Part shown: piece by piece, positions 1 to 64,000 of the stretch
Layout: every line of letters starts with the position of its first letter
How positions within the stretch are numbered: the stretch's first letter is position 1
DNA from: Terriglobia bacterium
GTDB lineage: Bacteria > Acidobacteriota > Terriglobia > Bryobacterales > Bryobacteraceae
DNA length: 64,000 bases
Direction of reading: 5' to 3'
Assembly: GCA_020073305.1 (NCBI GenBank)
Contig: JAIQFK010000011.1
Location: 91,547 to 155,546, forward strand
Program-made: the position numbers and the translations under genes
The notes under the pieces: model-generated
The model's database searches: none
The model's input: only the letters and a program-made list of their open reading frames with translations
What the model was told of the DNA's origin: nothing

Positions 1-182
1 AGCGCTCCATCCGTTCCTAAAAACGAATGACAGTGAGCCGGTGTTAACCGTGCCCCCCAACCGCCCCGGTTTTGAAGCTGCCGCGGCGATTTCGGCGGAT
101 GGCCCCTTTTTCGCGGGCGTCCGAAGCTCGTCGGAACCGCGCGCCCGGATACTGATGGCCGCCGCGCCTCTATCAGAAAAGT

Positions 183-623
183 TTAGGATATCGGGTTTGA
201 GGGATGGGCGTCAACCGCTATCGGTTCTAAGCCTGATTTCTCCCCGCCGTTCGGCACCACGAGAATCCATTCGACGGGCTTGTCTTCGAGGTTCTCGAAA
301 CCGTACTCGTCGCGATCGACCCAATCCGAGTAACCCGCCTTGTCCGTTCTTTCTCCCGTCTTGCCGTGGGCGTATTTCACCCGGACGTGCCGGTCGGTGA
401 CGCAGGTGAGCACATGCGCGGGTATTTCCATAACCATAGATTTTTCGTGCGGCCCCAAGCGGACACGGATCACCTGCACGCGAGGGTTTTCGAAGACGAG
501 ATGAAAGTGAGCGGGGTCGAGCGCGGTGGGATGGGTATCGAAAATGTCAGGCGGGAAAATGCGCTGCGCCTGGTGCGCCGCAGCCGCCATGAAGAAGCAG
601 CCAACCAACCAGAGGCGGAACAT
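183..623 (-). CDS. hypothetical secreted protein
   Basis: 146-aa ORF with a hydrophobic signal-like N-terminus (MFRLWLVGCFFMAAAAHQ). It lies 19 bp downstream of, and co-directional with, the TPR gene. I cannot assign a catalytic motif. Confidence 0.6.
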   Translation of the reverse strand: MFRLWLVGCFFMAAAAHQAQRIFPPDIFDTHPTALDPAHFHLVFENPRVQVIRVRLGPHEKSMVMEIPAHVLTCVTDRHVRVKYAHGKTGERTDKAGYSDWVDRDEYGFENLEDKPVEWILVVPNGGEKSGLEPIAVDAHPSNPIS

Positions 624-641
624 ATCACCTCCACCGGAGTT

Positions 642-2711
642 CTACTGTTGCTTGTCTTTCGGTAAAGACTCTTCTCTTGCCACGCGCACGCGGGCGGTTT
701 CGAGCTTCTTGCTCACCTTGGCCATCTCCGTCGGGTCCACGTCGGATTGCGCGGTCGATTCGTATGCCTTCAAGGAGCTCTGCCACTGCGCGATGGCGTC
801 ACGGAGCTTGCCCTGCTGGAAGTAGACGTCGCCCAGGTGATCATGCACCGTAGGGTCGGTGGAGATCTTCTGCAGCGCTTTCTGCAGGTAATTGGCGGCT
901 TCCTCCAGCCGGTTCTGGCGGAAGAAAACCCAGCCGAGGCTGTCCAGATACGCGCCGTTTTGCGGATCCAGTTCCACGGCTTTACTGATCAGCTTCTGGG
1001 CCTCGTCCAGGCGCTCATTGCGGTCGGCAAGCATATAGCCGAGATAATTCAGCGCGCCGGCGTTTTCGGGATCGGCATTCAGGACTTTGCGAAACTCGGC
1101 TTCGGCGGCGTCGTACTGCTTCATGCGCTCGAGCATGGCGCCGCGCATGAACATCACGGTTTCCTTGTCCTGCTTGGTCTCGGAGAGCTTTTCGGCGGCA
1201 TCGAGCGCCGCGCCCATCTCGGTAAAGCGCTTGCCCTTCTCGTATACCTGAGCGATGGCCAGCTGAGTCTCGCGGTCCTTCTCGCCATCCAGCAACGCGC
1301 GCAATTCGGCCGCGGCTTCATCGGTTTTGCCCAGATCGGCCAGGAGAGACGCGTGCGCCAGTCTCACCATGCGCTCTTTGGGAAACTTCTTGAGCGCGGC
1401 GTCCCCTTCCTCTTTCGCTTTATTCAGGTCTTTGGCCGAACGCCAGGTATCGATAATCTCGACCGACGCCCGCGGCCCGGCGGCCGGATCCAGTTGAGGA
1501 ATCTGCCGGAAAGCCTCGACCGCCTCGCTATAGCGGTTCGCGTTGCGATAGATCCCGCCGAGACGCTCGAGCAGCATGATCCGTGTGTTCTTCTCGGATT
1601 CGGTGTAATTCTTCTTCGCGCTATCGTTGAGCATGGTGCGCAACGTCGCAATGGCTTCATCCGGCTTGCCTTCGGCCTCGAAGAAGTAAGTCTCCTCGAA
1701 ACGCGCCTCGAGTCCATCCTTGTCGAGCTCTTTGGCCTTATTGAGAGCGGCGCGCGCCTTCGTCAAATCGCCCTTCTGGCGGTAGATCTCCGAGAGCCGC
1801 AATTGAGTCTGCATGTCGTGCGGATCGGCGGCGGCGATTTCGTTGTACAGTTTCAGCGCCTCGTCGAAATGGTCGGTGAAGAACACGTCCTGTGCCAGAG
1901 CGCGCTTGATCCGGGTATTTTCCGGGTCCATCTGCAGCGCCTGCTTCCAGATGTCGGCCGCACTCGCAAAATCGCGCGTCTGGTCGTAGAAGCTCGCCAG
2001 TGCCGAAAGGGTTCGCGGATTGGGATCTTTGCCCGTTACCTGGCGCAGCATTTCGATGGCGTTCTTGGTGTCGCCCACCTCGGAGTACACCATCGCCAGG
2101 CCGGTCAGGGCCTCTTCGTTGCCCGCGTCCTGATCGAGGACCTTCTTGTAATCTTTCTCCGCTTCCACGGAATTATGATTGATCCGCTGGAGCCGGCCCA
2201 GCATGAGCCAGCTCTCGACGTCTTTCGGGTCGCCCTCGGTGACCTTCTGAAATTGCTCGATGGCCCGCCGCAGCATGTCCTCGTTCACGCGAGTCTGTTG
2301 CGGGTCGCCGATCAGCCGCGCGTAGATGCGGCCCAGCAGCCGCCGCGCGTCCAGATTGTTCGGGTCCTGCTTGAGCAGGTCCTCGGCTTCGGTCACCGCG
2401 TCCTTAATCCGGCCCGCCTGGATGTAAAGATCCGTCAGCTCTTCGGAGAGGAAGGAAGCCGAGGGATCCAGCTTCATCGCCTGCCGGTAAAAGTCGATGG
2501 CTTTGTTGGTGTAGTCGCTTCGATTGCCGAATGCCCCGGCCAGTTCCGCGTAGAGATGGCCCATGGCGAAGTTGTAATACGCGGTGGCTTTATCGGAGGC
2601 CTTGGAATCCGCCGCGCTCGGGGTGGGCGAAGGGGTCTGACTCCAAGCCAGACCGGAGAAGACTGCGGCGAGGCACAAAGCCGCTGAGAGGTTTCTTGCT
2701 GGACGATTCAT
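642..2711 (-). CDS. TPR-repeat protein with signal peptide
   Basis: 689-aa ORF with a signal-like N-terminus (LSAALCLAAVFSGLAWSQ). Many 34-aa TPR-type helical repeats are present (AIDFYRQAMKLDP, AEKDYKKVLDQD, AEAEFRKVLNADPEN, AANYLQKALQ). Confidence 0.85.
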   Translation of the reverse strand: MNRPARNLSAALCLAAVFSGLAWSQTPSPTPSAADSKASDKATAYYNFAMGHLYAELAGAFGNRSDYTNKAIDFYRQAMKLDPSASFLSEELTDLYIQAGRIKDAVTEAEDLLKQDPNNLDARRLLGRIYARLIGDPQQTRVNEDMLRRAIEQFQKVTEGDPKDVESWLMLGRLQRINHNSVEAEKDYKKVLDQDAGNEEALTGLAMVYSEVGDTKNAIEMLRQVTGKDPNPRTLSALASFYDQTRDFASAADIWKQALQMDPENTRIKRALAQDVFFTDHFDEALKLYNEIAAADPHDMQTQLRLSEIYRQKGDLTKARAALNKAKELDKDGLEARFEETYFFEAEGKPDEAIATLRTMLNDSAKKNYTESEKNTRIMLLERLGGIYRNANRYSEAVEAFRQIPQLDPAAGPRASVEIIDTWRSAKDLNKAKEEGDAALKKFPKERMVRLAHASLLADLGKTDEAAAELRALLDGEKDRETQLAIAQVYEKGKRFTEMGAALDAAEKLSETKQDKETVMFMRGAMLERMKQYDAAEAEFRKVLNADPENAGALNYLGYMLADRNERLDEAQKLISKAVELDPQNGAYLDSLGWVFFRQNRLEEAANYLQKALQKISTDPTVHDHLGDVYFQQGKLRDAIAQWQSSLKAYESTAQSDVDPTEMAKVSKKLETARVRVAREESLPKDKQQ

Positions 2712-2816
2712 CTATAAAGCTACTTTCTTTCGTCCACCGTACGTTGGGTCACCTGGGCGAGACGAAGAGCTACCCCTACTCATTGTATAACGCTGCCGCA
2801 CGTAAACTAAGACGGA

Positions 2817-3758
2817 ATGGGGCTGCGCAAGGTTATCGCCATTTTAGGACCTACCGGATCGGGGAAAAGTGAGCTGGCGCTGTGCGTTGCCCGAGGTCTG
2901 GCGGGCGAGGTGGTGAACTGCGATTCCCTCCAAATCTACCGGTATTTCAACATCGGTACGGCCAAACTGCCGCCTGAGGCGCGCCAGGGGATCCCCCATC
3001 ACCTCATCGATATTCTGGACCCAGACCAGGTCTTTACCGCCGGCGAATACGCGCGTCTGGGGCGCCGGGTACTAGACGAGATTTCGATGCGCGGACGCCT
3101 CCCAGTACTGGCGGGTGGTACCGGTTTTTACCTGCGCGCGCTGATCGACGGCCTGTTTCCGGGCCCGCAGCGTGACCAGGCTCTGCGCGACCGCCTTGCC
3201 GCGCGCGAGATCCGTCATCCCGGCTCCCTCCACCGGCTGCTTCGCCGCTTCGATCCGCACGCCGCCGCACGCATTCATTCCCGCGACCTTCCCAAGGTCA
3301 CTCGCGCGCTCGAAGTGTGTCTCATCACCCGCCGCCCGGTCACTGAATTATTCCAGCAGGGCCGGGACGCGCTGGGAGGCTATGAAACTCTGAAGATCGG
3401 TCTCTCGCCCCCGCGAGATCTGCTCTATGAGAAGCTCGACAAGCGCACCCGGCAGATGTTTGAGGCGGGACTCATCGAGGAGGTCCGAGGTATTCTGTCG
3501 CGCGGCTTCGCCCTCGCGGTGAAACCATTTGAATCGCATGGCTATCGCCAGGCCATCCAGTTTCTCAACGGGGAGTTGAAGCTCGAAGAAGCCATCTTCT
3601 ATGCGCAACGCAACACGCGGCGATACGCCAAACGCCAGATGACCTGGTTTCGCCAGGAGCCGGGCATCGAGTGGTTTTCCGGTTTCGGCGATGACACCGG
3701 AATTCAGCAGGCTGTGCTCGACCGTGCGCGCGGGTTTCTCGCATCGTCCCACATGTGA
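2817..3758 (+). CDS. miaA: tRNA dimethylallyltransferase
   Basis: P-loop ILGPTGSGKSELAL at the N-terminus, followed by the typical MiaA motifs DSLQIYRYFNIGTAK, HHLIDILDP, GGTGFYLRAL and YAKRQMTWFR. Confidence 0.95.
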   Translation: MGLRKVIAILGPTGSGKSELALCVARGLAGEVVNCDSLQIYRYFNIGTAKLPPEARQGIPHHLIDILDPDQVFTAGEYARLGRRVLDEISMRGRLPVLAGGTGFYLRALIDGLFPGPQRDQALRDRLAAREIRHPGSLHRLLRRFDPHAAARIHSRDLPKVTRALEVCLITRRPVTELFQQGRDALGGYETLKIGLSPPRDLLYEKLDKRTRQMFEAGLIEEVRGILSRGFALAVKPFESHGYRQAIQFLNGELKLEEAIFYAQRNTRRYAKRQMTWFRQEPGIEWFSGFGDDTGIQQAVLDRARGFLASSHM

Positions 3759-3970
3759 ACACTGCCCGGTTTCGAACGCCAAAATCCGCCCCAACTTACT
3801 GTTAAATCACCGTATCAACGAGGAACGTTTTCCAGCTTCGCTCGTATTATTGAACAAGAATCGCAGTCGGCTTCGGGGAATATTTTGAACGGTTTTTAAC
3901 ACGGGCGATACGTGTGTCTGCGCCCGAACGTTATCCCGGGCCGATGGCAGAAAGAGGAGACGATTGACCG

Positions 3971-4294
3971 ATGATCAACAAGATTCTGTTGGTATGCACC
4001 GTGCTCGTGCTGGCCGGTTTGGCGAGCGCGAAGTCCTATTCCATCACGTTGTTTGAACCCTCCGTAATCGGCGGAACGGAGCTGAAACCGGGCGACTATA
4101 CGCTCGAGCTGAAAGAGGAAAAGGTGGTGATTAAGAGGGGCAAGCAGGCATGCGAGGCCGCGGTGAAAGTGGAAACCGCGGACAGCAAGTACTCCTCGAC
4201 GTCTGTGCGCTACAGCAATGGCGACGGCAAGTACCACATCCAGGAGATTCATCTCGGCGGCACAACCATGAAGCTGGTGGTGAACGCCAACTAG
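3971..4294 (+). CDS. small secreted protein, unknown function
   Basis: 107-aa ORF with a clear signal peptide (MINKILLVCTVLVLAGLASA) and a beta-rich mature part. Confidence 0.7.
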   Translation: MINKILLVCTVLVLAGLASAKSYSITLFEPSVIGGTELKPGDYTLELKEEKVVIKRGKQACEAAVKVETADSKYSSTSVRYSNGDGKYHIQEIHLGGTTMKLVVNAN

Positions 4295-4340
4295 CTACTT
4301 TTGCGTTCGGGCGCTGGAAGCCGCTGCTAAACTGAAGGGA

Positions 4341-5570
4341 ATGCAGCGGCTCCCGTTTTTCTGCCTGAGCCTTCTCCTCCTAGGTCAGGCGCCGGTTCGG
4401 GCGGACACCGTCCTGGTCCTCCCGTTTTTCAACCAATCCACCGCACAGAATATTGACTGGATTGGCGAGAGCATTGCCGAAACCCTTCGCGAGTCGTTAG
4501 CCTCGCAGGGCATCCTGGTGCTCTCGCGCGAGGACCGTCTGGAGGCGTATCGCCGCCTTTCCATTCGCGCGAACGCCGTGCTCACGCATGCCTCCGTGAT
4601 GAAGCTCGGCGAAGCTCTGGATGCCTCGCAAGTGATCTACGGATATTTTCAAGTTTCCCCGGCGCCCCAGTCGAATGCGTCTGCGGAATCTTCGGCGGCG
4701 TCCGGAACCTCTGCCGTATCGTCGCGGGATTCTCTGCACGTGTCCGCGCGCGTGCTGGACCTGAAGCGCTCGCGCCAGGGGCCGGAATTCGAGGAAATCG
4801 GCGCCTTGGAAGATCTGGCTTCGCTCGAAACCAATCTGACCTGGCGCTGCCTGACGTTCCTCGCGCCTCGAACGGCCATCACCGAGCAGGATTTCCGCCG
4901 CAACCGCCCTCCGCTGCGGCTGGACGCCGTTGAGAACTACATCCGCGGCCTGATGGCGTCCTCGCCCGATCAGAAGCACCGTCTGTTTACGCAAGCCGCC
5001 CGGCTGGACGCGCGTTTCTCCCAGCCAAACTTCCAGTTAGGCAAAATGGAGTGGGAAAAGAAGAATTACGATATCGCCGCTCAATGGCTGGAGAAAGTGA
5101 ATGGCGGGGACTCGCACTACTTTGAGGCTCTGTTTCTGCTCGGATTATGCCGCTACTACAAAGCCGATTTCGCGGGCGCGGAAAAGAACTTCGAGACCGT
5201 GGCGGCCGCGGTGCCGCTCAGCGAAGTCATCAATGATCTGGGCGCCGCCCAATCCCGGTTGCGCCAGCCAGCCGCGCTCGACAACTTTCGCCGCGCTCTC
5301 GAAGGCGATACCACCGACCCCAATTATCATTTCAACGTGGGATACTTTCTCTGGAAACAAGGAGACTTCGCCCAGGCTGCCGACAGCTTTCGCGCGCTGC
5401 TGGACCGCAATCCCGAGGATGCCGAGGCGGTCATTTTCCTGGGGCGGTGCCTCAAGAAAGACGGCGCGCGCACCGGGGATCCGCGAAGCGAAGGCCGCGA
5501 ACGGCTCAAACTCAACTTCGAAGAGACGGCGTACCGCCAGCTAAAGGCCGAGCTGGAATCCAAACACTGA
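4341..5570 (+). CDS. secreted protein with TolB-N-like domain and C-terminal TPR repeats
   Basis: Signal peptide (FFCLSLLLLGQAPVRA), then VLVLPFFNQS...IDWIGESIAE (a TolB/LpoB-like N-domain pattern). The C-terminal half carries TPR motifs (YFEALFLLGLCRYY, AADSFRALLDRNPEDAEA). Confidence 0.75.
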   Translation: MQRLPFFCLSLLLLGQAPVRADTVLVLPFFNQSTAQNIDWIGESIAETLRESLASQGILVLSREDRLEAYRRLSIRANAVLTHASVMKLGEALDASQVIYGYFQVSPAPQSNASAESSAASGTSAVSSRDSLHVSARVLDLKRSRQGPEFEEIGALEDLASLETNLTWRCLTFLAPRTAITEQDFRRNRPPLRLDAVENYIRGLMASSPDQKHRLFTQAARLDARFSQPNFQLGKMEWEKKNYDIAAQWLEKVNGGDSHYFEALFLLGLCRYYKADFAGAEKNFETVAAAVPLSEVINDLGAAQSRLRQPAALDNFRRALEGDTTDPNYHFNVGYFLWKQGDFAQAADSFRALLDRNPEDAEAVIFLGRCLKKDGARTGDPRSEGRERLKLNFEETAYRQLKAELESKH

Positions 5571-5595
5571 AACCGCCGGGGACTGCAAAAGGTCT

Positions 5596-6651
5596 TTGAT
5601 GCGCTCCGTCCTATACGCCCTGTTCGGGGCGTCGTTTACCCTCGCAACCGCCTGGGCTCTCGGCGCGCTGGTTCTCCGTAAACTCTCCCTCTCGCTCGCC
5701 GCCATCGAGGAGCGGATGCTGGCCTTCATCGCCGGTTCGGCGTGTTTGAGCGCCGTCGTGCTGGTGTTGTGCAGCGTGGGGCTGGCTCGAAAGAGCGTGT
5801 TCCTGGTAGTCGGATCAGCCGCCATTCTCGCCGTCACCCGGCCCGGCGCTCACCGGCGCGGTGAACCGTTGCCGCCGCTGCCACGAGTGTGGAAATGGCT
5901 GTTCGTGATGGTCTTCGCCGTGTTCATGGCGGTGTACCTTGTCCGGGCCCTGGCGCCAGAAGTGATTCCGGACGCTGCCACGCATCGCTTGTCTTTGATG
6001 GATCAAGCGCATGGATTCATCCGGAACGCCGGGAACCTGAAGGGGTCGCAAGGTTTTGAGCTGCTGCTCCTTTACGCTTTCGCCTTCGGCAGGCGCCCGG
6101 CAGCGGCCGTGGTTGGTTTGGGTTTTCTGGCCTCGTTGACGCTGCTACTGGTAAGTTACGGGCGGCGCATGGGGTATCCCGCGGTGGGAATCGGCGCCGC
6201 GCTTCTTACCTGCGCGGGCTTTCTGGCCCTCCAACACGACTTGAGCGGCGCGGGAATCACCATCGTTCTGTTCGCGCTCTACTACGTGCTTCGGGTCTGG
6301 GATCAGCAAGGCGCGCGGGAGTTGCTGGTGCTGGCCGGAATCCTGGCCGGGTTCAGCTATGCCGCGAACTACGCCGCGATTGCGGCGCTGCCCGGCGCGC
6401 TGGCGTTCGTCACCGGGAAGCTGTGGCGGAAGCGTCAGCCGGTGTTTCCTCCGGCGCGGACCCTCTGCGTTCCAGCACTAACGTTCATGCTGCCCTGGAT
6501 CATGAAGGACGCAATACTCGGCTTCCACGACGCAGGCATGGCAGGCACCGGGTGGCTCATGCCGGTTCTGCCCTTCGCTTCGCTGGCCTCGCTCCTGGCC
6601 TTGTCCCGTTTGCCCCGCCTCTTCGCCGCGCTGCGGAACGTGGCCCGGTAG
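5596..6651 (+). CDS. polytopic integral membrane protein, unknown function
   Basis: 351-aa ORF made almost entirely of hydrophobic helices. The ATG at 5599 is the likely start. It lies immediately upstream of an FkbM-type methyltransferase, so a role in envelope glycan metabolism is possible (inference). Confidence 0.7.
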   Translation: MMRSVLYALFGASFTLATAWALGALVLRKLSLSLAAIEERMLAFIAGSACLSAVVLVLCSVGLARKSVFLVVGSAAILAVTRPGAHRRGEPLPPLPRVWKWLFVMVFAVFMAVYLVRALAPEVIPDAATHRLSLMDQAHGFIRNAGNLKGSQGFELLLLYAFAFGRRPAAAVVGLGFLASLTLLLVSYGRRMGYPAVGIGAALLTCAGFLALQHDLSGAGITIVLFALYYVLRVWDQQGARELLVLAGILAGFSYAANYAAIAALPGALAFVTGKLWRKRQPVFPPARTLCVPALTFMLPWIMKDAILGFHDAGMAGTGWLMPVLPFASLASLLALSRLPRLFAALRNVAR

Positions 6652-6657
6652 CCTTTC

Positions 6658-7593
6658 GTGAAACCGTATGCCACGCGGCTGGCGAAGGTCCGCTGGTACG
6701 TCTGGGTCCTCGTCGCGGCCGGCGGTCTTTGGCTTGCTCCCTACGCCAACCGGCCGGCAGCTGTAAGAACCTACTTTCGGCTCGAGCAGGCATGGGTGGA
6801 ACATTGGCCGGTGGAGAGCCAAAAACATGGCATCGAAGGGCTGGCGCCGTACCTGTGCGGTCTCAGCGTCCTGCGGCCGGTGCGCCTTCAGGTCGAGCCC
6901 GGTGTCAGTTTCTTGCTCGATCCGCGTGATTTGATCGGCGTCTCGATCTTGAGAAGCGGGGTCTGGCAGCCTGAGATCTGGGATTCCATCTCTCCCGTTC
7001 TTTCCCAGGGCAACGTTTTCCTCGACGTAGGAGCGCATATCGGATATTTCTCCATGAAAGCGGCGGCGAGAGTGGGCAAAACCGGGCGTGTGGTGGCATT
7101 CGAACCCAACCCCGAGACCCTGAAGTTGCTCCGTGAAAATGTGGCCGCCAACCAGGCTCAGAATGTGGTGGTTGAGCCGATCGCGTGCACGGATCGCGAG
7201 CAGATGCTGACGCTGTATGCAGCCGCCGGCAGCAACACGGGCGCATCATCGCTCGCCCGCCACAACGCCGACATCTCCGCCGAGAACCCTCCCAGGCCGT
7301 ACCCTGTACGTGGCCGGCCCATCGACGACGTGGTTCGCGAGCTGGACTTGACGCGAGTGGATGCCATCAAGATCGACGTGGAGGGAGCGGAGGTAGGGGT
7401 GCTCCGGGGGGCGGTGGATACTCTGAAGCGCTTTCATCCAAGACTGGTAATTGAAGTCGTGGCGCAGCAACTCGCCAGTTTCCAGACCACGCCGGATGAC
7501 GTGGCCGCAGTGCTCCGGGATGCCGGATACAACCGGAGGAAGCCGGTCGGACCCACGGACTGGGAATGGACCGCTGAAAACCCCGGCCGGTAA
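6658..7593 (+). CDS. FkbM-family SAM-dependent methyltransferase
   Basis: Motifs VFLDVGAHIGYFS, VVAFEPNPETLKLLRENV and IDAIKIDVEGAEVGVLRGA are characteristic of the FkbM family. The N-terminal membrane/signal segment begins at a GTG start. Confidence 0.85.
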   Translation: MKPYATRLAKVRWYVWVLVAAGGLWLAPYANRPAAVRTYFRLEQAWVEHWPVESQKHGIEGLAPYLCGLSVLRPVRLQVEPGVSFLLDPRDLIGVSILRSGVWQPEIWDSISPVLSQGNVFLDVGAHIGYFSMKAAARVGKTGRVVAFEPNPETLKLLRENVAANQAQNVVVEPIACTDREQMLTLYAAAGSNTGASSLARHNADISAENPPRPYPVRGRPIDDVVRELDLTRVDAIKIDVEGAEVGVLRGAVDTLKRFHPRLVIEVVAQQLASFQTTPDDVAAVLRDAGYNRRKPVGPTDWEWTAENPGR

Positions 7594-7674
7594 GCCCATC
7601 CTCCTAAACTGAACCCATACTTCCGCCGATAAAAGACAAGACGGCTACGAGAGGCCGCGGGTGGGAGTACGGGT

Positions 7675-8604
7675 GTGAAGGCGCTGATTGCGGACGACAA
7701 TGCGGGGTTTCGTACCGTGCTCGAGCGGATGCTGCGCAAATGGGGGTACGACGTGATGGCGGCATCGGACGGGTTGGCAGCCTGGGCGGCGCTCCAAGCT
7801 CCGGATCCTCCGAGGCTTGCGATTCTCGACTGGATGATGCCCGGGCTGGACGGCGTTGAGGTCTGCCGGCGTGTGCGCGAAGAAAACCGCGAGCCGTACA
7901 TCTACATTCTCCTGCTCACCGCCAAAGACACGGCCGAAGAACTGGTGGAGGGGATGGAAGCCGGCGCCGATGATTACCTCCGCAAGCCCGTGGACACCCA
8001 TGAGCTGCGTGCCCGGGTGCGGGCCGGGCGTCGGATTCTGGATCTGCAGGAGGAAGTGGTGCGTGGGCGGGAAGCGCTGCGAAAGTTGGCGACTTGCGAT
8101 CCGCTCACCGGTCTTTGGAACCGAAATGCCATGTTGGAGATCCTCGCGCGCGAATTGAAACGTGCGAAACGGGAATTGAGCCCGCTCTCCCTCCTCATGG
8201 CGGATCTCGATCACTTTAAACAGGTCAACGACACGCTGGGCCATGCGGCCGGCGATGCCGTGCTGCAGGAAGCGGCGCGAAGAATGACGGGCTGTGTCCG
8301 TCCCTATGACGCGGTGTGCCGCTACGGTGGTGAGGAGTTTCTGATCGTACTGCCCGGATGTGATCTGGCGGACGCCACCCTGCGCGCCGAAGAAATCCGC
8401 TCGGCCATCGCGGCCTCGCCGTTCCAGATCGCGGAGGGCAACCTCAATGTCACCTGCAGCCTGGGTGTTGCGGCGTCGTCCGGCTCCGCCGGGTTCGATG
8501 CCTTCGCGCTTACACGCGAGGCCGACGAAGCTCTCTACAGCGCAAAACACAACGGCCGCAACCGCGTCGAGATTCTCACTCCTCAACCCGTCACGGCCCG
8601 CTGA
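7675..8604 (+). CDS. response regulator-diguanylate cyclase (REC-GGDEF)
   Basis: N-terminal receiver domain (ALIADDN...ILDWMMPGLDG...KP). The C-terminal GGDEF domain has an active-site GGEEF and an RxxD I-site (RPYD) five residues upstream. Confidence 0.92.
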   Translation: MKALIADDNAGFRTVLERMLRKWGYDVMAASDGLAAWAALQAPDPPRLAILDWMMPGLDGVEVCRRVREENREPYIYILLLTAKDTAEELVEGMEAGADDYLRKPVDTHELRARVRAGRRILDLQEEVVRGREALRKLATCDPLTGLWNRNAMLEILARELKRAKRELSPLSLLMADLDHFKQVNDTLGHAAGDAVLQEAARRMTGCVRPYDAVCRYGGEEFLIVLPGCDLADATLRAEEIRSAIAASPFQIAEGNLNVTCSLGVAASSGSAGFDAFALTREADEALYSAKHNGRNRVEILTPQPVTAR

Positions 8605-8643
8605 GCCGGGCTGCCCTTCGGGCGCTCGTGTTAGCCTTACAAG

Positions 8644-9690
8644 TTGCGGAACGTCATTGCGCCACGGGACGAGGCGCGCCGGATTGGCGGGTGCCGGGGC
8701 CACACCAGTGCGGTTTTCATCGCCGCACCCGCATTCCTCGCTGCTCTACTCTTTCAGGGCTGCGGATATATCGGCGAGCCGCTGCCACCGGCGCTGAATA
8801 TCCCCCAGCGTGTGGCTAATTTATCGGCCATTGAGCGTGGCGGGCAAATCGTCGTTCAATTCACGCGGCCCGCGCGTACCACAGACAATCTCGATCTCCA
8901 GAGGACGGTCCGGATGGAGCTGCGCGTCGGGTTGGCCAGCGCCCCGTTCCAGATGGAGTCCTGGGAGGCGAGCGCGAGAACCTTCAGCGATATTCCGGCG
9001 GACGAAGCCTCTGTGAAATACGCTCTGCCGGCCGCGGAGTGGGTCGGCAAGGATGCGGTCATTGGCGTCAAGGTCTTCAGCGCGAACGGCCGGACCGCGG
9101 GGTGGTCGAACCTGTTCACCCTGTCTGTCGTCCCGCCCCTCGCTCCGCCCGGGTATTTGGAAGCCGCGGACGTGCGTGAGGGTTCGCGGCTGACCTGGCA
9201 GGGGGACGCGCCGCACTACCGGATCTACCGCCGCGCCGCCGAGGAATCGAACCCTCTGACGATTGGGGAAACCGAGCGGACCGAATATATCGACGCGAAG
9301 ACGGAATACGGAATTCCATACCACTATTCGGTTGAGGGGTTCCGCACGGGTGGGGACGTTCACGCGTTCAGCGAACGCTCCGCCGAAGCGACGATCACCA
9401 CGCATGACACGTATGCGCCGTCTGTGCCTGCGGGTCTGGCCGCAGTGGCTTCGATTGGCAGCATCGAGCTGATGTGGGACCGCAGCATGGCCCCAGACCT
9501 TGCGGGGTATCGCATTTACCGGGCGGCAGGAGATGGGCGGCTGGAAAAACTAGCCGAAACCGCTGAACGGCCCAGCTACAGCGATCGCGCGGTGGAGTCC
9601 GGCAAGACCTACCATTACGCCGTCACCGCCTTCGACAAACTCGGAAATGAAAGCGAAAAGTCGGCGCCGGTGACCGTCATCGCTCAGTAG
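8644..9690 (+). CDS. fibronectin type III domain lipoprotein/secreted protein
   Basis: Lipobox-like LLFQGC near the N-terminus. The C-terminal FN3-type repeats read YRIYRRA...YHYSVEGF and YRIYRAAGDG...KTYHYAVTAFDKLGNES. The exact start is uncertain. Confidence 0.75.
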   Translation: MRNVIAPRDEARRIGGCRGHTSAVFIAAPAFLAALLFQGCGYIGEPLPPALNIPQRVANLSAIERGGQIVVQFTRPARTTDNLDLQRTVRMELRVGLASAPFQMESWEASARTFSDIPADEASVKYALPAAEWVGKDAVIGVKVFSANGRTAGWSNLFTLSVVPPLAPPGYLEAADVREGSRLTWQGDAPHYRIYRRAAEESNPLTIGETERTEYIDAKTEYGIPYHYSVEGFRTGGDVHAFSERSAEATITTHDTYAPSVPAGLAAVASIGSIELMWDRSMAPDLAGYRIYRAAGDGRLEKLAETAERPSYSDRAVESGKTYHYAVTAFDKLGNESEKSAPVTVIAQ

Positions 9691-9718
9691 GCGAGTGCAG
9701 GCAGCCGTGGGGCGAGTA

Positions 9719-10717
9719 TCAGAACGCCCACCGCCAGAGGCTGGCGCCTACCGTATAACCTGCGCCTACCGCGGCGAACAAAACCAGATCGCCTTTTTTG
9801 AGGCGGCCGCTCTTGATGGCGTCGCGAGTGGCCAGCGGGATGGTGCCCCCCGTTGTATTGCCGTAGCGCTCGATGTTAATAACGACCTTGTCGCAAGCCA
9901 GGCCCAGGCGCTCCGCTGTGGCGGTGATGATGCGGCGGTTGGCCTGGTGTGGGATCAGGACGTCCACGTCTTTCACGGTCACGCCGTTGCGGTCCAGCAG
10001 GCCTTTGCAGACCTCGTACATTTTGCGCACGGCGTACTTGAACACCTGCTGGCCGTCCTGGTGAACGTAGTGCAGCCGCTGAGCGACGGTTTCGCTCGAT
10101 GCGGGCAGGCGGCTTCCACCCGCGGGCATTTTGAGATAGTCGCCACCCGAGCCGTCGATCTCACCCAGGAAATCGATGAAGCCAAGCTGCGGATCGTCAT
10201 CCGCGGCCAGCGGTTCGAGCAGCATGGCGCCCGCCCCGTCACCAAACAATATGCAGGTATTGCGGTCTTTGTAATCGATAATGCGGCTCATGGTGTCGGA
10301 GCCGATGACCAGGACCTTTTTATGCGTCCCGGCAGCCACCAGGTGAGCGCCCGTGGTCAGGCCGAAAAGGAAACCCGAGCAGGCGGCAATCAGGTCGAAC
10401 CCCCAGGCTCGCTTGGCCCCCAGTTGGTTTTGTACCAGGCAAGCCGTCGAAGGGAAGAACATGTCGGGCGTGACCGTGCAGACCAGGATGACGTCCAGAT
10501 CCGTGGGCGCGATGCCGCGCGAATCGAGCGCCTGGCGCGCCGCCGCTACCGCCAGATCGGATGTCGCCGTAGCGGAGTCGGCGATGTGGCGCTCAGAAAT
10601 GCCGGTACGTTCAAGAATCCACTGATTGCTGGTCTCGACCATCTTTTCCAGGTCGAAATTGGTGAGCACACGCTCGGGCACATAGCAGCCGAGCGCGCTG
10701 ATTTTGACTTTAGGCAC
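9719..10717 (-). CDS. fabH: 3-oxoacyl-ACP synthase III
   Basis: Typical FabH sequence: N-terminal ISALGCYVPERVLTN, SNQWILERTGI, active-site Cys in AACSGFL, HQANRRI and GNTTGGTIPLA. Confidence 0.95.
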   Translation of the reverse strand: MPKVKISALGCYVPERVLTNFDLEKMVETSNQWILERTGISERHIADSATATSDLAVAAARQALDSRGIAPTDLDVILVCTVTPDMFFPSTACLVQNQLGAKRAWGFDLIAACSGFLFGLTTGAHLVAAGTHKKVLVIGSDTMSRIIDYKDRNTCILFGDGAGAMLLEPLAADDDPQLGFIDFLGEIDGSGGDYLKMPAGGSRLPASSETVAQRLHYVHQDGQQVFKYAVRKMYEVCKGLLDRNGVTVKDVDVLIPHQANRRIITATAERLGLACDKVVINIERYGNTTGGTIPLATRDAIKSGRLKKGDLVLFAAVGAGYTVGASLWRWAF

Positions 10718-10756
10718 GGATCCTCGCCAATGATAGAAGGTGCAATTGACCTTGAT

Positions 10757-11524
10757 ATGTTAAATTCGAGAGAAATGCAAGCGCGCAAGGGGGAGGTGGC
10801 GGAGGATCGCCCTGCTTTCGGCCTGCAGAGCACGCTTTTTTTTGAAACGCCCGCCGAGATCTACACGCGGGTGTTCCGGGATCTGAAGCCGCGCACCAAG
10901 CCGCCTGAAGTGCGCGTCGAATTCTGCCCCTTTGCCAACGCGGACAGCTTCATTCACCTGACGGAAGCCGGACTGCGCGTGCGCATGGCGGACGTGCTGG
11001 AAGGGGCTCCCGCCCCGGTGATGGAGGCGCTCGCGCACATTCTGATCAGCAAGCTGTTTCGCCGGTCGGTGCCGCGCCTCTATGCACATCGCTACCGGCT
11101 ATACCTGAATCGACGCGATATGCGGCGCCAGATGCATCTGATCCGGCAAATTCGCGGTCGCAAATTCGTTTCCGGCCCAGCCGGCGCTCACCATAATCTC
11201 GAGCAGATTTTCGAAGAGTTGAATACCCTTTTTTTCGATGGCCTGATGGCGCGGCCACTGCTCGGCTGGAGCCGCCGCGCCTCGCGCTCCATGCTGGGAC
11301 ATTTCGATCCCTCTCACAACGCCATCATTATCAGCCGCATTTTCGATACGCCACGAATTCCGCGCCTGGCCCTGGAGTATGTGGTGTTCCACGAGATGCT
11401 GCACCTGCGCTATCCGGTAGACCATAATGGCGCGCGCCGCAGGGTGCACACGCGGGAGTTTCGAGCAGCGGAAAAGGCATTCCCAGCACTACGCCAGGCT
11501 AAAGAGATGCTGAAGGGACTCTAA
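10757..11524 (+). CDS. SprT/YgjP-like zinc metallopeptidase-fold protein (HExxH)
   Basis: Only the 3' part of ORF 9695..11524 is credible; the 5' part is antisense to fabH. An in-frame ATG at 10757 lies 40 bp from the fabH start, so the two genes are divergent. HEMLH followed by HTREFRAAEKAFP resembles the SprT/DUF45 metalloprotease signature. Confidence 0.65.
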   Translation: MLNSREMQARKGEVAEDRPAFGLQSTLFFETPAEIYTRVFRDLKPRTKPPEVRVEFCPFANADSFIHLTEAGLRVRMADVLEGAPAPVMEALAHILISKLFRRSVPRLYAHRYRLYLNRRDMRRQMHLIRQIRGRKFVSGPAGAHHNLEQIFEELNTLFFDGLMARPLLGWSRRASRSMLGHFDPSHNAIIISRIFDTPRIPRLALEYVVFHEMLHLRYPVDHNGARRRVHTREFRAAEKAFPALRQAKEMLKGL

Positions 11525-11530
11525 AACGAA

Positions 11531-11559
11531 AAAGGGCGGGTGACCGGCGCCCGCCCTTT
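11531..11559. terminator. bidirectional intrinsic terminator hairpin
   Basis: Perfect 10-bp stem AAAGGGCGGG/CCCGCCCTTT with a 9-nt loop, flanked by an A-run and a T-run. It sits between convergent genes that end at 11524 (+) and 11582 (-). Confidence 0.65.
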
Positions 11560-11581
11560 GGAGAAGGTTGAGAAGGTGATG

Positions 11582-12187
11582 TCAGGCGGCCGAAGCGGCT
11601 GGCTGCGCGGATGCGGCCAGAACCTGCAGTTGCGTCCGCATCGTATCGAGGGCTTCGACCAGTCCGCGAACGTCGATCTGCGGTGCGCTCACGCCGAAGC
11701 TGTGCAGCATCACTCTGGCCTCGAGCGACATCATGTTCATGCTGAACAGAAACTGCTGTTTCAGCAGAACGCCCGCCAATGCGGAGCGGTCCGCCGCAGC
11801 GTGAACCATCAGCAGCTTGAGTGCGCTCGAAACCCGCGCGAAGTCCCGTCCTAAACAGCGCGCGTAGCCGCGGAAAATTTCGACCCGTTTCGCACGCAGA
11901 CGCCGCGCCATCCGCCGGTTATAGCCCGGCTCAGATTCGAGAAAACGGCAGTCCAGTGGGTCCAGCAGTCGTTCCATGGGTTTGTAGCGGGACGCGACAT
12001 GAAGGACGTCCCAGTCGGCCGGGATGGCCGCGTTGCGGCTGCGGGAAGACACCCGTGTGAATAAAACCGCAAACACCACACCAAGCAGAACAAATACGCC
12101 CGTAACCGAAAGCAATATTACGCTCATAGTCGAAGTGTACTCCAGTACGCCGAATCGAGAATAACCCAAGTTACAGCTAAAATGCAA
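11582..12187 (-). CDS. membrane-anchored hypothetical protein
   Basis: One N-terminal TM helix (MSVILLSVTGVFVLLGVVFAVLF), followed by a soluble helical domain. The start is more likely the internal ATG at 12127. Confidence 0.6.
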   Translation of the reverse strand: MHFSCNLGYSRFGVLEYTSTMSVILLSVTGVFVLLGVVFAVLFTRVSSRSRNAAIPADWDVLHVASRYKPMERLLDPLDCRFLESEPGYNRRMARRLRAKRVEIFRGYARCLGRDFARVSSALKLLMVHAAADRSALAGVLLKQQFLFSMNMMSLEARVMLHSFGVSAPQIDVRGLVEALDTMRTQLQVLAASAQPAASAA

Positions 12188-12575
12188 TGGAATTTTCGAC
12201 CGGGAATCAGATCAATATTTTGACCCACAACTCGGGCGAGGTGTCCTAGTCTTCCTTGTGAATAGAAGTTCCCTATTTCAAATAAGTTAGAAAGAAAACG
12301 CGCTCCCATACCACAAAGGGGTGGGGCGCCTTGGCGGATCAGGCCCGTGCTACGGATTTGCGTGCTTCAGGGACGCCGGCAACCTGGTTGATCCTCTGGG
12401 TTAACCGTTCGCTAACCGGTGATGTTATCGGCTAAAAGACGTCTCTTTTTGTAACGGCAGAACAGCTGCTCGCATCTTGTTCTGCTCAGGATAAAGGGCT
12501 TGGTCTGCCAGCCGGATTAGGAGGCTGTTGTACAATGGGGGAAATTTTTAAGTTTGGAGCCGTCCCAGCGCCGAA

Positions 12576-13013
12576 ATGAACTTCGATCGCAGCGCCGCCG
12601 CCGATCTGTGGCGCAACACGTTATCCCAGATCCCCACGACCTATGGCCGCCTGATCTACCTCGCCTCCTTACGCGACCAAAACACCGGCACTTATCATCA
12701 CCACGGCCTGGCTCAGTTGTTTGATGAAGAACAAGCGGACCAGACCATGCGGCAGAGTCACCGCCAGGTGTTTGCCGAATGGCTGTGTTTCAATCTGGAG
12801 CAACAGAAAAAGGATTTGGAAGCTTATTTGGAGGATTTACACGAGGATAAGAAGACTATTCTGGCTACCTGGATCCGGCTTTCTCCCTACCGCAGTTACG
12901 TTCCCGCTAACGCGCGCGAAGTAGAGCGCAACCTGTTCATTACCGATCTGGAAACGGTTCTGGAGCTGCTCAGGTACGACTACGCCGTCGCTTCCCCTGA
13001 TCCAGACGCATAG
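12576..13013 (+). CDS. hypothetical protein (orphan)
   Basis: 145-aa ORF in a lower-GC patch with no recognisable motif. A TGTACAAT (extended -10-like) sequence lies about 45 bp upstream. Confidence 0.5.
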   Translation: MNFDRSAAADLWRNTLSQIPTTYGRLIYLASLRDQNTGTYHHHGLAQLFDEEQADQTMRQSHRQVFAEWLCFNLEQQKKDLEAYLEDLHEDKKTILATWIRLSPYRSYVPANAREVERNLFITDLETVLELLRYDYAVASPDPDA

Positions 13014-13848
13014 CCACGCCGACCACCTGGCCCAGCACGTCGATCTCGTTGGGGTAATTAAACACCTCGGGATAGCACATGGACGCGGGATGCGGTTGCA
13101 ATACCAGTTGGTTTTCCTGGAGAGTGCACCAGGAACAGGCGAATCCCTTGCGATGTTCGAAGAAATAAATGGGCCGTTCGTATTCGTTCCCCCAGCCCGT
13201 ATTGACGATTTTGCGATGGGCATCGTCGATCAGGATTAGTGAACTCGGCTGGATCAGCGGATACATGGTCCAATCCTCCGAACCGACGAAAGCATACCGG
13301 TAGTTCTTCACGTCCAGATTACTTAACAGAGACAGGGGGAGCCTGCCCCACCGCTGGATCACGCGGCTCAAGAAGGTGGTTCGCTTCAGATCGATTCCGG
13401 GGTCGAGAGCAAGCGGCACCTGAGTATCGCCGTACCAATTGGGGCCGAATCCAATCAGATGGGTGCGCTGCATCTGGATAGCGGCGGCATCCGAAACCAG
13501 GGCGGCCACATTGACGCCGTACCAATCCAAGACTTCGTTGAGGTCGAGACGGTAAATGGTGCAGAGCGAATACAGGCGATAAATGGTGGGAACGGTGCCC
13601 TTGTTTTCGATATCGGAAAGGCGGCTCAGAGCGATGGAGAACTCATCGTTGTTGTGGCGTGCCGCGATCTGGTTGCTGGCGTCTTCGACATCCCGGTATC
13701 GGAGGTTCAATCGCTCGCGGGCCCGCTTCAACTTCTGTCCAGCTTCTTCCATGCTATGATTCCGTCTCTGGGCGCTGGCGGCCGTGGCCGTTCCATCGGT
13801 CATTTGATCCGTTGGGGGAATTATAGCCGCCGTAACCCCCACCGGCAA
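12970..13848 (-). CDS. XRE-family HTH regulator with S24/LexA-like C-terminal domain
   Basis: The HTH region reads GQKLKRARERLNLRYRDVE...LSRLSDIENKGTVPTIYRLYSLCTIYRLDLNEVL. The C-terminus aligns by eye to the S24 fold (EDWTMYPLIQPSSLILID ... IDVLGQVVGVAMRL). The start is uncertain; in-frame ATGs at 13803 and 13752 are alternatives. Confidence 0.75.
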   Translation of the reverse strand: MPVGVTAAIIPPTDQMTDGTATAASAQRRNHSMEEAGQKLKRARERLNLRYRDVEDASNQIAARHNNDEFSIALSRLSDIENKGTVPTIYRLYSLCTIYRLDLNEVLDWYGVNVAALVSDAAAIQMQRTHLIGFGPNWYGDTQVPLALDPGIDLKRTTFLSRVIQRWGRLPLSLLSNLDVKNYRYAFVGSEDWTMYPLIQPSSLILIDDAHRKIVNTGWGNEYERPIYFFEHRKGFACSWCTLQENQLVLQPHPASMCYPEVFNYPNEIDVLGQVVGVAMRLDQGKRRRSRT

Positions 13849-13903
13849 GAGTTCAGCGGCATTTCTGTTCTGAAATCAGAACACAATTTCGGCAGAGGAT
13901 GCG

Positions 13904-14479
13904 ATTCTGAAAATTGTAGTAGGAGTCTCGGGAGCGAGTGGAGCGATTTATGGCATCCGTCTGCTCGAAAAGCTCCGGCTTCAATCCGGCGTGGAGGTGC
14001 ATTTGATTCTCACGCGGTCCGGTGAGAAGACTTTGTTCCTCGAAACAGGGAAAAAGGCGGCGGAATTAAAGTCACTGGCGCATTGCAGTTACGCCCTCGA
14101 AGACATTTCGGGAAGGCTGGCCAGCGGTTCGTTCCGTACCGACGGGATGGTGATCGCGCCCTGCTCGATTCACACCATGTCGGCCATTGCCGCGGGCATC
14201 AGCTCGAATCTGCTGATTCGGGCAGCCGACGTGATGTTGAAAGAGCGCCGGCCGCTGATTTTGATGGTGCGCGAAAGTCCGCTCCATCTCGGGCACTTGC
14301 GGACCATGGTGGCGCTGGCGGAAATGGGCGCCATCCTGGCTCCTCCCGTTCCCGCCTTTTATCACAACCCCGCTACGATTCAGGATCTGGTGGACCACAG
14401 CGTGGACCGTGTGCTCGATCTGCTCGGCCTTCCCAGCCAGACGGCGCGGCGATGGGACGGCGCGGTGACCCGCGAATGA
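13904..14479 (+). CDS. ubiX: flavin prenyltransferase UbiX
   Basis: ILKIVVGVSGASGAIYGIRLLE aligns residue-for-residue with the UbiX N-terminus (MKRLIVGISGASGAIYG). Later motifs MVIAPCSIHTMSAIAAG and RESPLHLGHL also fit. The first canonical start (GTG 13991) lies downstream of the FMN-binding motif, so I place the start at ATT 13904, which has GAGG 5 nt upstream. This start position is tentative. Confidence 0.8.
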   Translation: MLKIVVGVSGASGAIYGIRLLEKLRLQSGVEVHLILTRSGEKTLFLETGKKAAELKSLAHCSYALEDISGRLASGSFRTDGMVIAPCSIHTMSAIAAGISSNLLIRAADVMLKERRPLILMVRESPLHLGHLRTMVALAEMGAILAPPVPAFYHNPATIQDLVDHSVDRVLDLLGLPSQTARRWDGAVTRE

Positions 14480-15339
14480 AGCGGACCCAGCGGCGCCGCC
14501 AGCTTGTTGCTTTCCAGGGAGAGCGCGGAGCGTTCAGTGAAGAGGCGGCGCGCAAGCTGCTGGGAGCTGGCATCGAGGTTCTGCCGTGCCCGCGCTTCGA
14601 GGATGTGTTCCACGCCCTCGATCAGAAGAAGGTCCAGGCGGCCGTCATTCCCATCGAAAATACGCTGCACGGTTCGGTCCACGAGAACTACGATCATCTG
14701 CTGCACTTTGATCTGCCCATCGTGGGCGAGACCAGTGTGCGGATCGTTCACAATCTCATCGCGCCGCCCGGCGTGCCGTTCGGAAAGATCCGGCGCATAT
14801 TCTCGCACCCGGTGGCGCTCAACCAGTGCCTCGATTTCTTCGCCCGGAACCCCCAATTTGAAAAGGTGCCGTTCTACGACACCGCGGGAAGCGTCAAGAT
14901 GTTGATGGACGAAGGAGTGAAGGACGCCGCCGCGATCGCCTCCGCCGTCGCCGCTGAAATCTACGGAGGCCGAATTCTGCGGCGCTCGATTGAAGACGAC
15001 CGCCAAAACTTTACCCGATTCTTCGCTCTGCGCCGTCCGGAAGACGTTCGCCGGGCGCCGCTCCAGGCCGGACGGGGCGCGCGTTGGAAGACGACCGTGG
15101 TTTTTTCCACGCGCAACGTTCCGGGCGCGCTTTTCCGTTCGCTCAGCGCGTTTGCCTTGCGCGATCTGAATCTCACCAAAATCGAATCCCGGCCTTTGCG
15201 TGGCAAGCCGTGGGAGTATCTTTTTTATCTGGACTTTATCGGCCAGGTGGATGAACCTGTCTGCCGGAACGCATTGGGACATCTGCGCGAACTGGCTGAC
15301 TTGCTGCGCGTTCTGGGCTGTTATCCGCGAGGTGACTAG
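14476..15339 (+). CDS. pheA: prephenate dehydratase
   Basis: The PDT domain reads VAFQGERGAFSEEAA...AVIPIENTLHGSV...TRFFAL, and the ACT domain carries ESRP...WEYLFYLD. The ATG at 14476 overlaps the ubiX stop (ATGA). The longer ORF start at 14083 is rejected. Confidence 0.92.
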   Translation: MKRTQRRRQLVAFQGERGAFSEEAARKLLGAGIEVLPCPRFEDVFHALDQKKVQAAVIPIENTLHGSVHENYDHLLHFDLPIVGETSVRIVHNLIAPPGVPFGKIRRIFSHPVALNQCLDFFARNPQFEKVPFYDTAGSVKMLMDEGVKDAAAIASAVAAEIYGGRILRRSIEDDRQNFTRFFALRRPEDVRRAPLQAGRGARWKTTVVFSTRNVPGALFRSLSAFALRDLNLTKIESRPLRGKPWEYLFYLDFIGQVDEPVCRNALGHLRELADLLRVLGCYPRGD

Positions 15340-15378
15340 AAAAGTACCCAACTGCATCCCTCAAGCATCTAAGAAAGT

Positions 15379-17802
15379 ATGACCGTGGAAGAGAAGATTG
15401 AAGAGAAGGTACCCGAAACCCAGCTAGCCGAGCCCCTGGAAGAGTTGCCCATCCTGACGGTGCGCGACACCGTCTTGTTTCCTCACTCCCTGCTGCCCAT
15501 CAACGTGGGCCGGCCGAGTTCCATGGCTCTGGTTTCGGCGCTTGGTGAGAACCGTCTGCTCGGTGTCGTCTCGCAACTCAACGCTCACGAAGATGCGCCG
15601 GGACCGACCGACCTGTATGAAGTGGGTACAGTCGCCATGATCCACAAAGTCGTGCGCATGAAGGAGGGCCTGCTACTGTTTTGCGAAGGCGTCTCGCGCA
15701 TGCGCACCGCGGGGTATACGGCCACCGACCCGTACCTGCGCGCCCGCATCGAGCGTCTGCCGGAACTGGAGCCGGAACCGACTCCGGAACTGGAGGCCCT
15801 GCGCCGCAACGTGGTCGGCATTTTCCAGCAGATTGTTTCCGCATCGCCGAATCTGTCTGACGATCTGTCGAACGCGGTCGCCAACACCAATGAGTCCGGG
15901 CGGCTGGCGGACCTGGTTGCCGGGATTCTTCCCGGGCTCAGCCACCCCGAGCGCCAAGCCGTGCTCGAGCAGGTGGATGTCCGATCGCGTCTGGCATACA
16001 TTCACAAGCACCTTGCGCGCGAATTGGAGTTGATTGAACTGCGCAACAAGATTCAGTCGCAGGTGCAAGGCCAGCTTTCGCAAACACAGCGCGAATTTTA
16101 CCTGCGGGAGCAGTTGAAGGCCATCCAGAAGGAACTGGGCGAAGGCGACGAGGGCCGCCAGGAGATTGACGAACTGCGCGAGAAACTCGAAGCGGCCGGC
16201 ATGACGGAAGAAGTCAAAGCCGAAGCCATGAAGGAGTTGAACCGGCTGAGCCGCATTTCGCCGATGTCCCCGGAGTACAGCGTCACGCGCACGTATTTGG
16301 AATGGATGGTGAGCTTGCCATGGGGCGTGACCTCCGCTGAACCGGTCCACGTACAGCGCGCCGCCGAGATTCTGAACGAAGACCACTACGATCTGGAGAA
16401 GGTCAAGGAGCGCATCCTGGATTTTCTGGCCGTCCTCCAGCTCAAGCCGGTTCTCAAAGGCCCCATTCTTTGTTTTGTTGGACCGCCGGGAGTGGGCAAG
16501 ACGTCGCTGGGGAAATCCATCGCACGCGCCGTCGGCCGGAAATTCGCCCGCATTTCGATGGGCGGCATGCATGATGAAGCGGAAATTCGCGGCCATCGCC
16601 GCACGTATATAGGGGCGTTGCCCGGGCAAATTATCCACGCGCTTCGCCGCACCGGCACCCGAGATCCGGTATTCATGCTGGATGAAGTGGACAAATTAGG
16701 GCGTGATTTTCGCGGTGATCCTGCCTCGGCGTTACTCGAAGTTCTGGATCCGGAACAGAACTCGACCTTTCGTGACAATTACCTGGATGTGCCGTTCGAC
16801 TTATCTAAGGTGCTATTCATCACGACGGCCAACGTGCTGGACACGATTCCCGAGGCCCTGCGCGATCGCATGGAGATCATCGAGCTGCAGGGCTACACCG
16901 AGCACGAGAAGGTCATCATTGCGTTCCGCTATTTGATACCCCGTCAGATGAAGGAAAACGGTCTCGAAAACGAAAACGGCTTGCATTTCACGGAGGAGGC
17001 GCTTCGCCATCTCATCCGGCGGTACACGCGCGAGGCGGGCGTGCGCAGCCTGGAGCGCGAGATCGGCACGGTCTGCCGCAAACGTGCGCGGCGCATCGCC
17101 GAGGGCAACCCGGACGGCAGCGCCGAAATCACACCGGAGCGCATTGAGGAATTCCTAGGCGCCCCGCGTTTCCGCCCCGACGTGGAAGTGGAGGAGCGCA
17201 CGCGTCGGCCCGGAGTGGCTGTGGGCCTGGCGTGGACGCCGGTGGGCGGCGATGTGCTGTTCGTGGAAGCGGGGCGCATGCCGGGCGGCAGCAAGGGGCT
17301 CATCATGACGGGACAATTGGGTTCGGTAATGCAGGAGTCCGTGCAGGCCGCGCTTACCTGGGTGCGCGCCAACGCCGCGCGCTACGGCATCGATCCGGAT
17401 CTGTTTAAGACCAGTGACATCCACGTGCACGTGCCGGCGGGTGCCATCCCCAAGGACGGGCCTTCGGCGGGCGTCACCATGGCGGCGGCGCTCGTTTCTA
17501 TGCTGACCGAGCGTTGTATCCGCCCGAATCTGGCTATGACCGGCGAAATTACGCTCACGGGCCAGGTTCTGCCGGTCGGCGGCATCAAAGAGAAAGTGCT
17601 GGCGGCGAAACGCAGCGGCGTGCGCGAAGTCATCATGCCGTTTGAGAACGAAGTCAACGTAAAAGAGGATCTTAAGAGCGAGCAGATCGGCGACATGAAG
17701 ATCGTTTACGTGCGCACGGCGCACGAGGTGATGGAGCTTGCACTTCAGCCGCGTGCGGACGCCACAGAGCCTCTGGCACATTTCGGAGAGGCACTGAACT
17801 AA
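15379..17802 (+). CDS. lon: ATP-dependent Lon protease
   Basis: 807 aa. The LON N-domain is followed by Walker A GPPGVGKTS and the protease motif PKDGPSAGVTMAAALVS, which holds the catalytic Ser. Confidence 0.97.
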   Translation: MTVEEKIEEKVPETQLAEPLEELPILTVRDTVLFPHSLLPINVGRPSSMALVSALGENRLLGVVSQLNAHEDAPGPTDLYEVGTVAMIHKVVRMKEGLLLFCEGVSRMRTAGYTATDPYLRARIERLPELEPEPTPELEALRRNVVGIFQQIVSASPNLSDDLSNAVANTNESGRLADLVAGILPGLSHPERQAVLEQVDVRSRLAYIHKHLARELELIELRNKIQSQVQGQLSQTQREFYLREQLKAIQKELGEGDEGRQEIDELREKLEAAGMTEEVKAEAMKELNRLSRISPMSPEYSVTRTYLEWMVSLPWGVTSAEPVHVQRAAEILNEDHYDLEKVKERILDFLAVLQLKPVLKGPILCFVGPPGVGKTSLGKSIARAVGRKFARISMGGMHDEAEIRGHRRTYIGALPGQIIHALRRTGTRDPVFMLDEVDKLGRDFRGDPASALLEVLDPEQNSTFRDNYLDVPFDLSKVLFITTANVLDTIPEALRDRMEIIELQGYTEHEKVIIAFRYLIPRQMKENGLENENGLHFTEEALRHLIRRYTREAGVRSLEREIGTVCRKRARRIAEGNPDGSAEITPERIEEFLGAPRFRPDVEVEERTRRPGVAVGLAWTPVGGDVLFVEAGRMPGGSKGLIMTGQLGSVMQESVQAALTWVRANAARYGIDPDLFKTSDIHVHVPAGAIPKDGPSAGVTMAAALVSMLTERCIRPNLAMTGEITLTGQVLPVGGIKEKVLAAKRSGVREVIMPFENEVNVKEDLKSEQIGDMKIVYVRTAHEVMELALQPRADATEPLAHFGEALN

Positions 17803-17932
17803 AGGGCTCCCTTGAGAGGGTCGGGCAACCGCTCCGTGCCGTCGCGGCTCGGTGAGCTGCTAGCTGAGCCGCGCGCGCATCAAGCAGTTTTGCTCACATC
17901 CCCGCTGTGCTACAATCCCACCTCAAACACGC

Positions 17933-19249
17933 ATGAAACTGCTTCTGTTTGTAGCACTGCTCGGCTTGGCGGCGGGCACGGCGCTGTCCGAGACCGTCAT
18001 TCTCGACGGCTTTACCCTCATCGATGGCACGGGCGCGCAGCCGCTGGCCAATGCCGCGATGATCATTACGGATGGCCGCATCCAGTGGATCGGGCCTGAA
18101 TCGCGGCTGAAGGCGCCGGCGGGCGCGGCGGTCACCCATCTTGCCGGCAAGTACGTCATGCCCGGCATCATCAACCTGCACGGGCATCTCGGAAATACGG
18201 TCGACCTCACGCAGGATCCGAAGAATTTCACGCGCGAAAACGTCGAGCAACAGCTCAAGCTTTATGCTTCCTACGGCGTGACTTCGGTGGCGAGCATGGG
18301 AACCGACCGGGATCTCATCTTCCAGATGCGCGCCGAGCAGCATGCCGGGCGTCCGCACATGACGCGCATCTTCACCGCGGGCCGCGGTTTCACCGGCGTG
18401 GGCGGATACCCGACCACTGCGCAAGGTATGAAAGGCGTGCCGTTCGAAGTGGCGACAAGCGCGGAAGTGGATCGGGATGTCGCGCAGCTCGCCGACCAGA
18501 AAGTCGATCTGGTGAAGATCTGGGTGGATGACCACCTGGGCCGCGAGAAGAAAATTCCGCTCGATCTGGCCAAGGCCATCATCGCGGACGCGCACAAGCA
18601 CGGGCTCAAAGTGGCGGCGCACGTTTTCTATCTGGACGACGCCAAGACCTTGATCGACGCCGGTCTCGATGGCCTGGCGCACAGCGTGCGCGACAAGCCG
18701 GTGGATGAAGAATTGATCGCCTCCATGAAAAAACACGGAGCGTTTCAGGAGGCGGCGACGCTGACCCGGGAGGAGTCCACATTCATCTTCGCCAAACCGG
18801 GGCGGCTGCTCGACGATGTTTTCTTCACGCGCGGTGTTTCGACCAACGCGCTTCAGACTCTCCGCAGCCCGGCGTATCAGAAGAGAGTGGCCGCCGATCC
18901 CGACTATGCGAAGTATCCGGAGTTTCTGCACACCGCCATGCAAAATCTCAAGAAGCTCGCAGATTCCGGGGTGAAGATCGGGTTCGGGACCGATAGCGGC
19001 CCTCCCGCGCGTTTCCAGGGCTTCTTCGAGCACTGGGAGCTGCAGTTAATGACCGAGAGCGGCCTCACGCCCATGCAGGCGATCACCGATGCCACGCGCA
19101 ACGCAGCCGAATTTCTGCGCGCCAAGGATCTGGGGACGCTCGAACGCGGGAAGTGGGCCGATCTGATCGTGCTCGGGAAGAACCCCATCGAAGACATCCG
19201 CAACACGCGATCCATCGAAATGGTCGTGATTGCCGGAAACAAGATATAG
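17933..19249 (+). CDS. secreted amidohydrolase-family metallohydrolase
   Basis: Signal peptide (MKLLLFVALLGLAAGTALS), then GKYVMPGIINLHGHLG (metal-binding HxH), a later AAHV, and GTDSGP near the C-terminus. Confidence 0.85.
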   Translation: MKLLLFVALLGLAAGTALSETVILDGFTLIDGTGAQPLANAAMIITDGRIQWIGPESRLKAPAGAAVTHLAGKYVMPGIINLHGHLGNTVDLTQDPKNFTRENVEQQLKLYASYGVTSVASMGTDRDLIFQMRAEQHAGRPHMTRIFTAGRGFTGVGGYPTTAQGMKGVPFEVATSAEVDRDVAQLADQKVDLVKIWVDDHLGREKKIPLDLAKAIIADAHKHGLKVAAHVFYLDDAKTLIDAGLDGLAHSVRDKPVDEELIASMKKHGAFQEAATLTREESTFIFAKPGRLLDDVFFTRGVSTNALQTLRSPAYQKRVAADPDYAKYPEFLHTAMQNLKKLADSGVKIGFGTDSGPPARFQGFFEHWELQLMTESGLTPMQAITDATRNAAEFLRAKDLGTLERGKWADLIVLGKNPIEDIRNTRSIEMVVIAGNKI

Positions 19250-19253
19250 CGCC

Positions 19254-20171
19254 ATGCTCACCCGCCGCGTATTTCTCGCCGGAGCCGCGGCGGCGGGATT
19301 GCGCGCCGAATCTGAACCGCGATACCGGGTGGGTATCACGACCAACACGCGCGGCGGCTGGGAAAAGGATGTATTTCTCTCGTTCCGCGAGGCGCATGAG
19401 GCGGGATATTCATACGTTGAGTCGTTCAGCGACTACTTCGGCGATTACTTGGACAGGCCGCATGACCTGTTGCAGAGAACCGGTGCAATCGGCGTCAGGT
19501 TCGAGACCATCTCCAACGGCGGCCGCATGGAGACGCACTTCGAGGATCCCGCCAAACACGAGAAGATCATCGAACAGCATATGCACCTGGTGTCGTTCAT
19601 CAAGCGCCTGGGCTGCGATCATCTGAAGATCAACACCGGCCCGCGGCGGCCAGGCGGCACCACCGGTCAGGACCTGAAGAACATGGCCGTGGTCTTCAAT
19701 CTTCTCGGCCAGCGCATCAGCGGGGAAGGATTGAAGTTCGGGGTGCACGCGCACATGTGGACGCAGTTCGAGAACCGGCGCGAGATTGACAGCGTGCTTG
19801 GCTCGACCGATCCGCGGCACGTCTGGTTCGTCCTGGATACCGGGCACATCACGATGGCGGGAATCGACCCGGTTGAACTAACACGCGCGCTGGGCCACCG
19901 GATCATCGAGTTTCATCTGAAGGACACCCAGCCCGAATACCGCGGCGGCGCGAAACAGCGGCGCGAGCGCAACGACGCCATGAAAGATCCGATCTTTTTC
20001 GAGCTGGGCAAGGGCGGCGTCGATTTTCCGGCCATCAAGGCGCATCTCGATCAGATCGGATGGCGAGGCTGGTTGACTGTGGAGTTGGACTCGTCACCGT
20101 ATCGCCCACCCAAAGAGAGCGCCCGCATCAGCAAGCACTACATCGAGAGCGTCCTGGGAATTCCGCTATAG
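19254..20171 (+). CDS. sugar phosphate isomerase/epimerase (xylose-isomerase-like TIM barrel) with Tat-like signal
   Basis: MLTRRVFLAGAAAAGL is a twin-arginine-like leader. Motifs GYSYVE, HMW, DTGH and ELD fit the AP-endonuclease-2/TIM-barrel family. The ATG at 19254 is preferred over the ORF start at 19230. Confidence 0.8.
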   Translation: MLTRRVFLAGAAAAGLRAESEPRYRVGITTNTRGGWEKDVFLSFREAHEAGYSYVESFSDYFGDYLDRPHDLLQRTGAIGVRFETISNGGRMETHFEDPAKHEKIIEQHMHLVSFIKRLGCDHLKINTGPRRPGGTTGQDLKNMAVVFNLLGQRISGEGLKFGVHAHMWTQFENRREIDSVLGSTDPRHVWFVLDTGHITMAGIDPVELTRALGHRIIEFHLKDTQPEYRGGAKQRRERNDAMKDPIFFELGKGGVDFPAIKAHLDQIGWRGWLTVELDSSPYRPPKESARISKHYIESVLGIPL

Positions 20172-20194
20172 CGCCTCCGCCTTTTTGCCGTTGC

Positions 20195-21136
20195 TCAGTG
20201 CGAGGGCACAGTGGGGATCGCGGTCGTGCCGGTGTCCTCGCGGTGGTGAGCGAGAAACTCACTCAGTGCGGCGAAGGAGATCTGCCAGGTTCTCCCGGAT
20301 GCGTCATCGCCTTTCAAGTTCTCTTGAGACGATGGAAGGTGCCCGGCCCAGTCGGGCCACGTGCGCAAGTAATCGAACGTGGAGGCCCCTATCACCAGGT
20401 CGGCGTCCAGTTCTTTGATGGCGGACTGCAGCCGGAAGGCCGCATTCACGGTGTCGCCGATGGCAGCCAGCTCTGTGTTCACGCCCGCGCCGATCGACAA
20501 GGGTTCAGACAGATCGAACGACTCGTGCAGCGTGGCCGTCATCCGCGCGACCCCCGCTACCGCCCGCAGGATGCGCAGGATCTCGATATGTTCGCGCCCC
20601 TTGGCGCCGTGTGTCCAGACGCTCACGACCGAATCACCGAGGTGTTTCTGAGCCGTGCCGCCGCCGTAGTGTACCAGACGATCGACCTCCGCAGACCACG
20701 TACTCACCAGTTGGCTCAGAACTCCGGTGTCCATATCCTGTGCCACTACCGTGAATTCCCGGAGATACATCACCACAACGGAAACAACCTGCTGGCTTTC
20801 GGGCGAAGGGCTGGCCGCGGCAGGCTGCGCCGGGTTGCGGAAGCACAGACGCGATTTTCCGAACGCAAGGTGGTCACCATCGCGCAGAACGGTGGGCGCC
20901 GTCAGCTTTCGTTCGTTGACGAGCGAGCCGTTGGCGCTGTCCATGTCAATGAGGTAAAACTCTCCGTCCTCTGTTTGCTGGATCATGGCGTGGTTCCGGG
21001 ACACCATGTCGTCGATCAACACGACGGCGTTTTGCTCGCCCCGCCCGATCTTCCAGACATTGGCGGAGATCAGCGGGATCTCTCGTCCCTCTTCGTCCTC
21101 GAACTTCAGAAAAGGTGCTGGTGATGCCTCGGCCAT
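20195..21136 (-). CDS. FHA domain-class III adenylate/guanylate cyclase
   Basis: The N-terminal FHA domain reads WKIGRGEQNAVVLIDDMVSRNHAMI...YLIDMDSANGSLVN. The C-terminal cyclase homology domain reads VVVMYLREFT...KHLGDSVVSVW...GAGVNTELAAIGD. Confidence 0.8.
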   Translation of the reverse strand: MAEASPAPFLKFEDEEGREIPLISANVWKIGRGEQNAVVLIDDMVSRNHAMIQQTEDGEFYLIDMDSANGSLVNERKLTAPTVLRDGDHLAFGKSRLCFRNPAQPAAASPSPESQQVVSVVVMYLREFTVVAQDMDTGVLSQLVSTWSAEVDRLVHYGGGTAQKHLGDSVVSVWTHGAKGREHIEILRILRAVAGVARMTATLHESFDLSEPLSIGAGVNTELAAIGDTVNAAFRLQSAIKELDADLVIGASTFDYLRTWPDWAGHLPSSQENLKGDDASGRTWQISFAALSEFLAHHREDTGTTAIPTVPSH

Positions 21137-21291
21137 GCCTTGCGCCCCGCCTGGATTCTTGCGGATGCCGCTGCAGCGGGTCCGCCTTGCGAGGCTAATT
21201 TAGCATATTGAAAACCAAGTCGGCGATTTTTTCACTTCCTCCAGGCCTGCGCTACAGTTAGACTGATGAGCGCAGCCAGGCGGCGCGAGCC

Positions 21292-22134
21292 ATGATCTTT
21301 GACGCCCGGCCACCCGAGCCGCCCGGTTGGCAGCGCCACTTTGTGCCTTCGGCGCGTTACTGGATGCGCACGGAAGTGCATGTTCATGCGTTGGCGGTGT
21401 CCGCCAGCGTGCTGCTTTCGTTCTTTCCTTTTCTGATCGTCATGATTTCGTTGTGCCGGTACGGTTTCCGGTGGCCGGCCGCGGTCAACGCCATCTATCT
21501 TGCGCTGAACGATTTCTTCCCCGGCGAACTGGGTGGTTTCATCCGGCGGAATCTGGTGGCGGTCATCGAATCGCGCGGGCCCATGCAAATCACATCTATC
21601 CTGCTGTTGCTTGTCACAGCCAACGGAATCTTCGAGCCGCTGGAGGTGGCGCTCAACGGAGTGTGGGGAGTGAGAGAAAACCGCAGTTATCTTAAGAACC
21701 AGTTGCTGAGCCTCGGCTTGATCTTTTTGTGTGGAGGACTGGCGCTCCTGTCCTTCATTCTGACGGCGCTCAATCAGGAGTATCTCGGCAGGTCCCTGGG
21801 GTTCACGGCTCGTGTGCCGCTGTGGATCAACCTGGCTTTCTTTAAGTTCGCGGCCATTCCTGTCTCCATCTTCGCGCTGTTCCTGGTCTACTGGCTGTTG
21901 CCCAACCGGCGTGTGCCGCCGGTGAGGGTTGCGCCAGTGGCTATTCTGGTGGGGCTGGGAATCGAGCTGCTGAAATACATCAACCTGCTCATGTGGCCGT
22001 TCTTGAAAGAAAAGCTGCAGCGGGAGTACGGTCCTTTTTATATCTCCGTCACGATTGTCATCTTCAGCTTCATCGCCAGCATGATTGTGCTGACGGGGGC
22101 CGAATGGGCCGCGCGCCACAATCCCGTGGAATAG
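21292..22134 (+). CDS. YihY/BrkB-family membrane protein
   Basis: 280-aa polytopic membrane protein. The pattern SASVLLSFFPFLIVMISL ... YGPFYISVTIVIFSFIASMIVLTGAEW is typical of the YihY family. Confidence 0.7.
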   Translation: MIFDARPPEPPGWQRHFVPSARYWMRTEVHVHALAVSASVLLSFFPFLIVMISLCRYGFRWPAAVNAIYLALNDFFPGELGGFIRRNLVAVIESRGPMQITSILLLLVTANGIFEPLEVALNGVWGVRENRSYLKNQLLSLGLIFLCGGLALLSFILTALNQEYLGRSLGFTARVPLWINLAFFKFAAIPVSIFALFLVYWLLPNRRVPPVRVAPVAILVGLGIELLKYINLLMWPFLKEKLQREYGPFYISVTIVIFSFIASMIVLTGAEWAARHNPVE

Positions 22135-22161
22135 ACAGCAAGACGGTAAAATATATCCTCG

Positions 22162-22341
22162 ATGAAAAAGTGGAAAAAAATCGCGGAAGGCTACGATCTC
22201 CGCATTCCTGAATCGGAACTCGAGCGGATTGCGCCTTCGCTCGATGCGCTGGAATCGGCTTTCCGGCCGCTCACGAGAAATATCCCCGATGATGTCGAAC
22301 CCGCCATCACGTTCCGAGTCGTTCCGGAGACCGGCGAGTGA
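22162..22341 (+). CDS. small GatC/AtzG-like protein (59 aa, absent from the ORF track)
   Basis: My own translation gives MKKWKKIAEGYDLRIPESELERIAPSLDALESAFRPLTRNIPDDVEPAITFRVVPETGE. Its stop overlaps the amidase GTG start (GTGA, 22338-22341). The layout resembles GatC/AtzG (helical segment, then an acidic D-V-E-P-x-x-x-F tail). Confidence 0.55.
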   Translation: MKKWKKIAEGYDLRIPESELERIAPSLDALESAFRPLTRNIPDDVEPAITFRVVPETGE

Positions 22342-23723
22342 CCCTGCTCGAAGCGGCACAGGCGTTGCGCCGGCGCGCGGTGTCTTCGGCCGAGCTGACG
22401 GCAGCATCCCTTCAGCGTATCGGCGAACTCAATCCGAAGCTCAACGCGATGCTCACCGTGCTGGAAGAAGACGCGAGAGCGCGGGCACAAGCAGCCGATG
22501 AAGAGCTGGCGCAGGGCGCCGATCGTGGGCCGCTGCACGGCATTCCTGTTGCCGTCAAAGATGTTTTCGAAACGCGGGGCGTGCGCACCACCTGCGGCTC
22601 GGTGATCTTCCTCCACCATGTTCCGGATCGCGACGCGGCCGTAGTCGAAAGGCTCGCGGCGGCCGGTGCGGTGCTCGTTGGCAAGGCCGGTATGCATGAA
22701 CTGGCCTACGGGATCACGTCGAACAATCCGCACTTCGGCGCGATCCACAATCCCTGCGATCCCGAACACATTCCCGGCGGCTCGAGCGGTGGCTCGGGCG
22801 CCGCCGTGGCGTCGGAGATGGTCTTCATGGCCATGGGGAGCGACACGGGCGGCTCGATTCGCATCCCGGCATCATTCTGCGGAACGGTGGGACTGAAGCC
22901 TACCAGCGGACGCGTGAGCCGCTACGGCGTGATGCCGCTCGATTTCTCGCTCGACCACATGGGACCGTTGACGGGCTCGGTGCGCGATGCGGCCGTCACG
23001 CTCCAGGCGATTGCCGGCTTTGACCCGCGTGATGACACATCGTCGCGAGAGCCTGTGGCGAACTACCTGCCGGAACCCGGCTGCTCAATTCGCGAATTGC
23101 GCATTGGCCTGCCGCAGAATTTCTACTTCGAGCGGCTCGATCCGGATGTGGATGTGGCGGTGCGGCGCATGGCGGCCACGGCCGAATCGCTGGGAGCGTG
23201 TATTCTCCCGGTGCGCGTGCCGGACATCGAAGCGTTGAACGCCGTGGGCCGCGTGATCCTGCTGGCGGAAGCCTCAGCGCTAATGGAGAAGTATATCGGC
23301 AACCGCGACCAGTTCGGATCCGATGTTTTGGCGCTGTTCGATCAGGGGCGTCTCCTTCCAGCGACGGACTACGTCAACGCGCAGCGCCTGCGCCGTATGA
23401 TGCAGCGCGAGTTCGCGCAATTGTGGTCGCAGGTCGATTGCCTGTTCACGCCCACCACGCCCTTGGCCGCGCCGCGCATCGGCGAAAAGACCGTGCACCT
23501 GGGCGGCTTCGTTGAAGATGTGCGGCTGGCGTCGACGCGCCTGGTGCGCGGCATTAATGTGCTGGGATTGCCGGCGATTTCGATCCCCTGCGGCCGCGAC
23601 CGTCGCGGATTGCCGGTCGGACTGCAGATTATCGGCCGTCCGTTCGACGAAGCCCTGATTTTGCGAGTGGCTGCCGCGCTCGAGGACGCCACCGGAAACT
23701 CTGGCGGACCAACGGCTCTCTGA
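22338..23723 (+). CDS. amidase-signature (AS) family amidohydrolase, GatA/AtzE-like
   Basis: Contains GIPVAVKDVF and GGSSGGSGAAVAS (the Ser-cisSer-Lys signature region). No gatB follows it. Confidence 0.88.
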   Translation: MTLLEAAQALRRRAVSSAELTAASLQRIGELNPKLNAMLTVLEEDARARAQAADEELAQGADRGPLHGIPVAVKDVFETRGVRTTCGSVIFLHHVPDRDAAVVERLAAAGAVLVGKAGMHELAYGITSNNPHFGAIHNPCDPEHIPGGSSGGSGAAVASEMVFMAMGSDTGGSIRIPASFCGTVGLKPTSGRVSRYGVMPLDFSLDHMGPLTGSVRDAAVTLQAIAGFDPRDDTSSREPVANYLPEPGCSIRELRIGLPQNFYFERLDPDVDVAVRRMAATAESLGACILPVRVPDIEALNAVGRVILLAEASALMEKYIGNRDQFGSDVLALFDQGRLLPATDYVNAQRLRRMMQREFAQLWSQVDCLFTPTTPLAAPRIGEKTVHLGGFVEDVRLASTRLVRGINVLGLPAISIPCGRDRRGLPVGLQIIGRPFDEALILRVAAALEDATGNSGGPTAL

Positions 23724-23747
23724 AGGGCCGGACGTGTGCCGGCCCTT
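23723..23747 (+). terminator. GC-rich hairpin after the amidase
   Basis: AAGGGCCGG-acgtgtg-CCGGCCCTT is a 9-bp perfect stem that overlaps the last base of the amidase stop codon (23723). Only a short T tail follows. Confidence 0.5.
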
Positions 23748-23791
23748 GTAGGGGCGACGCATGCGCCGCCCATGTAAGAAAGTCCTGCCTG

Positions 23792-24370
23792 ATGCGACTA
23801 CCTGTTTGGAAGCCAAGAAAGATGGTCGCAGAACCTGCGGTAGCAGAGACGACGCTCGAAAGCTACAGCGGCAGATTTTGCGAGCTGTTTGAAGCGTATC
23901 AGCCCGCCCTGCGGCGCCTGGTCTCGGCATATGTGATCAACGCCGCGGACCGCGAGGACCTGTTGCAGGAGATCGCCGCGGGGATCTGGAAATCGCTGCC
24001 GGGCTTTCGCGGAGATTCGTCGGAGCGCACCTGGATTTACCGCATCGCGCATAATATCGCGATTCGCACTTCATCCCAAGTGCGGGCGCGCGGCGCGCGG
24101 GAGCCGGGTCTCGAGACTTCCTTCGACCACCCGTCCGGCGAGCGGAGCGCGGAAGATGCGCTACTGATCGGCGAGAGGCAACGTGCGCTCATGAACGGTA
24201 TCCGCGAATTACCCGCCGTCGACAGGCAAATCGTGACGCTGCACCTGGAAGGATTGAGCGCCGCGGAAATCGATGAGGTCACCGGAGTCTCGGCGGGCGC
24301 GATTGCCACGCGCCTCACGCGAATCCGGCAAAAGCTGAGCGAGCGGGTGCAAGGAGGCCGCGGGCAATGA
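23792..24370 (+). CDS. ECF-type RNA polymerase sigma factor
   Basis: Region 2 reads DREDLLQEIAAGIWKSL...RTWIYRIAHNIAI. Region 4 reads LEGLSAAEIDEVTGVSAGAIATRLTRIRQKL. Confidence 0.9.
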   Translation: MRLPVWKPRKMVAEPAVAETTLESYSGRFCELFEAYQPALRRLVSAYVINAADREDLLQEIAAGIWKSLPGFRGDSSERTWIYRIAHNIAIRTSSQVRARGAREPGLETSFDHPSGERSAEDALLIGERQRALMNGIRELPAVDRQIVTLHLEGLSAAEIDEVTGVSAGAIATRLTRIRQKLSERVQGGRGQ

Positions 24371-24984
24371 ACCGACTGGATGAGCTGGAACAACTCTGGA
24401 AGACTCAGCCGGTAGATCCGGCCGTGAAGGGAGAAGAAATGCGCAAAATCGTTCTGCAGAAGACGGAGAAGTTCGATCGCACGATCCGGCGGCGCAACAT
24501 CCTCGAGATGATCGCTGCCGCCGCCGTCGCAGCGTTCTTCATTTACATCGCCTGGGGCCAGCATAACGGAATCGAGCGGGCCGGGAGTTTTATGCTGGTG
24601 GCCAGTTCGCTTTGGATCATTTACTACATGTGGCGCCACGGGGTTGAGCCGCCCGATCCGAATCCGGATCAGACCCTCGCCGGGTATCAGAACGCGCTGA
24701 TCCGGAAATACGACCACCAGATCCGGCTCTTGCGCAGCGTGAAGTTTTGGTACCTGGCGCCGTTTTACGTGGGCCTCCTCATCAGCAGCGTGGGCTTGTT
24801 GAAAGAGCTGGCCGAAAAGGGCGCACCCACATGGTTCGCATTCCTGTTCCCAGCCATTTACACGCTGATCTTCGCGGGTATCTGGTGGTTGAACGAGGTT
24901 TACAGTGTGCGCAAGCTGAAGAGTATGCGAGCGCAAGTGTTATCCGGCATAGGAGAAGGACATGGCGAACTCGAAGAATGCTAG
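24367..24984 (+). CDS. membrane protein coupled to the ECF sigma (candidate anti-sigma factor)
   Basis: ATGA overlap with the sigma gene stop. A cytoplasmic N-terminal segment is followed by about 4 TM helices. There is no ZAS motif, so the anti-sigma role rests on position only. Confidence 0.6.
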   Translation: MNRLDELEQLWKTQPVDPAVKGEEMRKIVLQKTEKFDRTIRRRNILEMIAAAAVAAFFIYIAWGQHNGIERAGSFMLVASSLWIIYYMWRHGVEPPDPNPDQTLAGYQNALIRKYDHQIRLLRSVKFWYLAPFYVGLLISSVGLLKELAEKGAPTWFAFLFPAIYTLIFAGIWWLNEVYSVRKLKSMRAQVLSGIGEGHGELEEC

Positions 24985-25420
24985 CGCCTTGATTAACATT
25001 CGCAAGCTGGCGGCGCTGGACATCGCCTTCCACGGACCGAAGTTCATCCTCGCTGAGTTTGGAACGGGAGTTTTCCTGTTCGCCGCATGCGGCCTCTTCA
25101 CTCTGTTCGATGGGATATTTCGCCGGCACTCGGGCTGGGAGGTGATCTGGGCGGGATACCTCCTAGCGTTGGGAATCAACTACGTGCCGCTCTTGCGGTA
25201 CGCCGTTGTCATCGCGCGCCAACGAAGCGCTAAGGAGGAAGCGGCGGGTGAAATGGCTCATAAGGCCAAACACGCGCTGCAATCTTTGCTCCTGCTAATC
25301 CCCTTGGTCGTGCCCGCCCTGGCGATGGCTCAGGAGTCGCGCAGAGCCCGGAAGGCAGCGGACGGCTGCAGGGTCGACCGGCCACCGGTAGCCAGGAAAC
25401 TCTATAGACTGTCACGCTAA
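24962..25420 (+). CDS. small membrane protein, unknown function
   Basis: 152-aa ORF with 3-4 hydrophobic helices. It overlaps the upstream gene by 23 nt on the same strand. Confidence 0.5.
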   Translation: MANSKNASALINIRKLAALDIAFHGPKFILAEFGTGVFLFAACGLFTLFDGIFRRHSGWEVIWAGYLLALGINYVPLLRYAVVIARQRSAKEEAAGEMAHKAKHALQSLLLLIPLVVPALAMAQESRRARKAADGCRVDRPPVARKLYRLSR

Positions 25421-25624
25421 GACCCCACTACCTAGGTTTTGGCTAAGGTGCTGCCTGGGGCCGGAGTTGGCGACGTACCGCTTCTGACATCGGCCGCCGC
25501 TATTCTTGTCGCTCCGGCCCTCAGGGCACGAAGTCGCCGGCATCCAGCACGATGGAGACGGCAACCCCGCATGGAGTCCGTTTGGCTAGTCACGCCCATA
25601 AACGCACTCCAAGGAATAGTGCGC

Positions 25625-27019
25625 TTACTGAGCAGAAGGTTTCAGTTGTGCGATAACCGCTTTGGCTTCCTGATCGAGAGCGGCTGCCATGGCTACCTCC
25701 GCCGATCCAGGATTCTGGCTGGCGGTTCCGGCTCCGCCGAGCGTGGACATCGCCCCGGCTGCGCCCAGCATGGAACTTGCCCCGGCCGACCCCATCGTGG
25801 GATTCGAGCCTCTCAGGAACATGGACATGCCGCCCATCATCGGGTCCATACCCGCCATCGGTGCGCCCGCTCCTTGGCCCCCGGCGAGAGCGTGCATCAT
25901 GGCAGGATTCATCATGCCGCCACCGGTCATCATCTTCGCCGCCATGGCCATCGGAACGACGTTTGAGGCCAGACTCGCAGCCGCCTTCCAGTTGAACGAG
26001 CCTCCGTTTTTGCCGGTAACCGACGAAGCCAGCACCGGTGCGCCGCCGCCGGCAGGCACCAGCCGGTAGTTGACGCGTGCCTCGACCGTTTCCCCTCCCG
26101 TAACCCGGCCGATTCCCGGAGCCTTGTGCAGGAAGCCGCCGATCTTCCCACCGGCAGGCGGTTTCTCCGCCGCTGCCGTTTCGTTATAGAGAATGTAGTC
26201 GCACTGCCAGTCCTGCGCCTTTTGCGCGATCGCCTCCGGTGATCCGTCCGCGAGCGGCACCACGTCGAACTTCGCCTCCTGCAATTGCGCCAGCAGATGT
26301 TGGTACGGCATCGTGCCCGGATTCTGCCCGCCCGGCTGATTGCGCACGGCCACCACGCCGATGCGAATCACGCCTGGCGTTTTTGTTGACGATTTCCGGT
26401 CACCCGCTTTCGGCGAGGAGTCCGTATAGCCTGCCGGGACTTCGAACAGTGCTGCGTCCAGCGGCGCAGTCGTCAGCGATGTTACCGACATAGTGAATGT
26501 GGAGGCTGGCTTGCCATCCTGCCCAGTTGTCGTCATCGTGTACGCCAACGGAAAACCGCGATGGGCGCCCCCGGCATCCTGCTGGCTGCAGGCAGCCGCT
26601 TCTTTCAGGTCGATATACCAGCCGTCCGTCTCGGTTTTCTTGCCGTCGGCGGTCTCGACCGTCTTCAGGTGACGGGCAGGGTAGCCGAACATATTCTTTC
26701 GTTCGCCCGTATCGGTCACCGTAGCCTGGGATCCGGAGGCGTCCGACTGAGCTGGTAAGCTCATATATGTCTTGGCTTTATCGTCAATCTGGATGACTCG
26801 CTTCTGGTCGCACTGCCGGACCAGCGTCAGGCCCTCGCCATACTCGTATCGGAGTCGCTCGCCCTTGGCATATGCCGTGGTTTCAGTAGTTTGGCCGTCA
26901 GAAACATATTTCGTGGCAATCTTCGTGTCGCACAGGGCCGCGGACGCAGCACCCAACAGAATTACCAAAGCACTTACTCCGGATTTGTTCATCTTTCTCC
27001 TCCTTGACGGTTGCTTCAC
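25625..27019 (-). CDS. secreted protein with Met/Gly-rich C-terminal region
   Basis: The signal peptide (MNKSGVSALVILLGAASAAL) suggests the likely start is ATG 26992. The C-terminal ~85 residues are extremely rich in Met, Gly and Ala (MMTGGGMMNPAMMHALAGG...MAGMDPMMGGMSMF). Confidence 0.7.
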   Translation of the reverse strand: MKQPSRRRKMNKSGVSALVILLGAASAALCDTKIATKYVSDGQTTETTAYAKGERLRYEYGEGLTLVRQCDQKRVIQIDDKAKTYMSLPAQSDASGSQATVTDTGERKNMFGYPARHLKTVETADGKKTETDGWYIDLKEAAACSQQDAGGAHRGFPLAYTMTTTGQDGKPASTFTMSVTSLTTAPLDAALFEVPAGYTDSSPKAGDRKSSTKTPGVIRIGVVAVRNQPGGQNPGTMPYQHLLAQLQEAKFDVVPLADGSPEAIAQKAQDWQCDYILYNETAAAEKPPAGGKIGGFLHKAPGIGRVTGGETVEARVNYRLVPAGGGAPVLASSVTGKNGGSFNWKAAASLASNVVPMAMAAKMMTGGGMMNPAMMHALAGGQGAGAPMAGMDPMMGGMSMFLRGSNPTMGSAGASSMLGAAGAMSTLGGAGTASQNPGSAEVAMAAALDQEAKAVIAQLKPSAQ

Positions 27020-27077
27020 CCTGTAAGCGAAAACCGGCGGACGAACTGGCTCACCGAAATGAAGGTTTCGGTTAAAC

Positions 27078-27662
27078 TTGGGAACGGAGGTGCCGGTGGG
27101 CAGCCCGCAGCCGGGACAAATTACCGAACTGCTGCGAGCCTGGGCAGCAGGGGAATCGGCAGCGCTGGACCGTTTGTTTCCAGATGTTTACGCCGAGCTG
27201 GCACGCATCGCGGAAAGCCGCCTGCGCGCCCGCCGCGTCGGCGACACGGTCGAGCCCTCCACGTTGGTGCACGAGGCCTACCTCCGGTTCAGCCAGTCCG
27301 ATCCGGTGCAATGGCAGGACCGGACTCATTTTTTCGCCGTGGCCGCCACGTTAATGCGGCGTATCCTGCTCGATCAGGCGCGCGCTCGCGGCGCAGCCAA
27401 ACGAGGTGGCGGAATTGAATTGACACTGAGCGAGCCGGCACAGACATCGAGCGCTCTCGAAGCCGAACTGCTCGATGTCGATGCCGCCATCCAGGAATTG
27501 GCCCGTCTCGACCGGCAGCAGGCGAAGATCGTCGAGATGCGTTTCTTCGGCGGTCTTTCGATCTCGGAGACCGCAATGGCGCTTGGCATCTCCCCCGCTA
27601 CCGTGAAACGGGACTGGGCAGTAGCCAAAACCTGGATACGCCGTCGGCTCAGCGATCACTAA
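27078..27662 (+). CDS. ECF sigma factor of the kinase-associated type
   Basis: N-terminal ITELLRAWAAGESAALDRLFPDVYAELARIA plus region 4 (FGGLSISETAMALGISPATVKRDWAVAKTWI). This matches the ECF subgroup that is typically encoded next to Ser/Thr kinases. Confidence 0.88.
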   Translation: MGTEVPVGSPQPGQITELLRAWAAGESAALDRLFPDVYAELARIAESRLRARRVGDTVEPSTLVHEAYLRFSQSDPVQWQDRTHFFAVAATLMRRILLDQARARGAAKRGGGIELTLSEPAQTSSALEAELLDVDAAIQELARLDRQQAKIVEMRFFGGLSISETAMALGISPATVKRDWAVAKTWIRRRLSDH

Positions 27663-27676
27663 TGAGATAAGGGGCC

Positions 27677-30600
27677 ATGAACCCGGACGCCTGGCGGCAG
27701 ATCTCCGACGTGTTTTCCGACTGTCTGAAGCGTTCGGCCGGGGATCGGGAAAGGTTTCTGGCGGATCTGGAAACCACGCAACCCGAAATCGTCCGCGAAG
27801 TCAGAGAACTCCTCGCCAATTACGACGAAGACCAGGCATTCCTGGAACAGCCGGGGATCGACCAACTCACTAGTTGGGAAGCAGAAACTGCCGATCCCAT
27901 TTCCTCCCCTCCGCAGCAGGGCTTCTTTGGACGCTGGCTCAGGCATAGGCCCACTGCGTTTTGGGTGCTGCTTGCGGTGGATATCATCGCGCTCGGCCTG
28001 TACGTTTTCGGCGGAATCCAGATCCATCGCTACGGCATGGTGACAATCACCATGGGTTGGGATGCGACCCTGGAAAAAAACGGCTGGAAAGTCGACCGCG
28101 TGGATGTGCCCGGTCCTGCGGCAACCAAACTGAAACCGGGTGACATTGTGACAGCCGTGGACGGCAAACCCGCCGGCGGCACATTGAGCGTCGATCTCGA
28201 GTCCATCCCGCCCGGAAGTTCTTACGTGATGCGAATCCTGCGGAACGGAGCCGAGCAGGACATCACCCTGACGAGAGTCATCGTTCCAAACGCTCTGGGT
28301 GCGGCCGGCACGTTTTCCTATCTGCTGGTCAGCATCGCCTTCTTCCTCACCGCCGTGGTGGTGGGCTTCCTCAAACCGGATCAGCGCATCGCCCAGCTTG
28401 CCTGGGCGGCGCTTCTGACCGAGGCTCTGACTCTACTGAAGGTCGTCCTCATATGGTATGAGGAGTTCCTTCCGGGCCTGTCCTTCGCCGTGCTGCAAGG
28501 CCTGCAAGTGGTGGACGGCCCACACTTCGCATTGGCCTACCATTTTTATTCGCGCGCATTTGCTCATCACGTCAGAAAGTGGCGCGCGCCTCTGATCGTG
28601 CTTTATGCGTGGGGCGCATTGGTCGCGGTAGAACGTCTGGTCCTTCTAAACCGGAGCACGCTGCTATTTTGGGCCGAGCATGTCTCGGTGATGGATCGTT
28701 TGGAGCGTCTGCTGGGCGCGCTCTATCTCGTCGGCCCTCTGAGCGCCTGTGTCGCCATCGTCCGCAATTACTTCATCACGAAAGATCCCGAGGAGCACCG
28801 GCGCGCGCGCTGGATCGTCGCCGGTACGGTGGCGGGAATTCTCCCGTACGTGATCGTCCGGGCGATCGGCTTTGCTGCCTTCATGACCGGTAACCCGTCC
28901 GAGCGTGAGATCGACGCGTATCAGTTCGCGCTCGCGCTCGCAGTCGCTCCGGCGGTGCTGATTCCAATCGCGACCGGTTACGCCATCCTGAAGCATCGTT
29001 TGTTCGACATCAATGTTGTCATTCGCCGGAGCATTCAATATTTGCTGGCCAAGAGCGTTCTGCAATTCGTTCTCGCCCTTCCTGCTCTCGCGTTTTGCTA
29101 TGCGCTGGTGACCAACGCGAATCGCACGGTTGCCGACGTAGTGCTGCACCACGGCTTCTTCCTCGTGCTGGTTGTGCTCATCGGCGTGGTTTTGAAGTTT
29201 CGGGAACAACTGAGGAACTGGCTGGATCGAAAGTTCTTCCGCGAAAGCTACCAGCAGGAACACCTGCTTATCGGCCTCATCGAGAACATCAAGAAGCTGC
29301 ACTCGGTGGTGGAAATCAGTGAACGAGTGGGTTCGGACCTGGCGGCGGCGTTTCATCCCGAGAGCGCGATGGTGTTCTATCACCGGCGCGAACAGCGGGC
29401 ATTCATTAGCGGTTATTCTTCCAACCCGTCGACGCGGGGGCTGCAAATTTCCGACCGTTCCCTCTTGGCGGCAACCCTGGGACGGAGCGAAGATCCCCAG
29501 GATCTGACAGCGCTCCGGAGCCGACTTGGCGGCACGGCAGATGGGCGCTGGTTCGTGCGGTTTGGAATCGATCTAGCTGTTCCCATGGCCGGCACAGACG
29601 GCGCTCTGGTGGGGTTCGTCCTGCTGGGGAGAAAGATGTCGGAGGAACCTTACACCCACACCGACCGCAAATTGTTAAAGTCTCTGGCCGATCAGATGGC
29701 CATCTTGTACGAAAACATCTCGTTGCAGGAACGCCTGCAGGAAGAGCGGAAAACCGCGCAGCAGATGCGCGCGCGCGTCGAGGCGCAGGGAATCCCCTGG
29801 TTGCAGGAGTGTCCGCAGTGCGGGCGCTGCTTCGATTCGTCCATCCGAAATTGCGATGAGGATGGCAGCGAACTGATCTTGTCCTGCCCGGTTCTGCAGG
29901 TGATCGACGGCAGATACCATTTGGAACGCGCTCTCGGCAAGGGCGGCATGGGCGCCGTCTTCGAAGCCTCGGACCTGCGTCTCAAGCGCAAAGTCGCTAT
30001 CAAGCTGGTGCTGGCGAGCACGGTCGGCGATCCGGCGTCCTTGAGACGGCTCGGCCGGGAGGCGCGGGCTCTTGCGCGCTTGAGTCATCCGAATATTGTC
30101 GCGACTTACGATTTTGGAATGATCGAGAGCGAAGCCGCGTACCTGGTGATGGAGTTCGTTCCCGGGAGCACCCTGCGCACCGAAATCACAAAGGGAAGGA
30201 TTCTGCCCGCGATCGCGGCAGACTGGTTCGACCAGTTGCTCGAGGGAGTCAAAGCCGCGCACGCCGCGGGCGTGGTACATCGGGACCTGAAACCGGAAAA
30301 TGTGCTGATTGCTTCCCCAGACAACGGAAAGAGACAGGTCAAGATTGCGGACTTCGGAATCGCCAAGTGGTCGCTTCCGGGCTTGGAATCGACGAATCTT
30401 ACTGCGCCCGGGACCGTGGTAGGGAGCTTTCACTACATGTCGCCGGAACAACTGGCGGGTCAAACGGTAGATGAAAGAAGCGACATTTTTTCCGTCGGTG
30501 TCATGGTGTTTGAAGTTCTTACGGGCCAGATTCCATTCAAGGGCAAGACCTACACCGAACGCATCGTTTCCATTCTTCAGGACTCGCCGCAATTCGAATC

Positions 30601-30787
30601 CGCGTTGCCTGGGGCGAGCGACCTGCACGCGGCCCTTGGAAGGTGCCTGGCGAAGAACGCCGCGGATCGATTCACCTCCGCCGCGCAGTTACAAGCGGAG
30701 ATCGTTCCTGTGATCGCGAGTTACAGCGTTCCTGGCGAGCAAGGCCGAAATCCCCGGCTTCGCGCGGTATCCAACCCGGACCGGTAG
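27677..30787 (+). CDS. multidomain membrane Ser/Thr protein kinase (N-terminal sigma-linked domain, PDZ, polytopic membrane region, GAF-like region, Cys4 ribbon, C-terminal kinase)
   Basis: Kinase motifs sit at the C-terminus: GKGGMGAVF, VAIK, HRDLKPENVL, DFGIAK and SPEQ. A PDZ-like LKPGDIVTAVDGKP lies after TM1, followed by about 8 further TM helices. CPQCGRCF...NCDEDG lies just before the kinase domain. Confidence 0.88.
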   Translation: MNPDAWRQISDVFSDCLKRSAGDRERFLADLETTQPEIVREVRELLANYDEDQAFLEQPGIDQLTSWEAETADPISSPPQQGFFGRWLRHRPTAFWVLLAVDIIALGLYVFGGIQIHRYGMVTITMGWDATLEKNGWKVDRVDVPGPAATKLKPGDIVTAVDGKPAGGTLSVDLESIPPGSSYVMRILRNGAEQDITLTRVIVPNALGAAGTFSYLLVSIAFFLTAVVVGFLKPDQRIAQLAWAALLTEALTLLKVVLIWYEEFLPGLSFAVLQGLQVVDGPHFALAYHFYSRAFAHHVRKWRAPLIVLYAWGALVAVERLVLLNRSTLLFWAEHVSVMDRLERLLGALYLVGPLSACVAIVRNYFITKDPEEHRRARWIVAGTVAGILPYVIVRAIGFAAFMTGNPSEREIDAYQFALALAVAPAVLIPIATGYAILKHRLFDINVVIRRSIQYLLAKSVLQFVLALPALAFCYALVTNANRTVADVVLHHGFFLVLVVLIGVVLKFREQLRNWLDRKFFRESYQQEHLLIGLIENIKKLHSVVEISERVGSDLAAAFHPESAMVFYHRREQRAFISGYSSNPSTRGLQISDRSLLAATLGRSEDPQDLTALRSRLGGTADGRWFVRFGIDLAVPMAGTDGALVGFVLLGRKMSEEPYTHTDRKLLKSLADQMAILYENISLQERLQEERKTAQQMRARVEAQGIPWLQECPQCGRCFDSSIRNCDEDGSELILSCPVLQVIDGRYHLERALGKGGMGAVFEASDLRLKRKVAIKLVLASTVGDPASLRRLGREARALARLSHPNIVATYDFGMIESEAAYLVMEFVPGSTLRTEITKGRILPAIAADWFDQLLEGVKAAHAAGVVHRDLKPENVLIASPDNGKRQVKIADFGIAKWSLPGLESTNLTAPGTVVGSFHYMSPEQLAGQTVDERSDIFSVGVMVFEVLTGQIPFKGKTYTERIVSILQDSPQFESALPGASDLHAALGRCLAKNAADRFTSAAQLQAEIVPVIASYSVPGEQGRNPRLRAVSNPDR

Positions 30788-30895
30788 GGCGGAGCACGGC
30801 GTTCGGAGAAACCGTCCAGGATTGTTATACTGTGCAGGCTGATTTTGGCGGTCACTTAGTTCCTTGGCCGATCGCGTGGGCGCAAACAAAAAACC

Positions 30896-32311
30896 GTGAA
30901 ATGGCGTCATCTCCGCATCGCGCTGTTGCTCTCTGTCTCCGCTGCCGGCGCTGAAGAGTGGACGCGCTTCCGCGGACCGAACGGCTCGGGAGTATCGAAC
31001 GACACCGGTTTTCCCACCGAGTTCGGCAAAGACAAGAACCTTCTTTGGAGAACGCCGGTTCGCCCTGGCAAGTCGTCGCCCGTCCTGGCGCGGGATCGCA
31101 TCTTCTTGACGGCGTATGAAAACGGCAAACTTTTCACGCAGTGCTTCGGCCGCGAGACCGGGAAACTGCTGTGGGAACGGTGGGTCGACCGCCCTCGCAC
31201 CGAATCGACTGAAGGTCTGAATCACCCCGCAGCCATCACCGCAGTGACCGATGGAGAGAACGTCTACGCGTTTTTCATGGACTACGGCCTGATCTCCTAT
31301 GACCCGGAAGGCAACATTCGGTGGAAAGCCCCGCTCGGCCCCTTTTCGAATTCCATGGGACATTCCTCCAGTCCGATCCTTGCAGGCGACAACATTATTC
31401 TGGTGATCGACCAGGCGTTGGACTCGTACATCGCCGCGTTCGACTGCCGCAACGGCCAGGTCCGCTGGAAGACGCCGCGCAAGGAAATCGACGGTTGGGC
31501 TACTCCTCTGGTCTATCAGGCAGCGGGGACCGCACCCCTGGTGTTAACCGCGAGCAGCGGTCAGCTCGGCGCTCATCGTGCCGACAACGGCAAGCGCGTC
31601 TGGAGCCAGGCCGGCTTGAGTCCAGTGATCGTGGCCAGTCCGATCCTGGAGCGAGACACCCTCTTTACCTTCGGCTACGGCTTCGACTCCATGAGCCCCT
31701 TTTCAGAGCAATTGCAGAAATTCGACAAGAATCATGATGGCAAGCTTTCGCCGGACGAATATGGCAACGACCCCGATCTGATCGGGATTGGGCAGTTTTC
31801 TGGCAACAAGGATGGGATTGTCACGAAGGAGAAATGGGACGAACGGCAGCGCACGACACTGGCGCCGTCCAGTCTCCTGGCCATCCGGCTCGAGCGCGAT
31901 CCGGGCGCTCCGGCTGAGCCGCTCATGCAGACACGGGAACTCTGGCGATACCAGAAGAGCTTTATCGGCGTAGTGCCATCGCCGCTGCTTTACGATGGCG
32001 TTCTCTTTCTCCTCAAGAACGGCGGGCTGCTCACTTCATTCGTGGCGGAAACGGGCAAGGTGGCGAAGGCAGGCCGGATTACGGGTGCCCTCGGCGGCTA
32101 CTCGGCGTCGCCTGTCGCGGCCGAAGGGAAGTTGTTTCTTGCGAGCGAAGAAGGGAAAGTCACCGTTCTGAAGGCGGCCCGCGACTGGCAGGTGATCGCC
32201 ATCAACGACCTGGCCGAGGGCTGCTACGCCACCCCCGCGCTCTCCCGCGGACACATTTACCTGCGCACGAGCGAAGCTTTGTACCGCTTCGGAACTGGCC
32301 GTCGGGAGTAG
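30896..32311 (+). CDS. PQQ-like beta-propeller repeat protein with EF-hand insertion
   Basis: Signal peptide, then EWTRFRGPNGSG and repeated LLW/VRW propeller blades. A canonical EF-hand loop DKNHDGKLSPDE is encoded at 31724-31759. Confidence 0.8.
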   Translation: MKWRHLRIALLLSVSAAGAEEWTRFRGPNGSGVSNDTGFPTEFGKDKNLLWRTPVRPGKSSPVLARDRIFLTAYENGKLFTQCFGRETGKLLWERWVDRPRTESTEGLNHPAAITAVTDGENVYAFFMDYGLISYDPEGNIRWKAPLGPFSNSMGHSSSPILAGDNIILVIDQALDSYIAAFDCRNGQVRWKTPRKEIDGWATPLVYQAAGTAPLVLTASSGQLGAHRADNGKRVWSQAGLSPVIVASPILERDTLFTFGYGFDSMSPFSEQLQKFDKNHDGKLSPDEYGNDPDLIGIGQFSGNKDGIVTKEKWDERQRTTLAPSSLLAIRLERDPGAPAEPLMQTRELWRYQKSFIGVVPSPLLYDGVLFLLKNGGLLTSFVAETGKVAKAGRITGALGGYSASPVAAEGKLFLASEEGKVTVLKAARDWQVIAINDLAEGCYATPALSRGHIYLRTSEALYRFGTGRRE

Positions 32312-32372
32312 CCAATCTGACTGGCCGCGCCACTGAGCGCCTGTCCTCACGGGTCGTATAATAAGCGCAGCC

Positions 32373-33677
32373 ATGAATCTCAACCGCCGCAGTTTCCTCG
32401 AAGCCGGCGCCGCGTTTGCCGCCGGCCAGCTGGTGAAGGCTGCTCCGAACGAGCGCATCACCGTGGGCCACATCGGCGCCGGTGCGCGCGCGCATGAGCT
32501 GATGCAGGCCGTGATGGCCAATCCCAATACGGAAATCGTGGGTGTGGTGGACGCGTACACGGGCCGTGTCGAGCGTGCCATCGACCGCACCAACGGCCGG
32601 GCGAAAGCGTACGCTACACACCACGACCTGCTGGCCGACAAGTCGATCGACGCCGTCGTCATTGCCACTCCCGACCACTGGCACAAGCAGATCATTCTCG
32701 AGGCATTGCGTGCGGGCAAGGACGTGTACTCCGAGAAGCCGATGACCTACCGGTCGGCTGAGGGCGTCGAGATTATCGAAGTGGCGCGGCAGACCGGGCG
32801 AGTCGTTCAGGTGGGTAGTCAGGGCATGAGTTCCAAGGCGCAGCAGACTGCTAAGGAATGGATCAAGTCGGGAAAGCTGGGCAAGATCACGCTGATCCGC
32901 GCGTCGTACAACCGCAACACCGCGGAGGGCGCGTGGCTCTATCCCATTCCGCCCGATGCGTCGCCCAAAACCGTGAACTGGGAAATGTTTCTGGGACCGG
33001 CGCCCAAGCGTCCCTTCAACCTGGAGCGCTTTTTCCGCTGGCGCTGCTATTCGGATTACTCGGGCGGCATCGCCACCGACCTGTTCGTGCACCTCTGCAC
33101 CACCATTCATTACCTGATGGACGCCAAGATGCCCGCGCGCGCCATGGCCATGGGCCAGCTTTACCGTTGGAAGGAATCGCGCGACGTACCGGACACCTTG
33201 AATGCGATTCTGGAATACCCCGAAGGCTTCACGGTATCGCTGAGTTCGACTTTCAATAATGAGTTCAGCCAGGAGGCCGGTTTCCAGATCCTGGGCACCG
33301 AGGGAACGCTTGTCATGGGTTTCGGGGGCGTGACTTTCCATCCCGAGGCGGTCGTCAGCGATAACCGCTGGATCGTGGAGAGCTGGCCGAAGGCTCTCGA
33401 GGATGCGTATTATCGCGACCCGAAAGTGATTGCTGCTGAGGTCGAGCCCGCCAAGAATTTCAAACGGCCGGAGCCCGAGACCTACAAGGACGATGACACC
33501 GACCCGACCATCGGGCACTTCGGCCACTTCTTCGAGTCGGTCCGCACGCGCAAACCGTATTGGGAAGACGCCGCCGCCGGGCATCACGCCGCTGCTTGCG
33601 CCCACCTGATCAACCTGTCCGCAAAGCAGAGGAAGATGACGGAGTGGGATTTCACCCGCGACGACATTCGGAGTTAA
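32373..33677 (+). CDS. Gfo/Idh/MocA-family oxidoreductase with Tat-like leader
   Basis: MNLNRRSFLEAGAAFAAG leader, a Rossmann motif VGHIGAGARA, and DAVVIATPDHWH...GKDVYSEKP. Confidence 0.88.
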   Translation: MNLNRRSFLEAGAAFAAGQLVKAAPNERITVGHIGAGARAHELMQAVMANPNTEIVGVVDAYTGRVERAIDRTNGRAKAYATHHDLLADKSIDAVVIATPDHWHKQIILEALRAGKDVYSEKPMTYRSAEGVEIIEVARQTGRVVQVGSQGMSSKAQQTAKEWIKSGKLGKITLIRASYNRNTAEGAWLYPIPPDASPKTVNWEMFLGPAPKRPFNLERFFRWRCYSDYSGGIATDLFVHLCTTIHYLMDAKMPARAMAMGQLYRWKESRDVPDTLNAILEYPEGFTVSLSSTFNNEFSQEAGFQILGTEGTLVMGFGGVTFHPEAVVSDNRWIVESWPKALEDAYYRDPKVIAAEVEPAKNFKRPEPETYKDDDTDPTIGHFGHFFESVRTRKPYWEDAAAGHHAAACAHLINLSAKQRKMTEWDFTRDDIRS

Positions 33678-33736
33678 CGAGCCGTTCCAGCGCCGCTTTC
33701 GCTGTCCGGTTGCGGGACGGCATTTCTCAGGACTGC

Positions 33737-33790
33737 ACAGCGGAGCGAACGCGCGAGATTGGTGTGCGCATGGCTCTCGGAGCACAGCCC
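33737..33790 (+). pseudogene. relic of an FtsX/ADOP-type ABC permease
   Basis: The intergenic DNA encodes TAERTREIGVRMALGAQ, the highly conserved cytoplasmic-loop motif of MacB/FtsX permeases. No surrounding permease ORF exists. Confidence 0.4.
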
Positions 33791-33944
33791 TCGCAGAATA
33801 ATAACCATCCCAACTGATTGATTCTAAGTTAATTGCTGGATAGCACGTAGCGCTTGCGCGGTTTCCCGCCGATAGACCTGAGGAGGGATTCGGCTCGGGC
33901 GTGTGAGGCACTGTGGACCAGCGGCCTACACCGGGGTCGAGGGA

Positions 33945-36542
33945 ATGGCGGCCGGATCAGGATCGGAAAACGCTCGCGGCGGCGACGCTGCTCTGGAGTC
34001 TTACTCAGCTAAGCCTTGGCTCTGGGTGGTGTCTGCCTTGCTGGTGGCACATGCCGCGGTGCTGGCGGGCTTCGGGACAGGGTCAGGCGGGCCCTTCCTC
34101 TCCAATCTCCTCCAACTGGCGCTCGGCATCCTGTGTGTCCCGGCTTGCCTCGAAGCTTCGCGCCGCTCAGGCAGTCTCGGCCAGTATTTCTGGCGGCTCA
34201 TGACCTTCACCTTCGTCGTTTGGTGTGCCGGCCAGGTGTTGGGAACCTACAACGAATTTCGCCCGGATGAGGCGCTGAGCCGGCTTAATGATCTTCTGTT
34301 TATCGCTTCGACGGTGCCTTTCGGAATGGTCCTGTTCCTGGACCCGGACCATGAACCGAATCACTTCGACCGGCTGCACATTCTCGATTTCATTCAAGCC
34401 ATTCTGTTTTGGGGTTCCGTATACCTCTACTTTTCGCATCCGCAGCCGGGTACCGATCCGGCTTACTCGGCATGGCGGCGCACCATGGTCTACAACGTCG
34501 TGCTTACCGGAGCGTTCTTCTTGCGAGCCGTTCTGACAAAGTCGGGTGTCGTGCGCGCGCTGTTCGGACGAATGCTGTTGTTCCTGTTGCTCGCGGGACT
34601 AGCGGACGCATATTCGAACTACCCGGGGCGAAATCTCCGCGCGGGCCGGTGGTTCGACATCGTCTGGAGCCTCCTTGTCGCGATCCCGCTGGTGATTGCG
34701 GCTACCTGGAACAAAGGCGAATCCTCCAGCTCAACCGGTGACGCCCCGGCGCGGGCCCACAACATTGTGGTGCAGCAGTTGTTTCCGCTGCTGTATCCAG
34801 CGCTCATTCTGGTGATGTCGGCGCGGAATGCACAAGCCTACCCCCTGCTGGCCACCGCGATTGGTCTTGCTTCTTTTATATGCTTCAGCGGACGTTTGTT
34901 CGTCACGCAGCACCGCCTGCAGCTTAGCGAGGCCGGGTTTCAAAAAGCCAAGGAGGCCGCGGAGAGCGCCAACCGCGCCAAGAGCGCATTCCTGGCCAAC
35001 ATGAGCCATGAGATTCGCACTCCCATGAACGGCATCCTGGGCATGACGGAACTGGCGCTCGATACCAACCTCGGGCCGGAACAACGAGAGTATCTCACTA
35101 CCGTGAAAAGCTCGGCCCAAGGGCTCCTCCAGGTGATCAACGACATCCTGGATTTCTCCAAAATCGAGGCTGGAAAGCTGGACCTCGAACACGTTGAATT
35201 CAAATTACGCGCGTCGCTGGGTGAGGCGCTGCGGCTCCTTGCCATTCCCGCACACAGGAAAGGCCTGGAACTGAATTGCCAGGTGCCGGCGGAGGTGCCG
35301 GATTACCTGTTTGGGGATCCGAGCCGCCTGAAGCAGATCATCGTCAACCTGGTCGGCAATGCGGTGAAGTTTACCCAGTCTGGAGAAGTGGTGGTCAGCG
35401 TGGAACTGGAGTCGCGGACCAAAGAGGATGTCTGTTTGCACTTCAGCGTCAGGGATACCGGCCCCGGAATTCCCATCGAGAAACAGAAGAAGATCTTCGA
35501 AGCCTTCACGCAAGCCGACCACTCGACGACGCGCCAGTTCGGCGGTACAGGCCTTGGACTGACCATCTCCACACGCCTGGTGCAAATGATGGCCGGGCAT
35601 ATCTGGGTGGAGAGCGGATCGAGCACAGGCAGTGCGTTTCACTTCACCGCCGTTTTTCAGCCTGGACGGACGGCGCCCGAAACGCCGCAGCCGGGCCCTG
35701 ACACACTCCTGGATCTTCACGTGTTGGTGGTCGACGACAACCCCACTACTTGCCGCATCCTTCAAGAAATGCTGACCAGTTGGCGCATGGCGCCGGAAGC
35801 GGTGGATGGCGAGCCAGCCGCTCTCGCGGCGATGGAGCGTGCGCGCGCGGCCGGCCGGCCCTTTCGTCTGGTGCTGCTGGATGTGCGCATCGCTGACAAG
35901 GACGGGCGCTCACTGGCGCAACAGATCCGGGCCCATTTGGCTCCAGCCGGAGCTGCCATCATGCTGCTGGCTGCAGACCGGCAGGCACGCGACCTGGCTT
36001 GCTGCGCTGCGTTAGGTTTCGCTGTTCACGTCGTCAAGCCGGTTGAGCAATCCGAACTGTTCGATGCCATCCTCACCGCGCTCGACGCGCGTTTGCCGGC
36101 GGACGAGCCTGCGAACGAGGGGCCGGCCCAGCCGCGAAGCGGACGGGGGCTGCGCATCCTTTTGGCCGAGGACAACATCGTCAACCAGAAAGTGGCTGAC
36201 GGAATCTTGCGCAAGCTGGGTCACACCGTCGTCATAGCTGGGAATGGCAGGGAAGCTATTGAAGCGTTGAAGCATTGCGGTCCGGATGAGTTCGACCTGG
36301 TGCTGATGGACGTGCAGATGCCCGAGATGGACGGTCTCGAAGCCACTCGATCCATCCGCATGCACGACCAGGCTCACGGGACCCATACTCCGGTAATTGC
36401 CATGACCGCGCATGCCATGACAGGTGATCGGGAACGCTTCCTCGAGGCCGGCATGGACGGGTATATTGGCAAACCCATTCGCGTGGCCGATCTGATAGAG
36501 GAAATCCGGCGGCACGCGCCTGACATCCCGGTTGTGGCTTAA
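33945..36542 (+). CDS. hybrid sensor histidine kinase with two receiver domains
   Basis: N-terminal multi-TM sensor, H-box [13 protein letters not shown], and HATPase motifs NAVKF, DTGPGI and GGTGLGL. Two REC domains follow (VLVVDDN...LLDV; ILLAEDN...[11 protein letters not shown]...KP). The ATG at 33945 is preferred over the GTG at 33903. Confidence 0.9.
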
Positions 36543-36655
36543 TTCAGCTTTCTGCCCGGCAACGGAAAATGACAGGACCGGACTGCAACCCGGCCCCCTC
36601 GGCTAAACGGGTGCCGGTTCTCATGCGACGCTAGAAGTGATCTAATACCCCTTTG

Positions 36656-39208
36656 ATGCCACGAGTCTATAACTATCATGTTTCGCCCTGCCTGCCGCCG
36701 CGCTTGCAGTGCTTGAACGAACTTTCCCTGAACTTGCGATGGTCCTGGGATCATCCCACGATCGAATTATTTCGCCGCCTGGACGGCGATCTATGGGAGG
36801 AGGCCGGGCACAATCCCCGCCTCATGTTGGGCCAGATTGATCAGAAGCGCCTGGCCGAATTGGAATCCGATGAGACGTTCCTGGCGCAGATGGACCGCGT
36901 TTGGGGCAACCTGGTCGAATATTTGTCCGGCACGGGTTGGTTCCTGCGGGCGCATCCGGAAGCAGCCGGACTCGTGGTCGCCTACTTCTCGGCGGAGTTT
37001 GGGCTCACCGAATGTGTCCCTAACTATGCCGGCGGATTGGGAATCCTGGCCGGAGATCATCTCAAGTCGGCCAGTGACCTCGGCGTGCCGCTGGTCGGCG
37101 TGGGCTTGTTGTATCAGGGGGGGTACTTCCACCAATACCTGAACGCCGACGGATGGCAACAGGAGAAATATCCCATCAACGATTTCCAGACCCTTCCGAT
37201 CGGGCCGGCAACGGATGCGCAGGGGAAGCCGCTCACGGTGGACCTCGATTTCCCGGGAAGGCGGCTGTCCGCCAGGATCTGGAAAGTGCGGGTGGGACGA
37301 ATCCCGCTCTACCTGCTGGACACCAACGTGAAGCAGAACACGCCTGAGGACCGGAAGGTTACCGGCGCACTTTACGGCGGCGACCGGGAACTGCGTATTC
37401 AGCAGGAAATCGTCCTGGGTATCGGCGGGATGAAAGCCCTTCAGGCGGTCGGCATCCAGCCGACGGTCTGCCACATGAACGAGGGGCACTCGGCATTCCT
37501 GGGGCTGGAGCGCGCCCGCACGTTAATGGAACAGCTTGGCTTGACGTACCACGAGGCGCGACAGGCTGCCGCGGCGGGCAACGTTTTTACGACTCACACG
37601 CCGGTCGCGGCGGGGTTCGACCGGTTCGAGCCGGGGCTGATGGAAAAGTATTTCCGTGCATACTCGGAACGGCTTGGTCTTAGCTTCGATCGGCTGCTGG
37701 CCTACGGCAGACAGGACCGTAGCGACAACGGGCCCTTCAATATGGCGCATTTGGCCGCGCGTCATAGCTCCTACGCCAATGGCGTCAGCCGGCTGCACGG
37801 CGAGGTGACGCGCGAGATGGCGAAGCCCATGTGGCCCGGCTACCCTGTGCATGAGGTTCCCATCGGCTACGTGACCAACGGCGTTCATCTGCGGTCCTGG
37901 GTGTCGATGGAAATGGGAGCGCTGCTGGTTCGCTACCTGGGGCCCCGATGGGCCGAGGAACCCGCCGACAGCGCGGTGTGGCACCGGATCGACCGCATCC
38001 CGGATCAGGAATTGTGGAGGGTCCACCAGATTCGCAGAGAGCGGTTGATCCACTACGCACGCACGCGGCTCGCCCGCCAGGTGAAGGAACGCGGCGGTTC
38101 TGATGCGGAGGTCAAGGTAGCTGAGGAGATCCTGGGTCCGGACAATCTCACCATCGGGTTTGCGCGCCGGTTTGCCACCTACAAGCGGGCGACGCTGCTG
38201 CTGCGCGACCTGGGCCGGCTCAAGCAGATCCTGAACGACGCGAAACGGCCGGTGCAGATTCTGTTTGCGGGGAAAGCGCACCCTCACGACAACGAAGGGA
38301 AAGAGCTCATCCGGCAGATTGTCCACGTGGCTCGAGGCACAGACATGCGGCGCAGCGTGGTCTTTCTGGAGGATTACGACATATCGGTGGCGCGATACCT
38401 GGTGCAGGGCGTGGACGTCTGGCTCAACACGCCGCGGCGGCCGAACGAGGCCAGCGGCACCAGTGGCATGAAGGTGCTGGCCAACGGTGGACTGAACCTG
38501 TCGGTGCTGGACGGCTGGTGGGCCGAGGGCTACGACCGCGAAACCGGCTGGGCCATCGGCAGCGGCGAGGACTATGCCAATCCGGACTACCAGGACCAAG
38601 TCGAATCAGAAGCCCTCTACAACCTGTTGGAGAATGACGTGGTGCCGCTGTTCTACGATCAGGACTCGGCGGGCATTCCCCATGGCTGGGTCGCGAAGAT
38701 GAAGGCCTCCATGAGAAAGCTGTCGCCCATTTTCAGCACCAACCGCATGGTGGCGGAATACGCGGAGCGGTTTTACATCCCCACCGGCCAGCGGCACTTG
38801 CGTCTGATCGCCGACCATGCGGCGCGGATCCGTCCGCTGGTTGCGTGGCGCAAGCGGCTGCATACGCACGGTTCAAAGGTGAAGATCATGCAAGTGGATA
38901 CCGAGGGGGATGGAGAGGTTGTCGTAGGCTCGAAACTGAAGGTTACCGCGCGTGTTTTTCTGGGGGAAGTCCTGCCTTCGGATGTTCGTGTGCAGCTTTA
39001 CTGCGGGCGAGTAAATCCCGACGGTGAGATTGTTTCCGGCAAAGCGACGGACTTGCAGTTGCAGAGTGGTTCCGGCGGGAACCACGTCTACGACGGCGAG
39101 ATCGAGTGCGGTGAAAGCGGCTCCTGCGGCTTTTCGGTCCGTGTGGTTCCTTGCCACGAAGACGCCGTCCTGCCCTATGAATTGGGCTGGGTCACCTGGG
39201 CGGAGTGA
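36656..39208 (+). CDS. glgP: alpha-glucan phosphorylase (GT35 family)
   Basis: N-terminal LNELSLNLRWSWDH, then YFSAEFGL, GGLGILAGDHLKSASDLG, NEGHSAF and EASGTSGMK (the PLP-lysine region). This fits the maltodextrin/glycogen phosphorylase family. Confidence 0.9.
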   Translation: MPRVYNYHVSPCLPPRLQCLNELSLNLRWSWDHPTIELFRRLDGDLWEEAGHNPRLMLGQIDQKRLAELESDETFLAQMDRVWGNLVEYLSGTGWFLRAHPEAAGLVVAYFSAEFGLTECVPNYAGGLGILAGDHLKSASDLGVPLVGVGLLYQGGYFHQYLNADGWQQEKYPINDFQTLPIGPATDAQGKPLTVDLDFPGRRLSARIWKVRVGRIPLYLLDTNVKQNTPEDRKVTGALYGGDRELRIQQEIVLGIGGMKALQAVGIQPTVCHMNEGHSAFLGLERARTLMEQLGLTYHEARQAAAAGNVFTTHTPVAAGFDRFEPGLMEKYFRAYSERLGLSFDRLLAYGRQDRSDNGPFNMAHLAARHSSYANGVSRLHGEVTREMAKPMWPGYPVHEVPIGYVTNGVHLRSWVSMEMGALLVRYLGPRWAEEPADSAVWHRIDRIPDQELWRVHQIRRERLIHYARTRLARQVKERGGSDAEVKVAEEILGPDNLTIGFARRFATYKRATLLLRDLGRLKQILNDAKRPVQILFAGKAHPHDNEGKELIRQIVHVARGTDMRRSVVFLEDYDISVARYLVQGVDVWLNTPRRPNEASGTSGMKVLANGGLNLSVLDGWWAEGYDRETGWAIGSGEDYANPDYQDQVESEALYNLLENDVVPLFYDQDSAGIPHGWVAKMKASMRKLSPIFSTNRMVAEYAERFYIPTGQRHLRLIADHAARIRPLVAWRKRLHTHGSKVKIMQVDTEGDGEVVVGSKLKVTARVFLGEVLPSDVRVQLYCGRVNPDGEIVSGKATDLQLQSGSGGNHVYDGEIECGESGSCGFSVRVVPCHEDAVLPYELGWVTWAE

Positions 39209-39215
39209 GACCGGG

Positions 39216-39413
39216 TTAGTCCACGGCTCCCAGGGTGCGGAACCCGGCCCGCTGGAAATGTGGGTCGAACGTAAAGGCGGTGGAGACCTTGCGGCTTTTC
39301 ATGAGCACGAACGAGACGCAGTCGGTGAAGCTGACCTGCGGGTCCGCATACTTGCGCAGCAGGCGGACGGCGTCGGTTTCATCCTCTCTTGTGCTGTGTA
39401 GGATCTCGAGCAC
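39216..39413 (-). pseudogene. C-terminal half of a PIN-domain (VapC-like) toxin gene
   Basis: VSFTDCVSFVLMKSRKVSTAFTFDPHFQRAGF matches the C-terminal PIN motifs (conserved D in sfxD, and TFDxHF). The reading frame is closed by a stop at 39474-39476, so the N-terminal catalytic Asp/Glu region is absent. No antitoxin gene is present. Confidence 0.55.
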
Positions 39414-39480
39414 CTCCGAAGCGTAGGCCCATCCTCGCCGTCCAGTGGCCCCTGTATAATCGGGAACAGGCCGCTACACT

Positions 39481-41589
39481 ATGAAAAACCGCCTGGTCTA
39501 CGGCACGGGGCTGGTCTTGCTGATCATCTCGGCGACGCTGGTGATCTGGCAGGGGTCCTTCGATTTTGGCGGCTATGCGCCCTCTGATCCTGGGCAAACC
39601 TTCATCTTCTGGGCCGTTTCCACGCTGATCTTTCTGCTGATGGTGACGCTCGGTTTCATGCTGGTGCGCATCGGTGTCAAGCTTTACATCGAGCGGCGCA
39701 GCAACCGCGAAGGCTCCCGGATCAAGACCAAGCTCGTGATCGGCGCGCTGGCCCTGAGCTTCATGCCCGTTCTGTTCATGGTGCTCTTTAATTACTACGT
39801 GCTGAACCGGAATCTCGAAAAGTGGTTCATGCGGCCGGTGGAAAAGGAGCGCGTAGCGCTCGTTAAGATTGCCAAGGTCCTTACCGATGAGGCGCGCGCC
39901 AGGGCCGAGGCGCAAGCCGCTTTGCTGGCAACCCGTCCCGAAACGCTTTCGCTGCTCACCGCGCGAACGCCGGCGCCCGGCGCCCTGGAACCCTTCTGCC
40001 AGCAGGAGAACGTGGCGGCCGCCGAAATTGTATCCGTATCCGGAACCGTGGTGGAGCGTTGCGGCGATGCGGGCGCGGTGCGCAGCACCGACAAGAACGC
40101 CATCGTGGTGAGCCGGCCAGTAAAAGCGGGTGATAAGACCGTGGGCCGGGTGGTGCTGGTGCCCCGCATTCCCCTGGACCTGGCGCAACAGCGCGCCGCC
40201 ATCGAATCCTACAACAGCGAATACGCGCGCCTGGCTGGCAGCCGCCAGAATGTGCGCAACTCCTCGCTCCTGCTGCTGGCGCTCATCACCCTGTTCATCC
40301 TGTTCGTGGCAACCTGGATTGCGCTGTTTCTGGCCAGGCAGATCAGCGTCCCCATCGCCGCCCTGTTGCACGCGGCGCGAGAGGTGGGCGAGGGAAATCT
40401 GGGCCACCGGGTTCAGGTTCCCGCCATCGATGAGCTGGCAGGTTTGGTGCGCGGGTTCAACGAAATGACGCGCGAGCTGGAAAGCAACAGCCGCGAACTG
40501 GATGCGCGGCGCCGCTTCACCGAAGCCATTCTCGAAAGCATTCCGACCGGTGTGATTTCCGTATCCTCAGACGGCCGCATCCAGCGCGTCAATCGCGCGC
40601 TCAAGCAGATCTTTCCTGGGGAGCAGGTGAATCATGCCACGCGCCTCGAGGACCTGTTCTCGCGCGAGGACACCTCTGAAATCCGTTATCTGATGAAGCG
40701 CGCCCGCCGCACGGGAATGACTTCGCGGCAAATGGAACTCCGATCCGAGCGCCAGACCCGGCATCTTTCCATCATCGTCTCGGCGCTCGAGGAAAAGGTG
40801 CGCTCGGGATTCGTGATCGTTCTCGAAGACACCAGCGACTTGCTGCGCGCACAGAAGGCGGCGGCGTGGAATGAAGTGGCGCGGCGCATCGCGCACGAGA
40901 TCAGGAATCCGCTCACCCCCATCGCCCTTTCCGCCGAGCGCATCGCGCTGCAACTCGAGCGCGCGCCGGTATCTCCGGATGTGGCCAGGATCGTCAAGGA
41001 TTGTACCGACACTATTGCGAATGAAGTCGAGTCGGTGAAGAACCTGGTCAACGAATTTTCGCAATTCGCCAGGTTTCCGGCGGCCCAACTGGTCCGGTGC
41101 GACTTGAACGAGGTAGTGGAGAGCGCTCTCGCGGTTTTTACGGGACGCCTGGACGGGATCGAGCTTCACGCCGACCTCACCGTGGGCTTGCCGCCCGTGA
41201 ATGTGGATAAAGAGCAGTTCAAGCGAGTCATCGTGAACCTGGTGGACAACGCCGCCGAAGCCATGCAGGACTCGCCGGTGAAGCGCATATGGATCGCCAG
41301 CCGTGCGGGTGTGGCCGACACGGTCGAACTGACGGTGGCCGACACCGGTTGCGGCGTCACGGCCGAGGACAAGGAAAAACTGTTTCTGCCGTATTTTTCC
41401 ACCAAGGGGCGGGGCACCGGACTGGGTCTTGCCATCGCGAACCACATCCTCTCCGAACACAACGCGCACGTCCGCGTGGAGGATAACCTGCCGGCAGGCA
41501 CGCGCTTCATCATTGAGATTCCTGCCGCGGCGAACGCCGGCGAAGAGCCCAAACCGGTTGAAACCGCCGCGCCCGTCACCCACGTATGA
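39481..41589 (+). CDS. ntrY: NtrY-like sensor histidine kinase (TM-HAMP-PAS-HisKA-HATPase)
   Basis: H-box RRIAHEIRNPLTPIALSAERI is typical of NtrY. Also present are a HAMP region (VPIAALLHAAREVGEGNLGHRV) and HATPase motifs DNAAEA, DTGCGV and GTGLGLA. Confidence 0.85.
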   Translation: MKNRLVYGTGLVLLIISATLVIWQGSFDFGGYAPSDPGQTFIFWAVSTLIFLLMVTLGFMLVRIGVKLYIERRSNREGSRIKTKLVIGALALSFMPVLFMVLFNYYVLNRNLEKWFMRPVEKERVALVKIAKVLTDEARARAEAQAALLATRPETLSLLTARTPAPGALEPFCQQENVAAAEIVSVSGTVVERCGDAGAVRSTDKNAIVVSRPVKAGDKTVGRVVLVPRIPLDLAQQRAAIESYNSEYARLAGSRQNVRNSSLLLLALITLFILFVATWIALFLARQISVPIAALLHAAREVGEGNLGHRVQVPAIDELAGLVRGFNEMTRELESNSRELDARRRFTEAILESIPTGVISVSSDGRIQRVNRALKQIFPGEQVNHATRLEDLFSREDTSEIRYLMKRARRTGMTSRQMELRSERQTRHLSIIVSALEEKVRSGFVIVLEDTSDLLRAQKAAAWNEVARRIAHEIRNPLTPIALSAERIALQLERAPVSPDVARIVKDCTDTIANEVESVKNLVNEFSQFARFPAAQLVRCDLNEVVESALAVFTGRLDGIELHADLTVGLPPVNVDKEQFKRVIVNLVDNAAEAMQDSPVKRIWIASRAGVADTVELTVADTGCGVTAEDKEKLFLPYFSTKGRGTGLGLAIANHILSEHNAHVRVEDNLPAGTRFIIEIPAAANAGEEPKPVETAAPVTHV

Positions 41590-42947
41590 AGCCCGCGCGC
41601 ATCCTGGTGGTGGACGATGAGCCCGGCATCCGGCAATCGCTCTGCGGGGTGCTAGGTGATGATGGCTATCTCGCCCACGCCGTCTCAAGTGGGGAAGAGT
41701 CTCTGGAAGACCTCATACGGGAACCGTCGGACCTCGTGCTGCTAGATGTCTGGCTGCCCGGGATCGATGGCATGGAGACCCTGGCGCGCATTCAGGACAT
41801 TCCTTTCGCCGACCGGCCGGTGGTGGTCATGATCTCCGGGCACGGCAACATCGAGACGGCCGTGAAGGCCACCAAGCTGGGGGCGTTTGATTTCCTCGAA
41901 AAGCCGCTCTCGCTCCAGAAGCTCACGGTGGTTCTGAAAAATGCGCTCGAAAACCGCCGGTTGCAGCTCGAGAACGTCCGCCTGCGGGAAGAGGGCGCGT
42001 CGAAGTACCGCATCGTCGGCGATAGCGTCCCCATGAAGGCGCTGCGGCAGCAGATGGAACTGATGGCCGCAACCAACGGCCGCGTGCTGATCTACGGCGA
42101 GAGCGGCACGGGGAAAGAACTGGTGGCCCACGCCATCCACGCCATGGGCCCGCGCGCATCCGAGGCGTTTGTGGAAGTCAACTGCGCCGCCATCCCCGAA
42201 GAGCTGATCGAGAGCGAGCTGTTCGGCCATATCAAAGGCAGTTTTACGGGTGCGCACGAAAACAAGATCGGCAAGTTCCGCAAGGCTGACGGCGGCACGC
42301 TGTTTCTGGACGAGGTGGGCGACATGAGCTTGCGCACGCAGGCCAAGGTGCTGCGCGCGCTGGAGGAACAGCGCTTCGAAGCGGTCGGCGCATCCGAATG
42401 GACGCAGGTGGACGTGCGCGTGATCGCCGCCACCAACAAGGTGCTCGGTCAGGAAATCGAACGCGGGAATTTTCGCGAGGACCTCTTTTACCGGCTGAAC
42501 GTCATCCCGTTTCACGTGCCGCCGCTGCGCGACCGCGTGGAAGACATTCCGCTGCTGGCGGAGTATTTTCTCCGCGAGTTCACCCTAGCCTACGGCCGCA
42601 AGCCCAAGGAGCTGACGCCGGGGGCGTACGCGCTATTGCAGGAACATCACTGGCCAGGCAATGTCCGGGAGCTGCGGAACTTGATCGAACGCATCGTGAT
42701 CCTGAATCCGCAGGTGCGCGTGGACGCCCGCCACATCCCTCTGCAAACCGTACGGCGGTCCGCCGCCGACCGGCCGGAACGCTTTGGCAGTCTGCAGGAG
42801 GTGCGCGAGGCGGTGGAGCGGGAATACATCTTGAAAAAGCTCGAAGAGACCAACGGCAACGTGACGCGTACCGCGGAACTGCTGGGTCTCGAGCGCAGCA
42901 ATCTCTACCGCAAAATGAAAACCCTGGGCATCGGACCGAAGGAATAG
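41586..42947 (+). CDS. ntrX: NtrX/NtrC-like sigma-54-dependent response regulator
   Basis: ATGA overlap with ntrY. It has a REC domain (ILVVDDEP...LLDVWLPGIDG), an AAA+ domain (GESGTGKE, GSFTGA loop, LDEVGDM) and a C-terminal Fis-type HTH (TRTAELLGLERSNLYRKMK). Confidence 0.88.
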   Translation: MKPARILVVDDEPGIRQSLCGVLGDDGYLAHAVSSGEESLEDLIREPSDLVLLDVWLPGIDGMETLARIQDIPFADRPVVVMISGHGNIETAVKATKLGAFDFLEKPLSLQKLTVVLKNALENRRLQLENVRLREEGASKYRIVGDSVPMKALRQQMELMAATNGRVLIYGESGTGKELVAHAIHAMGPRASEAFVEVNCAAIPEELIESELFGHIKGSFTGAHENKIGKFRKADGGTLFLDEVGDMSLRTQAKVLRALEEQRFEAVGASEWTQVDVRVIAATNKVLGQEIERGNFREDLFYRLNVIPFHVPPLRDRVEDIPLLAEYFLREFTLAYGRKPKELTPGAYALLQEHHWPGNVRELRNLIERIVILNPQVRVDARHIPLQTVRRSAADRPERFGSLQEVREAVEREYILKKLEETNGNVTRTAELLGLERSNLYRKMKTLGIGPKE

Positions 42948-43081
42948 CCGGCTGTACCCTCCCGCTGCTGCAACCAGTTCGTAACACTTGAAACCTCTCC
43001 CCCGCCCGGAGCATCAAAAAAGGCGCTCGGCCGCCGCACTTTCGGCCTGCGAACTGCGTATCCTGTTAGGAACTGCGAAGG

Positions 43082-44974
43082 TTGGGTAGTGAACAGGTGG
43101 GATCAGCGACTCAAAACCGGATCGAACCCAGCGAGGAGTCCATCCGCGCCGCGCTGCGGAAGCTTAGCTCCAGCCCCCGATTCGCCTCGTCGGAACGCTT
43201 GTGCCGCTTCTTGAACTTCACGGTGGAAGAAACTTTGGCCGGGAGGACCGGCCAACTCAAAGAAACCATCGTGGGCGCCGAGGTATTCGGCCGCAAGCCG
43301 GACTACGATCCGCGTCTGGACGCGGTGGTTCGTATCGAAGCCGTAAAGCTGCGCGCCCGGCTCAAGGAATATTACGACAACGAAGGCCGTCTCGACCCGG
43401 TGCGCATCGACCTGCCGAAAGGCGGTTACGTCCCTGCGTTTTCCCTTCAGCTTCAGGAAGGGGCAGCCGATGTCTCGGCCCCGGTCGCGCCGCAGCGGCG
43501 TCTATGGATCGCGGCGCTGGCTTTGGTGCCGCTGGCTGCAATTGGAATTTGGTGGCTGCTACACACGCGGCCTCCGGCTTCTGACGCGGCGGTTCCTTCG
43601 ATTGCCGTGTTGCCCTTCGTTGATCTGAGCGAAGCCAAGGACCAGGAATACTTCTGCGACGGCATGACCGAGGAAATCATCGACGCCCTGGCGCGCGTGC
43701 GCGGTTTTCATGTGGCGGCACGCAGCTCGGCGTTCGCATTCAAGAACAAGCAGCAGGATATCCGCGAGATCGGCCGCAAACTGAACGTGGGCGCGGTGCT
43801 CGAAGGCAGCGTGCGCAAGTCGGGAAACCGGCTGCGCGTGACCGCGCAACTGAACAGCGTAACCGACGGCTACCACTTGTGGTCGGAAACCTACGAGCGC
43901 GAGATGAAAGACATCTTCGCGTTGCAGGACGAGATCTCGCGCGCCATAGTCAGCACGCTGCGCGTTCAACTGGGCGAGGCCGGCAAAGCGCCCCTGGTGA
44001 GCCCTCCAACCGGGAACCTGGAAGCCTACGATCTTTATCTCGAGGCGCGGTACTTGCATTCGAAGTGGCGGCCGGAACCCATGCGGCAGTCGATTGCTTT
44101 ATTCGAGCGGGCCATCGCGCAAGACCCGAGCTTCGCGCCGGCTTATGCGGGTTTGGCCGCGTCCTACACCTGGCTTGGATTCTTCCGTGTCCGGCCCCGC
44201 GACGTGATGCCGGGCGCCAAGGAAGCTGCTCGGAAGGCATTGGCACTCGACAGCCGGCTCGGCGCGGCGCACATCTCGCTCGGCGACGTGAAGGCCCTGT
44301 ACGACTGGGATTGGGAGGGCGCGCGGCGCGAGTATCAGACCGCACTCGAGATCAATCCGGACGATTGGGGCGCGCACTTTTCCTACGCTTTGATCTATCT
44401 GGCGCCGCTGGGACGGATCAGTGAAGCCATTCGGGAAATGCAGCGCGCCCGCGAACTCGATCCGCTGAACGTTACCATCAACACCTACCTCGGCATGCTG
44501 TTCGATTTTGGCGGGCAGTACGATAGAGCGGTTCGCCAACTGCAAGATACCCTCGCCATCGCGCCCGATTTTGCGGAGGCGTACAGTACGCTTTTCAAAG
44601 TCTATCTGGATCAACACAAATTCGATGACGCCCACGCGGCGCTTGACCGTTTTCACGCGCTTGTGGGCCAGACGGTTCCCGGTCTTGCGGATGCGCAATT
44701 GGCTGCGGCCGAGGGACGGATTGACAGCGCCCGGCAAATGCTGGCTGCGTGCGAACGCGTTGGTGAGCGCGAGTACGTAGGCGCGGGCTCAGTAGCCTGC
44801 ATTTATGTCGCGCTCGGCGATAAGGACGCTGCGTTTCGCAACCTCGAACGCGGTTTCGCCGAACGCGACGGGATGCTTGCCTACATGAAAACCTATCCCG
44901 CGCTTAGCGGGCTGCGCTCGGATCCCCGCTTCCGGGAGCTTCTCCGGCGGGTCAACCTACCGGTTGAACGCTAA
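43082..44974 (+). CDS. CadC/OmpR-type winged-helix regulator fused to TM, TolB-N-like and TPR domains
   Basis: The winged-helix pattern reads LKETIVGAEVFGR...DAVVRIEAVKLRARLKEYY...LPKGGYVPAF. One TM helix follows, then SIAVLPFVDLS...YFCDGMTEEIIDAL (TolB-N-like) and C-terminal TPRs. The start is TTG. Confidence 0.78.
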   Translation: MGSEQVGSATQNRIEPSEESIRAALRKLSSSPRFASSERLCRFLNFTVEETLAGRTGQLKETIVGAEVFGRKPDYDPRLDAVVRIEAVKLRARLKEYYDNEGRLDPVRIDLPKGGYVPAFSLQLQEGAADVSAPVAPQRRLWIAALALVPLAAIGIWWLLHTRPPASDAAVPSIAVLPFVDLSEAKDQEYFCDGMTEEIIDALARVRGFHVAARSSAFAFKNKQQDIREIGRKLNVGAVLEGSVRKSGNRLRVTAQLNSVTDGYHLWSETYEREMKDIFALQDEISRAIVSTLRVQLGEAGKAPLVSPPTGNLEAYDLYLEARYLHSKWRPEPMRQSIALFERAIAQDPSFAPAYAGLAASYTWLGFFRVRPRDVMPGAKEAARKALALDSRLGAAHISLGDVKALYDWDWEGARREYQTALEINPDDWGAHFSYALIYLAPLGRISEAIREMQRARELDPLNVTINTYLGMLFDFGGQYDRAVRQLQDTLAIAPDFAEAYSTLFKVYLDQHKFDDAHAALDRFHALVGQTVPGLADAQLAAAEGRIDSARQMLAACERVGEREYVGAGSVACIYVALGDKDAAFRNLERGFAERDGMLAYMKTYPALSGLRSDPRFRELLRRVNLPVER

Positions 44975-45580
44975 AACTGCAGGCTGTCCGCCGCGAGCGC
45001 GCTCTAACTCAGCCAGATTGTGCCGGATCACCGCCACGTGGGGATGGTTTGGTCCAAGCGCCGTCTCTCGAATTGCCAGCGCACGCCGGTACAGCGTTTC
45101 CGCTTCAGTGTAGCGGTTTTCGGCGTAGTCGACGGCGGCTAAATCGTTGAGAATGGTCGCGAGGTGCGGATGCTCGGGCCCCAGGGTTCGCTCCGCTATG
45201 AGCAGCGCCGCGCGCAGCATTCGATCCGCTTCCAGGTAGCGGTGTGCCTCGAAGTAGATTTCTCCCAATTGGTCGCGGCCAAGCGCGGCGTTGGCATCTT
45301 CCGCCCCCAACGTCTTTTCAACAATAGCGAGCGACCGCTGGGCCGCCTTCTCGGCGTTCGCCAGATTCCCTTCGCCGCGATAAGCCTCTGCCAGGTCCTT
45401 CAACACCAGCGCCACTTCGAGCGTATCGGTTCCGTAGACCGCCTCGAATCCCGCCAGCGCTTCCCGGCACAACTTGTCCGCCTCGGCGTAACGACCCGCA
45501 TTCAAATCCGCCAAAGCCTCCCGATGCACGGCCTCCGGTGTTCCCAGCGAAACCATGAGTGCCAACGCCAGCCAGTTCAT
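44957..45580 (-). CDS. secreted TPR protein (TPR_10/12-type repeats)
   Basis: Four repeats of about 42 aa have the form ...LAxxYxxxGRYxEAExLxxRALAIxExxLGPxHP.... The gene overlaps the convergent upstream gene by 18 nt. Confidence 0.8.
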   Translation of the reverse strand: MNWLALALMVSLGTPEAVHREALADLNAGRYAEADKLCREALAGFEAVYGTDTLEVALVLKDLAEAYRGEGNLANAEKAAQRSLAIVEKTLGAEDANAALGRDQLGEIYFEAHRYLEADRMLRAALLIAERTLGPEHPHLATILNDLAAVDYAENRYTEAETLYRRALAIRETALGPNHPHVAVIRHNLAELERARGGQPAVLAFNR

Positions 45581-45717
45581 GCCCGACCACCTCCACCTGG
45601 CAGCGTGCGCCGGATAGTGGGTCTGTGGAAGTTATTCGGGGTTGCATAACCGTTGGCGCAACCAGATAACGTGCTGAAAATGAGCCAATTCAGATCTCTG
45701 CCGTTTCTCCAAGCCAA

Positions 45718-46134
45718 TTGGTGAAACAAGTGGAGTACCCTACGCTAATGACGAAATCCTCGGCGGAAGATCGCCGGCTGGTCCGGCTCACGAAGATTTG
45801 CCTGGCGCTCCCCGAGGCTACGCGGGAGTGCCACGGGGCGCACGCAAGCTTCCGGGTGCGGAAAAAGGTTTTCGCCTACTATCTGAGCGACCACCACGGC
45901 GATGGCATCGTCGGCGTCACCGCCAAAGTATTGCCCGGCGATAACACCGCGCTGGCAGCCGCCAATCCTACCCGATTCTACCTGCCCGCCTACATTGCTT
46001 CGAGGGGCTGGGTCGCGCTTCGTCTGGATGTGGGAGCCGTCGATTGGGAAGAAGTGGCCGAACTGGTCGCCGGCAGCTACCGGCTCATTGCGCCCAGGCG
46101 GCTGGCGGCACTCGTCAAAGCGCTTCCAGGCTGA
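45718..46134 (+). CDS. MmcQ/YjbR-family protein
   Basis: The pattern LALPEATRE...GAHASFRVRKKVFAY...RFYLPAYIASRGWVALRLD matches YjbR-like proteins. The start is possibly ATG 45748. Confidence 0.65.
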   Translation: MVKQVEYPTLMTKSSAEDRRLVRLTKICLALPEATRECHGAHASFRVRKKVFAYYLSDHHGDGIVGVTAKVLPGDNTALAAANPTRFYLPAYIASRGWVALRLDVGAVDWEEVAELVAGSYRLIAPRRLAALVKALPG

Positions 46135-46670
46135 GTGCATGACTGGATGCGTTCCCGGTACTTCCGCAGCAGTTCGTAGATGACCACGCCACCCGCCGTC
46201 GCCACATTGAGCGAATGCTTCACTCCCAGCATGGGGATTCGAACGTAGGTGTCGGCCAGCGCGGAGACTTCGGAACGGATGCCGTCGATCTCGTTTCCGA
46301 ACACCAGGCATACCGGAAATGCGGGTTCCCAATCGAACAGATCCACAGACCGGGTGCTGGTTTCGACCGCGGCGATCTCATAATGTTCGGCGCGCAGCCG
46401 TTCGACAACAGTGCAAGCCTCACCCGAAAACTCCCACCGCACGCTGGTCTCCGCACCCAGGGCTGTCTTGCTGATCGCGCGGTGTGGTGGGCGGCCCGTG
46501 ATTCCGCAGAGGAACAGGCTCCGCAGGCCCGCGGCGTCCGCCGTGCGGAAAAATGCGCCCACGTTGTACAGGCTGCGAATGTTGTCGAGCAGCGCGACGA
46601 CGGGAAGTTCCACGATGGCTTCGTAGGCCGTCGCGGCTTGCGAGGCGCGATACGGCAGTCGTTCGTCCAC
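46077..46670 (-). CDS. SpoU/TrmH-family RNA 2'-O-methyltransferase
   Basis: LDNIRSLYNVGAFFRTADAAG, LVFGNEIDGI and IPMLGVKHSLNVATAGGVVIYE are the three SPOUT motifs. The C-terminal tail overlaps the convergent YjbR gene by 58 nt. Confidence 0.85.
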   Translation of the reverse strand: MDERLPYRASQAATAYEAIVELPVVALLDNIRSLYNVGAFFRTADAAGLRSLFLCGITGRPPHRAISKTALGAETSVRWEFSGEACTVVERLRAEHYEIAAVETSTRSVDLFDWEPAFPVCLVFGNEIDGIRSEVSALADTYVRIPMLGVKHSLNVATAGGVVIYELLRKYRERIQSCTQPGSALTSAASRLGAMSR

Positions 46671-46718
46671 TCTGCCAGCTTACAACGGCGGTCGCTTACG
46701 GATGGAGCGGATTCCTGG

Positions 46719-48392
46719 TCAGCGGACCTTGGGAGTCTCGACGATCATACCCATGCCGTCGAGCAGGGTCCAGACGGCGCGCTGGTAACTAATGAGCGCT
46801 CTTTGATAACCGGTGTAGGCCTGCAGCAGGGAACCTTCCACGGTGGCCAGGCGTGACTGGGCATCGAGAACCTCGAAGGCGGTGATGCTACCCAGTTCGT
46901 ATTTCTGCTGTTCGGCCTCAACGTTCTTTTGCGCGAGATCGCGCGCGATCTTGGCGGCGTCGATCTGCGCGGCGCTCATCTCCAGTTGATTGGTGGCGTT
47001 CTTGACGTCCTGAATGATCTGCTGCTCGAGCTGGCGCTGCTGATATTCGTCCCGGGCCTTGCCGACGAGGGCGTCGGCCAGGCTGGCCTGCGCGGCGCTG
47101 CTGCGTATGGGCAGCGTCATCTGCACGGCAAAGCCGTAGCTGGGAGCCTGAAACGCGAACATCTGGTGCAACGCGTCGCCGAGGCCACCGGGGATGAAGG
47201 TGGAGGGCCCGGTGCCGAGCGGCCCTGACACGGGGATCTGATTGCCGCCCAGACCGAACGCGCCGCCGATGGCGCTCAGGTCGAAGCGCGGCAGCATGGA
47301 ATCGCGCGCCACGCGCGCATTCAACTCATTAATACCTTGATGCCGGCGGATGGCGCTGAGCTCCGGACGCTTCTGGAGCGCCGCAGCCACTCCTTCCTCA
47401 ACCGGCACAACCGGAATGAGCGTGGGCGCCGGATCATCTTCCAGGACGATCTCGATATTGCGCGTGACCGGGTTGAGATCGGCCCCAATCAAACGGCGCA
47501 AGCCATCCAGGGCGTCGCGGTACTCGTATTGCGCCTGGATCACTCCGACCTTGCGCTGCGCGACTTGAGATTGCGACTGGAAGATGTCGAGAGCGGGTAA
47601 CGCGCCGAGGTCGAGCGCCAGCTTGTCGCGCTCGTAGGATTTCTGCGCCAGATCGTAGGCCTGTTGCTGGACTTTGATATTGTCGCGCGACTGGATGGCA
47701 TCCCAATATTGGCGCGCGGCGTTGGCTACGAGATCGGCAATGCGCGCTTCGCTTTGTTCGGAGGTAATGAGCAACTGGGTGCGAGCGATCATCAAGGGCG
47801 CGCGAAGCTGCAGATTGGCGCGACCCTGCAACAGCGGCTGGGTAATCGAGAAGTTCAGGCCCGTGGAGATGTTGGGATTGAAGTAGACGAACTGGTTATT
47901 GGTTGAAGTGCGGAAGGCGTTGAACCCGAGGTTCACGGTCTGGCCGGACGAGAGCGTCTGCTGGAAGTTGAGCGTGGAATTTTGCGTGAGCGTGTTGAGC
48001 TGGCTTGCCCCGCCGATCTGGCTGGATTGCGGTTGCAGCGCGCGGGTGCTGTTGAACGAGGTTGAGAGGTTCGGGTCGAAGGGGGCTTTCGCGCTCAGGA
48101 TAGCGTCGGCGGCGCTCCAGACGTCGAGGCGCGTGAGATTGATTTCGGTGTTGTTCTTCAGCACCAGCGCGATAAAATCCTTCAGCCGGAGGTACAGCTT
48201 GCCGGCTTGAACGCGATCCGGGATCCCCTGGACGTCATGCACCTGGACGTCGGGGCCGCGGAAACGGTCGGTGACAAAGTGGGGCAGAATAACGGGCAAC
48301 GCCAGCGGAGCCATAGCGAAGAACAGAACCACGCCCGGAAGCCGGCGGCGCCATAGTTTACTCATAACGCAGCGCCTCAATGGGATCGACAC
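46719..48392 (-). CDS. TolC-family outer-membrane efflux protein
   Basis: 557 aa with a signal segment and two internal repeats of the coiled-coil/beta pattern typical of OMF proteins (e.g. LTRLDVWSAADAILSAKAPFDP, ALDIFQSQSQVAQRKV, FEVLDAQSRLATVEGSLLQAYTGY). Confidence 0.85.
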   Translation of the reverse strand: MSIPLRRCVMSKLWRRRLPGVVLFFAMAPLALPVILPHFVTDRFRGPDVQVHDVQGIPDRVQAGKLYLRLKDFIALVLKNNTEINLTRLDVWSAADAILSAKAPFDPNLSTSFNSTRALQPQSSQIGGASQLNTLTQNSTLNFQQTLSSGQTVNLGFNAFRTSTNNQFVYFNPNISTGLNFSITQPLLQGRANLQLRAPLMIARTQLLITSEQSEARIADLVANAARQYWDAIQSRDNIKVQQQAYDLAQKSYERDKLALDLGALPALDIFQSQSQVAQRKVGVIQAQYEYRDALDGLRRLIGADLNPVTRNIEIVLEDDPAPTLIPVVPVEEGVAAALQKRPELSAIRRHQGINELNARVARDSMLPRFDLSAIGGAFGLGGNQIPVSGPLGTGPSTFIPGGLGDALHQMFAFQAPSYGFAVQMTLPIRSSAAQASLADALVGKARDEYQQRQLEQQIIQDVKNATNQLEMSAAQIDAAKIARDLAQKNVEAEQQKYELGSITAFEVLDAQSRLATVEGSLLQAYTGYQRALISYQRAVWTLLDGMGMIVETPKVR

Positions 48393-49647
48393 GCGAAGCC
48401 TTCATGGCTGGGTAGATGCCGAAGACTACACCCACCGCCATGGACACGCCGAAAGCGATGACGATTGAAGACGGGGTCACGATCGTCTTCCATTCCGCGG
48501 TGCGCGCGATCAGCCAGGAAAGAAAATAGCCGAAGGCAATACCCAGGACCCCTCCGCAGACGGAGATGAGGACAGACTCGGTCAGGAACTGGCGCACGAT
48601 GTCGTTGCGACGCGCTCCGGTGGCGCGCCGAACGCCGATCTCGCGGGTGCGCTCGAGCACGGTGGCGAGAACGATGTTCATGATGCCGATGCCGCCAACC
48701 AGCAGGGAAATGGCGGCGATGGCGACCATCACGTAGGTGAAGATGGTCTGCGTGCGCTGCTGCTGTTCCAGCAAGTCAGCGGGGACGATCACACTGAAGT
48801 CCGGAATATTGTGATGCGTGGAGTTCAGGATGGCCGTGGCCACCTTGGCGGTTTCGATGCTATCGGCGCCCGGCTTGAGGCGGAGGTCGATGCCGTCCAG
48901 ATCGTCCTTAAGAAAACTGTTGTCCCAGAAGCGGTACTGATAGGTGCTCAACGGGATGTAGATGGCGTTGTTGCGGTCTTGTCCCTGCGCCGCGGAACTG
49001 GCGGAACTGGAATTCAACTGGCGCGCCAGCACGCCGATCACCTGGACCCAGGTGTCGTTCACCTTGATGTACTTGCCAACCGCGGGACCGTAACCCAGCA
49101 GCTCGACTTTGGTCTTTTCCCCGAGAACGCACACCGGCGCGCTGGCCTCGTCCTGCTGCGCATCGAAGAAACTGCCTTCCACGGTTTCCAGATTGTGGAT
49201 GGCGGCGTACGAAGGGCGGACGCCAATCAGATCCGGAGGATCGTGCGGCGGCTTGGGCAGCATCCGCGCGGGCCGCAGCGACTTGCTCGGCGAGATCAGC
49301 TCCAGCGCGTCGATATTAGCCTGGAGGATGCGCACATCGCGCTCGGTCAAGCCCGGGGAGGAGCGCCGGCGGACCTGCAACTCCTGAAAATCGGTGGCGG
49401 AACGGGACTGCACCAGCAGATTGCGGACGCCCAGCTCTTCGATGAAACGCAACGATTCCTGGCGCGCGCCCGCGCCGATCGCCAGCATGCCGATGACGGC
49501 CCCTACGCCGAAGACCATGCCGAGTCCGGTGAGCGCGGTGCGGATTTTCTGCGCGAGCAGGTTTTCCGCGGCCAGCGGCAGGTCCGAAAGGTACCGCGAG
49601 AAACCGCGCGTGCGGCTGGCGATGGAGACCACGGAGGGCGTCTTCAT
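48358..49647 (-). CDS. MacB/FtsX-type ABC transporter permease (no fused ATPase)
   Basis: N-terminal TM plus a MacB periplasmic core domain. The C-terminal FtsX region carries ERTREIGVRRATGARRNDIVRQFL. There is no Walker motif anywhere in the 429 aa. Confidence 0.88.
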   Translation of the reverse strand: MKTPSVVSIASRTRGFSRYLSDLPLAAENLLAQKIRTALTGLGMVFGVGAVIGMLAIGAGARQESLRFIEELGVRNLLVQSRSATDFQELQVRRRSSPGLTERDVRILQANIDALELISPSKSLRPARMLPKPPHDPPDLIGVRPSYAAIHNLETVEGSFFDAQQDEASAPVCVLGEKTKVELLGYGPAVGKYIKVNDTWVQVIGVLARQLNSSSASSAAQGQDRNNAIYIPLSTYQYRFWDNSFLKDDLDGIDLRLKPGADSIETAKVATAILNSTHHNIPDFSVIVPADLLEQQQRTQTIFTYVMVAIAAISLLVGGIGIMNIVLATVLERTREIGVRRATGARRNDIVRQFLTESVLISVCGGVLGIAFGYFLSWLIARTAEWKTIVTPSSIVIAFGVSMAVGVVFGIYPAMKASRVDPIEALRYE

Positions 49648-51005
49648 TTAGGAAGGGCCTGCAGCGCGCCGCCGGCGCCGGCTTTCTTCTCGGATTGCAG
49701 GTCCGGGCTGGCGAGCGCGACGATCTGGCCCTCAGAAACGCCGGTGATGACGGCCTGGCTTTCACCGCGGCGGACCAGCTTCACGTCGGCCGGCGCAAAT
49801 CCGGAGCCGGACTTCACGTACACGAAGGTGCGCCCATCGCTCTCGAATACCGCCTGTCCAGGCACCCAAAGCACGTTGTGCAAAACCTCCGCGTTGACGA
49901 CGACGTTGGCGTTCATTCCAGGCCGCAGCGCAGGCGAGGGGTCGTCGAGCGCGATCTTGCACTCGAAATGGCGGTCCCAGGGAGGGCCGGTGGTGCCGCC
50001 CAGATCCTTGATGTGGCCGTGGAACTTCTGGAAGGGCAGGGCGACGATCGCGACATCCACCTTCTCGTCAGTCGCCAGGTGGCCGCGATCCAGCTCGCCG
50101 ATGTTGGCGCCCAGTTCCCAGCTTTTCAGATCGGGGATCTCGGCGATCACCATTCCGCCGCTGACGCGATCCCCCACGCGGAACGGCGGCAGCGACATTC
50201 CGCGATAGCCGAAGTTGGTGTTGGGGTTCTGCCGGACAGCCACGTACCCGGAGCGATGGGCCTTGATGGTCATGGCGTCGATGTTCTTCCGCGCGGTGGC
50301 GCCTTGCACCTCGGCTTTCTTGCGCGCAGCCTCCTGGATGGCGATACCGGCCTGATTGGTGGCCTGGTAGTTGGCCGTGTCCGTTTCGAGCTGCGCCAAG
50401 CGGTCCTTGGCGGCCTGCAAGGCCAGATCGTTCTGCTTGGCGGCGATGGCCGAGAGCAAACGGTTCTTGCGGCAATCCAGCTCCGCCTGCCGGACATCGG
50501 CCTTGGCCTTCAGCAGAGCATAGTTGTTCTCTTCCTGTTGGGCCTCGCCATCGGCTTGGGCCTTGATCACCTGCTGCTCGGCTTCAGCCAGGTCGGCCTC
50601 GGCTTCTTTCAGCTTGTAGGCCTGGTCGGTGGTGTCGAGCTCGACGACGACGTCGCCCTCCTTCACCACATCTCCAGCTTTGCGGAGGAAGGTGATGTGC
50701 ATCTCGCCCTCGCCCGTCATGGGCCCAGCGAGGTCTTCGGAGTTGCCGCCGCGCAACTCTCCTTTGGCGGTAACGGTGAGAGCCACGTCGGCGCGCTTCA
50801 CGCGCGTGGTGGGCACTGCCGCCACCTTCGCAGCCGTGAGCGAGCGATACAGCCGGAGGCCGCCCCAGGCCAGAGCCGCCATGAGCAGTACAAAAACAAG
50901 CCACGGGAACATGCGGCGGAGAGGGTGGCGCCGCCGGCGGAGCCCCACAACCGGCGCCGGTTCGGGTCGCGGATGGGTCGGAGATGGAATCGCCGGAACG
51001 CTCAT
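49644..51005 (-). CDS. HlyD/MacA-family periplasmic adaptor (membrane fusion protein) 3
   Basis: TM anchor, a lipoyl-like hairpin (VKEGDVVVELD), a long Ala/Gln-rich coiled coil, and a beta-barrel domain (IKAHRSGYV...GMNANVVV). It overlaps both neighbours by 4 nt. Confidence 0.85.
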   Translation of the reverse strand: MSVPAIPSPTHPRPEPAPVVGLRRRRHPLRRMFPWLVFVLLMAALAWGGLRLYRSLTAAKVAAVPTTRVKRADVALTVTAKGELRGGNSEDLAGPMTGEGEMHITFLRKAGDVVKEGDVVVELDTTDQAYKLKEAEADLAEAEQQVIKAQADGEAQQEENNYALLKAKADVRQAELDCRKNRLLSAIAAKQNDLALQAAKDRLAQLETDTANYQATNQAGIAIQEAARKKAEVQGATARKNIDAMTIKAHRSGYVAVRQNPNTNFGYRGMSLPPFRVGDRVSGGMVIAEIPDLKSWELGANIGELDRGHLATDEKVDVAIVALPFQKFHGHIKDLGGTTGPPWDRHFECKIALDDPSPALRPGMNANVVVNAEVLHNVLWVPGQAVFESDGRTFVYVKSGSGFAPADVKLVRRGESQAVITGVSEGQIVALASPDLQSEKKAGAGGALQALPK

Positions 51006-52255
51006 GGCTGTTTCTTCTCCAGATCAAGCTCGGTCAAAGAGACGAGACTGTTCTCCGGGATGCCGCGCACGGCTACCTCGTCGGGGTTGCGCGCCACAAT
51101 CTCCACATTGACGGCGCGGTAGCTACCGTCCTTTTGGGCCGTGTAGACGACGGGCTTGCCGTCGCGCGTAAAGATGGCTTTGCCAGGAACGCTGATGGCG
51201 TTGGGGATTCGGGCGGTGATCACGTCCATGGTGCCGTTCATGTCCGGGCGCAGGCGCGGATCGGGCTTCTGGATCTCGGCATAAACGTGGAAGCTGCGGA
51301 CGGGCGGCCACTCACCGAAGGTGACCAGCGTGAGCGGCGAGACGGCAGACACCTGAGCGGGGATCGTCTGCTCCGGAAATGCGTCCACGTGCACGCGCAC
51401 ATCCTGGCCGGACACCACGCGGCCGCGATCCACTTCGTCCAGTCTTCCCTCCATGCGCAGCGTGGACAGATCGGGAATCACGGCAAGCGGCGCGCCAGAC
51501 CACGCATGATCGCCAACCTTGAACGGCTGGCGGTTCATCCAGCCCTGCGAGGTGTTCATCTGATAGACCACCACGCCTTCGATCGCGGCCTTGATTTCCA
51601 TTTCTCCCAGCCTCTCGTTGGCGAGATCCACTTCCGCCTGCGCTTTGTCGCGCTGCTGGGTGACGGAGGCGATCTTGGCGGTGTCGGATGCTTTGTGGAG
51701 GTTTACGGTTGCCTCCTGCACCTTGAGCTTCATCTCGGCGGACTGCAAATCGACCTTGCTCTCTTCTCCCTGGATGAGGCTCACGATGGCTTGCTTGGAG
51801 GCTTCGAGCCGGGCGCGCTCGACCTGGTAACGCGCATTGGCCAGATCGAGCTTGTCCTGTTCGGCGGTAATGCGCGCTTGTGCTACGGCCTGGTCGACGG
51901 TGGCCTGAGCCTGCTTCAGGACGGCGTTCTTTTCGTCCAGCTGCTGGCGGGCGCTCGACGGGTCGAAACGAACCACCGGCTCGCCGGCCTTTATGTGTCC
52001 GCCGGGCGGTGCGAGCCAGAGGATTTTCAGATCAGGCACATTAATCGGCGCGGTGATTTGCACGGAGCGCTTGACCGAGAGTTCTCCGCGGCAAACCACG
52101 ATGACGGCGAATTCACCTTTGCGGGCGCGAGCCGTGGGCGGATTGACCGCCGCCTGGACCTTGCGCATGCGATACACACCGCCGGTGACGGCAATGGCGA
52201 CGGCGACCACGGATACCGCGAGGATGATCCGCTTCGACCGCCGGGGTGACTTCAT
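51002..52255 (-). CDS. HlyD-family periplasmic adaptor 2
   Basis: TM anchor (IILAVSVVAVAIAV), IKAGEPVVRFD, a coiled coil, and IKAAIEGVV...RPDMNGTMDV. Confidence 0.85.
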   Translation of the reverse strand: MKSPRRSKRIILAVSVVAVAIAVTGGVYRMRKVQAAVNPPTARARKGEFAVIVVCRGELSVKRSVQITAPINVPDLKILWLAPPGGHIKAGEPVVRFDPSSARQQLDEKNAVLKQAQATVDQAVAQARITAEQDKLDLANARYQVERARLEASKQAIVSLIQGEESKVDLQSAEMKLKVQEATVNLHKASDTAKIASVTQQRDKAQAEVDLANERLGEMEIKAAIEGVVVYQMNTSQGWMNRQPFKVGDHAWSGAPLAVIPDLSTLRMEGRLDEVDRGRVVSGQDVRVHVDAFPEQTIPAQVSAVSPLTLVTFGEWPPVRSFHVYAEIQKPDPRLRPDMNGTMDVITARIPNAISVPGKAIFTRDGKPVVYTAQKDGSYRAVNVEIVARNPDEVAVRGIPENSLVSLTELDLEKKQP

Positions 52256-52256
52256 T

Positions 52257-53537
52257 TCAGCCTCTTTTTGCCTCTACGTGTTCTGCAGGTGGGTCCGGGA
52301 GATCCACCGGCGAGAGAATCTCGTCGCCGCGATCGAGACCTGAGGTGATTTCGATCCAGGTGTCGCTAAACGCGCCCACCTGAACGGCTCGCTCCTCCTC
52401 GCCGCCAGATCCGGAGATTCGCGTAACGTACGGTTTGCCTTGGCGATAGTGCACCGCGATCCTCGGCACCAGCAATGCCGGCTCCTTCGAGATCACTTCC
52501 AGGTCCACTGCCGCCGAGAGGTCGGGCAGCAAATGGGGATCTTGTTCGTCCATGCGGAACCGGGCCGGAAAAGTCCGGACAACGCTATCCAGAAGTGCAG
52601 TTGCAACCGGGCTCGCCGAATCCAAATGGGCTTTGAAAGTCAGCGCTGGGTACGCGTCCAGGCGGACGGTAGCCTGTGAACCCTGGTCTAGCACTGCGCC
52701 GTCCGGCTCGCCGACCGATACCTCCACTTCCATCGCGGAGGGGTCGAAAATGCGCAGAAGGGGCTGGCCGGGCCAGAGTTGATCGCCTTCCTGGGCTGGG
52801 CCGAAGGTATCGTTGTGCCAGGAGTTTTCGCGCGACACCATCCCGGGTAGCGGGGCCTTCACCAGGAGCTTCTCGGAATTGCTCTGGGCGCGCTCCCACG
52901 CCAGTTTCTGCCGGTCGCGCTGCAACTCGAGAATCTTGAGGTCGGCGGCTTCCGAGACGTCGTGAGAATGTCCGGAGCGCTTGAGGCTGGCGACGTGCGC
53001 CTGGGCATCCTCGAGCTTAGCCTGGTTTTTCAGCCGATCGATTTCACTCAGGATGGGCCCTTTGCGCAACTCCAACTCGGCTTTGGCCAGATCGGCCGTG
53101 GCCTGCTGCAGGTCGGCCGCGCGCTTTTCGGCATCGGCGCGGTGCTGTTCCTTGCGCTGATCCACCTGGTGGCGAAGGTCTTCAAACTTGGCCTGCGCTT
53201 CCCGCGCATTGTCCAGTTGCTTGGTCCGGTCAAATTCGGCCAGGACATCCCCCTCTTTCACCGACCCACCGGTGGGTACGAGTTTGGTCAACGTCATGTC
53301 GCCGCCCTGGCCGTGAATCTGCGGAACCCGAACGGTGAGCGCGTTGACGGCTTGCACGGTACCGTTCGATCGCACCAGCCGGTGCAAACGGTCGAACCGG
53401 ACTTTTATCTTTTTCAATGGGGTGTCCGACCGGGGAGGAATGGGGGCCGTCTTAGCCTCACACCCCATGAGAATGAGAGCTGCCGAAGCCACCGCAGCCC
53501 AAGCACAGCGTGTAACGTGCCGGTTCCGCCGCATCAC
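52257..53537 (-). CDS. HlyD-family periplasmic adaptor 1 (lipoprotein)
   Basis: Lipobox ALILMGC, VKEGDVLAEFD, a coiled coil, and VKAPLPGMV. This is the first gene of the efflux operon. Confidence 0.85.
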   Translation of the reverse strand: MMRRNRHVTRCAWAAVASAALILMGCEAKTAPIPPRSDTPLKKIKVRFDRLHRLVRSNGTVQAVNALTVRVPQIHGQGGDMTLTKLVPTGGSVKEGDVLAEFDRTKQLDNAREAQAKFEDLRHQVDQRKEQHRADAEKRAADLQQATADLAKAELELRKGPILSEIDRLKNQAKLEDAQAHVASLKRSGHSHDVSEAADLKILELQRDRQKLAWERAQSNSEKLLVKAPLPGMVSRENSWHNDTFGPAQEGDQLWPGQPLLRIFDPSAMEVEVSVGEPDGAVLDQGSQATVRLDAYPALTFKAHLDSASPVATALLDSVVRTFPARFRMDEQDPHLLPDLSAAVDLEVISKEPALLVPRIAVHYRQGKPYVTRISGSGGEEERAVQVGAFSDTWIEITSGLDRGDEILSPVDLPDPPAEHVEAKRG

Positions 53538-53692
53538 ATCCTTTGAAACAAGAGGGGTCTTAATATTAGACGCCAGACTCGTCTTGTTTGTTGGGTAGAC
53601 GAGGAGTTTCTCTTAAATAGTACAAGGTTTCGACTGAGGCGGGACACCAACCCTTCGTGGTGCTAGAGCCTTAAGACGCGATGGGGATTTCA

Positions 53693-53769
53693 TGGTGGGC
53701 GGTCGCGGGCTCGAACCGCGGACCTTCTGCTTGTAAGGCAGACGCTCTAACCAACTGAGCTAACCGCCC
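53693..53769 (-). tRNA. tRNA-Val (anticodon UAC), CCA encoded
   Basis: The reverse complement reads GGGCGGTTAGCTCAGTTGGTTAGAGCGTCTGCCTTACAAGCAGAAGGTCCGCGGTTCGAGCCCGCGACCGCCCACCA. It has a 7-bp acceptor stem, anticodon loop CUUACAA, T-loop GGTTCGAGCC, discriminator A and CCA. Confidence 0.93.
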
Positions 53770-53869
53770 GAACGCGTCGATTGATTGATTATAAAACACT
53801 TCCCAAAAACCCTTCACCTCTGAACTCTGCTCTTTTGGGCCAACTGTTGCGACACTGTACCAAAACCCC

Positions 53870-54236
53870 TCAGTTAGCGGTCTTAACCCGCTTGCGTTGC
53901 CGCAACCGAAGCCGAAGATACATCTCGATCTGGTCAGCGGTGTTCTGCGCCAGCCTTACTCCACCCAAAGTGAGCCTCAGATGCTTCCATGCAGTCACGT
54001 TTGCCACCTGCGTTTTTTCGGCGCGCATCAGCGGCTTGGAATAGTCCTCAAAAAAAATCCGTCCATGCATTGAATGTCAATTGTTCACCCTTACGCAACA
54101 GATCAAGGATGTTTTCGTCTCTGGCCTGGAGTCGCTCACGGAGTCTTTTTTGTGCTTCCTGCCAGTCCTCCGTCGATCTCGGCAAACAGGCTCCGTGGGC
54201 AAAACCCGCCCTATCATCAGCGCTGCGCGATCCGAG
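53870..54236 (-). pseudogene. N-terminal remnant of a tyrosine integrase (frameshifted, catalytic domain missing)
   Basis: My translation gives ...RSTEDWQEAQKRLRERLQARDENILDLLRKGEQLTFNAWTDFF. A 1-nt frame change in the A8 run (near 54050) then leads into EDYSKPLMRAEKTQVANVTAWKHLRLTLGGVRLAQNTADQIEMYLRLRLRQRKRVKTAN-stop. This matches the arm and core-binding (SAM-like) part of phage-type integrases. No R..HxxR..Y catalytic domain follows. Confidence 0.5.
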
Positions 54237-54275
54237 TCACCTATTCGAAGAACACCGCACGCGGACGGGGGCGTG

Positions 54276-54893
54276 CTACTTGCCGGATCCGCCGAGGCGC
54301 AGCAAGCCCTCCGCGGCACGCTTACCGCTCTCGGAATTGGGGTCGCTTGCCACGGTGCGTCTCCAGTATTCGCGGGCGGCATCGATTTTGCTTGAATTGG
54401 CATAGATAGCGCCCACGTTATAGAGTGCGTCCACATTCTTTGGATCGCTCGTCAGAATCCGATTGGTTTGTTCCAGCGCCCCGGCGACGTCGCCTGTGTC
54501 GTAAAGGTTTCGGCCCAGCTCCAGACGAGCTTCCGCATTTCCCGGCTCAACCTGGAGGATCTTGCGCAGCAGAGGGATGGCCTCCGCCGGCTTGCCGTTC
54601 TCGCGGGCCAGCTGCGCCAGGCGAAACAAAATGGGTACGTGATTGGGCTTCTTCTGCAGCTCGGCCTGGAGGGCCATAGCCTCATGCCGATTGTCTGCTG
54701 TTTTGTCGGCGACGGGCGGCCGCCCAGCATCGGCACTAGAGGCTTTCCCGGCGTCACTCGACGGAGCGTGTTTCACGAGCAGAAACCACGTCAGTCCGAG
54801 GAAAACGGCCACAGCTGCGACGGCGGCTACTAGAAGGCGTTGAACTCTGGGGTTGAGCGACACGATTTCACTTCTCCTGTCAGGCTTCGGCAA
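54276..54893 (-). CDS. membrane-anchored TPR protein, NrfG/CcmI (CcmH C-terminal)-like
   Basis: One TM helix (LLVAAVAAVAVFLGLTWFLLV), then about 4 TPRs (PILFRLAQLARENGKPAEAIPLLRKILQVEPGNAEA, ALEQTNRILTSDPKNVDA, AREYWRRTVASDPN). It is the last gene of the cytochrome operon and overlaps the upstream gene by 14 nt. Confidence 0.75.
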   Translation of the reverse strand: MPKPDRRSEIVSLNPRVQRLLVAAVAAVAVFLGLTWFLLVKHAPSSDAGKASSADAGRPPVADKTADNRHEAMALQAELQKKPNHVPILFRLAQLARENGKPAEAIPLLRKILQVEPGNAEARLELGRNLYDTGDVAGALEQTNRILTSDPKNVDALYNVGAIYANSSKIDAAREYWRRTVASDPNSESGKRAAEGLLRLGGSGK

Positions 54894-56283
54894 GCTGCGC
54901 CACAGCGAGCTTGGCCTGTCTGGCCTCCAGGCTTGCCTCCAATGTCATGTCGCGCATTCCGAACTCGACGCCGATCTTCTTCAGAAAGTCGTTGGGAGGC
55001 GTGCCACCGGCGAAGATCCAGACGAAGTCGTTGGGTATCTCCTGCAACTGGCCATTAACATCGAGGATCACGGATTCCTGCCTGAATTCCACGGGATTGG
55101 AGTTGAACACGACCTTGACCTTCCCCGTCCGCATGCATTCTTCGATACGCATTGCGTTTCGCTCTTTGATGCGGCTGAAGGATTCCTTGCGATACGAGAG
55201 TGTGACGTGGTTGCCACTTTGATGCCCCAGGCCCATGGCTGCCTCGATGGCGCTGTCGCCACCACCAACCACGAGAATCCTCTTGTTGATGTAATGGTCG
55301 GCCTCAATCAGGCGGTACATGACCTTGGGCAGCTCCTCGCCTTTGACCCCAAGCTTCCGCGGCGTGCCGGCGCGGCCGAGAGCCAGGACCACGGCGCGCG
55401 CCCGGTATTCGTGTTTGCTGGTCACGATGGTGAAGGTGCCATCCTGTCCCCTGCTGATGCGCTCCATTTTCTCGCCCGTACGGACATTGAAATCCACGCG
55501 TTGGAGAACCTGGCGCCAGAAAGCAACGAGCTCTTCCTTGGAGAGCTGCATCTTCGTAAACTTTCCATACATGGGAAATTGCACGGGACTTGTCATTACC
55601 AGTTTCTGGCGCGGATACTTCGCCACCGTACCGCCAATCTCATCCTGCTCAACCGTAATGTAATGGAGCTTGCTCTCGATGGCGCGCAAGGAGGCACTGA
55701 TCCCCGCGGGACCGGCTCCCACGATCAACACATCGTAAACATCCCCGGCTGACCCGGCGCCCCCCATGGCGCTGACCCGGTTGGTGACGGTATCGATGCA
55801 ATCGCGGCCCTGGTTCACTGCATTTTTGATCAAAGCCAGCCCGCCGAGTTCTCCGACAATAAAAAGATTCTGGATGCTTGTCTCGTATTCGGGCGTCAAG
55901 TAGGGCATGTCTGTGCCCATGCTCGGGCTGGCTGTGACCATGGTGATTGCGCCCACCGGGCAGGCCTCGGCGCATAGGCTGTGGCCGATACATTTGTGTC
56001 CGTTGACGATGACCGCCTTGCCTCCCAGCATGGCAAGGACATCACCCTCGGGACACACCGTGGTGCAGGTTTGGCAGCCGATGCAGTACGTGGTGTCGAT
56101 ATGCGGATGCTGGGCCTTGGGCCCCTCGGAATATAGCTTTCCCTTTTCCGCAGCCTCGCGCGCCCGCGCCTCCCTTCTCTTCAGGCTCCTTAGATACAGG
56201 ATCAAGGGGACCGCAAGGACGAACGCCGAGACACAAAAGGTGAGAATGGTGTCGGTCATTTCAAAAGTAGCCCAGAAGGACAA
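54880..56283 (-). CDS. membrane-anchored 2x[4Fe-4S] ferredoxin domain fused to an FAD/NAD(P)-dependent (thioredoxin-reductase-like) oxidoreductase
   Basis: An N-terminal TM helix is followed by a positively charged stretch, so the catalytic part is predicted to be cytoplasmic. Two Cys clusters are present (CIGCQTCTTVCP and CIGHSLCAEACP), plus dinucleotide motifs YDVLIVGAGPAG and ILVVGGGDSAIE. Confidence 0.85.
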   Translation of the reverse strand: MSFWATFEMTDTILTFCVSAFVLAVPLILYLRSLKRREARAREAAEKGKLYSEGPKAQHPHIDTTYCIGCQTCTTVCPEGDVLAMLGGKAVIVNGHKCIGHSLCAEACPVGAITMVTASPSMGTDMPYLTPEYETSIQNLFIVGELGGLALIKNAVNQGRDCIDTVTNRVSAMGGAGSAGDVYDVLIVGAGPAGISASLRAIESKLHYITVEQDEIGGTVAKYPRQKLVMTSPVQFPMYGKFTKMQLSKEELVAFWRQVLQRVDFNVRTGEKMERISRGQDGTFTIVTSKHEYRARAVVLALGRAGTPRKLGVKGEELPKVMYRLIEADHYINKRILVVGGGDSAIEAAMGLGHQSGNHVTLSYRKESFSRIKERNAMRIEECMRTGKVKVVFNSNPVEFRQESVILDVNGQLQEIPNDFVWIFAGGTPPNDFLKKIGVEFGMRDMTLEASLEARQAKLAVAQLAEA

Positions 56284-57214
56284 CCACGCCGATGTGAATC
56301 AACACGAGCGCGGCGAACGAGTAGCTGAACGGGCGATGGACGATGTGCCAGAGATGAAACAACGAGTGAATGCGCGCAAGAAAAAGCATCTTCGCTGAGA
56401 TCCAGGACCAGCCCCGGCACGCGGAGATCACGGCCTCGAGTTCGCGATGGCCGGAAGGCAGCAATCCGCCTACGGTCGCCAGCTTTCCGAGCGGCGAGAG
56501 GGCCTTGCGGCGCAGCCTGCTCACCAGGAACGGGCGCGCGAGATCCATGCGCAGGATGGTCCACAGCGCCATGACTATGGACATCCGCGCGACCTCCTCA
56601 CGTGAAGGGAGCCTCAAAAGGGGCGCAATTTCCTCCGGCGTGAGCATCGCCTGCCGCTGCAAGTCGGCCGCCAATTTGCTCGCCTCGCTTTCCATCTCAT
56701 TGAGCGACAGTTCCGCCGTGCTCAAACTGCGGGGAATCTGTGCGTAAAGGTAGCGGCCAACGAAACCGCTGAGCGCCACGACGATCATGATCCAGTAGGC
56801 CACTCCTGCAATGCCAGCCAGCTTAAAAGAGGAATGGAACGTCACTACCAGCGGTGCGATTACACCTAAGAGCACGTGAAAATCCAGCCAGTGCCTGGTG
56901 GTTCCAATGCGGTTCAACCACGGCCATCGTTTGCGAATCGGATACAGGAACAACCCCACAAAGAGCAAGGCGCCGAGCATCCCCAGCCGCAAGCCGACCG
57001 TGCCGCTGGGTCGCAGCGCAGCGTGTAACGGGGAGTTTGCGCGCCCGGCAAGGTCCTGCCGGTAATAGGGGAAGCCGTAGATTACGAGCCAGAGAATGAC
57101 GCCGGTGGACACCAGCCACGTGAATTGCAGCCGCAGCCGGTGCCAGCGTTCGGGGTCGGATTGAACACCCGCCCGCGCGCGAGTGCTGATGGAGGTTTGG
57201 GAAACGGTTGCCAT
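56261..57214 (-). CDS. six-TM membrane protein with two H-x13-H pairs (candidate di-heme b carrier)
   Basis: 317 aa. H113/H127 (FHVLLGVIAPLVVTFH) and H293/H307 (HRPFSYSFAALVLIH) lie in or at predicted TM helices. The gene is flanked by, and overlaps, genes for redox proteins. Confidence 0.7.
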   Translation of the reverse strand: MATVSQTSISTRARAGVQSDPERWHRLRLQFTWLVSTGVILWLVIYGFPYYRQDLAGRANSPLHAALRPSGTVGLRLGMLGALLFVGLFLYPIRKRWPWLNRIGTTRHWLDFHVLLGVIAPLVVTFHSSFKLAGIAGVAYWIMIVVALSGFVGRYLYAQIPRSLSTAELSLNEMESEASKLAADLQRQAMLTPEEIAPLLRLPSREEVARMSIVMALWTILRMDLARPFLVSRLRRKALSPLGKLATVGGLLPSGHRELEAVISACRGWSWISAKMLFLARIHSLFHLWHIVHRPFSYSFAALVLIHIGVVVLLGYF

Positions 57215-57217
57215 AAG

Positions 57218-58009
57218 TTACTGTTTGGGGCTCTCTGTCTTGGTGTCTGTCGTGACTGAGAACCTACGGTATCGCGCAAACTGGTGGACGTTTCGCCAGC
57301 GTTGATGTTCGGTGCCGGCCTCGATCACGGCCACTTCCGGCAGCCAGGCAGTTTCCTTTTCACTTTGGAACTGCACGGGCACATAGCGCACATCGCTCCA
57401 TAGTTCTCGCAGACCCACGTCAGGCATCGACGTCTTCAATCCGGCATGGATACGGCTGACGTAGCCGGTTTTGGGATCGATCCAGGCGGAACCTTGCCAC
57501 TCCAGTGGATAATCGCGCCCGCGCAACTGTAGCGCGGCCGGAGTGCGCCGTCCCTGAATATGTTCAAAGCGGACCTCCTGGAGCTTTCTGCCGTTGATAT
57601 CCTCCAGGGCGACTGGAGTGAATTCGTAACTGGACTGGAAATAAGGATGGAAGATCAGGACCAGTGTGGAGAAACCCGCGGTGGAGAGCAACGGCCGGTC
57701 ACTCGCCTTTTTTGGCTGCCCTTGGGGCAGGCGCGATTCGTCCACCGTCAGGTCGTCACCTGTCAGTTGCAACATAATGAGGTAATCGAAAGTGGAGGTG
57801 CGCTGCACCAGCACTTTGCCGCTCGCGCCCAGCTTGGTTTGCAGGACCGTCTCCGTGCACGAGACCGCGGAGAACTGGTCCCAGAATTCTTCCACGCGTT
57901 TTCCGGTGCGATCGAGAAGGCCATCCAGCGGTACCGCGGTCGCCGTCGCGCCCACCAGTTTAAAACCGATAGCCAAGACTGAAAAGAATTTGATCATAGT
58001 TCTGCACAT
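57218..58009 (-). CDS. secreted/periplasmic protein, unknown function
   Basis: 263-aa ORF with a signal-like N-terminus (MIKFFSVLAIGFKLVGATATA), no Cys-rich or heme motifs, and a beta-rich sequence. It overlaps the barrel gene's 3' end and ends 3 nt before the next gene. Confidence 0.7.
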   Translation of the reverse strand: MCRTMIKFFSVLAIGFKLVGATATAVPLDGLLDRTGKRVEEFWDQFSAVSCTETVLQTKLGASGKVLVQRTSTFDYLIMLQLTGDDLTVDESRLPQGQPKKASDRPLLSTAGFSTLVLIFHPYFQSSYEFTPVALEDINGRKLQEVRFEHIQGRRTPAALQLRGRDYPLEWQGSAWIDPKTGYVSRIHAGLKTSMPDVGLRELWSDVRYVPVQFQSEKETAWLPEVAVIEAGTEHQRWRNVHQFARYRRFSVTTDTKTESPKQ

Positions 58010-59630
58010 TTCCGCGATACATAGTGGCGCCGCCGCTTACGAAATAGTGGGATGCGAAAAACCAATCCAGATCGTAAGTCAGGAAGTTTCCCCGGCCTTG
58101 GCTGCTAAAGGTTGAGCGCACATTCTGCTGACCGGCTTGCAACGACATGCGCAGCTTTTCGCCAAAATCCCGAAGCAAGGTGGCCGTCGTGTAGTGCCCC
58201 TTGCCGAATGAGCTGTCAAATTTCGAGTATTGCAAATCCGCCCGCATCCCACTCTGCCCGAGACGGCCGAGCATGAGCCCGTACATCTGATTCCAGGAGG
58301 CCCTGAGGTCGGAATCACGCCGGTTGCGTCCCAGATTGGTGTAGACGCTGGCGTGGTACGGCAAATTCACGCGGACGCCTGCGCTCGTGCCCTGGAACAG
58401 GAACTTCTGCAACAGGCCGGTGCCCAACAGGCGCAGATCGAACGTGGGGACGTTGCGGAAGTAGCTGTCGTTGAAGTCAAATGCGATCACGCGGTGCGGC
58501 TGAAATCGCACGGTGAGAAAACTGCGGCTCAGCACCGGACCGCTTTCGGTCGAGCCCAGCCGGCCCCGGACCAACTGGTCGGCTTGCAGATCGTGATAGA
58601 TGGAAAAATACTGTTTGAAGAAAATGCTGTTTTCGAAAAACGCAAATTGCCGCTCGGCGCGCCATTTCAGCCGGGTCAGCGCCACACCCGCCGTGCCCGA
58701 ATAGCGGATCCCGTCAAAGCTGCCGGCCGCAATGTTAGTGAAGGCACCCGCCATCTGGCGATCCTTGTTGTAGTTCCACGACGTGGGGTCGGGCGTGGAG
58801 CCTCCGAAAATTCCAGCCGTCACGCGGCCGAACTTTCGCGCGAAGTACGCACCATCAATCGTGTCCAGACTGCTCGCCCACGGAAGCAGCAGACGTCCTA
58901 TCCCCGCCACGTAGTGCGAATTCGGATTGTCGTAATAAAGGCCGATATGATAGGTGCGGTTAAGCAAGTCGGTGAGCGTCTCCTGCCCTGCGCCACTGCT
59001 CGAGGTCAGCCGGCCGTGCCAGTACCCGGTGAAATTCCAGTACGAACCGCCAATTCGCGTCATGTCGGCGCGGAGCGACATGCCTTCCTGAGTGGAGCTC
59101 GCTTGCGACGGGCCATGGTCTTGTATGGTGGATTGCTCGAGCGCCACCCGTCCCCGGATCCGATTGACTTCAGGTAAAGGCGGCCGCGGCACATACGCAC
59201 GCAGTTCCTCTTCCAGGGGATCGCCTTCCGTGAAGCTGACTACCTGAGCGTACTTGCGCGCGCTTTTGGAAGAGTAAACCATGCGGGCCGTTTCCGTATC
59301 CTGCGCGGAAAGATACGCGAGATCGCCGACCTCCAATTCCATTTCGTGGGACTTGATTTCACACGCCGCCGAGCTTTCCGCAAGCGAGACCACCACCACT
59401 TCGGCAACCGGCTTGGCGTCCATCTCGGCGTCACCCGGCTTCCGGCGCTTCACCGTGAGATGGAAGCCCTCGGCCAGACCGGCGCCACGTCCACCATCCA
59501 GGTACACAGCTCCGCTGGCTACATATCGAACGTGAAAAGTCGTACGCGGTTCCTGACCTTGAGCGTGCCCGGCCACGGCAAGGGCCAGCACGGGCCACCA
59601 GGTCGATAGATAATGGCGTCCGCGTATCAA
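57960..59630 (-). CDS. outer-membrane beta-barrel protein (porin-like) with an N-terminal soluble domain
   Basis: Signal peptide (WWPVLALAVAGHAQG), about 430 aa of alternating amphipathic beta pattern rich in Y/G/N/R, and a canonical OMP C-terminus ...ILFSLGYRF ending in Phe. Its TTG start overlaps the cytochrome stop (TTGA). Confidence 0.8.
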   Translation of the reverse strand: MIRGRHYLSTWWPVLALAVAGHAQGQEPRTTFHVRYVASGAVYLDGGRGAGLAEGFHLTVKRRKPGDAEMDAKPVAEVVVVSLAESSAACEIKSHEMELEVGDLAYLSAQDTETARMVYSSKSARKYAQVVSFTEGDPLEEELRAYVPRPPLPEVNRIRGRVALEQSTIQDHGPSQASSTQEGMSLRADMTRIGGSYWNFTGYWHGRLTSSSGAGQETLTDLLNRTYHIGLYYDNPNSHYVAGIGRLLLPWASSLDTIDGAYFARKFGRVTAGIFGGSTPDPTSWNYNKDRQMAGAFTNIAAGSFDGIRYSGTAGVALTRLKWRAERQFAFFENSIFFKQYFSIYHDLQADQLVRGRLGSTESGPVLSRSFLTVRFQPHRVIAFDFNDSYFRNVPTFDLRLLGTGLLQKFLFQGTSAGVRVNLPYHASVYTNLGRNRRDSDLRASWNQMYGLMLGRLGQSGMRADLQYSKFDSSFGKGHYTTATLLRDFGEKLRMSLQAGQQNVRSTFSSQGRGNFLTYDLDWFFASHYFVSGGATMYRGNVQNYDQILFSLGYRF

Positions 59631-62600
59631 TCGGCCCTCCCCCGGGGGTGGCAGGAGTAACAGTTCAGGCTGTTGTAGACATATCCTTTCACGTCCTTGT
59701 GGTGACCGTCGGTCGTACTCTTATCGTGCGTGTGGCAATTAATGCAGCTGAACACGGAATAATCGGAAGCATTCGTATGGCAGTCGCCACAAGTAGTCCA
59801 CACGCCTTGGTTGTGCGCGCCTGAATAGATGGGGAATTGGGTGTGATTGAACGTTGCGCCCGACCACGAAGTCGTCGTGTGGCAAGTGTCGCAGGTGGTG
59901 GGGAACCCGGCCGCCACGTGATTCGGATTCGTGGTTGTCTGGTACTCCTTCTGGTGGCAACCGTAACAGGCCGTGGAGGACAGGTTGTAGTTGCCGCCCA
60001 CGTGGCACGACGCGCAGGGCGTAGTGGAGTGCACGCCCGTTAACGCAAAACCCGTCTTGCTGTGATCGAACGTAGCGCCCGCCCACGAGGTTGTGCTGTG
60101 ACACGTATCGCAGGTGGTAGGAAACCCAGCCGCCGCGTGGGCGGGGTTAGTGGTGCCGTTGTAATCGGTTTGGTGGCAGTTGATGCAGGCGCCGCTGTTC
60201 AGGCTGTAATTGTTGTTGGTGTGGCACTGCGCGCACTGCAGGTTCACGTGCGCGCCCGTCAGGGCGAAACCGGTGGTTGCATGATTAAACGTTGCACCCA
60301 GCCAATTGGTGGTGGTGTGGCACAGGGTGCAATCCTGCGGGAACCCCGCCGATTGGTGAGGGGGATTTGTGGTGCCGTTGTAATCGGTCAGGTGACAGTT
60401 GATGCAGGCGCCGCTTGTCAGGCTGTAATTGTTGTTGACGTGGCATTGCGCGCACTGCAGGTTCACGTGCGCGCCGGTCAGAGCGAAGCCCGTGGTCGCG
60501 TGATTAAACGTTGCGCCTAGCCAATTGGTGGTGGTGTGGCACAGGGTGCAATCCTGCGGGAACCCCGCTGATTTGTGAGGCGGATTGTTGGTGCCGTTGT
60601 AATCAGTCAAATGGCAGTTGATACACGCGCCGCTGGTGAGGCTGAAATTATTGTTGGTGTGGCACTGTGCGCACTGCAGGTTGACATGCGCCCCGGTGAG
60701 GGCGAAGCCCGTGGTTGTGTGATTGAAGGTGGCGCTGGTCCAGTTGGTGGTGGTGTGGCAGAGGGTGCAATCCTGCGGGAACCCAGCCGATTTGTGAGGC
60801 GGATTATTCGTGCCATTGTAGTCGGTCAGGTGACAGTTGATGCACGCGCCGCTGGTGAGGCTGTAATTGTTATTGACGTGGCACTGCGCGCACTGCAGGT
60901 TGACATGCGCGCCGGTCAGCGCGAAGCCCGTGGTGGCATGGTTGAAAGTAGCGCCCAGCCAATTGGTGGTGGTGTGGCAGGAGTCACACGTGGTCGGAAA
61001 CCCGCCGGCTTTGTGCGGCGGATTGGTGGCGCCGTTGTAATCGGTCAGGTGGCAGTTGATGCAGGCGCCACTGGTCAGGCTGTAATTGTTGTTGGTGTGG
61101 CATTGTGCGCACTGCAGGTTCACGTGCGCGCCGGTCAGCGCGAAGCCCGTGGTCGTATGGTTGAAGGTGGCACCGGTCCAGTTGGTGGTCGTGTGGCACA
61201 GGGTGCAGTCCTGGGGGAAGCCTGCTGACTTGTGAGGCGGATTATTCGTGCCATTGTAGTCGGTCAGGTGACAGTTGATGCACGCGCCGCTGGTGAGGCT
61301 GTAATTGTTATTGACGTGGCACTGCGCGCACTGCAGGTTGACGTGCGCGCCGGTCAGCGCGAAGCCCGTGGTCGCATGGTTGAACGTGGCGCCCAGCCAA
61401 TTGGTGGTGGTGTGGCACAGGGTGCAATCCTGCGGGAACCCAGCCGATTTGTGTGGCGGATTATTGGTGCCGTTGTAATCGGTCAGGTGACAGTTGATGC
61501 AGGCCGCGCTGGTCAGGTTGAAATTGTTGTTGGTGTGGCACTGCGCGCACTGCAGGTTGACATGCGCGCCGGTTAGAGCGAACCCCGTGGTTGTGTGATT
61601 GAACGTTGCACCCAGCCAGTTGGTGGTGGTATGGCACACCGAGCAGTCGGTTGGGAATCCGGCCGAGACGTGATTCGGGTTGGTCGTACCCTGGAAATCC
61701 TTCAGATGGCAGCTCGCGCAGGCCGTTGACAAGCTGCTGAAGTTCCCTCCGACGTGGCACTGATTGCAAGCCGTTGTCTGATGAGCGCCGGTCAACGGGA
61801 ACGCTGTTTTCGAATGATCGAACTGCGCGCCGGCCCACGAGGCTGTGGTGTGGCAGGCTGAGCAGAGTGTCGGAAACCCGGCCGCCACGTGGCTGGGATT
61901 CGTGGTTTTGTTGAAATCCGTCAGGTGGCAGCCGGCGCAATCGGTTGGAGTTCCGGCGAACTTGCCTCCAACGTGGCACTGGCTGCACGCCAGGCTCACA
62001 TGCGCGCCCGTCAGGGGAAACTTGGTGGCCGTGCTGTGATTGAAGACAGCGTTTGCCCACGAGGCGGTGTTGTGGCAGACCTCGCAGGTGGTCGGGAAGG
62101 CGGCTGCGGCGTGAGGCGGATTGTTAGTGCTGGCGAAATCCTTCTGATGGCAGCCAATGCAGGTTGCCGCGGTCAACTTGTAATTGTTGTTGACGTGGCA
62201 CTGCGTGCACGCGATGGTCGCATGGAAACCCGTCAAGGCGAATCCAGTGGTCGTGTGGTTGAAGGTGACGGCGCTCCATTGCGCCGTGGTGTGGCACCAC
62301 TGGCATGTGGTCGGCTGTCCCATCGCCACGTGGTTGGGTTGCGTCGTGTTCTTGTAATCCTGCATATGGCACCCCACGCAATCCGTCGGCAAGCTTCCGC
62401 CGGATGATTTGCTGGTGTGGCACTGGCTGCAGGTCAAAGTGGTGTGCGCCCCGTTGAGTGGAAAGATCGTCTTCGAATGATCGAATTGCGCGCCTGCCCA
62501 TGAACTTGTCGTGTGGCAGTCTGCGCAAGTGGTCGGGAAGCCCGTCGTCACGTGGCTGGGACTCGTGGTCTTTTTGAAATCCGTCAGGTGGCAACTCACG

Positions 62601-63811
62601 CAATCGGTGGAGATGGCCGTAAACTGGCCGCCCGCATGACACTGCGCGCAGGCGGCCGTTGCATGCGCTCCTGTCAGCGGGAACTTCGTGATGCTGTGAT
62701 CGAACTTCGCGCCCTGCCAGTTTGCCGTGGTATGGCACGTATCACACTGCGTGGGTAGATTCAGGCTGCGGTGATTGGGATTGGTGGTCTTGGCAAAGTC
62801 CGGCAGGTGACAGCCGGCGCAATCCGTGGGAGTTCCGGCGAATCGTCCGTTGACGTGACACGCTGAGCACAGCACACTGATGTGCGCCCCGGTAAGGCGG
62901 AACTTGGTCGTGTTGTGGTCGAAGGTCGCGCCCTGCCAGGTGGAGGTGTTGTGACAGCCGCTGCAATCGTGTGGGAAGCCTGCGGTCACGTGATTCGGGT
63001 TTTTCGTGGCGGCAAAAGTTTGCGCGTGACAGCCGTAGCACTCCGTAGGCGTACCCTGGAACCGGTTTCCTGCATGACAAGACGTGCACGCCAATTGAGC
63101 GTGCGCGCCCGTGAGGCTGAACCGCGTGAACTGTGTGTGATCGAACTTCGCTCCCTGCCATTGGTCCATGGTGTGGCAGGTCAGGCAATTGACCGGCAGG
63201 TTTGCCGCGACGTGATCGAGTGGGCGCGCCTGTTGGAAGTTACGCTGGTGGCAACTGATGCAATCGGTGCTCAGTCCGACGTAGACCCCTGTTGCGGCTC
63301 CAGGGTGGCACGAATCGCACTCTACCGTGGCATGCGCGCCTAAGAGTGGGAAGCGATTCAGGTGGCTACGAATCGCATTCACATTCGCGCGCCAGCCATT
63401 GACCGTGTGGCAATCCTGGCAGCGGGCGCCGAGCTGACGCCGATGGATGTCAGCGTGGCAATCAGCGCATTGATGACCAACGTTAGTAAAAACTTTTCTC
63501 AGATGGCAGGAATTACACGCGACATTTTGATGCAAGCCACGCAATGGGTACTTAGTTTCCCGATTGTGGTCAAATTCGACAGTCTTCCGGATGGGCGCCC
63601 AACTCGTCGTGGTGTGGCAGTTCTCGCAAGCGATAGCCAGCGGCCCATGCGGGTTCTGCATGCGCGCCGCTTTGCTGGTCTGGGCAACCAGCACTCCGGA
63701 GCTTGCCAGCAGCGTTGCAAGCACTGCAAACAGGCGCCACGGCCCGCTCACCGGCCGTCTCCAGCCTCCGCCGATTTCTCTTGCTCTTCGCGCCCTCCTG
63801 TCTCGTAGCAA
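59627..63811 (-). CDS. giant multiheme cytochrome c (55 CXXCH motifs; 18 tandem c7-like triheme modules)
   Basis: 1394 aa with a Sec-type signal (WRLFAVLATLLASSGVLVAQ). I counted 55 CXXCH motifs, and the first Cys of each module recurs every 73-74 aa over most of the protein (the first two intervals are 69 and 78) (C62, 131, 209 ... 1234, 1307). The start is TTG 63811 or GTG 63751. Confidence 0.93.
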   Translation of the reverse strand: MLRDRRARRAREIGGGWRRPVSGPWRLFAVLATLLASSGVLVAQTSKAARMQNPHGPLAIACENCHTTTSWAPIRKTVEFDHNRETKYPLRGLHQNVACNSCHLRKVFTNVGHQCADCHADIHRRQLGARCQDCHTVNGWRANVNAIRSHLNRFPLLGAHATVECDSCHPGAATGVYVGLSTDCISCHQRNFQQARPLDHVAANLPVNCLTCHTMDQWQGAKFDHTQFTRFSLTGAHAQLACTSCHAGNRFQGTPTECYGCHAQTFAATKNPNHVTAGFPHDCSGCHNTSTWQGATFDHNTTKFRLTGAHISVLCSACHVNGRFAGTPTDCAGCHLPDFAKTTNPNHRSLNLPTQCDTCHTTANWQGAKFDHSITKFPLTGAHATAACAQCHAGGQFTAISTDCVSCHLTDFKKTTSPSHVTTGFPTTCADCHTTSSWAGAQFDHSKTIFPLNGAHTTLTCSQCHTSKSSGGSLPTDCVGCHMQDYKNTTQPNHVAMGQPTTCQWCHTTAQWSAVTFNHTTTGFALTGFHATIACTQCHVNNNYKLTAATCIGCHQKDFASTNNPPHAAAAFPTTCEVCHNTASWANAVFNHSTATKFPLTGAHVSLACSQCHVGGKFAGTPTDCAGCHLTDFNKTTNPSHVAAGFPTLCSACHTTASWAGAQFDHSKTAFPLTGAHQTTACNQCHVGGNFSSLSTACASCHLKDFQGTTNPNHVSAGFPTDCSVCHTTTNWLGATFNHTTTGFALTGAHVNLQCAQCHTNNNFNLTSAACINCHLTDYNGTNNPPHKSAGFPQDCTLCHTTTNWLGATFNHATTGFALTGAHVNLQCAQCHVNNNYSLTSGACINCHLTDYNGTNNPPHKSAGFPQDCTLCHTTTNWTGATFNHTTTGFALTGAHVNLQCAQCHTNNNYSLTSGACINCHLTDYNGATNPPHKAGGFPTTCDSCHTTTNWLGATFNHATTGFALTGAHVNLQCAQCHVNNNYSLTSGACINCHLTDYNGTNNPPHKSAGFPQDCTLCHTTTNWTSATFNHTTTGFALTGAHVNLQCAQCHTNNNFSLTSGACINCHLTDYNGTNNPPHKSAGFPQDCTLCHTTTNWLGATFNHATTGFALTGAHVNLQCAQCHVNNNYSLTSGACINCHLTDYNGTTNPPHQSAGFPQDCTLCHTTTNWLGATFNHATTGFALTGAHVNLQCAQCHTNNNYSLNSGACINCHQTDYNGTTNPAHAAAGFPTTCDTCHSTTSWAGATFDHSKTGFALTGVHSTTPCASCHVGGNYNLSSTACYGCHQKEYQTTTNPNHVAAGFPTTCDTCHTTTSWSGATFNHTQFPIYSGAHNQGVWTTCGDCHTNASDYSVFSCINCHTHDKSTTDGHHKDVKGYVYNSLNCYSCHPRGRAD
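60100..61650. repeat. seven near-identical tandem 219-bp (73-codon) repeats inside the cytochrome gene
   Basis: For example, TGATGCAGGCGCCGCT recurs at 60181 and 60400, exactly 219 bp apart. The protein modules starting at C723, 796, 869, 942, 1015, 1088 and 1161 are more than 90% identical by eye. Confidence 0.9.
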
Positions 63812-64000
63812 GGTCTCTTGTCTCTCAGGGGTCCAAGATGAATCGTTGCCAGCAGAGCGGCCACGTCCGGCGCGCCCTGCAAGCGGTACTCACAACTCGT
63901 TAAGTTGTTTCGCCAAGCACGCGCGGGACCAGAACCCTGATTGCATGCTTTCGAAGACTCCGTGAAGGCGCCTCACAGATTTGCGTGACAGGCAGCGCAG

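What the first reader, a model, noticed from the sequence alone, without database searches (positions are those of the whole stretch)
54276..63811. Operon coupling a 55-heme cytochrome, an outer-membrane barrel and a flavin/FeS/His-rich membrane module: candidate undescribed trans-envelope electron conduit
Six minus-strand genes are packed with almost no spacing, which implies one translationally coupled unit. In order, they are:
- cytochrome (63811-59627)
- OM beta-barrel (59630-57960), which overlaps the cytochrome stop as TTGA
- secreted protein (58009-57218), which overlaps the barrel gene by 50 nt
- 6-TM His-pair protein (57214-56261), after a 3-nt gap
- membrane-anchored 2x[4Fe-4S]-FAD/NAD(P) protein (56283-54880), overlapping by 23 nt
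- membrane TPR protein (54893-54276), overlapping by 14 nt

The parts list resembles porin-cytochrome conduits (Shewanella MtrCAB, Geobacter Pcc), but the composition differs. There is a single enormous modular cytochrome instead of separate periplasmic and extracellular deca- or dodecahemes. There is no NapC/NirT, ImcH or CbcL-type quinol dehydrogenase. The only inner-membrane components are a His-pair membrane protein and a cytoplasm-facing FeS flavoprotein. That combination suggests electron entry from NAD(P)H or ferredoxin-level donors through b-hemes, as in a split NOX/ferric-reductase arrangement. This last point is inference.
Basis: partly seen in the sequence, partly recalled or inferred. 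Interest (0 to 1): 0.9.

Follow-up and report, generated by a model that had tools for sequence, protein, structure and literature searches.

The report
Acidobacterial giant-cytochrome trans-envelope electron conduit
This is one copy of a widespread, so far unannotated gene system of soil Acidobacteriota that appears to wire a cytoplasmic NAD(P)H-type flavoprotein through a membrane b-type cytochrome and two huge multiheme cytochromes to an outer-membrane barrel; it probably lets these abundant bacteria dump electrons outside the cell.

Summary
Six tightly packed minus-strand genes lie at the stated coordinates: a 55-CxxCH cytochrome of c7-type triheme repeats, a 22-strand outer-membrane barrel, a secreted protein, a His-pair membrane protein, a membrane-anchored 2x[Fe-S]/FAD/NAD(P) flavoprotein and a membrane TPR protein.

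- The operon runs past the window end. A conserved 23-heme cytochrome lies just upstream, so it is not "one cytochrome only".
- The His-pair protein has five strong hydrophobic segments, two invariant H-x13-H pairs and sub-threshold matches to DUF4405/Ferric_reduct/cytochrome b561. In another lineage it is fused to the N-terminal part of the 23-heme cytochrome, a CbcL-like layout.
- The parts co-occur in 61/73 (barrel + secreted protein) and 72/76 (flavoprotein) related loci. They also co-occur in two distant loci (25-27% identity) with shuffled gene order.
- The repeat cytochrome varies from 20 to at least 104 hemes, in steps of three.
- Barrel, secreted protein and membrane protein match no Pfam/NCBIfam family. 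NCBI calls four of the proteins "hypothetical". I found no paper describing the cluster.

Most likely path: NAD(P)H -> FAD -> Fe-S -> 2 heme b -> 23-heme -> 55-heme wire -> barrel -> outside. Quinol as donor is not excluded. New variant of porin-cytochrome conduits; interest high.

The parts
63973..64000 (-). 3' end (…CAACHANL, stop at 63973-63975) of a conserved 23-heme c-type cytochrome gene (653 aa); the rest lies beyond the window end
   Evidence: Read directly. Full gene on the source contig at L001 1281-3242, 23 CxxCH. Complete ORFs with exactly 23 CxxCH occur in 46 of 80 related loci. Orthologs abut the membrane-protein gene in all barrel-less loci.
59627..63811 (-). 55-heme c-type cytochrome (1394 aa from the TTG start; 1374 aa from the GTG at 63751). 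It has a Sec signal peptide, about 16 c7-type triheme units of 73 aa and a conserved C-terminal cap of about 70 aa.
   Evidence: 55 CxxCH, 110 Cys, three further conserved His per unit. PF14522 Cytochrome_C7 203.7 bits in 17 stretches; TIGR04257 nanowire_3heme 49.3 bits against a cutoff of 40. Relatives carry 20-97 CxxCH in complete ORFs and at least 104 in a cut one; 31/43 counts are 1 mod 3 (P = 2e-7). The C-terminal cap is conserved.
60147..61638 (.). 219-bp tandem DNA repeat (6.8 copies, 84% matches) inside the cytochrome gene: a recently amplified block of seven triheme units (aa 723-1233)
   Evidence: Tandem Repeats Finder. Units 9-15 are 84-99% identical at protein level; longest exact DNA repeat is 113 nt.
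57960..59630 (-). Outer-membrane beta-barrel protein (556 aa) of a new family: signal peptide, small N-terminal beta domain (aa 31-107), linker, about 22-strand barrel (aa 158-555), C-terminal GYRF
   Evidence: AF2 pLDDT 76.6 with the strand list. Foldseek hits OM barrels (MOMP, FimD/PapC ushers, OccK, AlgE) at E 3e-9 to 1e-6, TM 0.3-0.4; MtrB is not in the top 50. No Pfam/NCBIfam/PDB-sequence match for it or for 37 relatives. More than 2,700 homologs, all named hypothetical. Start overlaps the cytochrome stop as TTGA.
57218..58009 (-). Secreted 259-263-aa protein of unknown fold (probable start 57997), a conserved partner of the barrel
   Evidence: N-terminal hydrophobic signal. 88 homologs, all named hypothetical except one JGI 'outer membrane lipoprotein-sorting protein'. 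No Pfam or PDB match, even with a profile. Found between the barrel and membrane-protein genes, together with the barrel, in 61/73 informative loci.
56261..57214 (-). Integral membrane protein (317 aa), probable di-heme b cytochrome: five strong TM segments, about 120-aa cytoplasmic helical insert, invariant H113/H127 and H293/H307 (plus H290)
   Evidence: Invariant His residues in close and distant alignments. Hydropathy and charge distribution. AF2 pLDDT 82.6. Family of 3,343 clusters at 50% identity. Sub-threshold Pfam hits of distant members to DUF4405 (11/40), Ni_hydr_CYTB (8/40) and Ferric_reduct (7/40), on the His-bearing helices. Natural fusion to a c-type cytochrome domain.
54880..56283 (-). 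Membrane-anchored cytoplasmic Fe-S flavoprotein (probable start 56259, 459 aa): N-terminal TM helix, two ferredoxin-type cluster motifs (CxxCxxCxxxCP and CxxHxxCxxxCP), YpdA/TrxR-type FAD and NAD(P)H domains
   Evidence: Pfam Fer4_10 plus Pyr_redox_3 at E 8e-44. TIGR04018 YpdA 175 bits, below the 339.9 cutoff. Best PDB relatives are YpdA/Bdr 7a7b at 1e-30, then TrxR and TrxR-type FNR. Single TM at aa 5-23 followed by a K/R-rich stretch. His in the second cluster motif in 72/74 homologs and in the distant L090 and L094. GAGPAG and GGGDSA motifs. Downstream of the membrane-protein gene on the same strand in 72/76 loci.
54276..54893 (-). Membrane-anchored TPR protein with the TPR domain probably periplasmic (probable start 54863, 195 aa)
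   Evidence: TPR Pfam families. PF23914 TPR_CcmH_CycH 32.4 bits, below the 42 cutoff. Single TM at aa 12-30. PDB relatives are generic TPRs. Present downstream in 30/70 loci and directly after the membrane-protein gene in the distant L094.
54257..54276 (-). Terminator-like GC-rich hairpin immediately after the TPR stop codon; possible end of the transcription unit
   Evidence: This is a weak consensus match only, and the scan as a whole was not enriched over shuffles.

Best explanation
The window carries most of one copy of a conserved gene system of Acidobacteriota that forms a complete electron path from the cytoplasm to the cell exterior.

Proposed path:
1. A flavoprotein is tethered to the inner face of the cytoplasmic membrane. 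It takes a hydride from NAD(P)H onto FAD and passes single electrons through two Fe-S clusters. The second cluster has a conserved His where a Cys normally sits.
2. The adjacent membrane protein holds two b-hemes between two helices, one heme near each membrane face. It carries the electrons across the membrane.
3. A conserved periplasmic 23-heme cytochrome, encoded just beyond the window end, docks on the membrane protein with its N-terminal part.
4. It hands electrons to a single-polypeptide heme wire of c7-type triheme modules. The wire has 55 hemes here and 20 to more than 100 in relatives.
5. The wire is encoded next to, and probably translationally coupled with, a 22-strand outer-membrane barrel of a new family. 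The wire is proposed to pass through or be exported by this barrel, to reach insoluble or polymeric acceptors such as Fe(III)/Mn(IV) minerals, humics or particulate organic matter.
6. A conserved secreted protein and a membrane-anchored TPR protein are accessory parts, with roles in assembly, docking or cytochrome maturation.

Shown here: domain identities, invariant residues, barrel fold, repeat architecture, conserved co-occurrence in three gene orders, and a natural b/c fusion.

Inferred: that hemes b and the Fe-S clusters are bound, that NAD(P)H is the donor, the outward direction, that the wire sits in the barrel, and the nature of the acceptor.
For: Parts verified:
- 55 CxxCH in c7-type units with three extra His per unit.
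- 22-strand OM barrel.
- Fe-S/FAD/NAD(P) flavoprotein with an N-terminal anchor followed by a K/R-rich stretch, so facing the cytoplasm.
- Membrane protein with two H-x13-H pairs that stay invariant down to 25% identity.
- Sub-threshold matches to three heme-b families. One of them, DUF4405, has been shown experimentally to bind heme b (PMC11334425).

Functional linkage in 80 species-level loci:
- Barrel and secreted protein upstream in 61/73 loci.
- Flavoprotein directly downstream in 72/76 loci.
- 23-heme orthologs in about 50 loci.

Core module: loci without the barrel keep the 23-heme/membrane-protein/flavoprotein trio contiguous, next to a different porin-NHL-cytochrome cluster.

Same parts in other gene orders in distant lineages:
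- L090: b, flavoprotein, 20-heme, at least 51-heme.
- L094: b, TPR, 20-heme, 16-heme, barrel homolog, flavoprotein.

Rosetta-stone fusion: the first ~260 aa of the 23-heme cytochrome are 45% identical (E 3e-70) to the c-type domain fused to the b-type domain in P0387. P0387 is seen on 8 contigs from independent samples. The junction is at TM2, which places that loop in the periplasm.

Other support:
- His at the second Fe-S motif in 72/74 homologs.
- Heme number varies in steps of three (31/43 counts, P = 2e-7), which points to a modular wire of tunable length.

Direction: NAD(P)H at about -320 mV feeding low-potential bis-His hemes is downhill, and it is aided by the membrane potential. This rests on established bioenergetics and is inference here.
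Against: - No cofactor, activity, localisation or transcript was observed; everything is sequence-based.
- The membrane protein itself has no Pfam hit. Its AF2 model has no Foldseek match (best E 0.46). Profile comparison with E. coli MsrQ and YodB is not significant.
- The natural b/c fusion P0387 lies in a locus with no flavoprotein or barrel. Two of 76 loci lack the flavoprotein altogether, and in two more it is on the opposite strand. The b-type protein can therefore work without an adjacent flavoprotein, as a quinol oxidase would.
- Moving electrons outward from a cytoplasmic donor conserves no energy by itself.
- The barrel has 22 strands against 26 in MtrB. Whether a c7-type chain fits inside was not tested.
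- The barrel's best TM-scores are to pilus ushers, which suggests export rather than a permanent sheath.
- The role of the TPR protein is unsupported beyond a sub-threshold CcmH/CycH-TPR hit.
Confidence: 0.5

Rival explanations
1. Quinol-fed conduit. The His-pair membrane protein plus the 23-heme cytochrome act as a CbcL/CbcBA-like menaquinol:cytochrome c oxidoreductase. Electrons enter from the quinone pool, as in Geobacter and Shewanella. The flavoprotein has a side role, for example as a local NAD(P)H:quinone reductase, a redox sensor or a second entry point.
For: - The natural fusion P0387 (c-type domain plus b-type domain) has the CbcL architecture. It occurs in loci without any flavoprotein.
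- 8/40 distant members weakly hit Ni_hydr_CYTB, the family of the CbcL b-domain.
- 2 of 76 informative loci lack the flavoprotein altogether.
- Quinol oxidation at the periplasmic face would be energy-neutral or energy-conserving, unlike direct NAD(P)H export (own knowledge).
Against: - The flavoprotein is directly downstream in 72/76 loci. It stays with the system in distant lineages despite gene shuffling.
- It carries its own membrane anchor and a conserved His-containing terminal cluster motif.
- No known quinol-oxidase model (NapC/NirT, ImcH, CbcL) matches.
- No quinone site can be recognised.
Confidence: 0.25
2. Export and assembly rather than a sheath. The barrel, with its N-terminal domain, and the secreted protein form an usher-like secretion device. 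It releases the long cytochrome to the cell surface or matrix, where the cytochrome acts as a free or surface-bound wire. Electrons cross the outer membrane by another route.
For: - The best TM-scores of the barrel model are to FimD/PapC ushers (TMq 0.39-0.40).
- The barrel has a separate N-terminal beta domain.
- Barrel-less loci pair the core trio with a different porin-NHL-cytochrome cluster. Barrels are therefore interchangeable accessories.
Against: - Foldseek similarity is generic to many OM barrels, with low TM-scores. There is no usher plug or C-terminal domains.
- No other OM conduit is encoded in the cluster.
- The cytochrome-barrel gene overlap mirrors known porin-cytochrome pairs (own knowledge).
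Confidence: 0.12
3. Not extracellular respiration. The heme-rich proteins would serve as a periplasmic electron store (capacitor), or as a reductase for soluble periplasmic or extracellular oxidants (ROS, metals, nitrogen or sulfur species). Alternatively the system runs inward, taking electrons from Fe(II) or reduced humics.
For: - No acceptor is identifiable from sequence.
- Many Acidobacteriota that carry the system are considered aerobes or facultative (PMC8100337).
- The literature states that the substrates of most acidobacterial multiheme cytochromes are unknown.
Against: - A dedicated, conserved OM barrel gene overlapping the cytochrome gene, and a wire of variable length, are hard to explain for a purely periplasmic role.
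- There is no catalytic-type heme motif. All Cys are in plain CxxCH, and enough His are present for bis-His ligation.
- Inward flow to NAD(P)+ is uphill both in redox potential and against the membrane potential (own knowledge).
Confidence: 0.1

Closest known systems
MtrCAB porin-cytochrome complex of Shewanella (and the MtoAB/PioAB relatives)
   Same: An outer-membrane barrel gene adjacent to multiheme cytochrome genes. The logic is a heme chain insulated by a barrel so that electrons can cross the outer membrane.
   Different: - The barrel is not an MtrB/PioB family member. It has no PF11854 hit, 22 rather than 26 strands, and MtrB is not among the top Foldseek hits.
- There is no decaheme MtrA/DmsE member; TIGR03508 scores only 37-53 bits against a cutoff of 192.
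- There is no lipoprotein MtrC/OmcA. Instead the system has a 23-heme cytochrome plus a cytochrome of 20 to more than 100 hemes.
- The inner-membrane entry is not CymA.
Geobacter porin-cytochrome clusters (OmaB-OmbB-OmcB; ExtABCD, ExtEFG, ExtHIJKL)
   Same: Operons that combine a porin-like barrel, periplasmic and outer multiheme cytochromes, and sometimes small non-heme accessory proteins (own knowledge; PMC5877670 listed).
   Different: - There is no detectable sequence relationship between the barrels.
- No lipoprotein cytochromes are present.
- Here the operon also carries its own inner-membrane b-type cytochrome and a cytoplasmic flavoprotein. The Geobacter clusters lack these.
GSU1996-type 'nanowire' cytochromes of Geobacter (chains of c7-type triheme domains; TIGR04257, PF14522)
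   Same: The 55-heme protein is a tandem array of c7-type triheme modules. It passes both models. The concept of a single-polypeptide heme wire is the same (PMC11492766).
   Different: - It has 55 hemes (20 to at least 104 in relatives) against 12 in GSU1996. PMC11492766 also describes a separate, unnamed 27-motif wire-like cytochrome from Geobacter metallireducens.
- Three conserved extra His per unit predict all-bis-His ligation, whereas GSU1996 has His-Met hemes (own knowledge; title of PMC8488605).
- It has a conserved C-terminal cap and sits in a fixed operon with a barrel and a membrane module.
CbcL / CbcBA inner-membrane cytochromes of Geobacter (di-heme b domain plus periplasmic multiheme c)
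   Same: A b-type membrane domain is paired, and in P0387 fused, with a periplasmic multiheme c domain.
   Different: - Matches to the CbcL-type b domain family (PF01292) are sub-threshold only.
- The partner cytochrome has 23 hemes.
- A membrane-anchored Fe-S flavoprotein accompanies it almost always.
- Quinol oxidation is unproven.
Ferric-reductase-domain / DUF4405 / MsrQ / NOX transmembrane di-heme b proteins
   Same: - Two His pairs on two helices, spaced 13-14 residues, carry electrons across the membrane from a cytoplasmic flavin/NAD(P)H site to an outside acceptor.
- A motif-level match to MsrQ (HW..(L/F)H...AP...H) is seen on the His helix.
- DUF4405 has been shown to bind heme b (PMC11334425).
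   Different: - No significant profile or fold match.
- Five TM segments with a 120-aa cytoplasmic insert instead of six TM.
- The dehydrogenase is a separate TrxR/YpdA-fold protein with two Fe-S clusters, not an FNR-fold domain.
- The acceptor is a cytochrome c chain, not O2, Fe3+ chelates or MsrP.
Di-heme (type B) succinate:quinone oxidoreductase / fumarate reductase
   Same: The wiring is FAD, then Fe-S clusters, then two b-hemes stacked across the membrane on a roughly 5-helix anchor. The terminal cluster motif lacks its second Cys, as in the [3Fe-4S] motif of FrdB/SdhB (own knowledge; motif).
   Different: - The subunits are not homologous.
- The donor would be NAD(P)H rather than succinate.
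- The acceptor would be periplasmic cytochrome c rather than quinone.
- This is an analogy only.
Acidobacteriota EET1 (porin-NHL-13-heme) and EET2 (MtrC-DmsE-porin-CytC) clusters of Fiorito et al. 2026 (bioRxiv 10.64898/2026.05.27.727921)
   Same: Same phylum and habitats. Both are conserved syntenic porin plus multiheme-cytochrome clusters proposed for extracellular electron transfer. An EET1-like cluster lies back-to-back with the core trio in barrel-less loci.
   Different: - Those clusters have 4-13-heme cytochromes and MtrB-like porins.
- No membrane b-type protein, Fe-S flavoprotein, 23-heme cytochrome or long repeat cytochrome is described.
- The preprint leaves the electron donors and acceptors unresolved and describes no inner-membrane entry module.

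Membership tests
MtrAB/PioAB-type porin-cytochrome conduit | Outer-membrane barrel of the MtrB/PioB family (Pfam PF11854; 26 strands in MtrB) | tested here: not met
   No Pfam hit for the barrel or for 37 relatives. A profile search against PDB sequences found nothing. The AF2 model has about 22 strands. Foldseek top 50 are porins, ushers and AlgE, not MtrB.
MtrAB/PioAB-type porin-cytochrome conduit | Periplasmic decaheme of the MtrA/DmsE family (TIGR03508) | tested here: not met
   TIGR03508 scores 37.3 bits (55-heme) and 53.3 bits (23-heme) against a cutoff of 192.2.
MtrAB/PioAB-type porin-cytochrome conduit | Barrel gene adjacent to and co-oriented with the multiheme cytochrome gene | tested here: met
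   TTGA overlap in the window. The barrel and secreted-protein genes lie upstream of the membrane-protein gene on the same strand in 61/73 loci, and a multiheme cytochrome ORF precedes the barrel in the loci examined.
MtrAB/PioAB-type porin-cytochrome conduit | Cytochrome physically threaded through the barrel | not testable with these tools
   No multimer prediction or experiment was available.
c7-type triheme-repeat 'nanowire' cytochromes (GSU1996 type) | Tandem c7-type triheme domains (PF14522; TIGR04257) | tested here: met
   PF14522 203.7 bits with 17 stretches (cutoff 24.8). TIGR04257 49.3 bits (cutoff 40). About 16 units of 73 aa.
c7-type triheme-repeat 'nanowire' cytochromes (GSU1996 type) | Heme ligation pattern and extended rod-like structure | not tested
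   Three extra conserved His per unit suggest bis-His ligation. No structure was predicted for the cytochrome.
Di-heme b transmembrane electron carriers (Ferric_reduct / DUF4405 / Ni_hydr_CYTB superfamily) | Two His pairs on two TM helices, about 13 residues apart | tested here: met
   H113/H127 and H293/H307. H113, H127 and H293 are invariant and H307 is at least 90% conserved, down to 25% identity.
Di-heme b transmembrane electron carriers (Ferric_reduct / DUF4405 / Ni_hydr_CYTB superfamily) | Significant sequence-profile match to a member family | tested here: inconclusive
   The window protein has no hit. Distant members: DUF4405 11/40 (best 1.6e-5), Ni_hydr_CYTB 8/40, Ferric_reduct 7/40. 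The individual matches examined are below Pfam's cutoffs and short, and they fall on the His helices. hhalign against MsrQ and YodB gives probability below 1%.
Di-heme b transmembrane electron carriers (Ferric_reduct / DUF4405 / Ni_hydr_CYTB superfamily) | Fold similarity to a solved member | tested here: not met
   Foldseek against PDB: best E 0.46, TM 0.25 or lower. Dcytb appears only at rank 44. Foldseek is weak on helical membrane bundles, so this is not strong negative evidence.
Di-heme b transmembrane electron carriers (Ferric_reduct / DUF4405 / Ni_hydr_CYTB superfamily) | Binds heme b | not testable with these tools
   Requires spectroscopy of the purified protein.
CbcL/CbcBA-type quinol:cytochrome c oxidoreductases | b-type membrane domain joined to, or encoded next to, a periplasmic multiheme c domain | tested here: met
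   Fusion P0387 (9 CxxCH plus the b domain) on 8 contigs. The 23-heme gene abuts the membrane-protein gene in barrel-less loci.
CbcL/CbcBA-type quinol:cytochrome c oxidoreductases | Homology to CbcL/CbcB and a quinol-oxidising site | tested here: inconclusive
   Only sub-threshold PF01292 hits. No NCBIfam model matched. Quinol oxidation cannot be tested here.
YpdA/thioredoxin-reductase-type flavoproteins | Two dinucleotide-binding motifs (FAD and NAD(P)H) and the Pyr_redox_3 fold | tested here: met
   PF13738 150.5 bits (cutoff 30). GAGPAG and GGGDSA motifs. PDB best hits are YpdA/Bdr at 1e-30 and TrxR.
YpdA/thioredoxin-reductase-type flavoproteins | Equivalog score for YpdA (TIGR04018), or the CxxC redox-active disulfide of TrxR | tested here: not met
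   TIGR04018 175.3 bits against 339.9; TIGR01292 85.7 against 343. The flavin domain has only two isolated Cys and no CxxC (sequence). Extra N-terminal TM anchor and di-cluster ferredoxin domain.
CcmI/CycH/NrfG-type apocytochrome TPR chaperones | Match to the CcmH/CycH TPR domain (PF23914) above threshold | tested here: not met
   32.4 bits against a cutoff of 42. The closest PDB relatives are generic or designed TPRs.

The most novel reading that the evidence does not exclude
This would be a quinone-independent, NAD(P)H-driven route for extracellular electron transfer, functionally a 'NOX for minerals and humics'.
- A membrane-tethered Fe-S flavoprotein and a new-family di-heme b protein export cytoplasmic reducing equivalents directly.
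- The electrons enter a single-polypeptide heme wire whose length is genetically tunable (20 to more than 100 hemes, changing by triheme units).
- The wire crosses the outer membrane in a new barrel family.
- The system is present in hundreds of species of one of the most abundant soil phyla. There it would serve as an electron sink for fermentative or anaerobic growth on organic matter.
Probability: 0.35. Interest if true: 0.9.

Novelty: new variant of a known kind. Interest (0 to 1): 0.78.

Why it matters
- **Ecology.** Acidobacteriota are among the most abundant bacteria in soils and peat. How they respire or dispose of electrons without oxygen is largely unknown. Recent work proposes extracellular electron transfer to particulate organic matter but leaves the electron donors and acceptors unresolved and describes no inner-membrane entry module (preprint).
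- **A testable parts list.** This system gives a concrete path from cytoplasm to cell surface. It is present in at least 454 species-level genomes and in thousands of protein clusters.
- **Mechanism.** If the flavoprotein feeds it, it would be a new way to couple NAD(P)H directly to external acceptors, bypassing the quinone pool.
- **Materials.** The repeat cytochromes are single polypeptides of 20 to more than 100 hemes whose length changes in steps of three hemes. They are natural molecular wires of adjustable length and are of interest for bioelectronics.
- **Annotation.** Three protein families (barrel, secreted protein, b-type membrane protein) currently have no annotation at all.

Tried and rejected
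1. **Known-family assignment.** Pfam and NCBIfam on all six proteins gave nothing for the barrel, the secreted protein or the membrane protein. Member-wise scans of relatives gave nothing for the barrel or the secreted protein.
2. **PDB sequence-profile searches.** Profiles of the membrane protein, the secreted protein and the barrel, and the 23-heme cytochrome sequence, gave no hits.
3. **Foldseek on the membrane-protein model.** No meaningful match.
4. **hhalign of the family profile against E. coli MsrQ and YodB.** Not significant. I do not file the protein in the FRD/cytochrome b561 families.
5. **Barrel relationship in barrel-less loci.** I tested whether the 621-aa protein of L034 is related to the window's barrel. 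It is not.
6. **TPR protein as a CcmI/NrfG-type chaperone.** Only a sub-threshold Pfam hit and generic PDB relatives. Kept as a low-confidence idea.
7. **Promoter/terminator scan.** Not enriched over shuffles, so uninformative about co-transcription.
8. **P0480 as strain-level repeat-number variation.** Rejected: it is identical for 794 aa and then diverges, so it is an assembly break.
9. **P0341 (742 aa) as a natural barrel/secreted-protein/membrane-protein fusion.** Judged a read-through or assembly artefact.
10. **The 446-aa cytochrome next to the P0387 fusion.** It is unrelated to the 23-heme cytochrome.
11. **L094 as a cytochrome-free variant.** Rejected: two cytochrome genes had been missed by the gene caller.
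12. **Literature.** Seven searches and six papers read found no description of this cluster.
13. **Not possible.** A second genome-collection scan to look for cultured carriers.

Full report
**1. Observation**

The 1394-aa product of 59627-63811 has 55 CxxCH motifs. All 110 of its cysteines lie in these motifs, at a regular 32/16/25-residue spacing. Composition alone would give 0.7 motifs.

The junctions are as described: TTGA at cytochrome/barrel, and a 3-nt gap before the membrane-protein gene. A gene caller on the source contig chooses later starts for four genes: 63751 for the cytochrome, 57997 for the secreted protein, 56259 for the flavoprotein and 54863 for the TPR protein. This turns two 'overlaps' into gaps of 1 and 16 nt. 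The genes remain very tightly packed.

The consensus promoter/terminator scan was not informative. The one relevant site is a hairpin right after the last stop codon.

**2. Source and extent**

The window comes from a 235-kb metagenomic contig of an Acidobacteriia/Terriglobia MAG. NCBI names the cytochrome, the barrel, the secreted protein and the membrane protein 'hypothetical protein' (MBZ5593634-37). It names the flavoprotein 'NAD(P)-binding domain-containing protein'.

The unit is cut by the window end. The last nine codons (…CAACHANL*) of a 653-aa, 23-CxxCH cytochrome gene lie at 63973-64000, 161 nt upstream of the 55-heme gene. Downstream of the cluster lies an unrelated efflux operon with three HlyD-like adaptors, MacB and an OEP.

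**3. The parts**

*(a) The 55-heme cytochrome.*
- It is a chain of about 16 c7-type triheme units of 73 aa. PF14522 scores 203.7 bits in 17 stretches, and TIGR04257 'nanowire_3heme' scores above its cutoff.
- Each unit has three further conserved His (NPxH, FxH, TGAH), enough for bis-His ligation of every heme.
- Units 9-15 are 84-99% identical. They correspond to a 219-bp DNA tandem repeat at 60147-61638, which indicates recent amplification.
- Other assemblies of the same strain break there. The longest exact repeat is 113 nt, below the assembler's k of 141.

*(b) The 556-aa protein.*
- AF2 (pLDDT 76.6) gives a signal peptide, a small N-terminal beta domain, a linker and 22 strands ending in GYRF.
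- Foldseek matches outer-membrane barrels in general. The best TM-scores are to pilus ushers, and MtrB is not in the top 50.
- There is no Pfam, NCBIfam or PDB-sequence match.

*(c) The 259-263-aa secreted protein.* No recognisable relative, even with a profile.

*(d) The 317-aa membrane protein.*
- It has five strongly hydrophobic segments and a roughly 120-aa K/R-rich insert between the fourth and the last.
- H113/H127 on the third segment and H293/H307 on the last are conserved down to 25% identity.
- The charge distribution, and the junction point of the natural fusion described below, put the N-terminus in the cytoplasm. They place one His of each pair near each membrane face. This is the classic arrangement for two stacked b-hemes.
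- The protein itself has no Pfam hit. Distant family members give short, sub-threshold matches on the His helices to DUF4405 (11/40), Ni_hydr_CYTB (8/40) and Ferric_reduct (7/40). DUF4405 proteins have been shown to bind heme b (PMC11334425).
- Foldseek and hhalign against MsrQ and YodB were not significant. Family membership is therefore open.

*(e) The flavoprotein.*
- It has one N-terminal TM helix followed by a K/R-rich stretch, so the rest faces the cytoplasm.
- It has a di-cluster ferredoxin domain and a YpdA/TrxR-type FAD/NAD(P)H domain.
- Its second cluster motif is CxxHxxCxxxCP. The His is present in 72/74 homologs and in the most distant ones.
- It has no CxxC disulfide.

*(f) The TPR protein.* It has one N-terminal TM helix and generic TPRs.

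**4. Conservation**

The membrane-protein family has more than 2,500 hits in one library and 3,343 clusters at 50% identity in another. The barrel family has more than 2,700 hits. A pattern scan of species-representative genomes found 454 genomes, almost all Acidobacteriota from soil, peat, groundwater and wetland.

In the 80 best loci:
- Barrel plus secreted protein lie upstream on the same strand in 61 of 73 informative loci.
- The flavoprotein lies directly downstream in 72 of 76.
- The TPR protein is present in 30 of 70.
- A complete ORF with exactly 23 CxxCH is present in 46 of 80, with full-length orthologs in about 50.
- The cytochrome between it and the barrel ranges from 20 to 97 CxxCH in complete ORFs, and reaches at least 104 in a cut one. 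31 of 43 counts are 1 mod 3 (P = 2e-7). This fits gain and loss of whole triheme units. All share a conserved C-terminal cap of about 70 aa.

About eleven loci lack the barrel and the secreted protein. There the 23-heme gene abuts the membrane-protein gene. In the one such locus examined (L034), the trio sits back-to-back with an NHL/cytochrome cluster of the 'EET1' type. In L034 the 621-aa candidate porin is unrelated to the window's barrel and has no Pfam hit, so its barrel nature was not established.

The constant core is therefore the 23-heme cytochrome, the b-type membrane protein and the flavoprotein. The long wire, the barrel and the secreted protein form one of at least two outer modules.

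**5. Distant lineages and a fusion**

Two family members at 25-27% identity keep the same parts in different orders.
- L090: membrane protein, flavoprotein, 20-heme cytochrome, giant cytochrome with at least 51 hemes.
- L094: membrane protein, TPR, 20-heme, 16-heme, a barrel homolog (24% identity, E 1.6e-6), flavoprotein. The two cytochrome genes had been missed by the gene caller on a low-coverage long-read contig.

Conserved gene content under shuffled order is strong evidence for one functional system.

In a third lineage, the N-terminal ~260 residues of the 23-heme family are fused to the membrane domain at its second TM segment (45% identity, E 3e-70). This fusion, P0387, is seen on 8 contigs from independent samples. 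It argues that the 23-heme cytochrome docks on the periplasmic face of the membrane protein. That locus has no flavoprotein or barrel. This is the main evidence for the rival reading that the membrane protein can draw on quinol.

**6. Mechanism**

The best-supported reading is an outward electron path: NAD(P)H, FAD, two Fe-S clusters, inner heme b, outer heme b, 23-heme cytochrome, 55-heme wire, barrel, external acceptor.

- Shown: the identities, the conservation and the linkages.
- Inferred: cofactor binding, the donor, the direction, threading of the wire through the barrel, and the acceptor.

The outward direction is favoured on thermodynamic grounds (own knowledge). Such a path conserves no energy by itself, so it would suit disposal of reducing equivalents during fermentative or anaerobic growth.

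Rivals are quinol entry (0.25), an export device rather than a sheath (0.12), and non-EET or inward roles (0.10).

**7. Comparison with known systems**

- It works like a porin-cytochrome conduit but fails the membership tests for MtrB and MtrA families.
- The wire is a member of the c7-repeat cytochromes, on a much larger scale than GSU1996.
- The membrane module resembles CbcL/CbcBA (b plus c), NOX/MsrQ/DUF4405 (NAD(P)H-flavin to two b-hemes) and di-heme complex II (FAD, Fe-S, two b-hemes). It is not a demonstrable member of any of them.
- The only paper found on conserved acidobacterial EET clusters describes different clusters (4-13-heme cytochromes, MtrB-like porins). It describes no inner-membrane entry module and leaves the electron donors and acceptors unresolved.
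- Other surveys note large acidobacterial cytochromes of unknown role.

**8. Verdict**

The feature is real. It is more extensive than the window shows, it is widespread, and it is apparently undescribed. I rate it a new variant of a known kind (trans-envelope porin-cytochrome conduits), with a possibly new type of electron entry. Interest is 0.78. The main uncertainty is whether electrons enter from NAD(P)H through the flavoprotein or from the quinone pool.

Noticed in passing
window 63973-64000 (-); L001 1281-3242: The window ends inside the 3' end of a conserved 23-heme cytochrome gene that belongs to the same system.
   Followed up: yes
window about 46700-53540 (-): Directly downstream lies an efflux operon with three tandem HlyD/MacA-like adaptor paralogs, a MacB-type permease and an OEP/TolC-like protein. 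Three adaptors in a row is unusual. A 66-aa ORF (53870-54070, -) sits between this operon and the cluster.
   Followed up: no
window 60001-62000: GC skew jumps to +0.21 here. The interval coincides with the near-identical repeat block of the cytochrome gene. I attribute the skew to the composition of that repeat rather than to a replication feature, but I did not test this.
   Followed up: partly
window 60147-61638; L002-L005; P0480: Other assemblies of the same strain end or diverge inside the near-identical triheme repeats. The copy number (55 hemes) therefore depends on the assembly and should be confirmed with long reads.
   Followed up: partly
window 55850-55900 (aa about 122-138 of the flavoprotein): The segment 'IQNLFIVGELGG' resembles the C-terminal FAD-binding segment of YpdA (weak second HMMER domain), yet it lies before the first Rossmann motif. 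This may be a circular permutation of the flavoprotein fold.
   Followed up: no
L094 8500-11700: On a 5.6x long-read contig, the public gene calls are small opposite-strand ORFs. The plus strand in fact encodes a 20-heme and a 16-heme cytochrome. Such miscalls can hide cytochromes in surveys.
   Followed up: yes
L034 400-8100 (and L023, L050, L064, L066): In loci without the barrel, the 23-heme/b-type/flavoprotein trio is divergently adjacent to minus-strand 4-heme and 11-heme cytochrome genes. In L034 these come with NHL beta-propeller genes and an unannotated 621-aa protein. The cluster resembles 'EET1' of Fiorito et al. 2026. This suggests that one inner-membrane module can serve different outer modules.
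   Followed up: partly
L018, L026, L030: ORFs with 97 to at least 104 CxxCH occur in loci where no separate 23-heme gene is seen. They may be fusions of the 23-heme and repeat cytochromes, and they are among the most heme-rich proteins I am aware of.
   Followed up: no
window 36650-42950 (+): A hybrid histidine kinase/response regulator, a glycogen phosphorylase-like gene, a HAMP-PAS histidine kinase and a sigma-54 activator lie 11-17 kb from the cluster (gene calls). No link to the cluster was examined.
   Followed up: no

What the first reader, a model, noticed from the sequence alone, without database searches (positions are those of the whole stretch)
59627..63811. 1394-aa cytochrome c with 55 CXXCH sites built from 18 triheme modules, each carrying exactly three extra conserved histidines
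Counting in the translated ORF gives 55 CXXCH motifs, about one per 25 residues. The protein resolves into 18 units of mostly 73-74 aa.

Each unit has the pattern CxxCH-x9-F[DN]H-x8-GAH-x4-CxxCH-x11-CxxCH-x8-NPxH-x8. That is three heme-attachment sites plus three invariant non-CXXCH histidines per unit, which is the stoichiometry expected for three bis-His hemes.

The size and heme number of each unit match the triheme cytochrome c7 domain. Geobacter polymerises that domain in GSU1996, a dodecaheme with four c7-type domains that is described as a nanowire-like protein. An 18-domain version would be far longer; if extended like GSU1996, it would reach tens of nm by extrapolation. That would place it among the most heme-rich single polypeptides I am aware of.
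Basis: partly seen in the sequence, partly recalled or inferred. Interest (0 to 1): 0.85.

Follow-up and report, generated by a model that had tools for sequence, protein, structure and literature searches.

The report
Giant 55-heme cytochrome wire, Acidobacteria
The gene really encodes a 55-heme protein built from repeated three-heme units. It is a mid-sized member of a very large, unstudied family of soil-bacterial "protein wires" (up to 112 hemes), always encoded next to an outer-membrane pore and a probable NAD(P)H-fed inner-membrane entry module, so it most likely carries electrons out of the cell.

Summary
**Observation confirmed.** The ORF at 59627-63811 (-) is intact. It has 55 CXXCH sites, all 110 Cys lie in those sites, and there are 59 further His and no conserved Met.

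**Anatomy.**
- Signal peptide.
- Conserved 6-heme head.
- 15 canonical 73-74-aa triheme modules, each with three invariant extra His.
- Conserved 4-heme cap, which gives the family rule of 3n+1 hemes.

**Interpretation partly supported.**
- Modules pass Pfam Cytochrome_C7 and TIGR04257. They show no significant similarity to GSU1996 (E=0.15) and lack its His-Met heme.
- It is not unusually heme-rich for its family: 80 of the top 120 homologues have more hemes, and orthologous loci range from 9 to 112.

**New context.** A cluster is conserved in at least 508 species genomes, the closest ones Acidobacteriota:
- a constant 23-heme cytochrome;
- this variable-length cytochrome;
- a predicted 22-strand outer-membrane barrel;
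- a 263-aa periplasmic protein;
- a membrane protein with an invariant di-heme-b four-His motif;
- a membrane-anchored 2x[4Fe-4S]/FAD/NAD(P)H oxidoreductase;
- a TPR protein.

**Best reading (about 0.5).** It is a trans-envelope electron-export conduit that bypasses the quinone pool. All members are uncharacterised, so I class it as a new variant of a known kind.

The parts
59627..63811 (-). Giant multiheme cytochrome c ORF: 1394 aa from the TTG start, or about 1374 aa from the probable GTG start at 63751. It has 55 CXXCH sites.
63683..63751 (-). Probable Sec signal peptide (aa 21-43, MSGPWRLFAVLATLLASSGVLVAQ). There is no lipobox Cys.
   Evidence: Hydrophobic segment at aa 27-45; P0082 starts here.
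63188..63649 (-). Conserved N-terminal 'head': 6 hemes (CXXCH at aa 62, 99, 115, 131, 165, 184), with spacing 37, 16, 16, 34, 19, 25.
   Evidence: The 112-heme orthologue in L079 has identical spacing.
59894..63187 (-). Body: 15 canonical triheme modules of 73-74 aa (aa 209-1306, 45 hemes). Each has three invariant non-CXXCH His.
60113..61645 (-). Sub-array of 7 closely related modules (aa 723-1233). They are 81-97% identical in protein and 77-93% in DNA. The duplication unit is two modules (438 bp). dN/dS is about 0.09.
   Evidence: (TRF, 219-bp period x 6.8)
59630..59893 (-). Conserved C-terminal 4-heme 'cap' (aa 1307-1394; FPIYSGxH..CxDCH..CxxCHxH..YVY..CYSCHP). It is the source of the '+1' in the 3n+1 rule.
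   Evidence: The best TIGR04257 stretch (aa 1298-1361) is here.
63973..64000 (-). 3' end of the upstream paralogous 23-heme cytochrome gene (653 aa). The rest lies beyond the window edge and was read from L001 7818-9779.
57960..59630 (-). 556-aa predicted outer-membrane beta-barrel: signal peptide, small N-terminal beta domain, 22 strands, C-terminal Phe. Its start overlaps the cytochrome's stop codon by 4 nt.
   Evidence: no family match; 33; more than 2736 homologues, none with a Pfam domain; AF2 pLDDT 78.5; Foldseek hits are all OM barrels, with FimD/PapC ushers on top
57218..58009 (-). 263-aa protein with a signal peptide and no known domain. It is present in 63 of 65 orthologous loci and is probably a periplasmic accessory subunit.
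56261..57214 (-). 317-aa protein with five predicted TM segments. It has invariant His pairs H113/H127 (TM3) and H293/H307 (TM5), so it is a predicted transmembrane di-heme b-type electron carrier. No known family matches.
54880..56283 (-). 467-aa oxidoreductase: an N-terminal membrane anchor, a 2x[4Fe-4S] ferredoxin domain (second motif CxxHxxCxxxCP) and a TrxR/YpdA-like FAD/NAD(P)H flavoprotein domain.
54276..54893 (-). 205-aa membrane-anchored TPR protein, the last gene of the cluster. It may be an assembly or apocytochrome chaperone, but the CcmH/CycH-type TPR hit is below threshold.

Best explanation
**What it is.** The gene encodes a secreted, all-bis-His, 55-heme c-type cytochrome. A conserved 6-heme head and a conserved 4-heme cap are joined by 15 c7-like triheme modules. 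The result is a single-polypeptide heme wire, roughly 50 nm long if it is extended like GSU1996 (about 1 nm per heme).

**The system it belongs to.** It is the variable-length element of a conserved seven-gene, envelope-spanning electron-transfer system of Acidobacteriota, also seen in Bacteroidota.

**Proposed electron path.**
1. Cytoplasmic NAD(P)H, or a comparable low-potential donor, reduces the FAD of the membrane-anchored 467-aa flavo-FeS protein.
2. Electrons pass through its two FeS clusters.
3. They cross the inner membrane through two b-hemes held by the four invariant His of the 317-aa protein.
4. They enter the periplasmic 23-heme cytochrome.
5. They run along the 55-heme wire, which is held by, or threaded through, the 22-strand outer-membrane barrel.
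6. They reach extracellular acceptors such as Fe(III)/Mn(IV) oxides or humic matter.

**Shown.** Gene content, motifs, domain families, the predicted barrel fold, cluster conservation, and purifying selection on the modules.

**Inferred.** Heme occupancy and ligation, b-heme binding, direction of electron flow, which cytochrome sits in the barrel, and the extracellular acceptor.
For: **The cytochrome.**
- 55 CXXCH, all Cys in those motifs, 59 spare His and no conserved Met.
- Passes the C7 and nanowire_3heme profiles.
- Has a signal peptide.

**Selection and authenticity.**
- dN/dS is about 0.09 with dS about 0.8 among the 7 similar modules.
- The ORF is intact.
- Homologues on Mb-scale contigs carry up to 97-112 hemes with the same head and cap spacing.

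**The barrel.**
- The AF2 model has pLDDT 78.5, 22 strands and a C-terminal Phe.
- 272 Foldseek PDB hits at E<=1e-3, and all 50 listed are OM barrels, led by usher pores.
- Its start overlaps the cytochrome's stop codon by 4 nt.

**The inner-membrane module.**
- H113, H127, H290, H293 and H307 are 100% conserved in 111 sequences. Each pair is spaced 14 positions apart on one predicted TM helix.
- The 467-aa protein has a TM anchor followed by basic residues, a ferredoxin domain and a YpdA/TrxR/FNR-like flavoprotein domain. Its FAD and NAD(P)H motifs are invariant and it has no CxxC.

**Cluster conservation.**
- The same gene order occurs in L002 and L003. The same gene set, rearranged, occurs in a Saprospiraceae genome, L004.
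- Of 65 loci, 63 have p263, 60 have p317 and 49 have p467.
- A constant 23-heme cytochrome plus a variable 3n+1 cytochrome is seen throughout.
- At least 508 species genomes encode the barrel relative.

**Physiological plausibility.** A cultured member of Bryobacterales, Paludibaculum fermentans, is a dissimilatory Fe(III) reducer (PMC8407742). A Paludibaculum MAG carries the cluster with an 85-heme cytochrome.
Against: - No member of any of the four core families has been studied experimentally.
- Heme-less structure prediction of the modules failed (pLDDT 66, no Foldseek hit), so a linear wire geometry is assumed from GSU1996 rather than shown.
- The cytochrome has no lipobox or recognisable surface-sorting signal, so exposure outside the cell is unproven.
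- The barrel is a generic large OM barrel (TM-score 0.3-0.45), and MtrB is not among the 50 listed hits.
- The 317-aa protein matches no known cytochrome b or ferric-reductase family.
- Electron export from NAD(P)H bypassing quinones would not conserve energy.
- Many Bryobacterales are aerobes.
- p467 was detected in only 49 of 65 loci within the distance scanned.
Confidence: 0.5

Rival explanations
1. Periplasmic electron reservoir ('capacitor'). The giant cytochrome stays in the periplasm and stores or buffers electrons, as proposed for GSU1996. The neighbouring barrel is unrelated or serves another purpose.
For: - GSU1996, the only characterised poly-triheme cytochrome, is periplasmic and is discussed as a capacitor (PMC10138318).
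- The protein has a plain Sec signal peptide and no lipobox or sorting motif.
- 55 low-spin hemes give a large charge capacity.
Against: - The barrel gene overlaps the cytochrome's stop codon, and their adjacency is conserved.
- An extended 55-112-heme chain, at about 1 nm per heme, would exceed a typical periplasmic width (general knowledge).
- A dedicated inner-membrane input module and an OM barrel in one operon suggest a through-path rather than a store.
Confidence: 0.2
2. The module number is an assembly artefact. The gene is real, but the count of near-identical modules (and hence 55) is inflated or collapsed by misassembly of the repeat.
For: - An independent short-read contig of the same population (L001, 100% identical over 2622 bp) breaks or turns chimeric at window 61379, 37 nt before a 113-bp exact repeat spaced two modules apart.
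- The exact window protein is not on record elsewhere.
Against: - The ORF is uninterrupted and every module is in frame.
- The copies differ at 7-23% of nucleotides, with dS about 0.8 and dN/dS about 0.09, so they are distinct and resolvable.
- The count obeys the family's 3n+1 rule, with the correct head and cap.
- Homologues with more modules occur on Mb-scale contigs.
Confidence: 0.1
3. Inward electron uptake. The conduit oxidises extracellular Fe(II), reduced humics or a partner cell, and delivers electrons inward to the flavo-FeS protein.
For: - Porin-cytochrome conduits of the Mtr/Mto/Pio type operate in both directions in different organisms (established knowledge).
- Nothing in the sequence fixes the direction.
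Against: - All-bis-His hemes are typically low-potential.
- Reducing NAD(P)+ or ferredoxin from such donors, against the membrane potential, is thermodynamically unfavourable without an energy input that is not evident in the cluster (inference).
- A cultured relative is an Fe(III) reducer.
Confidence: 0.1
4. Catalytic multiheme reductase. The protein reduces a soluble substrate at a specialised heme, as NrfA, HAO or octaheme reductases do.
For: There are weak profile hits to NrfA (E about 6e-4) and to HmcA and nine-heme cytochromes.
Against: - There is no CXXCK or other atypical site, and no five-coordinate candidate.
- His supply (59) covers all 55 hemes.
- The architecture is purely repetitive, and the repeat number varies from 7 to 37 modules among orthologues. 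That fits a wire and not an enzyme.
Confidence: 0.05

Closest known systems
GSU1996 (PDB 3OV0), the Geobacter sulfurreducens dodecaheme 'nanowire' cytochrome of four c7-type domains
   Same: - A single polypeptide made of tandem triheme modules of about 70-80 aa.
- Both match TIGR04257 and Pfam Cytochrome_C7.
- A presumed linear heme chain.
   Different: - 18 units against 4.
- No significant sequence similarity (E=0.15).
- No His-Met heme; GSU1996 has one per domain.
- A distinct conserved head and cap.
- Encoded beside an OM barrel and a flavo-FeS/cytochrome-b-like module rather than standing alone as a periplasmic protein.
Cytochrome c7 / PpcA family (periplasmic triheme, all bis-His)
   Same: - Module size and three CXXCH sites.
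- Three extra His, implying bis-His ligation.
- One module alone passes the Pfam C7 threshold.
   Different: - The order of ligands along the chain is H,C,H,H,C,C in the matching register, against H,H,C,H,C,C in PpcA. The PpcA order is from my own knowledge and was not tested here.
- Only profile positions 13-67 of 67 are matched.
- The modules are polymerised rather than free.
Porin-cytochrome conduits (MtrCAB of Shewanella; OmaB/OmbB/OmcB and Ext clusters of Geobacter)
   Same: - A periplasmic multiheme cytochrome gene adjacent to an outer-membrane beta-barrel gene.
- The presumed function is moving electrons across the outer membrane.
   Different: - The barrel has about 22 predicted strands, and MtrB is not among the 50 listed structural matches.
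- No lipoprotein surface cytochrome.
- Cytochromes of 23 and 3n+1 (22-112) hemes instead of 8-12.
- No quinol dehydrogenase of the CymA, ImcH or CbcL type.
- The input appears to be a flavo-FeS NAD(P)H oxidoreductase plus a novel di-heme-b-like protein.
Hmc/Tmc/Nhc transmembrane redox complexes of sulfate reducers (HmcA 16-heme, PDB 1Z1N)
   Same: - A polymeric class-III cytochrome in the periplasm, wired through a membrane b-type subunit to a cytoplasmic FeS protein.
- HmcA is the best solved-structure and NCBIfam hit.
   Different: - Scores are far below family cutoffs (73.6 against 400 bits).
- The membrane and cytoplasmic subunits are unrelated.
- An OM barrel is present.
- The heme number is far larger and variable.
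NOX/FRE ferric-reductase-domain oxidoreductases
   Same: - The same logic: NAD(P)H to FAD to two stacked b-hemes, ligated by two His pairs on two parallel TM helices (TM3 and TM5), to the outside.
- The His pairs here are 14 positions apart.
   Different: - No detectable sequence relationship: there is no Pfam Ferric_reduct hit.
- Flavin and hemes are on separate polypeptides.
- Two FeS clusters are interposed.
- Five predicted TM segments, with a roughly 125-aa cytoplasmic insert.

Membership tests
Pfam PF14522 Cytochrome_C7 (c7 and related) | Score above the gathering threshold (24.8 bits) | tested here: met
   The whole protein scores 203.7 bits in 17 stretches. A single module in the NPxH-first register scores 25.7 bits over profile positions 13-67 of 67. 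Other registers score 16-17 bits.
TIGR04257 nanowire_3heme (c7-type triheme domain) | Score above the curated cutoff (40 bits) | tested here: met
   49.3 bits in 5 stretches, the best at aa 1298-1361.
Cytochrome c7 sensu stricto (PpcA-type) | About 70 aa, three CXXCH, all hemes bis-His | tested here: met
   73-74-aa units with 3 CXXCH plus 3 invariant His and no Met. Ligation is inferred from stoichiometry and was not observed.
Cytochrome c7 sensu stricto (PpcA-type) | c7 fold and canonical order of distal His relative to the heme sites | tested here: inconclusive
   The His order differs by one displaced His (compared with the PpcA order from my own knowledge). The heme-less AF2 model had pLDDT 66 and gave 0 Foldseek hits.
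GSU1996-type poly-c7 cytochromes | Tandem c7-type triheme domains in one polypeptide | tested here: met
GSU1996-type poly-c7 cytochromes | One His-Met coordinated heme per domain (PMC10138318) | tested here: not met
   There are only 5 Met in 1394 aa and none is conserved in the modules.
GSU1996-type poly-c7 cytochromes | Significant sequence similarity to 3OV0/3OUE | tested here: not met
   phmmer finds no hit. The two-module profile gives E=0.13-0.15.
Porin-cytochrome (Mtr/Pcc-type) conduit | Outer-membrane beta-barrel gene adjacent to a periplasmic multiheme cytochrome gene | tested here: met
   The AF2 model has 22 strands. All 50 listed Foldseek hits are OM barrels. There is a 4-nt overlap. 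Adjacency is conserved.
Porin-cytochrome (Mtr/Pcc-type) conduit | Homology of the barrel to MtrB/OmbB, and presence of a surface lipoprotein cytochrome | tested here: not met
   No Pfam or NCBIfam hit for the barrel. MtrB is not among the 50 listed hits. Neither cytochrome has a lipobox.
Porin-cytochrome (Mtr/Pcc-type) conduit | The cytochrome physically spans or inserts into the barrel, and electrons reach extracellular acceptors | not testable with these tools
   Needs biochemistry or cryo-EM.
HmcA (NF045713) hexadecaheme cytochrome | Score above the equivalog cutoff (400 bits) | tested here: not met
   73.6 bits.
Transmembrane di-heme cytochrome b (four-His, two-helix type), for the 317-aa neighbour | Two His pairs, each 13-14 residues apart on one TM helix, and conserved | tested here: met
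   H113/H127 and H293/H307 are 100% conserved in 111 sequences and lie in predicted TM3 and TM5.
Transmembrane di-heme cytochrome b (four-His, two-helix type), for the 317-aa neighbour | Membership of a known b-type family (Ferric_reduct, cytochrome b561, Ni_hydr_CYTB and others), and actual heme binding | tested here: not met
   No Pfam, NCBIfam or PDB match. Heme binding is not testable here.

The most novel reading that the evidence does not exclude
The cluster encodes a previously undescribed type of extracellular electron-transfer machine that is widespread in soil Acidobacteria. It would be quinone-independent and NOX-like in logic: a flavo-FeS NAD(P)H oxidoreductase and a novel di-heme-b protein at the inner membrane feed a single-polypeptide heme wire. 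Evolution tunes the wire's length by adding or removing triheme modules (7 to 37 modules, roughly 20-110 nm). The wire threads an usher-sized outer-membrane barrel and reaches beyond the cell surface.
Probability: 0.3. Interest if true: 0.85.

Novelty: new variant of a known kind. Interest (0 to 1): 0.6.

Why it matters
- **Ecological gap.** Acidobacteriota are among the most abundant soil and peat bacteria, yet how they dispose of electrons in anoxic microsites is largely unknown.
- **Scale of the unknown.** This locus exemplifies a conserved, entirely uncharacterised seven-gene system. It is present in at least 508 species-level genomes, and three of its core proteins have no Pfam family.
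- **Possible mechanism.** The system could explain Fe(III) or humic reduction by these organisms without Mtr- or Omc-type genes.
- **Protein design.** A covalent heme wire whose length varies in exact three-heme steps between a fixed head and cap is a natural series of molecular wires of defined length. That is of interest for bioelectronics and for testing how conductance scales with heme number.
- **Bioenergetics.** The proposed input, NAD(P)H to FAD to FeS to two b-hemes, would be a new way of feeding a bacterial extracellular conduit that bypasses the quinone pool.

Tried and rejected
1. **Module structure prediction.** AlphaFold2 on a two-module segment with a 32-sequence alignment gave pLDDT 66 and pTM 0.43. 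Foldseek against the PDB gave 0 hits. Heme-less prediction is uninformative, so the c7 fold remains unverified.
2. **Solved-structure searches.** The full-protein phmmer search of the PDB found nothing significant. The profile search gave only weak class-III hits.
3. **Exact look-up of the window protein.** Nothing on record. Only a truncated or chimeric short-read version exists (P0082/L001).
4. **Promoters.** Sigma-70 and sigma-54 promoter and terminator scans upstream gave matches at or below chance.
5. **TPR protein as a CcmI/CycH-type apocytochrome chaperone.** The hit is below the gathering score (31-33 against 42 bits), so only a generic TPR assignment is justified.
6. **Hematite-binding motif.** The motif [ST][hydrophobic][ST]P[ST] is absent.
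7. **The 317-aa protein as a known cytochrome b or ferric-reductase family member.** No Pfam, NCBIfam or PDB support.
8. **Literature.** Five searches found no description of this cluster. The nearest are a peat EET preprint covering 8-13-heme conduits and a Desulfuromonadia survey. The library searched is incomplete, so prior description elsewhere cannot be excluded.
9. **Catalytic enzyme and pseudogene or artefact readings.** Rejected, as set out under the rival explanations.

Full report
**1.
- The ORF listing returns a 1394-aa ORF at 59627..63811 on the minus strand.
- A regex count gives exactly 55 CXXCH motifs. Every one of the 110 cysteines lies in such a motif. There are no CX3CH, CX4CH or CXXCK variants, 59 histidines outside the motifs and only 5 methionines.
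- From the protein's own composition I calculate that fewer than one CXXCH would be expected by chance.
- Cutting the sequence at every third motif gives 15 consecutive units of 73-74 aa (aa 209-1306).
- Two divergent units lie at the N-terminus, one at the C-terminus, and there is one terminal extra site, giving 18x3+1 = 55.
- The three extra His per unit are invariant in 32 two-module segments from this protein and its homologues.
- The mass is 144-149 kDa of protein plus 33.9 kDa of heme.
- The true start is probably the GTG at codon 21 (window 63751). It has a GGAGG/GGAGA sequence upstream, was chosen by an independent gene call, and yields a Sec signal peptide.

**2. The gene is not an artefact, though the exact copy number has a caveat.**
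- Tandem Repeats Finder sees a 219-bp period repeated 6.8 times at 60147-61638.
- The seven central modules are 81-97% identical in protein but only 77-93% in DNA. The longest exact DNA repeat is 113 bp, spaced 438 bp apart, so the duplication unit is two modules. This agrees with the alternating CH[T/V]NNN residue.
- Pairwise dN/dS averages 0.09 with dS about 0.8. The copies are old, distinct and under strong purifying selection.
- A short-read contig from another assembly (L001) is 100% identical over 2622 bp. It then diverges into unrelated sequence 37 nt before that 113-bp repeat. Short-read assemblers evidently struggle here, and an error of plus or minus two modules cannot be excluded.
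- The count obeys the family rule described in section 4. Longer relatives also occur on Mb-scale contigs.

**3. What the modules are.**
- Pfam Cytochrome_C7 scores 203.7 bits against a cutoff of 24.8, in 17 stretches. Cytochrom_CIII and the MtrC/MtrF domain II/IV model also hit.
- NCBIfam TIGR04257 'nanowire_3heme' passes its cutoff (49.3 against 40). HmcA, DmsE and nine-heme models hit far below theirs.
- A single 73-aa module passes the C7 threshold only in the register NPxH-CxxCH-F[DN]H-GAH-CxxCH-CxxCH, at 25.7 bits over profile positions 13-67. The other registers give 16-17 bits.
- In that register the ligand order (H,C,H,H,C,C) differs by one displaced histidine from what I recall for PpcA (H,H,C,H,C,C).
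- Against solved structures nothing is significant with the single sequence. A two-module profile finds 16-heme HmcA at 1e-5 and NrfA at about 6e-4. GSU1996 (3OV0/3OUE) appears only at E=0.13-0.15.
- GSU1996 domains each carry one His-Met heme, whereas c7 is all bis-His (PMC10138318). This protein has no conserved Met. It resembles c7 in ligation and GSU1996 only in being a polymer.
- A heme-less AlphaFold2 model of two modules was poor (pLDDT 66) and found no structural neighbour. The fold is therefore not verified.

**4. Family architecture and size range.**
- The word-indexed search found 3277 relatives at E<=1e-10.
- The exhaustive search of 1.84 billion cluster representatives found 5210 at E<=1e-3 and 1152 at E<=1e-30.
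- None of the relatives carries a curated functional name. Sources call them 'hypothetical protein', or give automated domain labels, some plainly spurious.
- Among the 120 best hits, heme counts run from 31 to 97 with a median of 61. Eighty have more than 55, and 89 of 120 have 3n+1 hemes.
- The '+1' comes from a conserved C-terminal cap, FPIYSGxH..CxDCH..CxxCHxH..YVY..CYSCHP.
- The N-terminal head is also conserved. A 112-heme orthologue (L079; a 2820-codon stop-to-stop frame with no internal stop and 34 canonical modules) has the same head spacing (37, 16, 16, 34, 19, 25) and cap spacing (15, 28) as the window protein.
- The window's 55-heme protein is thus a mid-sized member. A 2026 preprint mentions up to 116 motifs in peat metagenomes.

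The cytochrome is one gene of a tightly packed minus-strand operon. Gene overlaps or gaps run from -50 to +3 nt.

| Gene | Position | What the evidence shows |
|---|---|---|
| 23-heme cytochrome, 653 aa | Upstream, mostly beyond the window edge; seen in L001 | Paralogue of about 30% identity built from the same module type |
| 556-aa protein | 57960-59630 | No Pfam or NCBIfam match, and more than 2736 homologues, none with a domain. AlphaFold2 with 66 sequences gives pLDDT 78.5: a signal helix, a small N-terminal beta domain and 22 long strands ending in a C-terminal Phe. Foldseek gives 272 PDB hits at E<=1e-3, and all 50 listed are outer-membrane barrels, led by the FimD/PapC usher pores at modest TM-scores of 0.3-0.45 |
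| 263-aa protein | 57218-58009 | Signal peptide, no known domain |
| 317-aa protein | 56261-57214 | Five predicted TM segments. H113, H127, H290, H293 and H307 are 100% conserved in 111 sequences. By the positive-inside rule TM3 and TM5 run in parallel. H113/H293 would then sit near the cytoplasmic face and H127/H307 near the periplasmic face, which is the classic four-His arrangement for two stacked b-hemes (inference). No known family or solved structure matches |
| 467-aa protein | 54880-56283 | An N-terminal TM anchor followed by basic residues, so the catalytic part should be cytoplasmic. It has a two-cluster ferredoxin domain whose second motif is CxxHxxCxxxCP in all orthologues. Its flavoprotein domain is closest to NADPH-dependent YpdA/Bdr, thioredoxin reductases and TrxR-type ferredoxin-NADP reductases. 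FAD and NAD(P)H motifs are invariant and there is no redox-active CxxC |
| TPR protein, 205 aa | 54276-54893 | Membrane-anchored; closes the cluster |

A tRNA-Val gene and an unrelated MacB/HlyD/TolC operon follow the cluster.

**6. Conservation of the cluster.**
- The same gene order is found next to a 97-heme and a 54-heme homologue (L002, L003). The same gene set, rearranged, is found in a Saprospiraceae (Bacteroidota) genome, L004.
The best 80 are all labelled Acidobacteriota (Terriglobia, Bryobacterales, Solibacter, Paludibaculum), apart from two probably mis-binned MAGs. The nearest is only 74% identical.
- The window therefore comes from an acidobacterium, probably in or near Bryobacterales, with no close representative in that collection.
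- In 65 loci with enough downstream sequence, the 263-aa gene is present in 63, the 317-aa gene in 60 and the flavo-FeS gene in 49. The order is the same in 48.
- Upstream, the pattern is a constant 23-heme cytochrome followed by a variable one.
  - Frames that abut the barrel gene carry 9-112 CXXCH, and 37 of 48 obey 3n+1. The smallest of these are probably fragments or the 22-23-heme paralogue.
  - In 18 further loci checked, a small extra gene separates cytochrome and barrel. Most show a 23-heme cytochrome followed by one with 25, 28, 31, 34, 40, 58 or 61 hemes.

**7. How it most likely works.**
- The parts form a plausible continuous path:
  1. NAD(P)H or another low-potential donor
  2. 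FAD
  3. two FeS clusters
  4. two transmembrane b-hemes
  5. the periplasmic 23-heme cytochrome
  6. the variable-length heme wire
  7. the outer-membrane barrel
  8. extracellular acceptors
- At about 1 nm per heme (GSU1996 is described as 12 hemes in 12 nm, cited), 55 hemes would span roughly 50 nm. That is longer than a typical periplasm, which together with the translational coupling to the barrel favours a trans-envelope wire over a periplasmic store.
- The logic resembles three known systems:
  - NOX/FRE enzymes at the inner membrane;
  - Hmc-type complexes, in coupling a polymeric class-III cytochrome to a cytoplasmic FeS protein;
  - Mtr/Pcc conduits at the outer membrane.
- Membership in each of those families fails the tests I could run (see the membership table).
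- Electron export directly from NAD(P)H would not conserve energy. It would act as a redox-balancing sink, comparable in purpose to flavin-based extracellular electron transfer in Gram-positive bacteria (my own knowledge).
- A cultured member of Bryobacterales, Paludibaculum fermentans, is a dissimilatory Fe(III) reducer with unexamined multiheme cytochromes (PMC8407742). A Paludibaculum MAG carries this cluster with an 85-heme cytochrome.
- Still inferred: direction of flow, b-heme binding, which cytochrome occupies the barrel, and surface exposure.

**8. Novelty and verdict.**
- Polymerised triheme cytochromes and porin-cytochrome conduits are known kinds. Long 'nanowire-like' single-chain cytochromes of about 27 hemes have been predicted in Desulfuromonadia (PMC11492766).
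- What appears undescribed, within the limits of the library I could search, is threefold:
  - this specific conserved cluster;
  - the head/3n/cap architecture with module numbers from 7 to 37;
  - the flavo-FeS plus four-His membrane protein as the apparent electron input.
- I classify it as a new variant of a known kind and score interest at 0.6. The 55-heme count itself is unremarkable within its family, but the system is widespread in a dominant soil phylum, wholly uncharacterised and experimentally approachable.

Noticed in passing
window 54880-56283 (-), aa 98-109: The second ferredoxin motif of the flavo-FeS oxidoreductase reads C98-xx-H101-xx-C104-xxx-C108-P. The His is invariant in five orthologues, including a Saprospiraceae one. 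This suggests a His-ligated or otherwise atypical [4Fe-4S] cluster, possibly the exit cluster facing the membrane partner. In L004, C70 of the first motif is Ser.
   Followed up: partly
L001 12374-12554 (ENA ERZ27247940 k141_266546): The last 181 bp of this short-read contig are unrelated to the window, although the preceding 2622 bp are 100% identical. The junction lies 37 nt before a 113-bp exact repeat in the gene. It is probably a chimeric join or assembly break, but a strain variant is not excluded.
   Followed up: partly
window 60113-61645 (-): The seven most similar modules alternate CH-T-NNN and CH-V-NNN, and the longest exact repeat is spaced 438 bp apart. The array therefore expanded by duplicating two-module units. 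Protein identity exceeds DNA identity (dN/dS about 0.09).
   Followed up: yes
window 60001-62000: GC skew jumps to +0.21 on the plus strand, against about 0 to 0.08 elsewhere. The jump coincides with the repeat array and presumably reflects its biased codon and amino-acid content (T 15.5%, N 8.9%, C 8.1%, H 8.4%, E 0.5%).
   Followed up: no
window 46719-53537 (-): A MacB/FtsX-type permease, three tandem HlyD-family membrane-fusion paralogues and a TolC-like outer-membrane factor form a tripartite efflux operon. It lies immediately beyond the cytochrome cluster. Three consecutive adaptor paralogues are unusual.
   Followed up: no
window 53693-53769 (-): A tRNA-Val (anticodon TAC) separates the cytochrome cluster from the efflux operon.
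   Followed up: no
window 39481-42947 (+); L002 24872-26221: A HAMP/PAS histidine kinase and a sigma-54-dependent response regulator lie about 11 kb from the cluster. In L002 a sigma-54 activator directly follows the cluster's TPR gene. No -24/-12 promoter match above chance was found upstream of the cytochrome genes.
   Followed up: partly
L052 (CALQCC020000017.1) and L014 (CAWBAT010000003.1): Two MAG contigs labelled 'Bordetella parapertussis' and 'Acidimicrobiia' carry this cluster, with barrel proteins 51-56% identical to the window's, like the Acidobacteriota loci. They are most likely mis-binned or mislabelled contigs. In L014 the cytochrome is broken into several frames.
   Followed up: no
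L026, L048, L060, L061, L064, L065, L070, L076, L077, L080, L082, L083 and others: In a subset of orthologous loci, about 0.6-1.6 kb of extra sequence (presumably one extra gene) sits between the variable cytochrome and the barrel gene. I did not identify it.
   Followed up: no
L002 21078-24023: This locus, beside the 97-heme homologue, has two tandem paralogous copies of the flavo-FeS oxidoreductase. The second has a zinc-ribbon-like insertion after the membrane anchor.
   Followed up: no
window 54276-54893 (-): The cluster's membrane-anchored TPR protein and its orthologues give sub-threshold hits (31-33 against 42 bits) to the CcmH/CycH apocytochrome-chaperone TPR domain. This is a hint, not a finding, that it could help mature the 78 heme sites encoded upstream.
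   Followed up: partly
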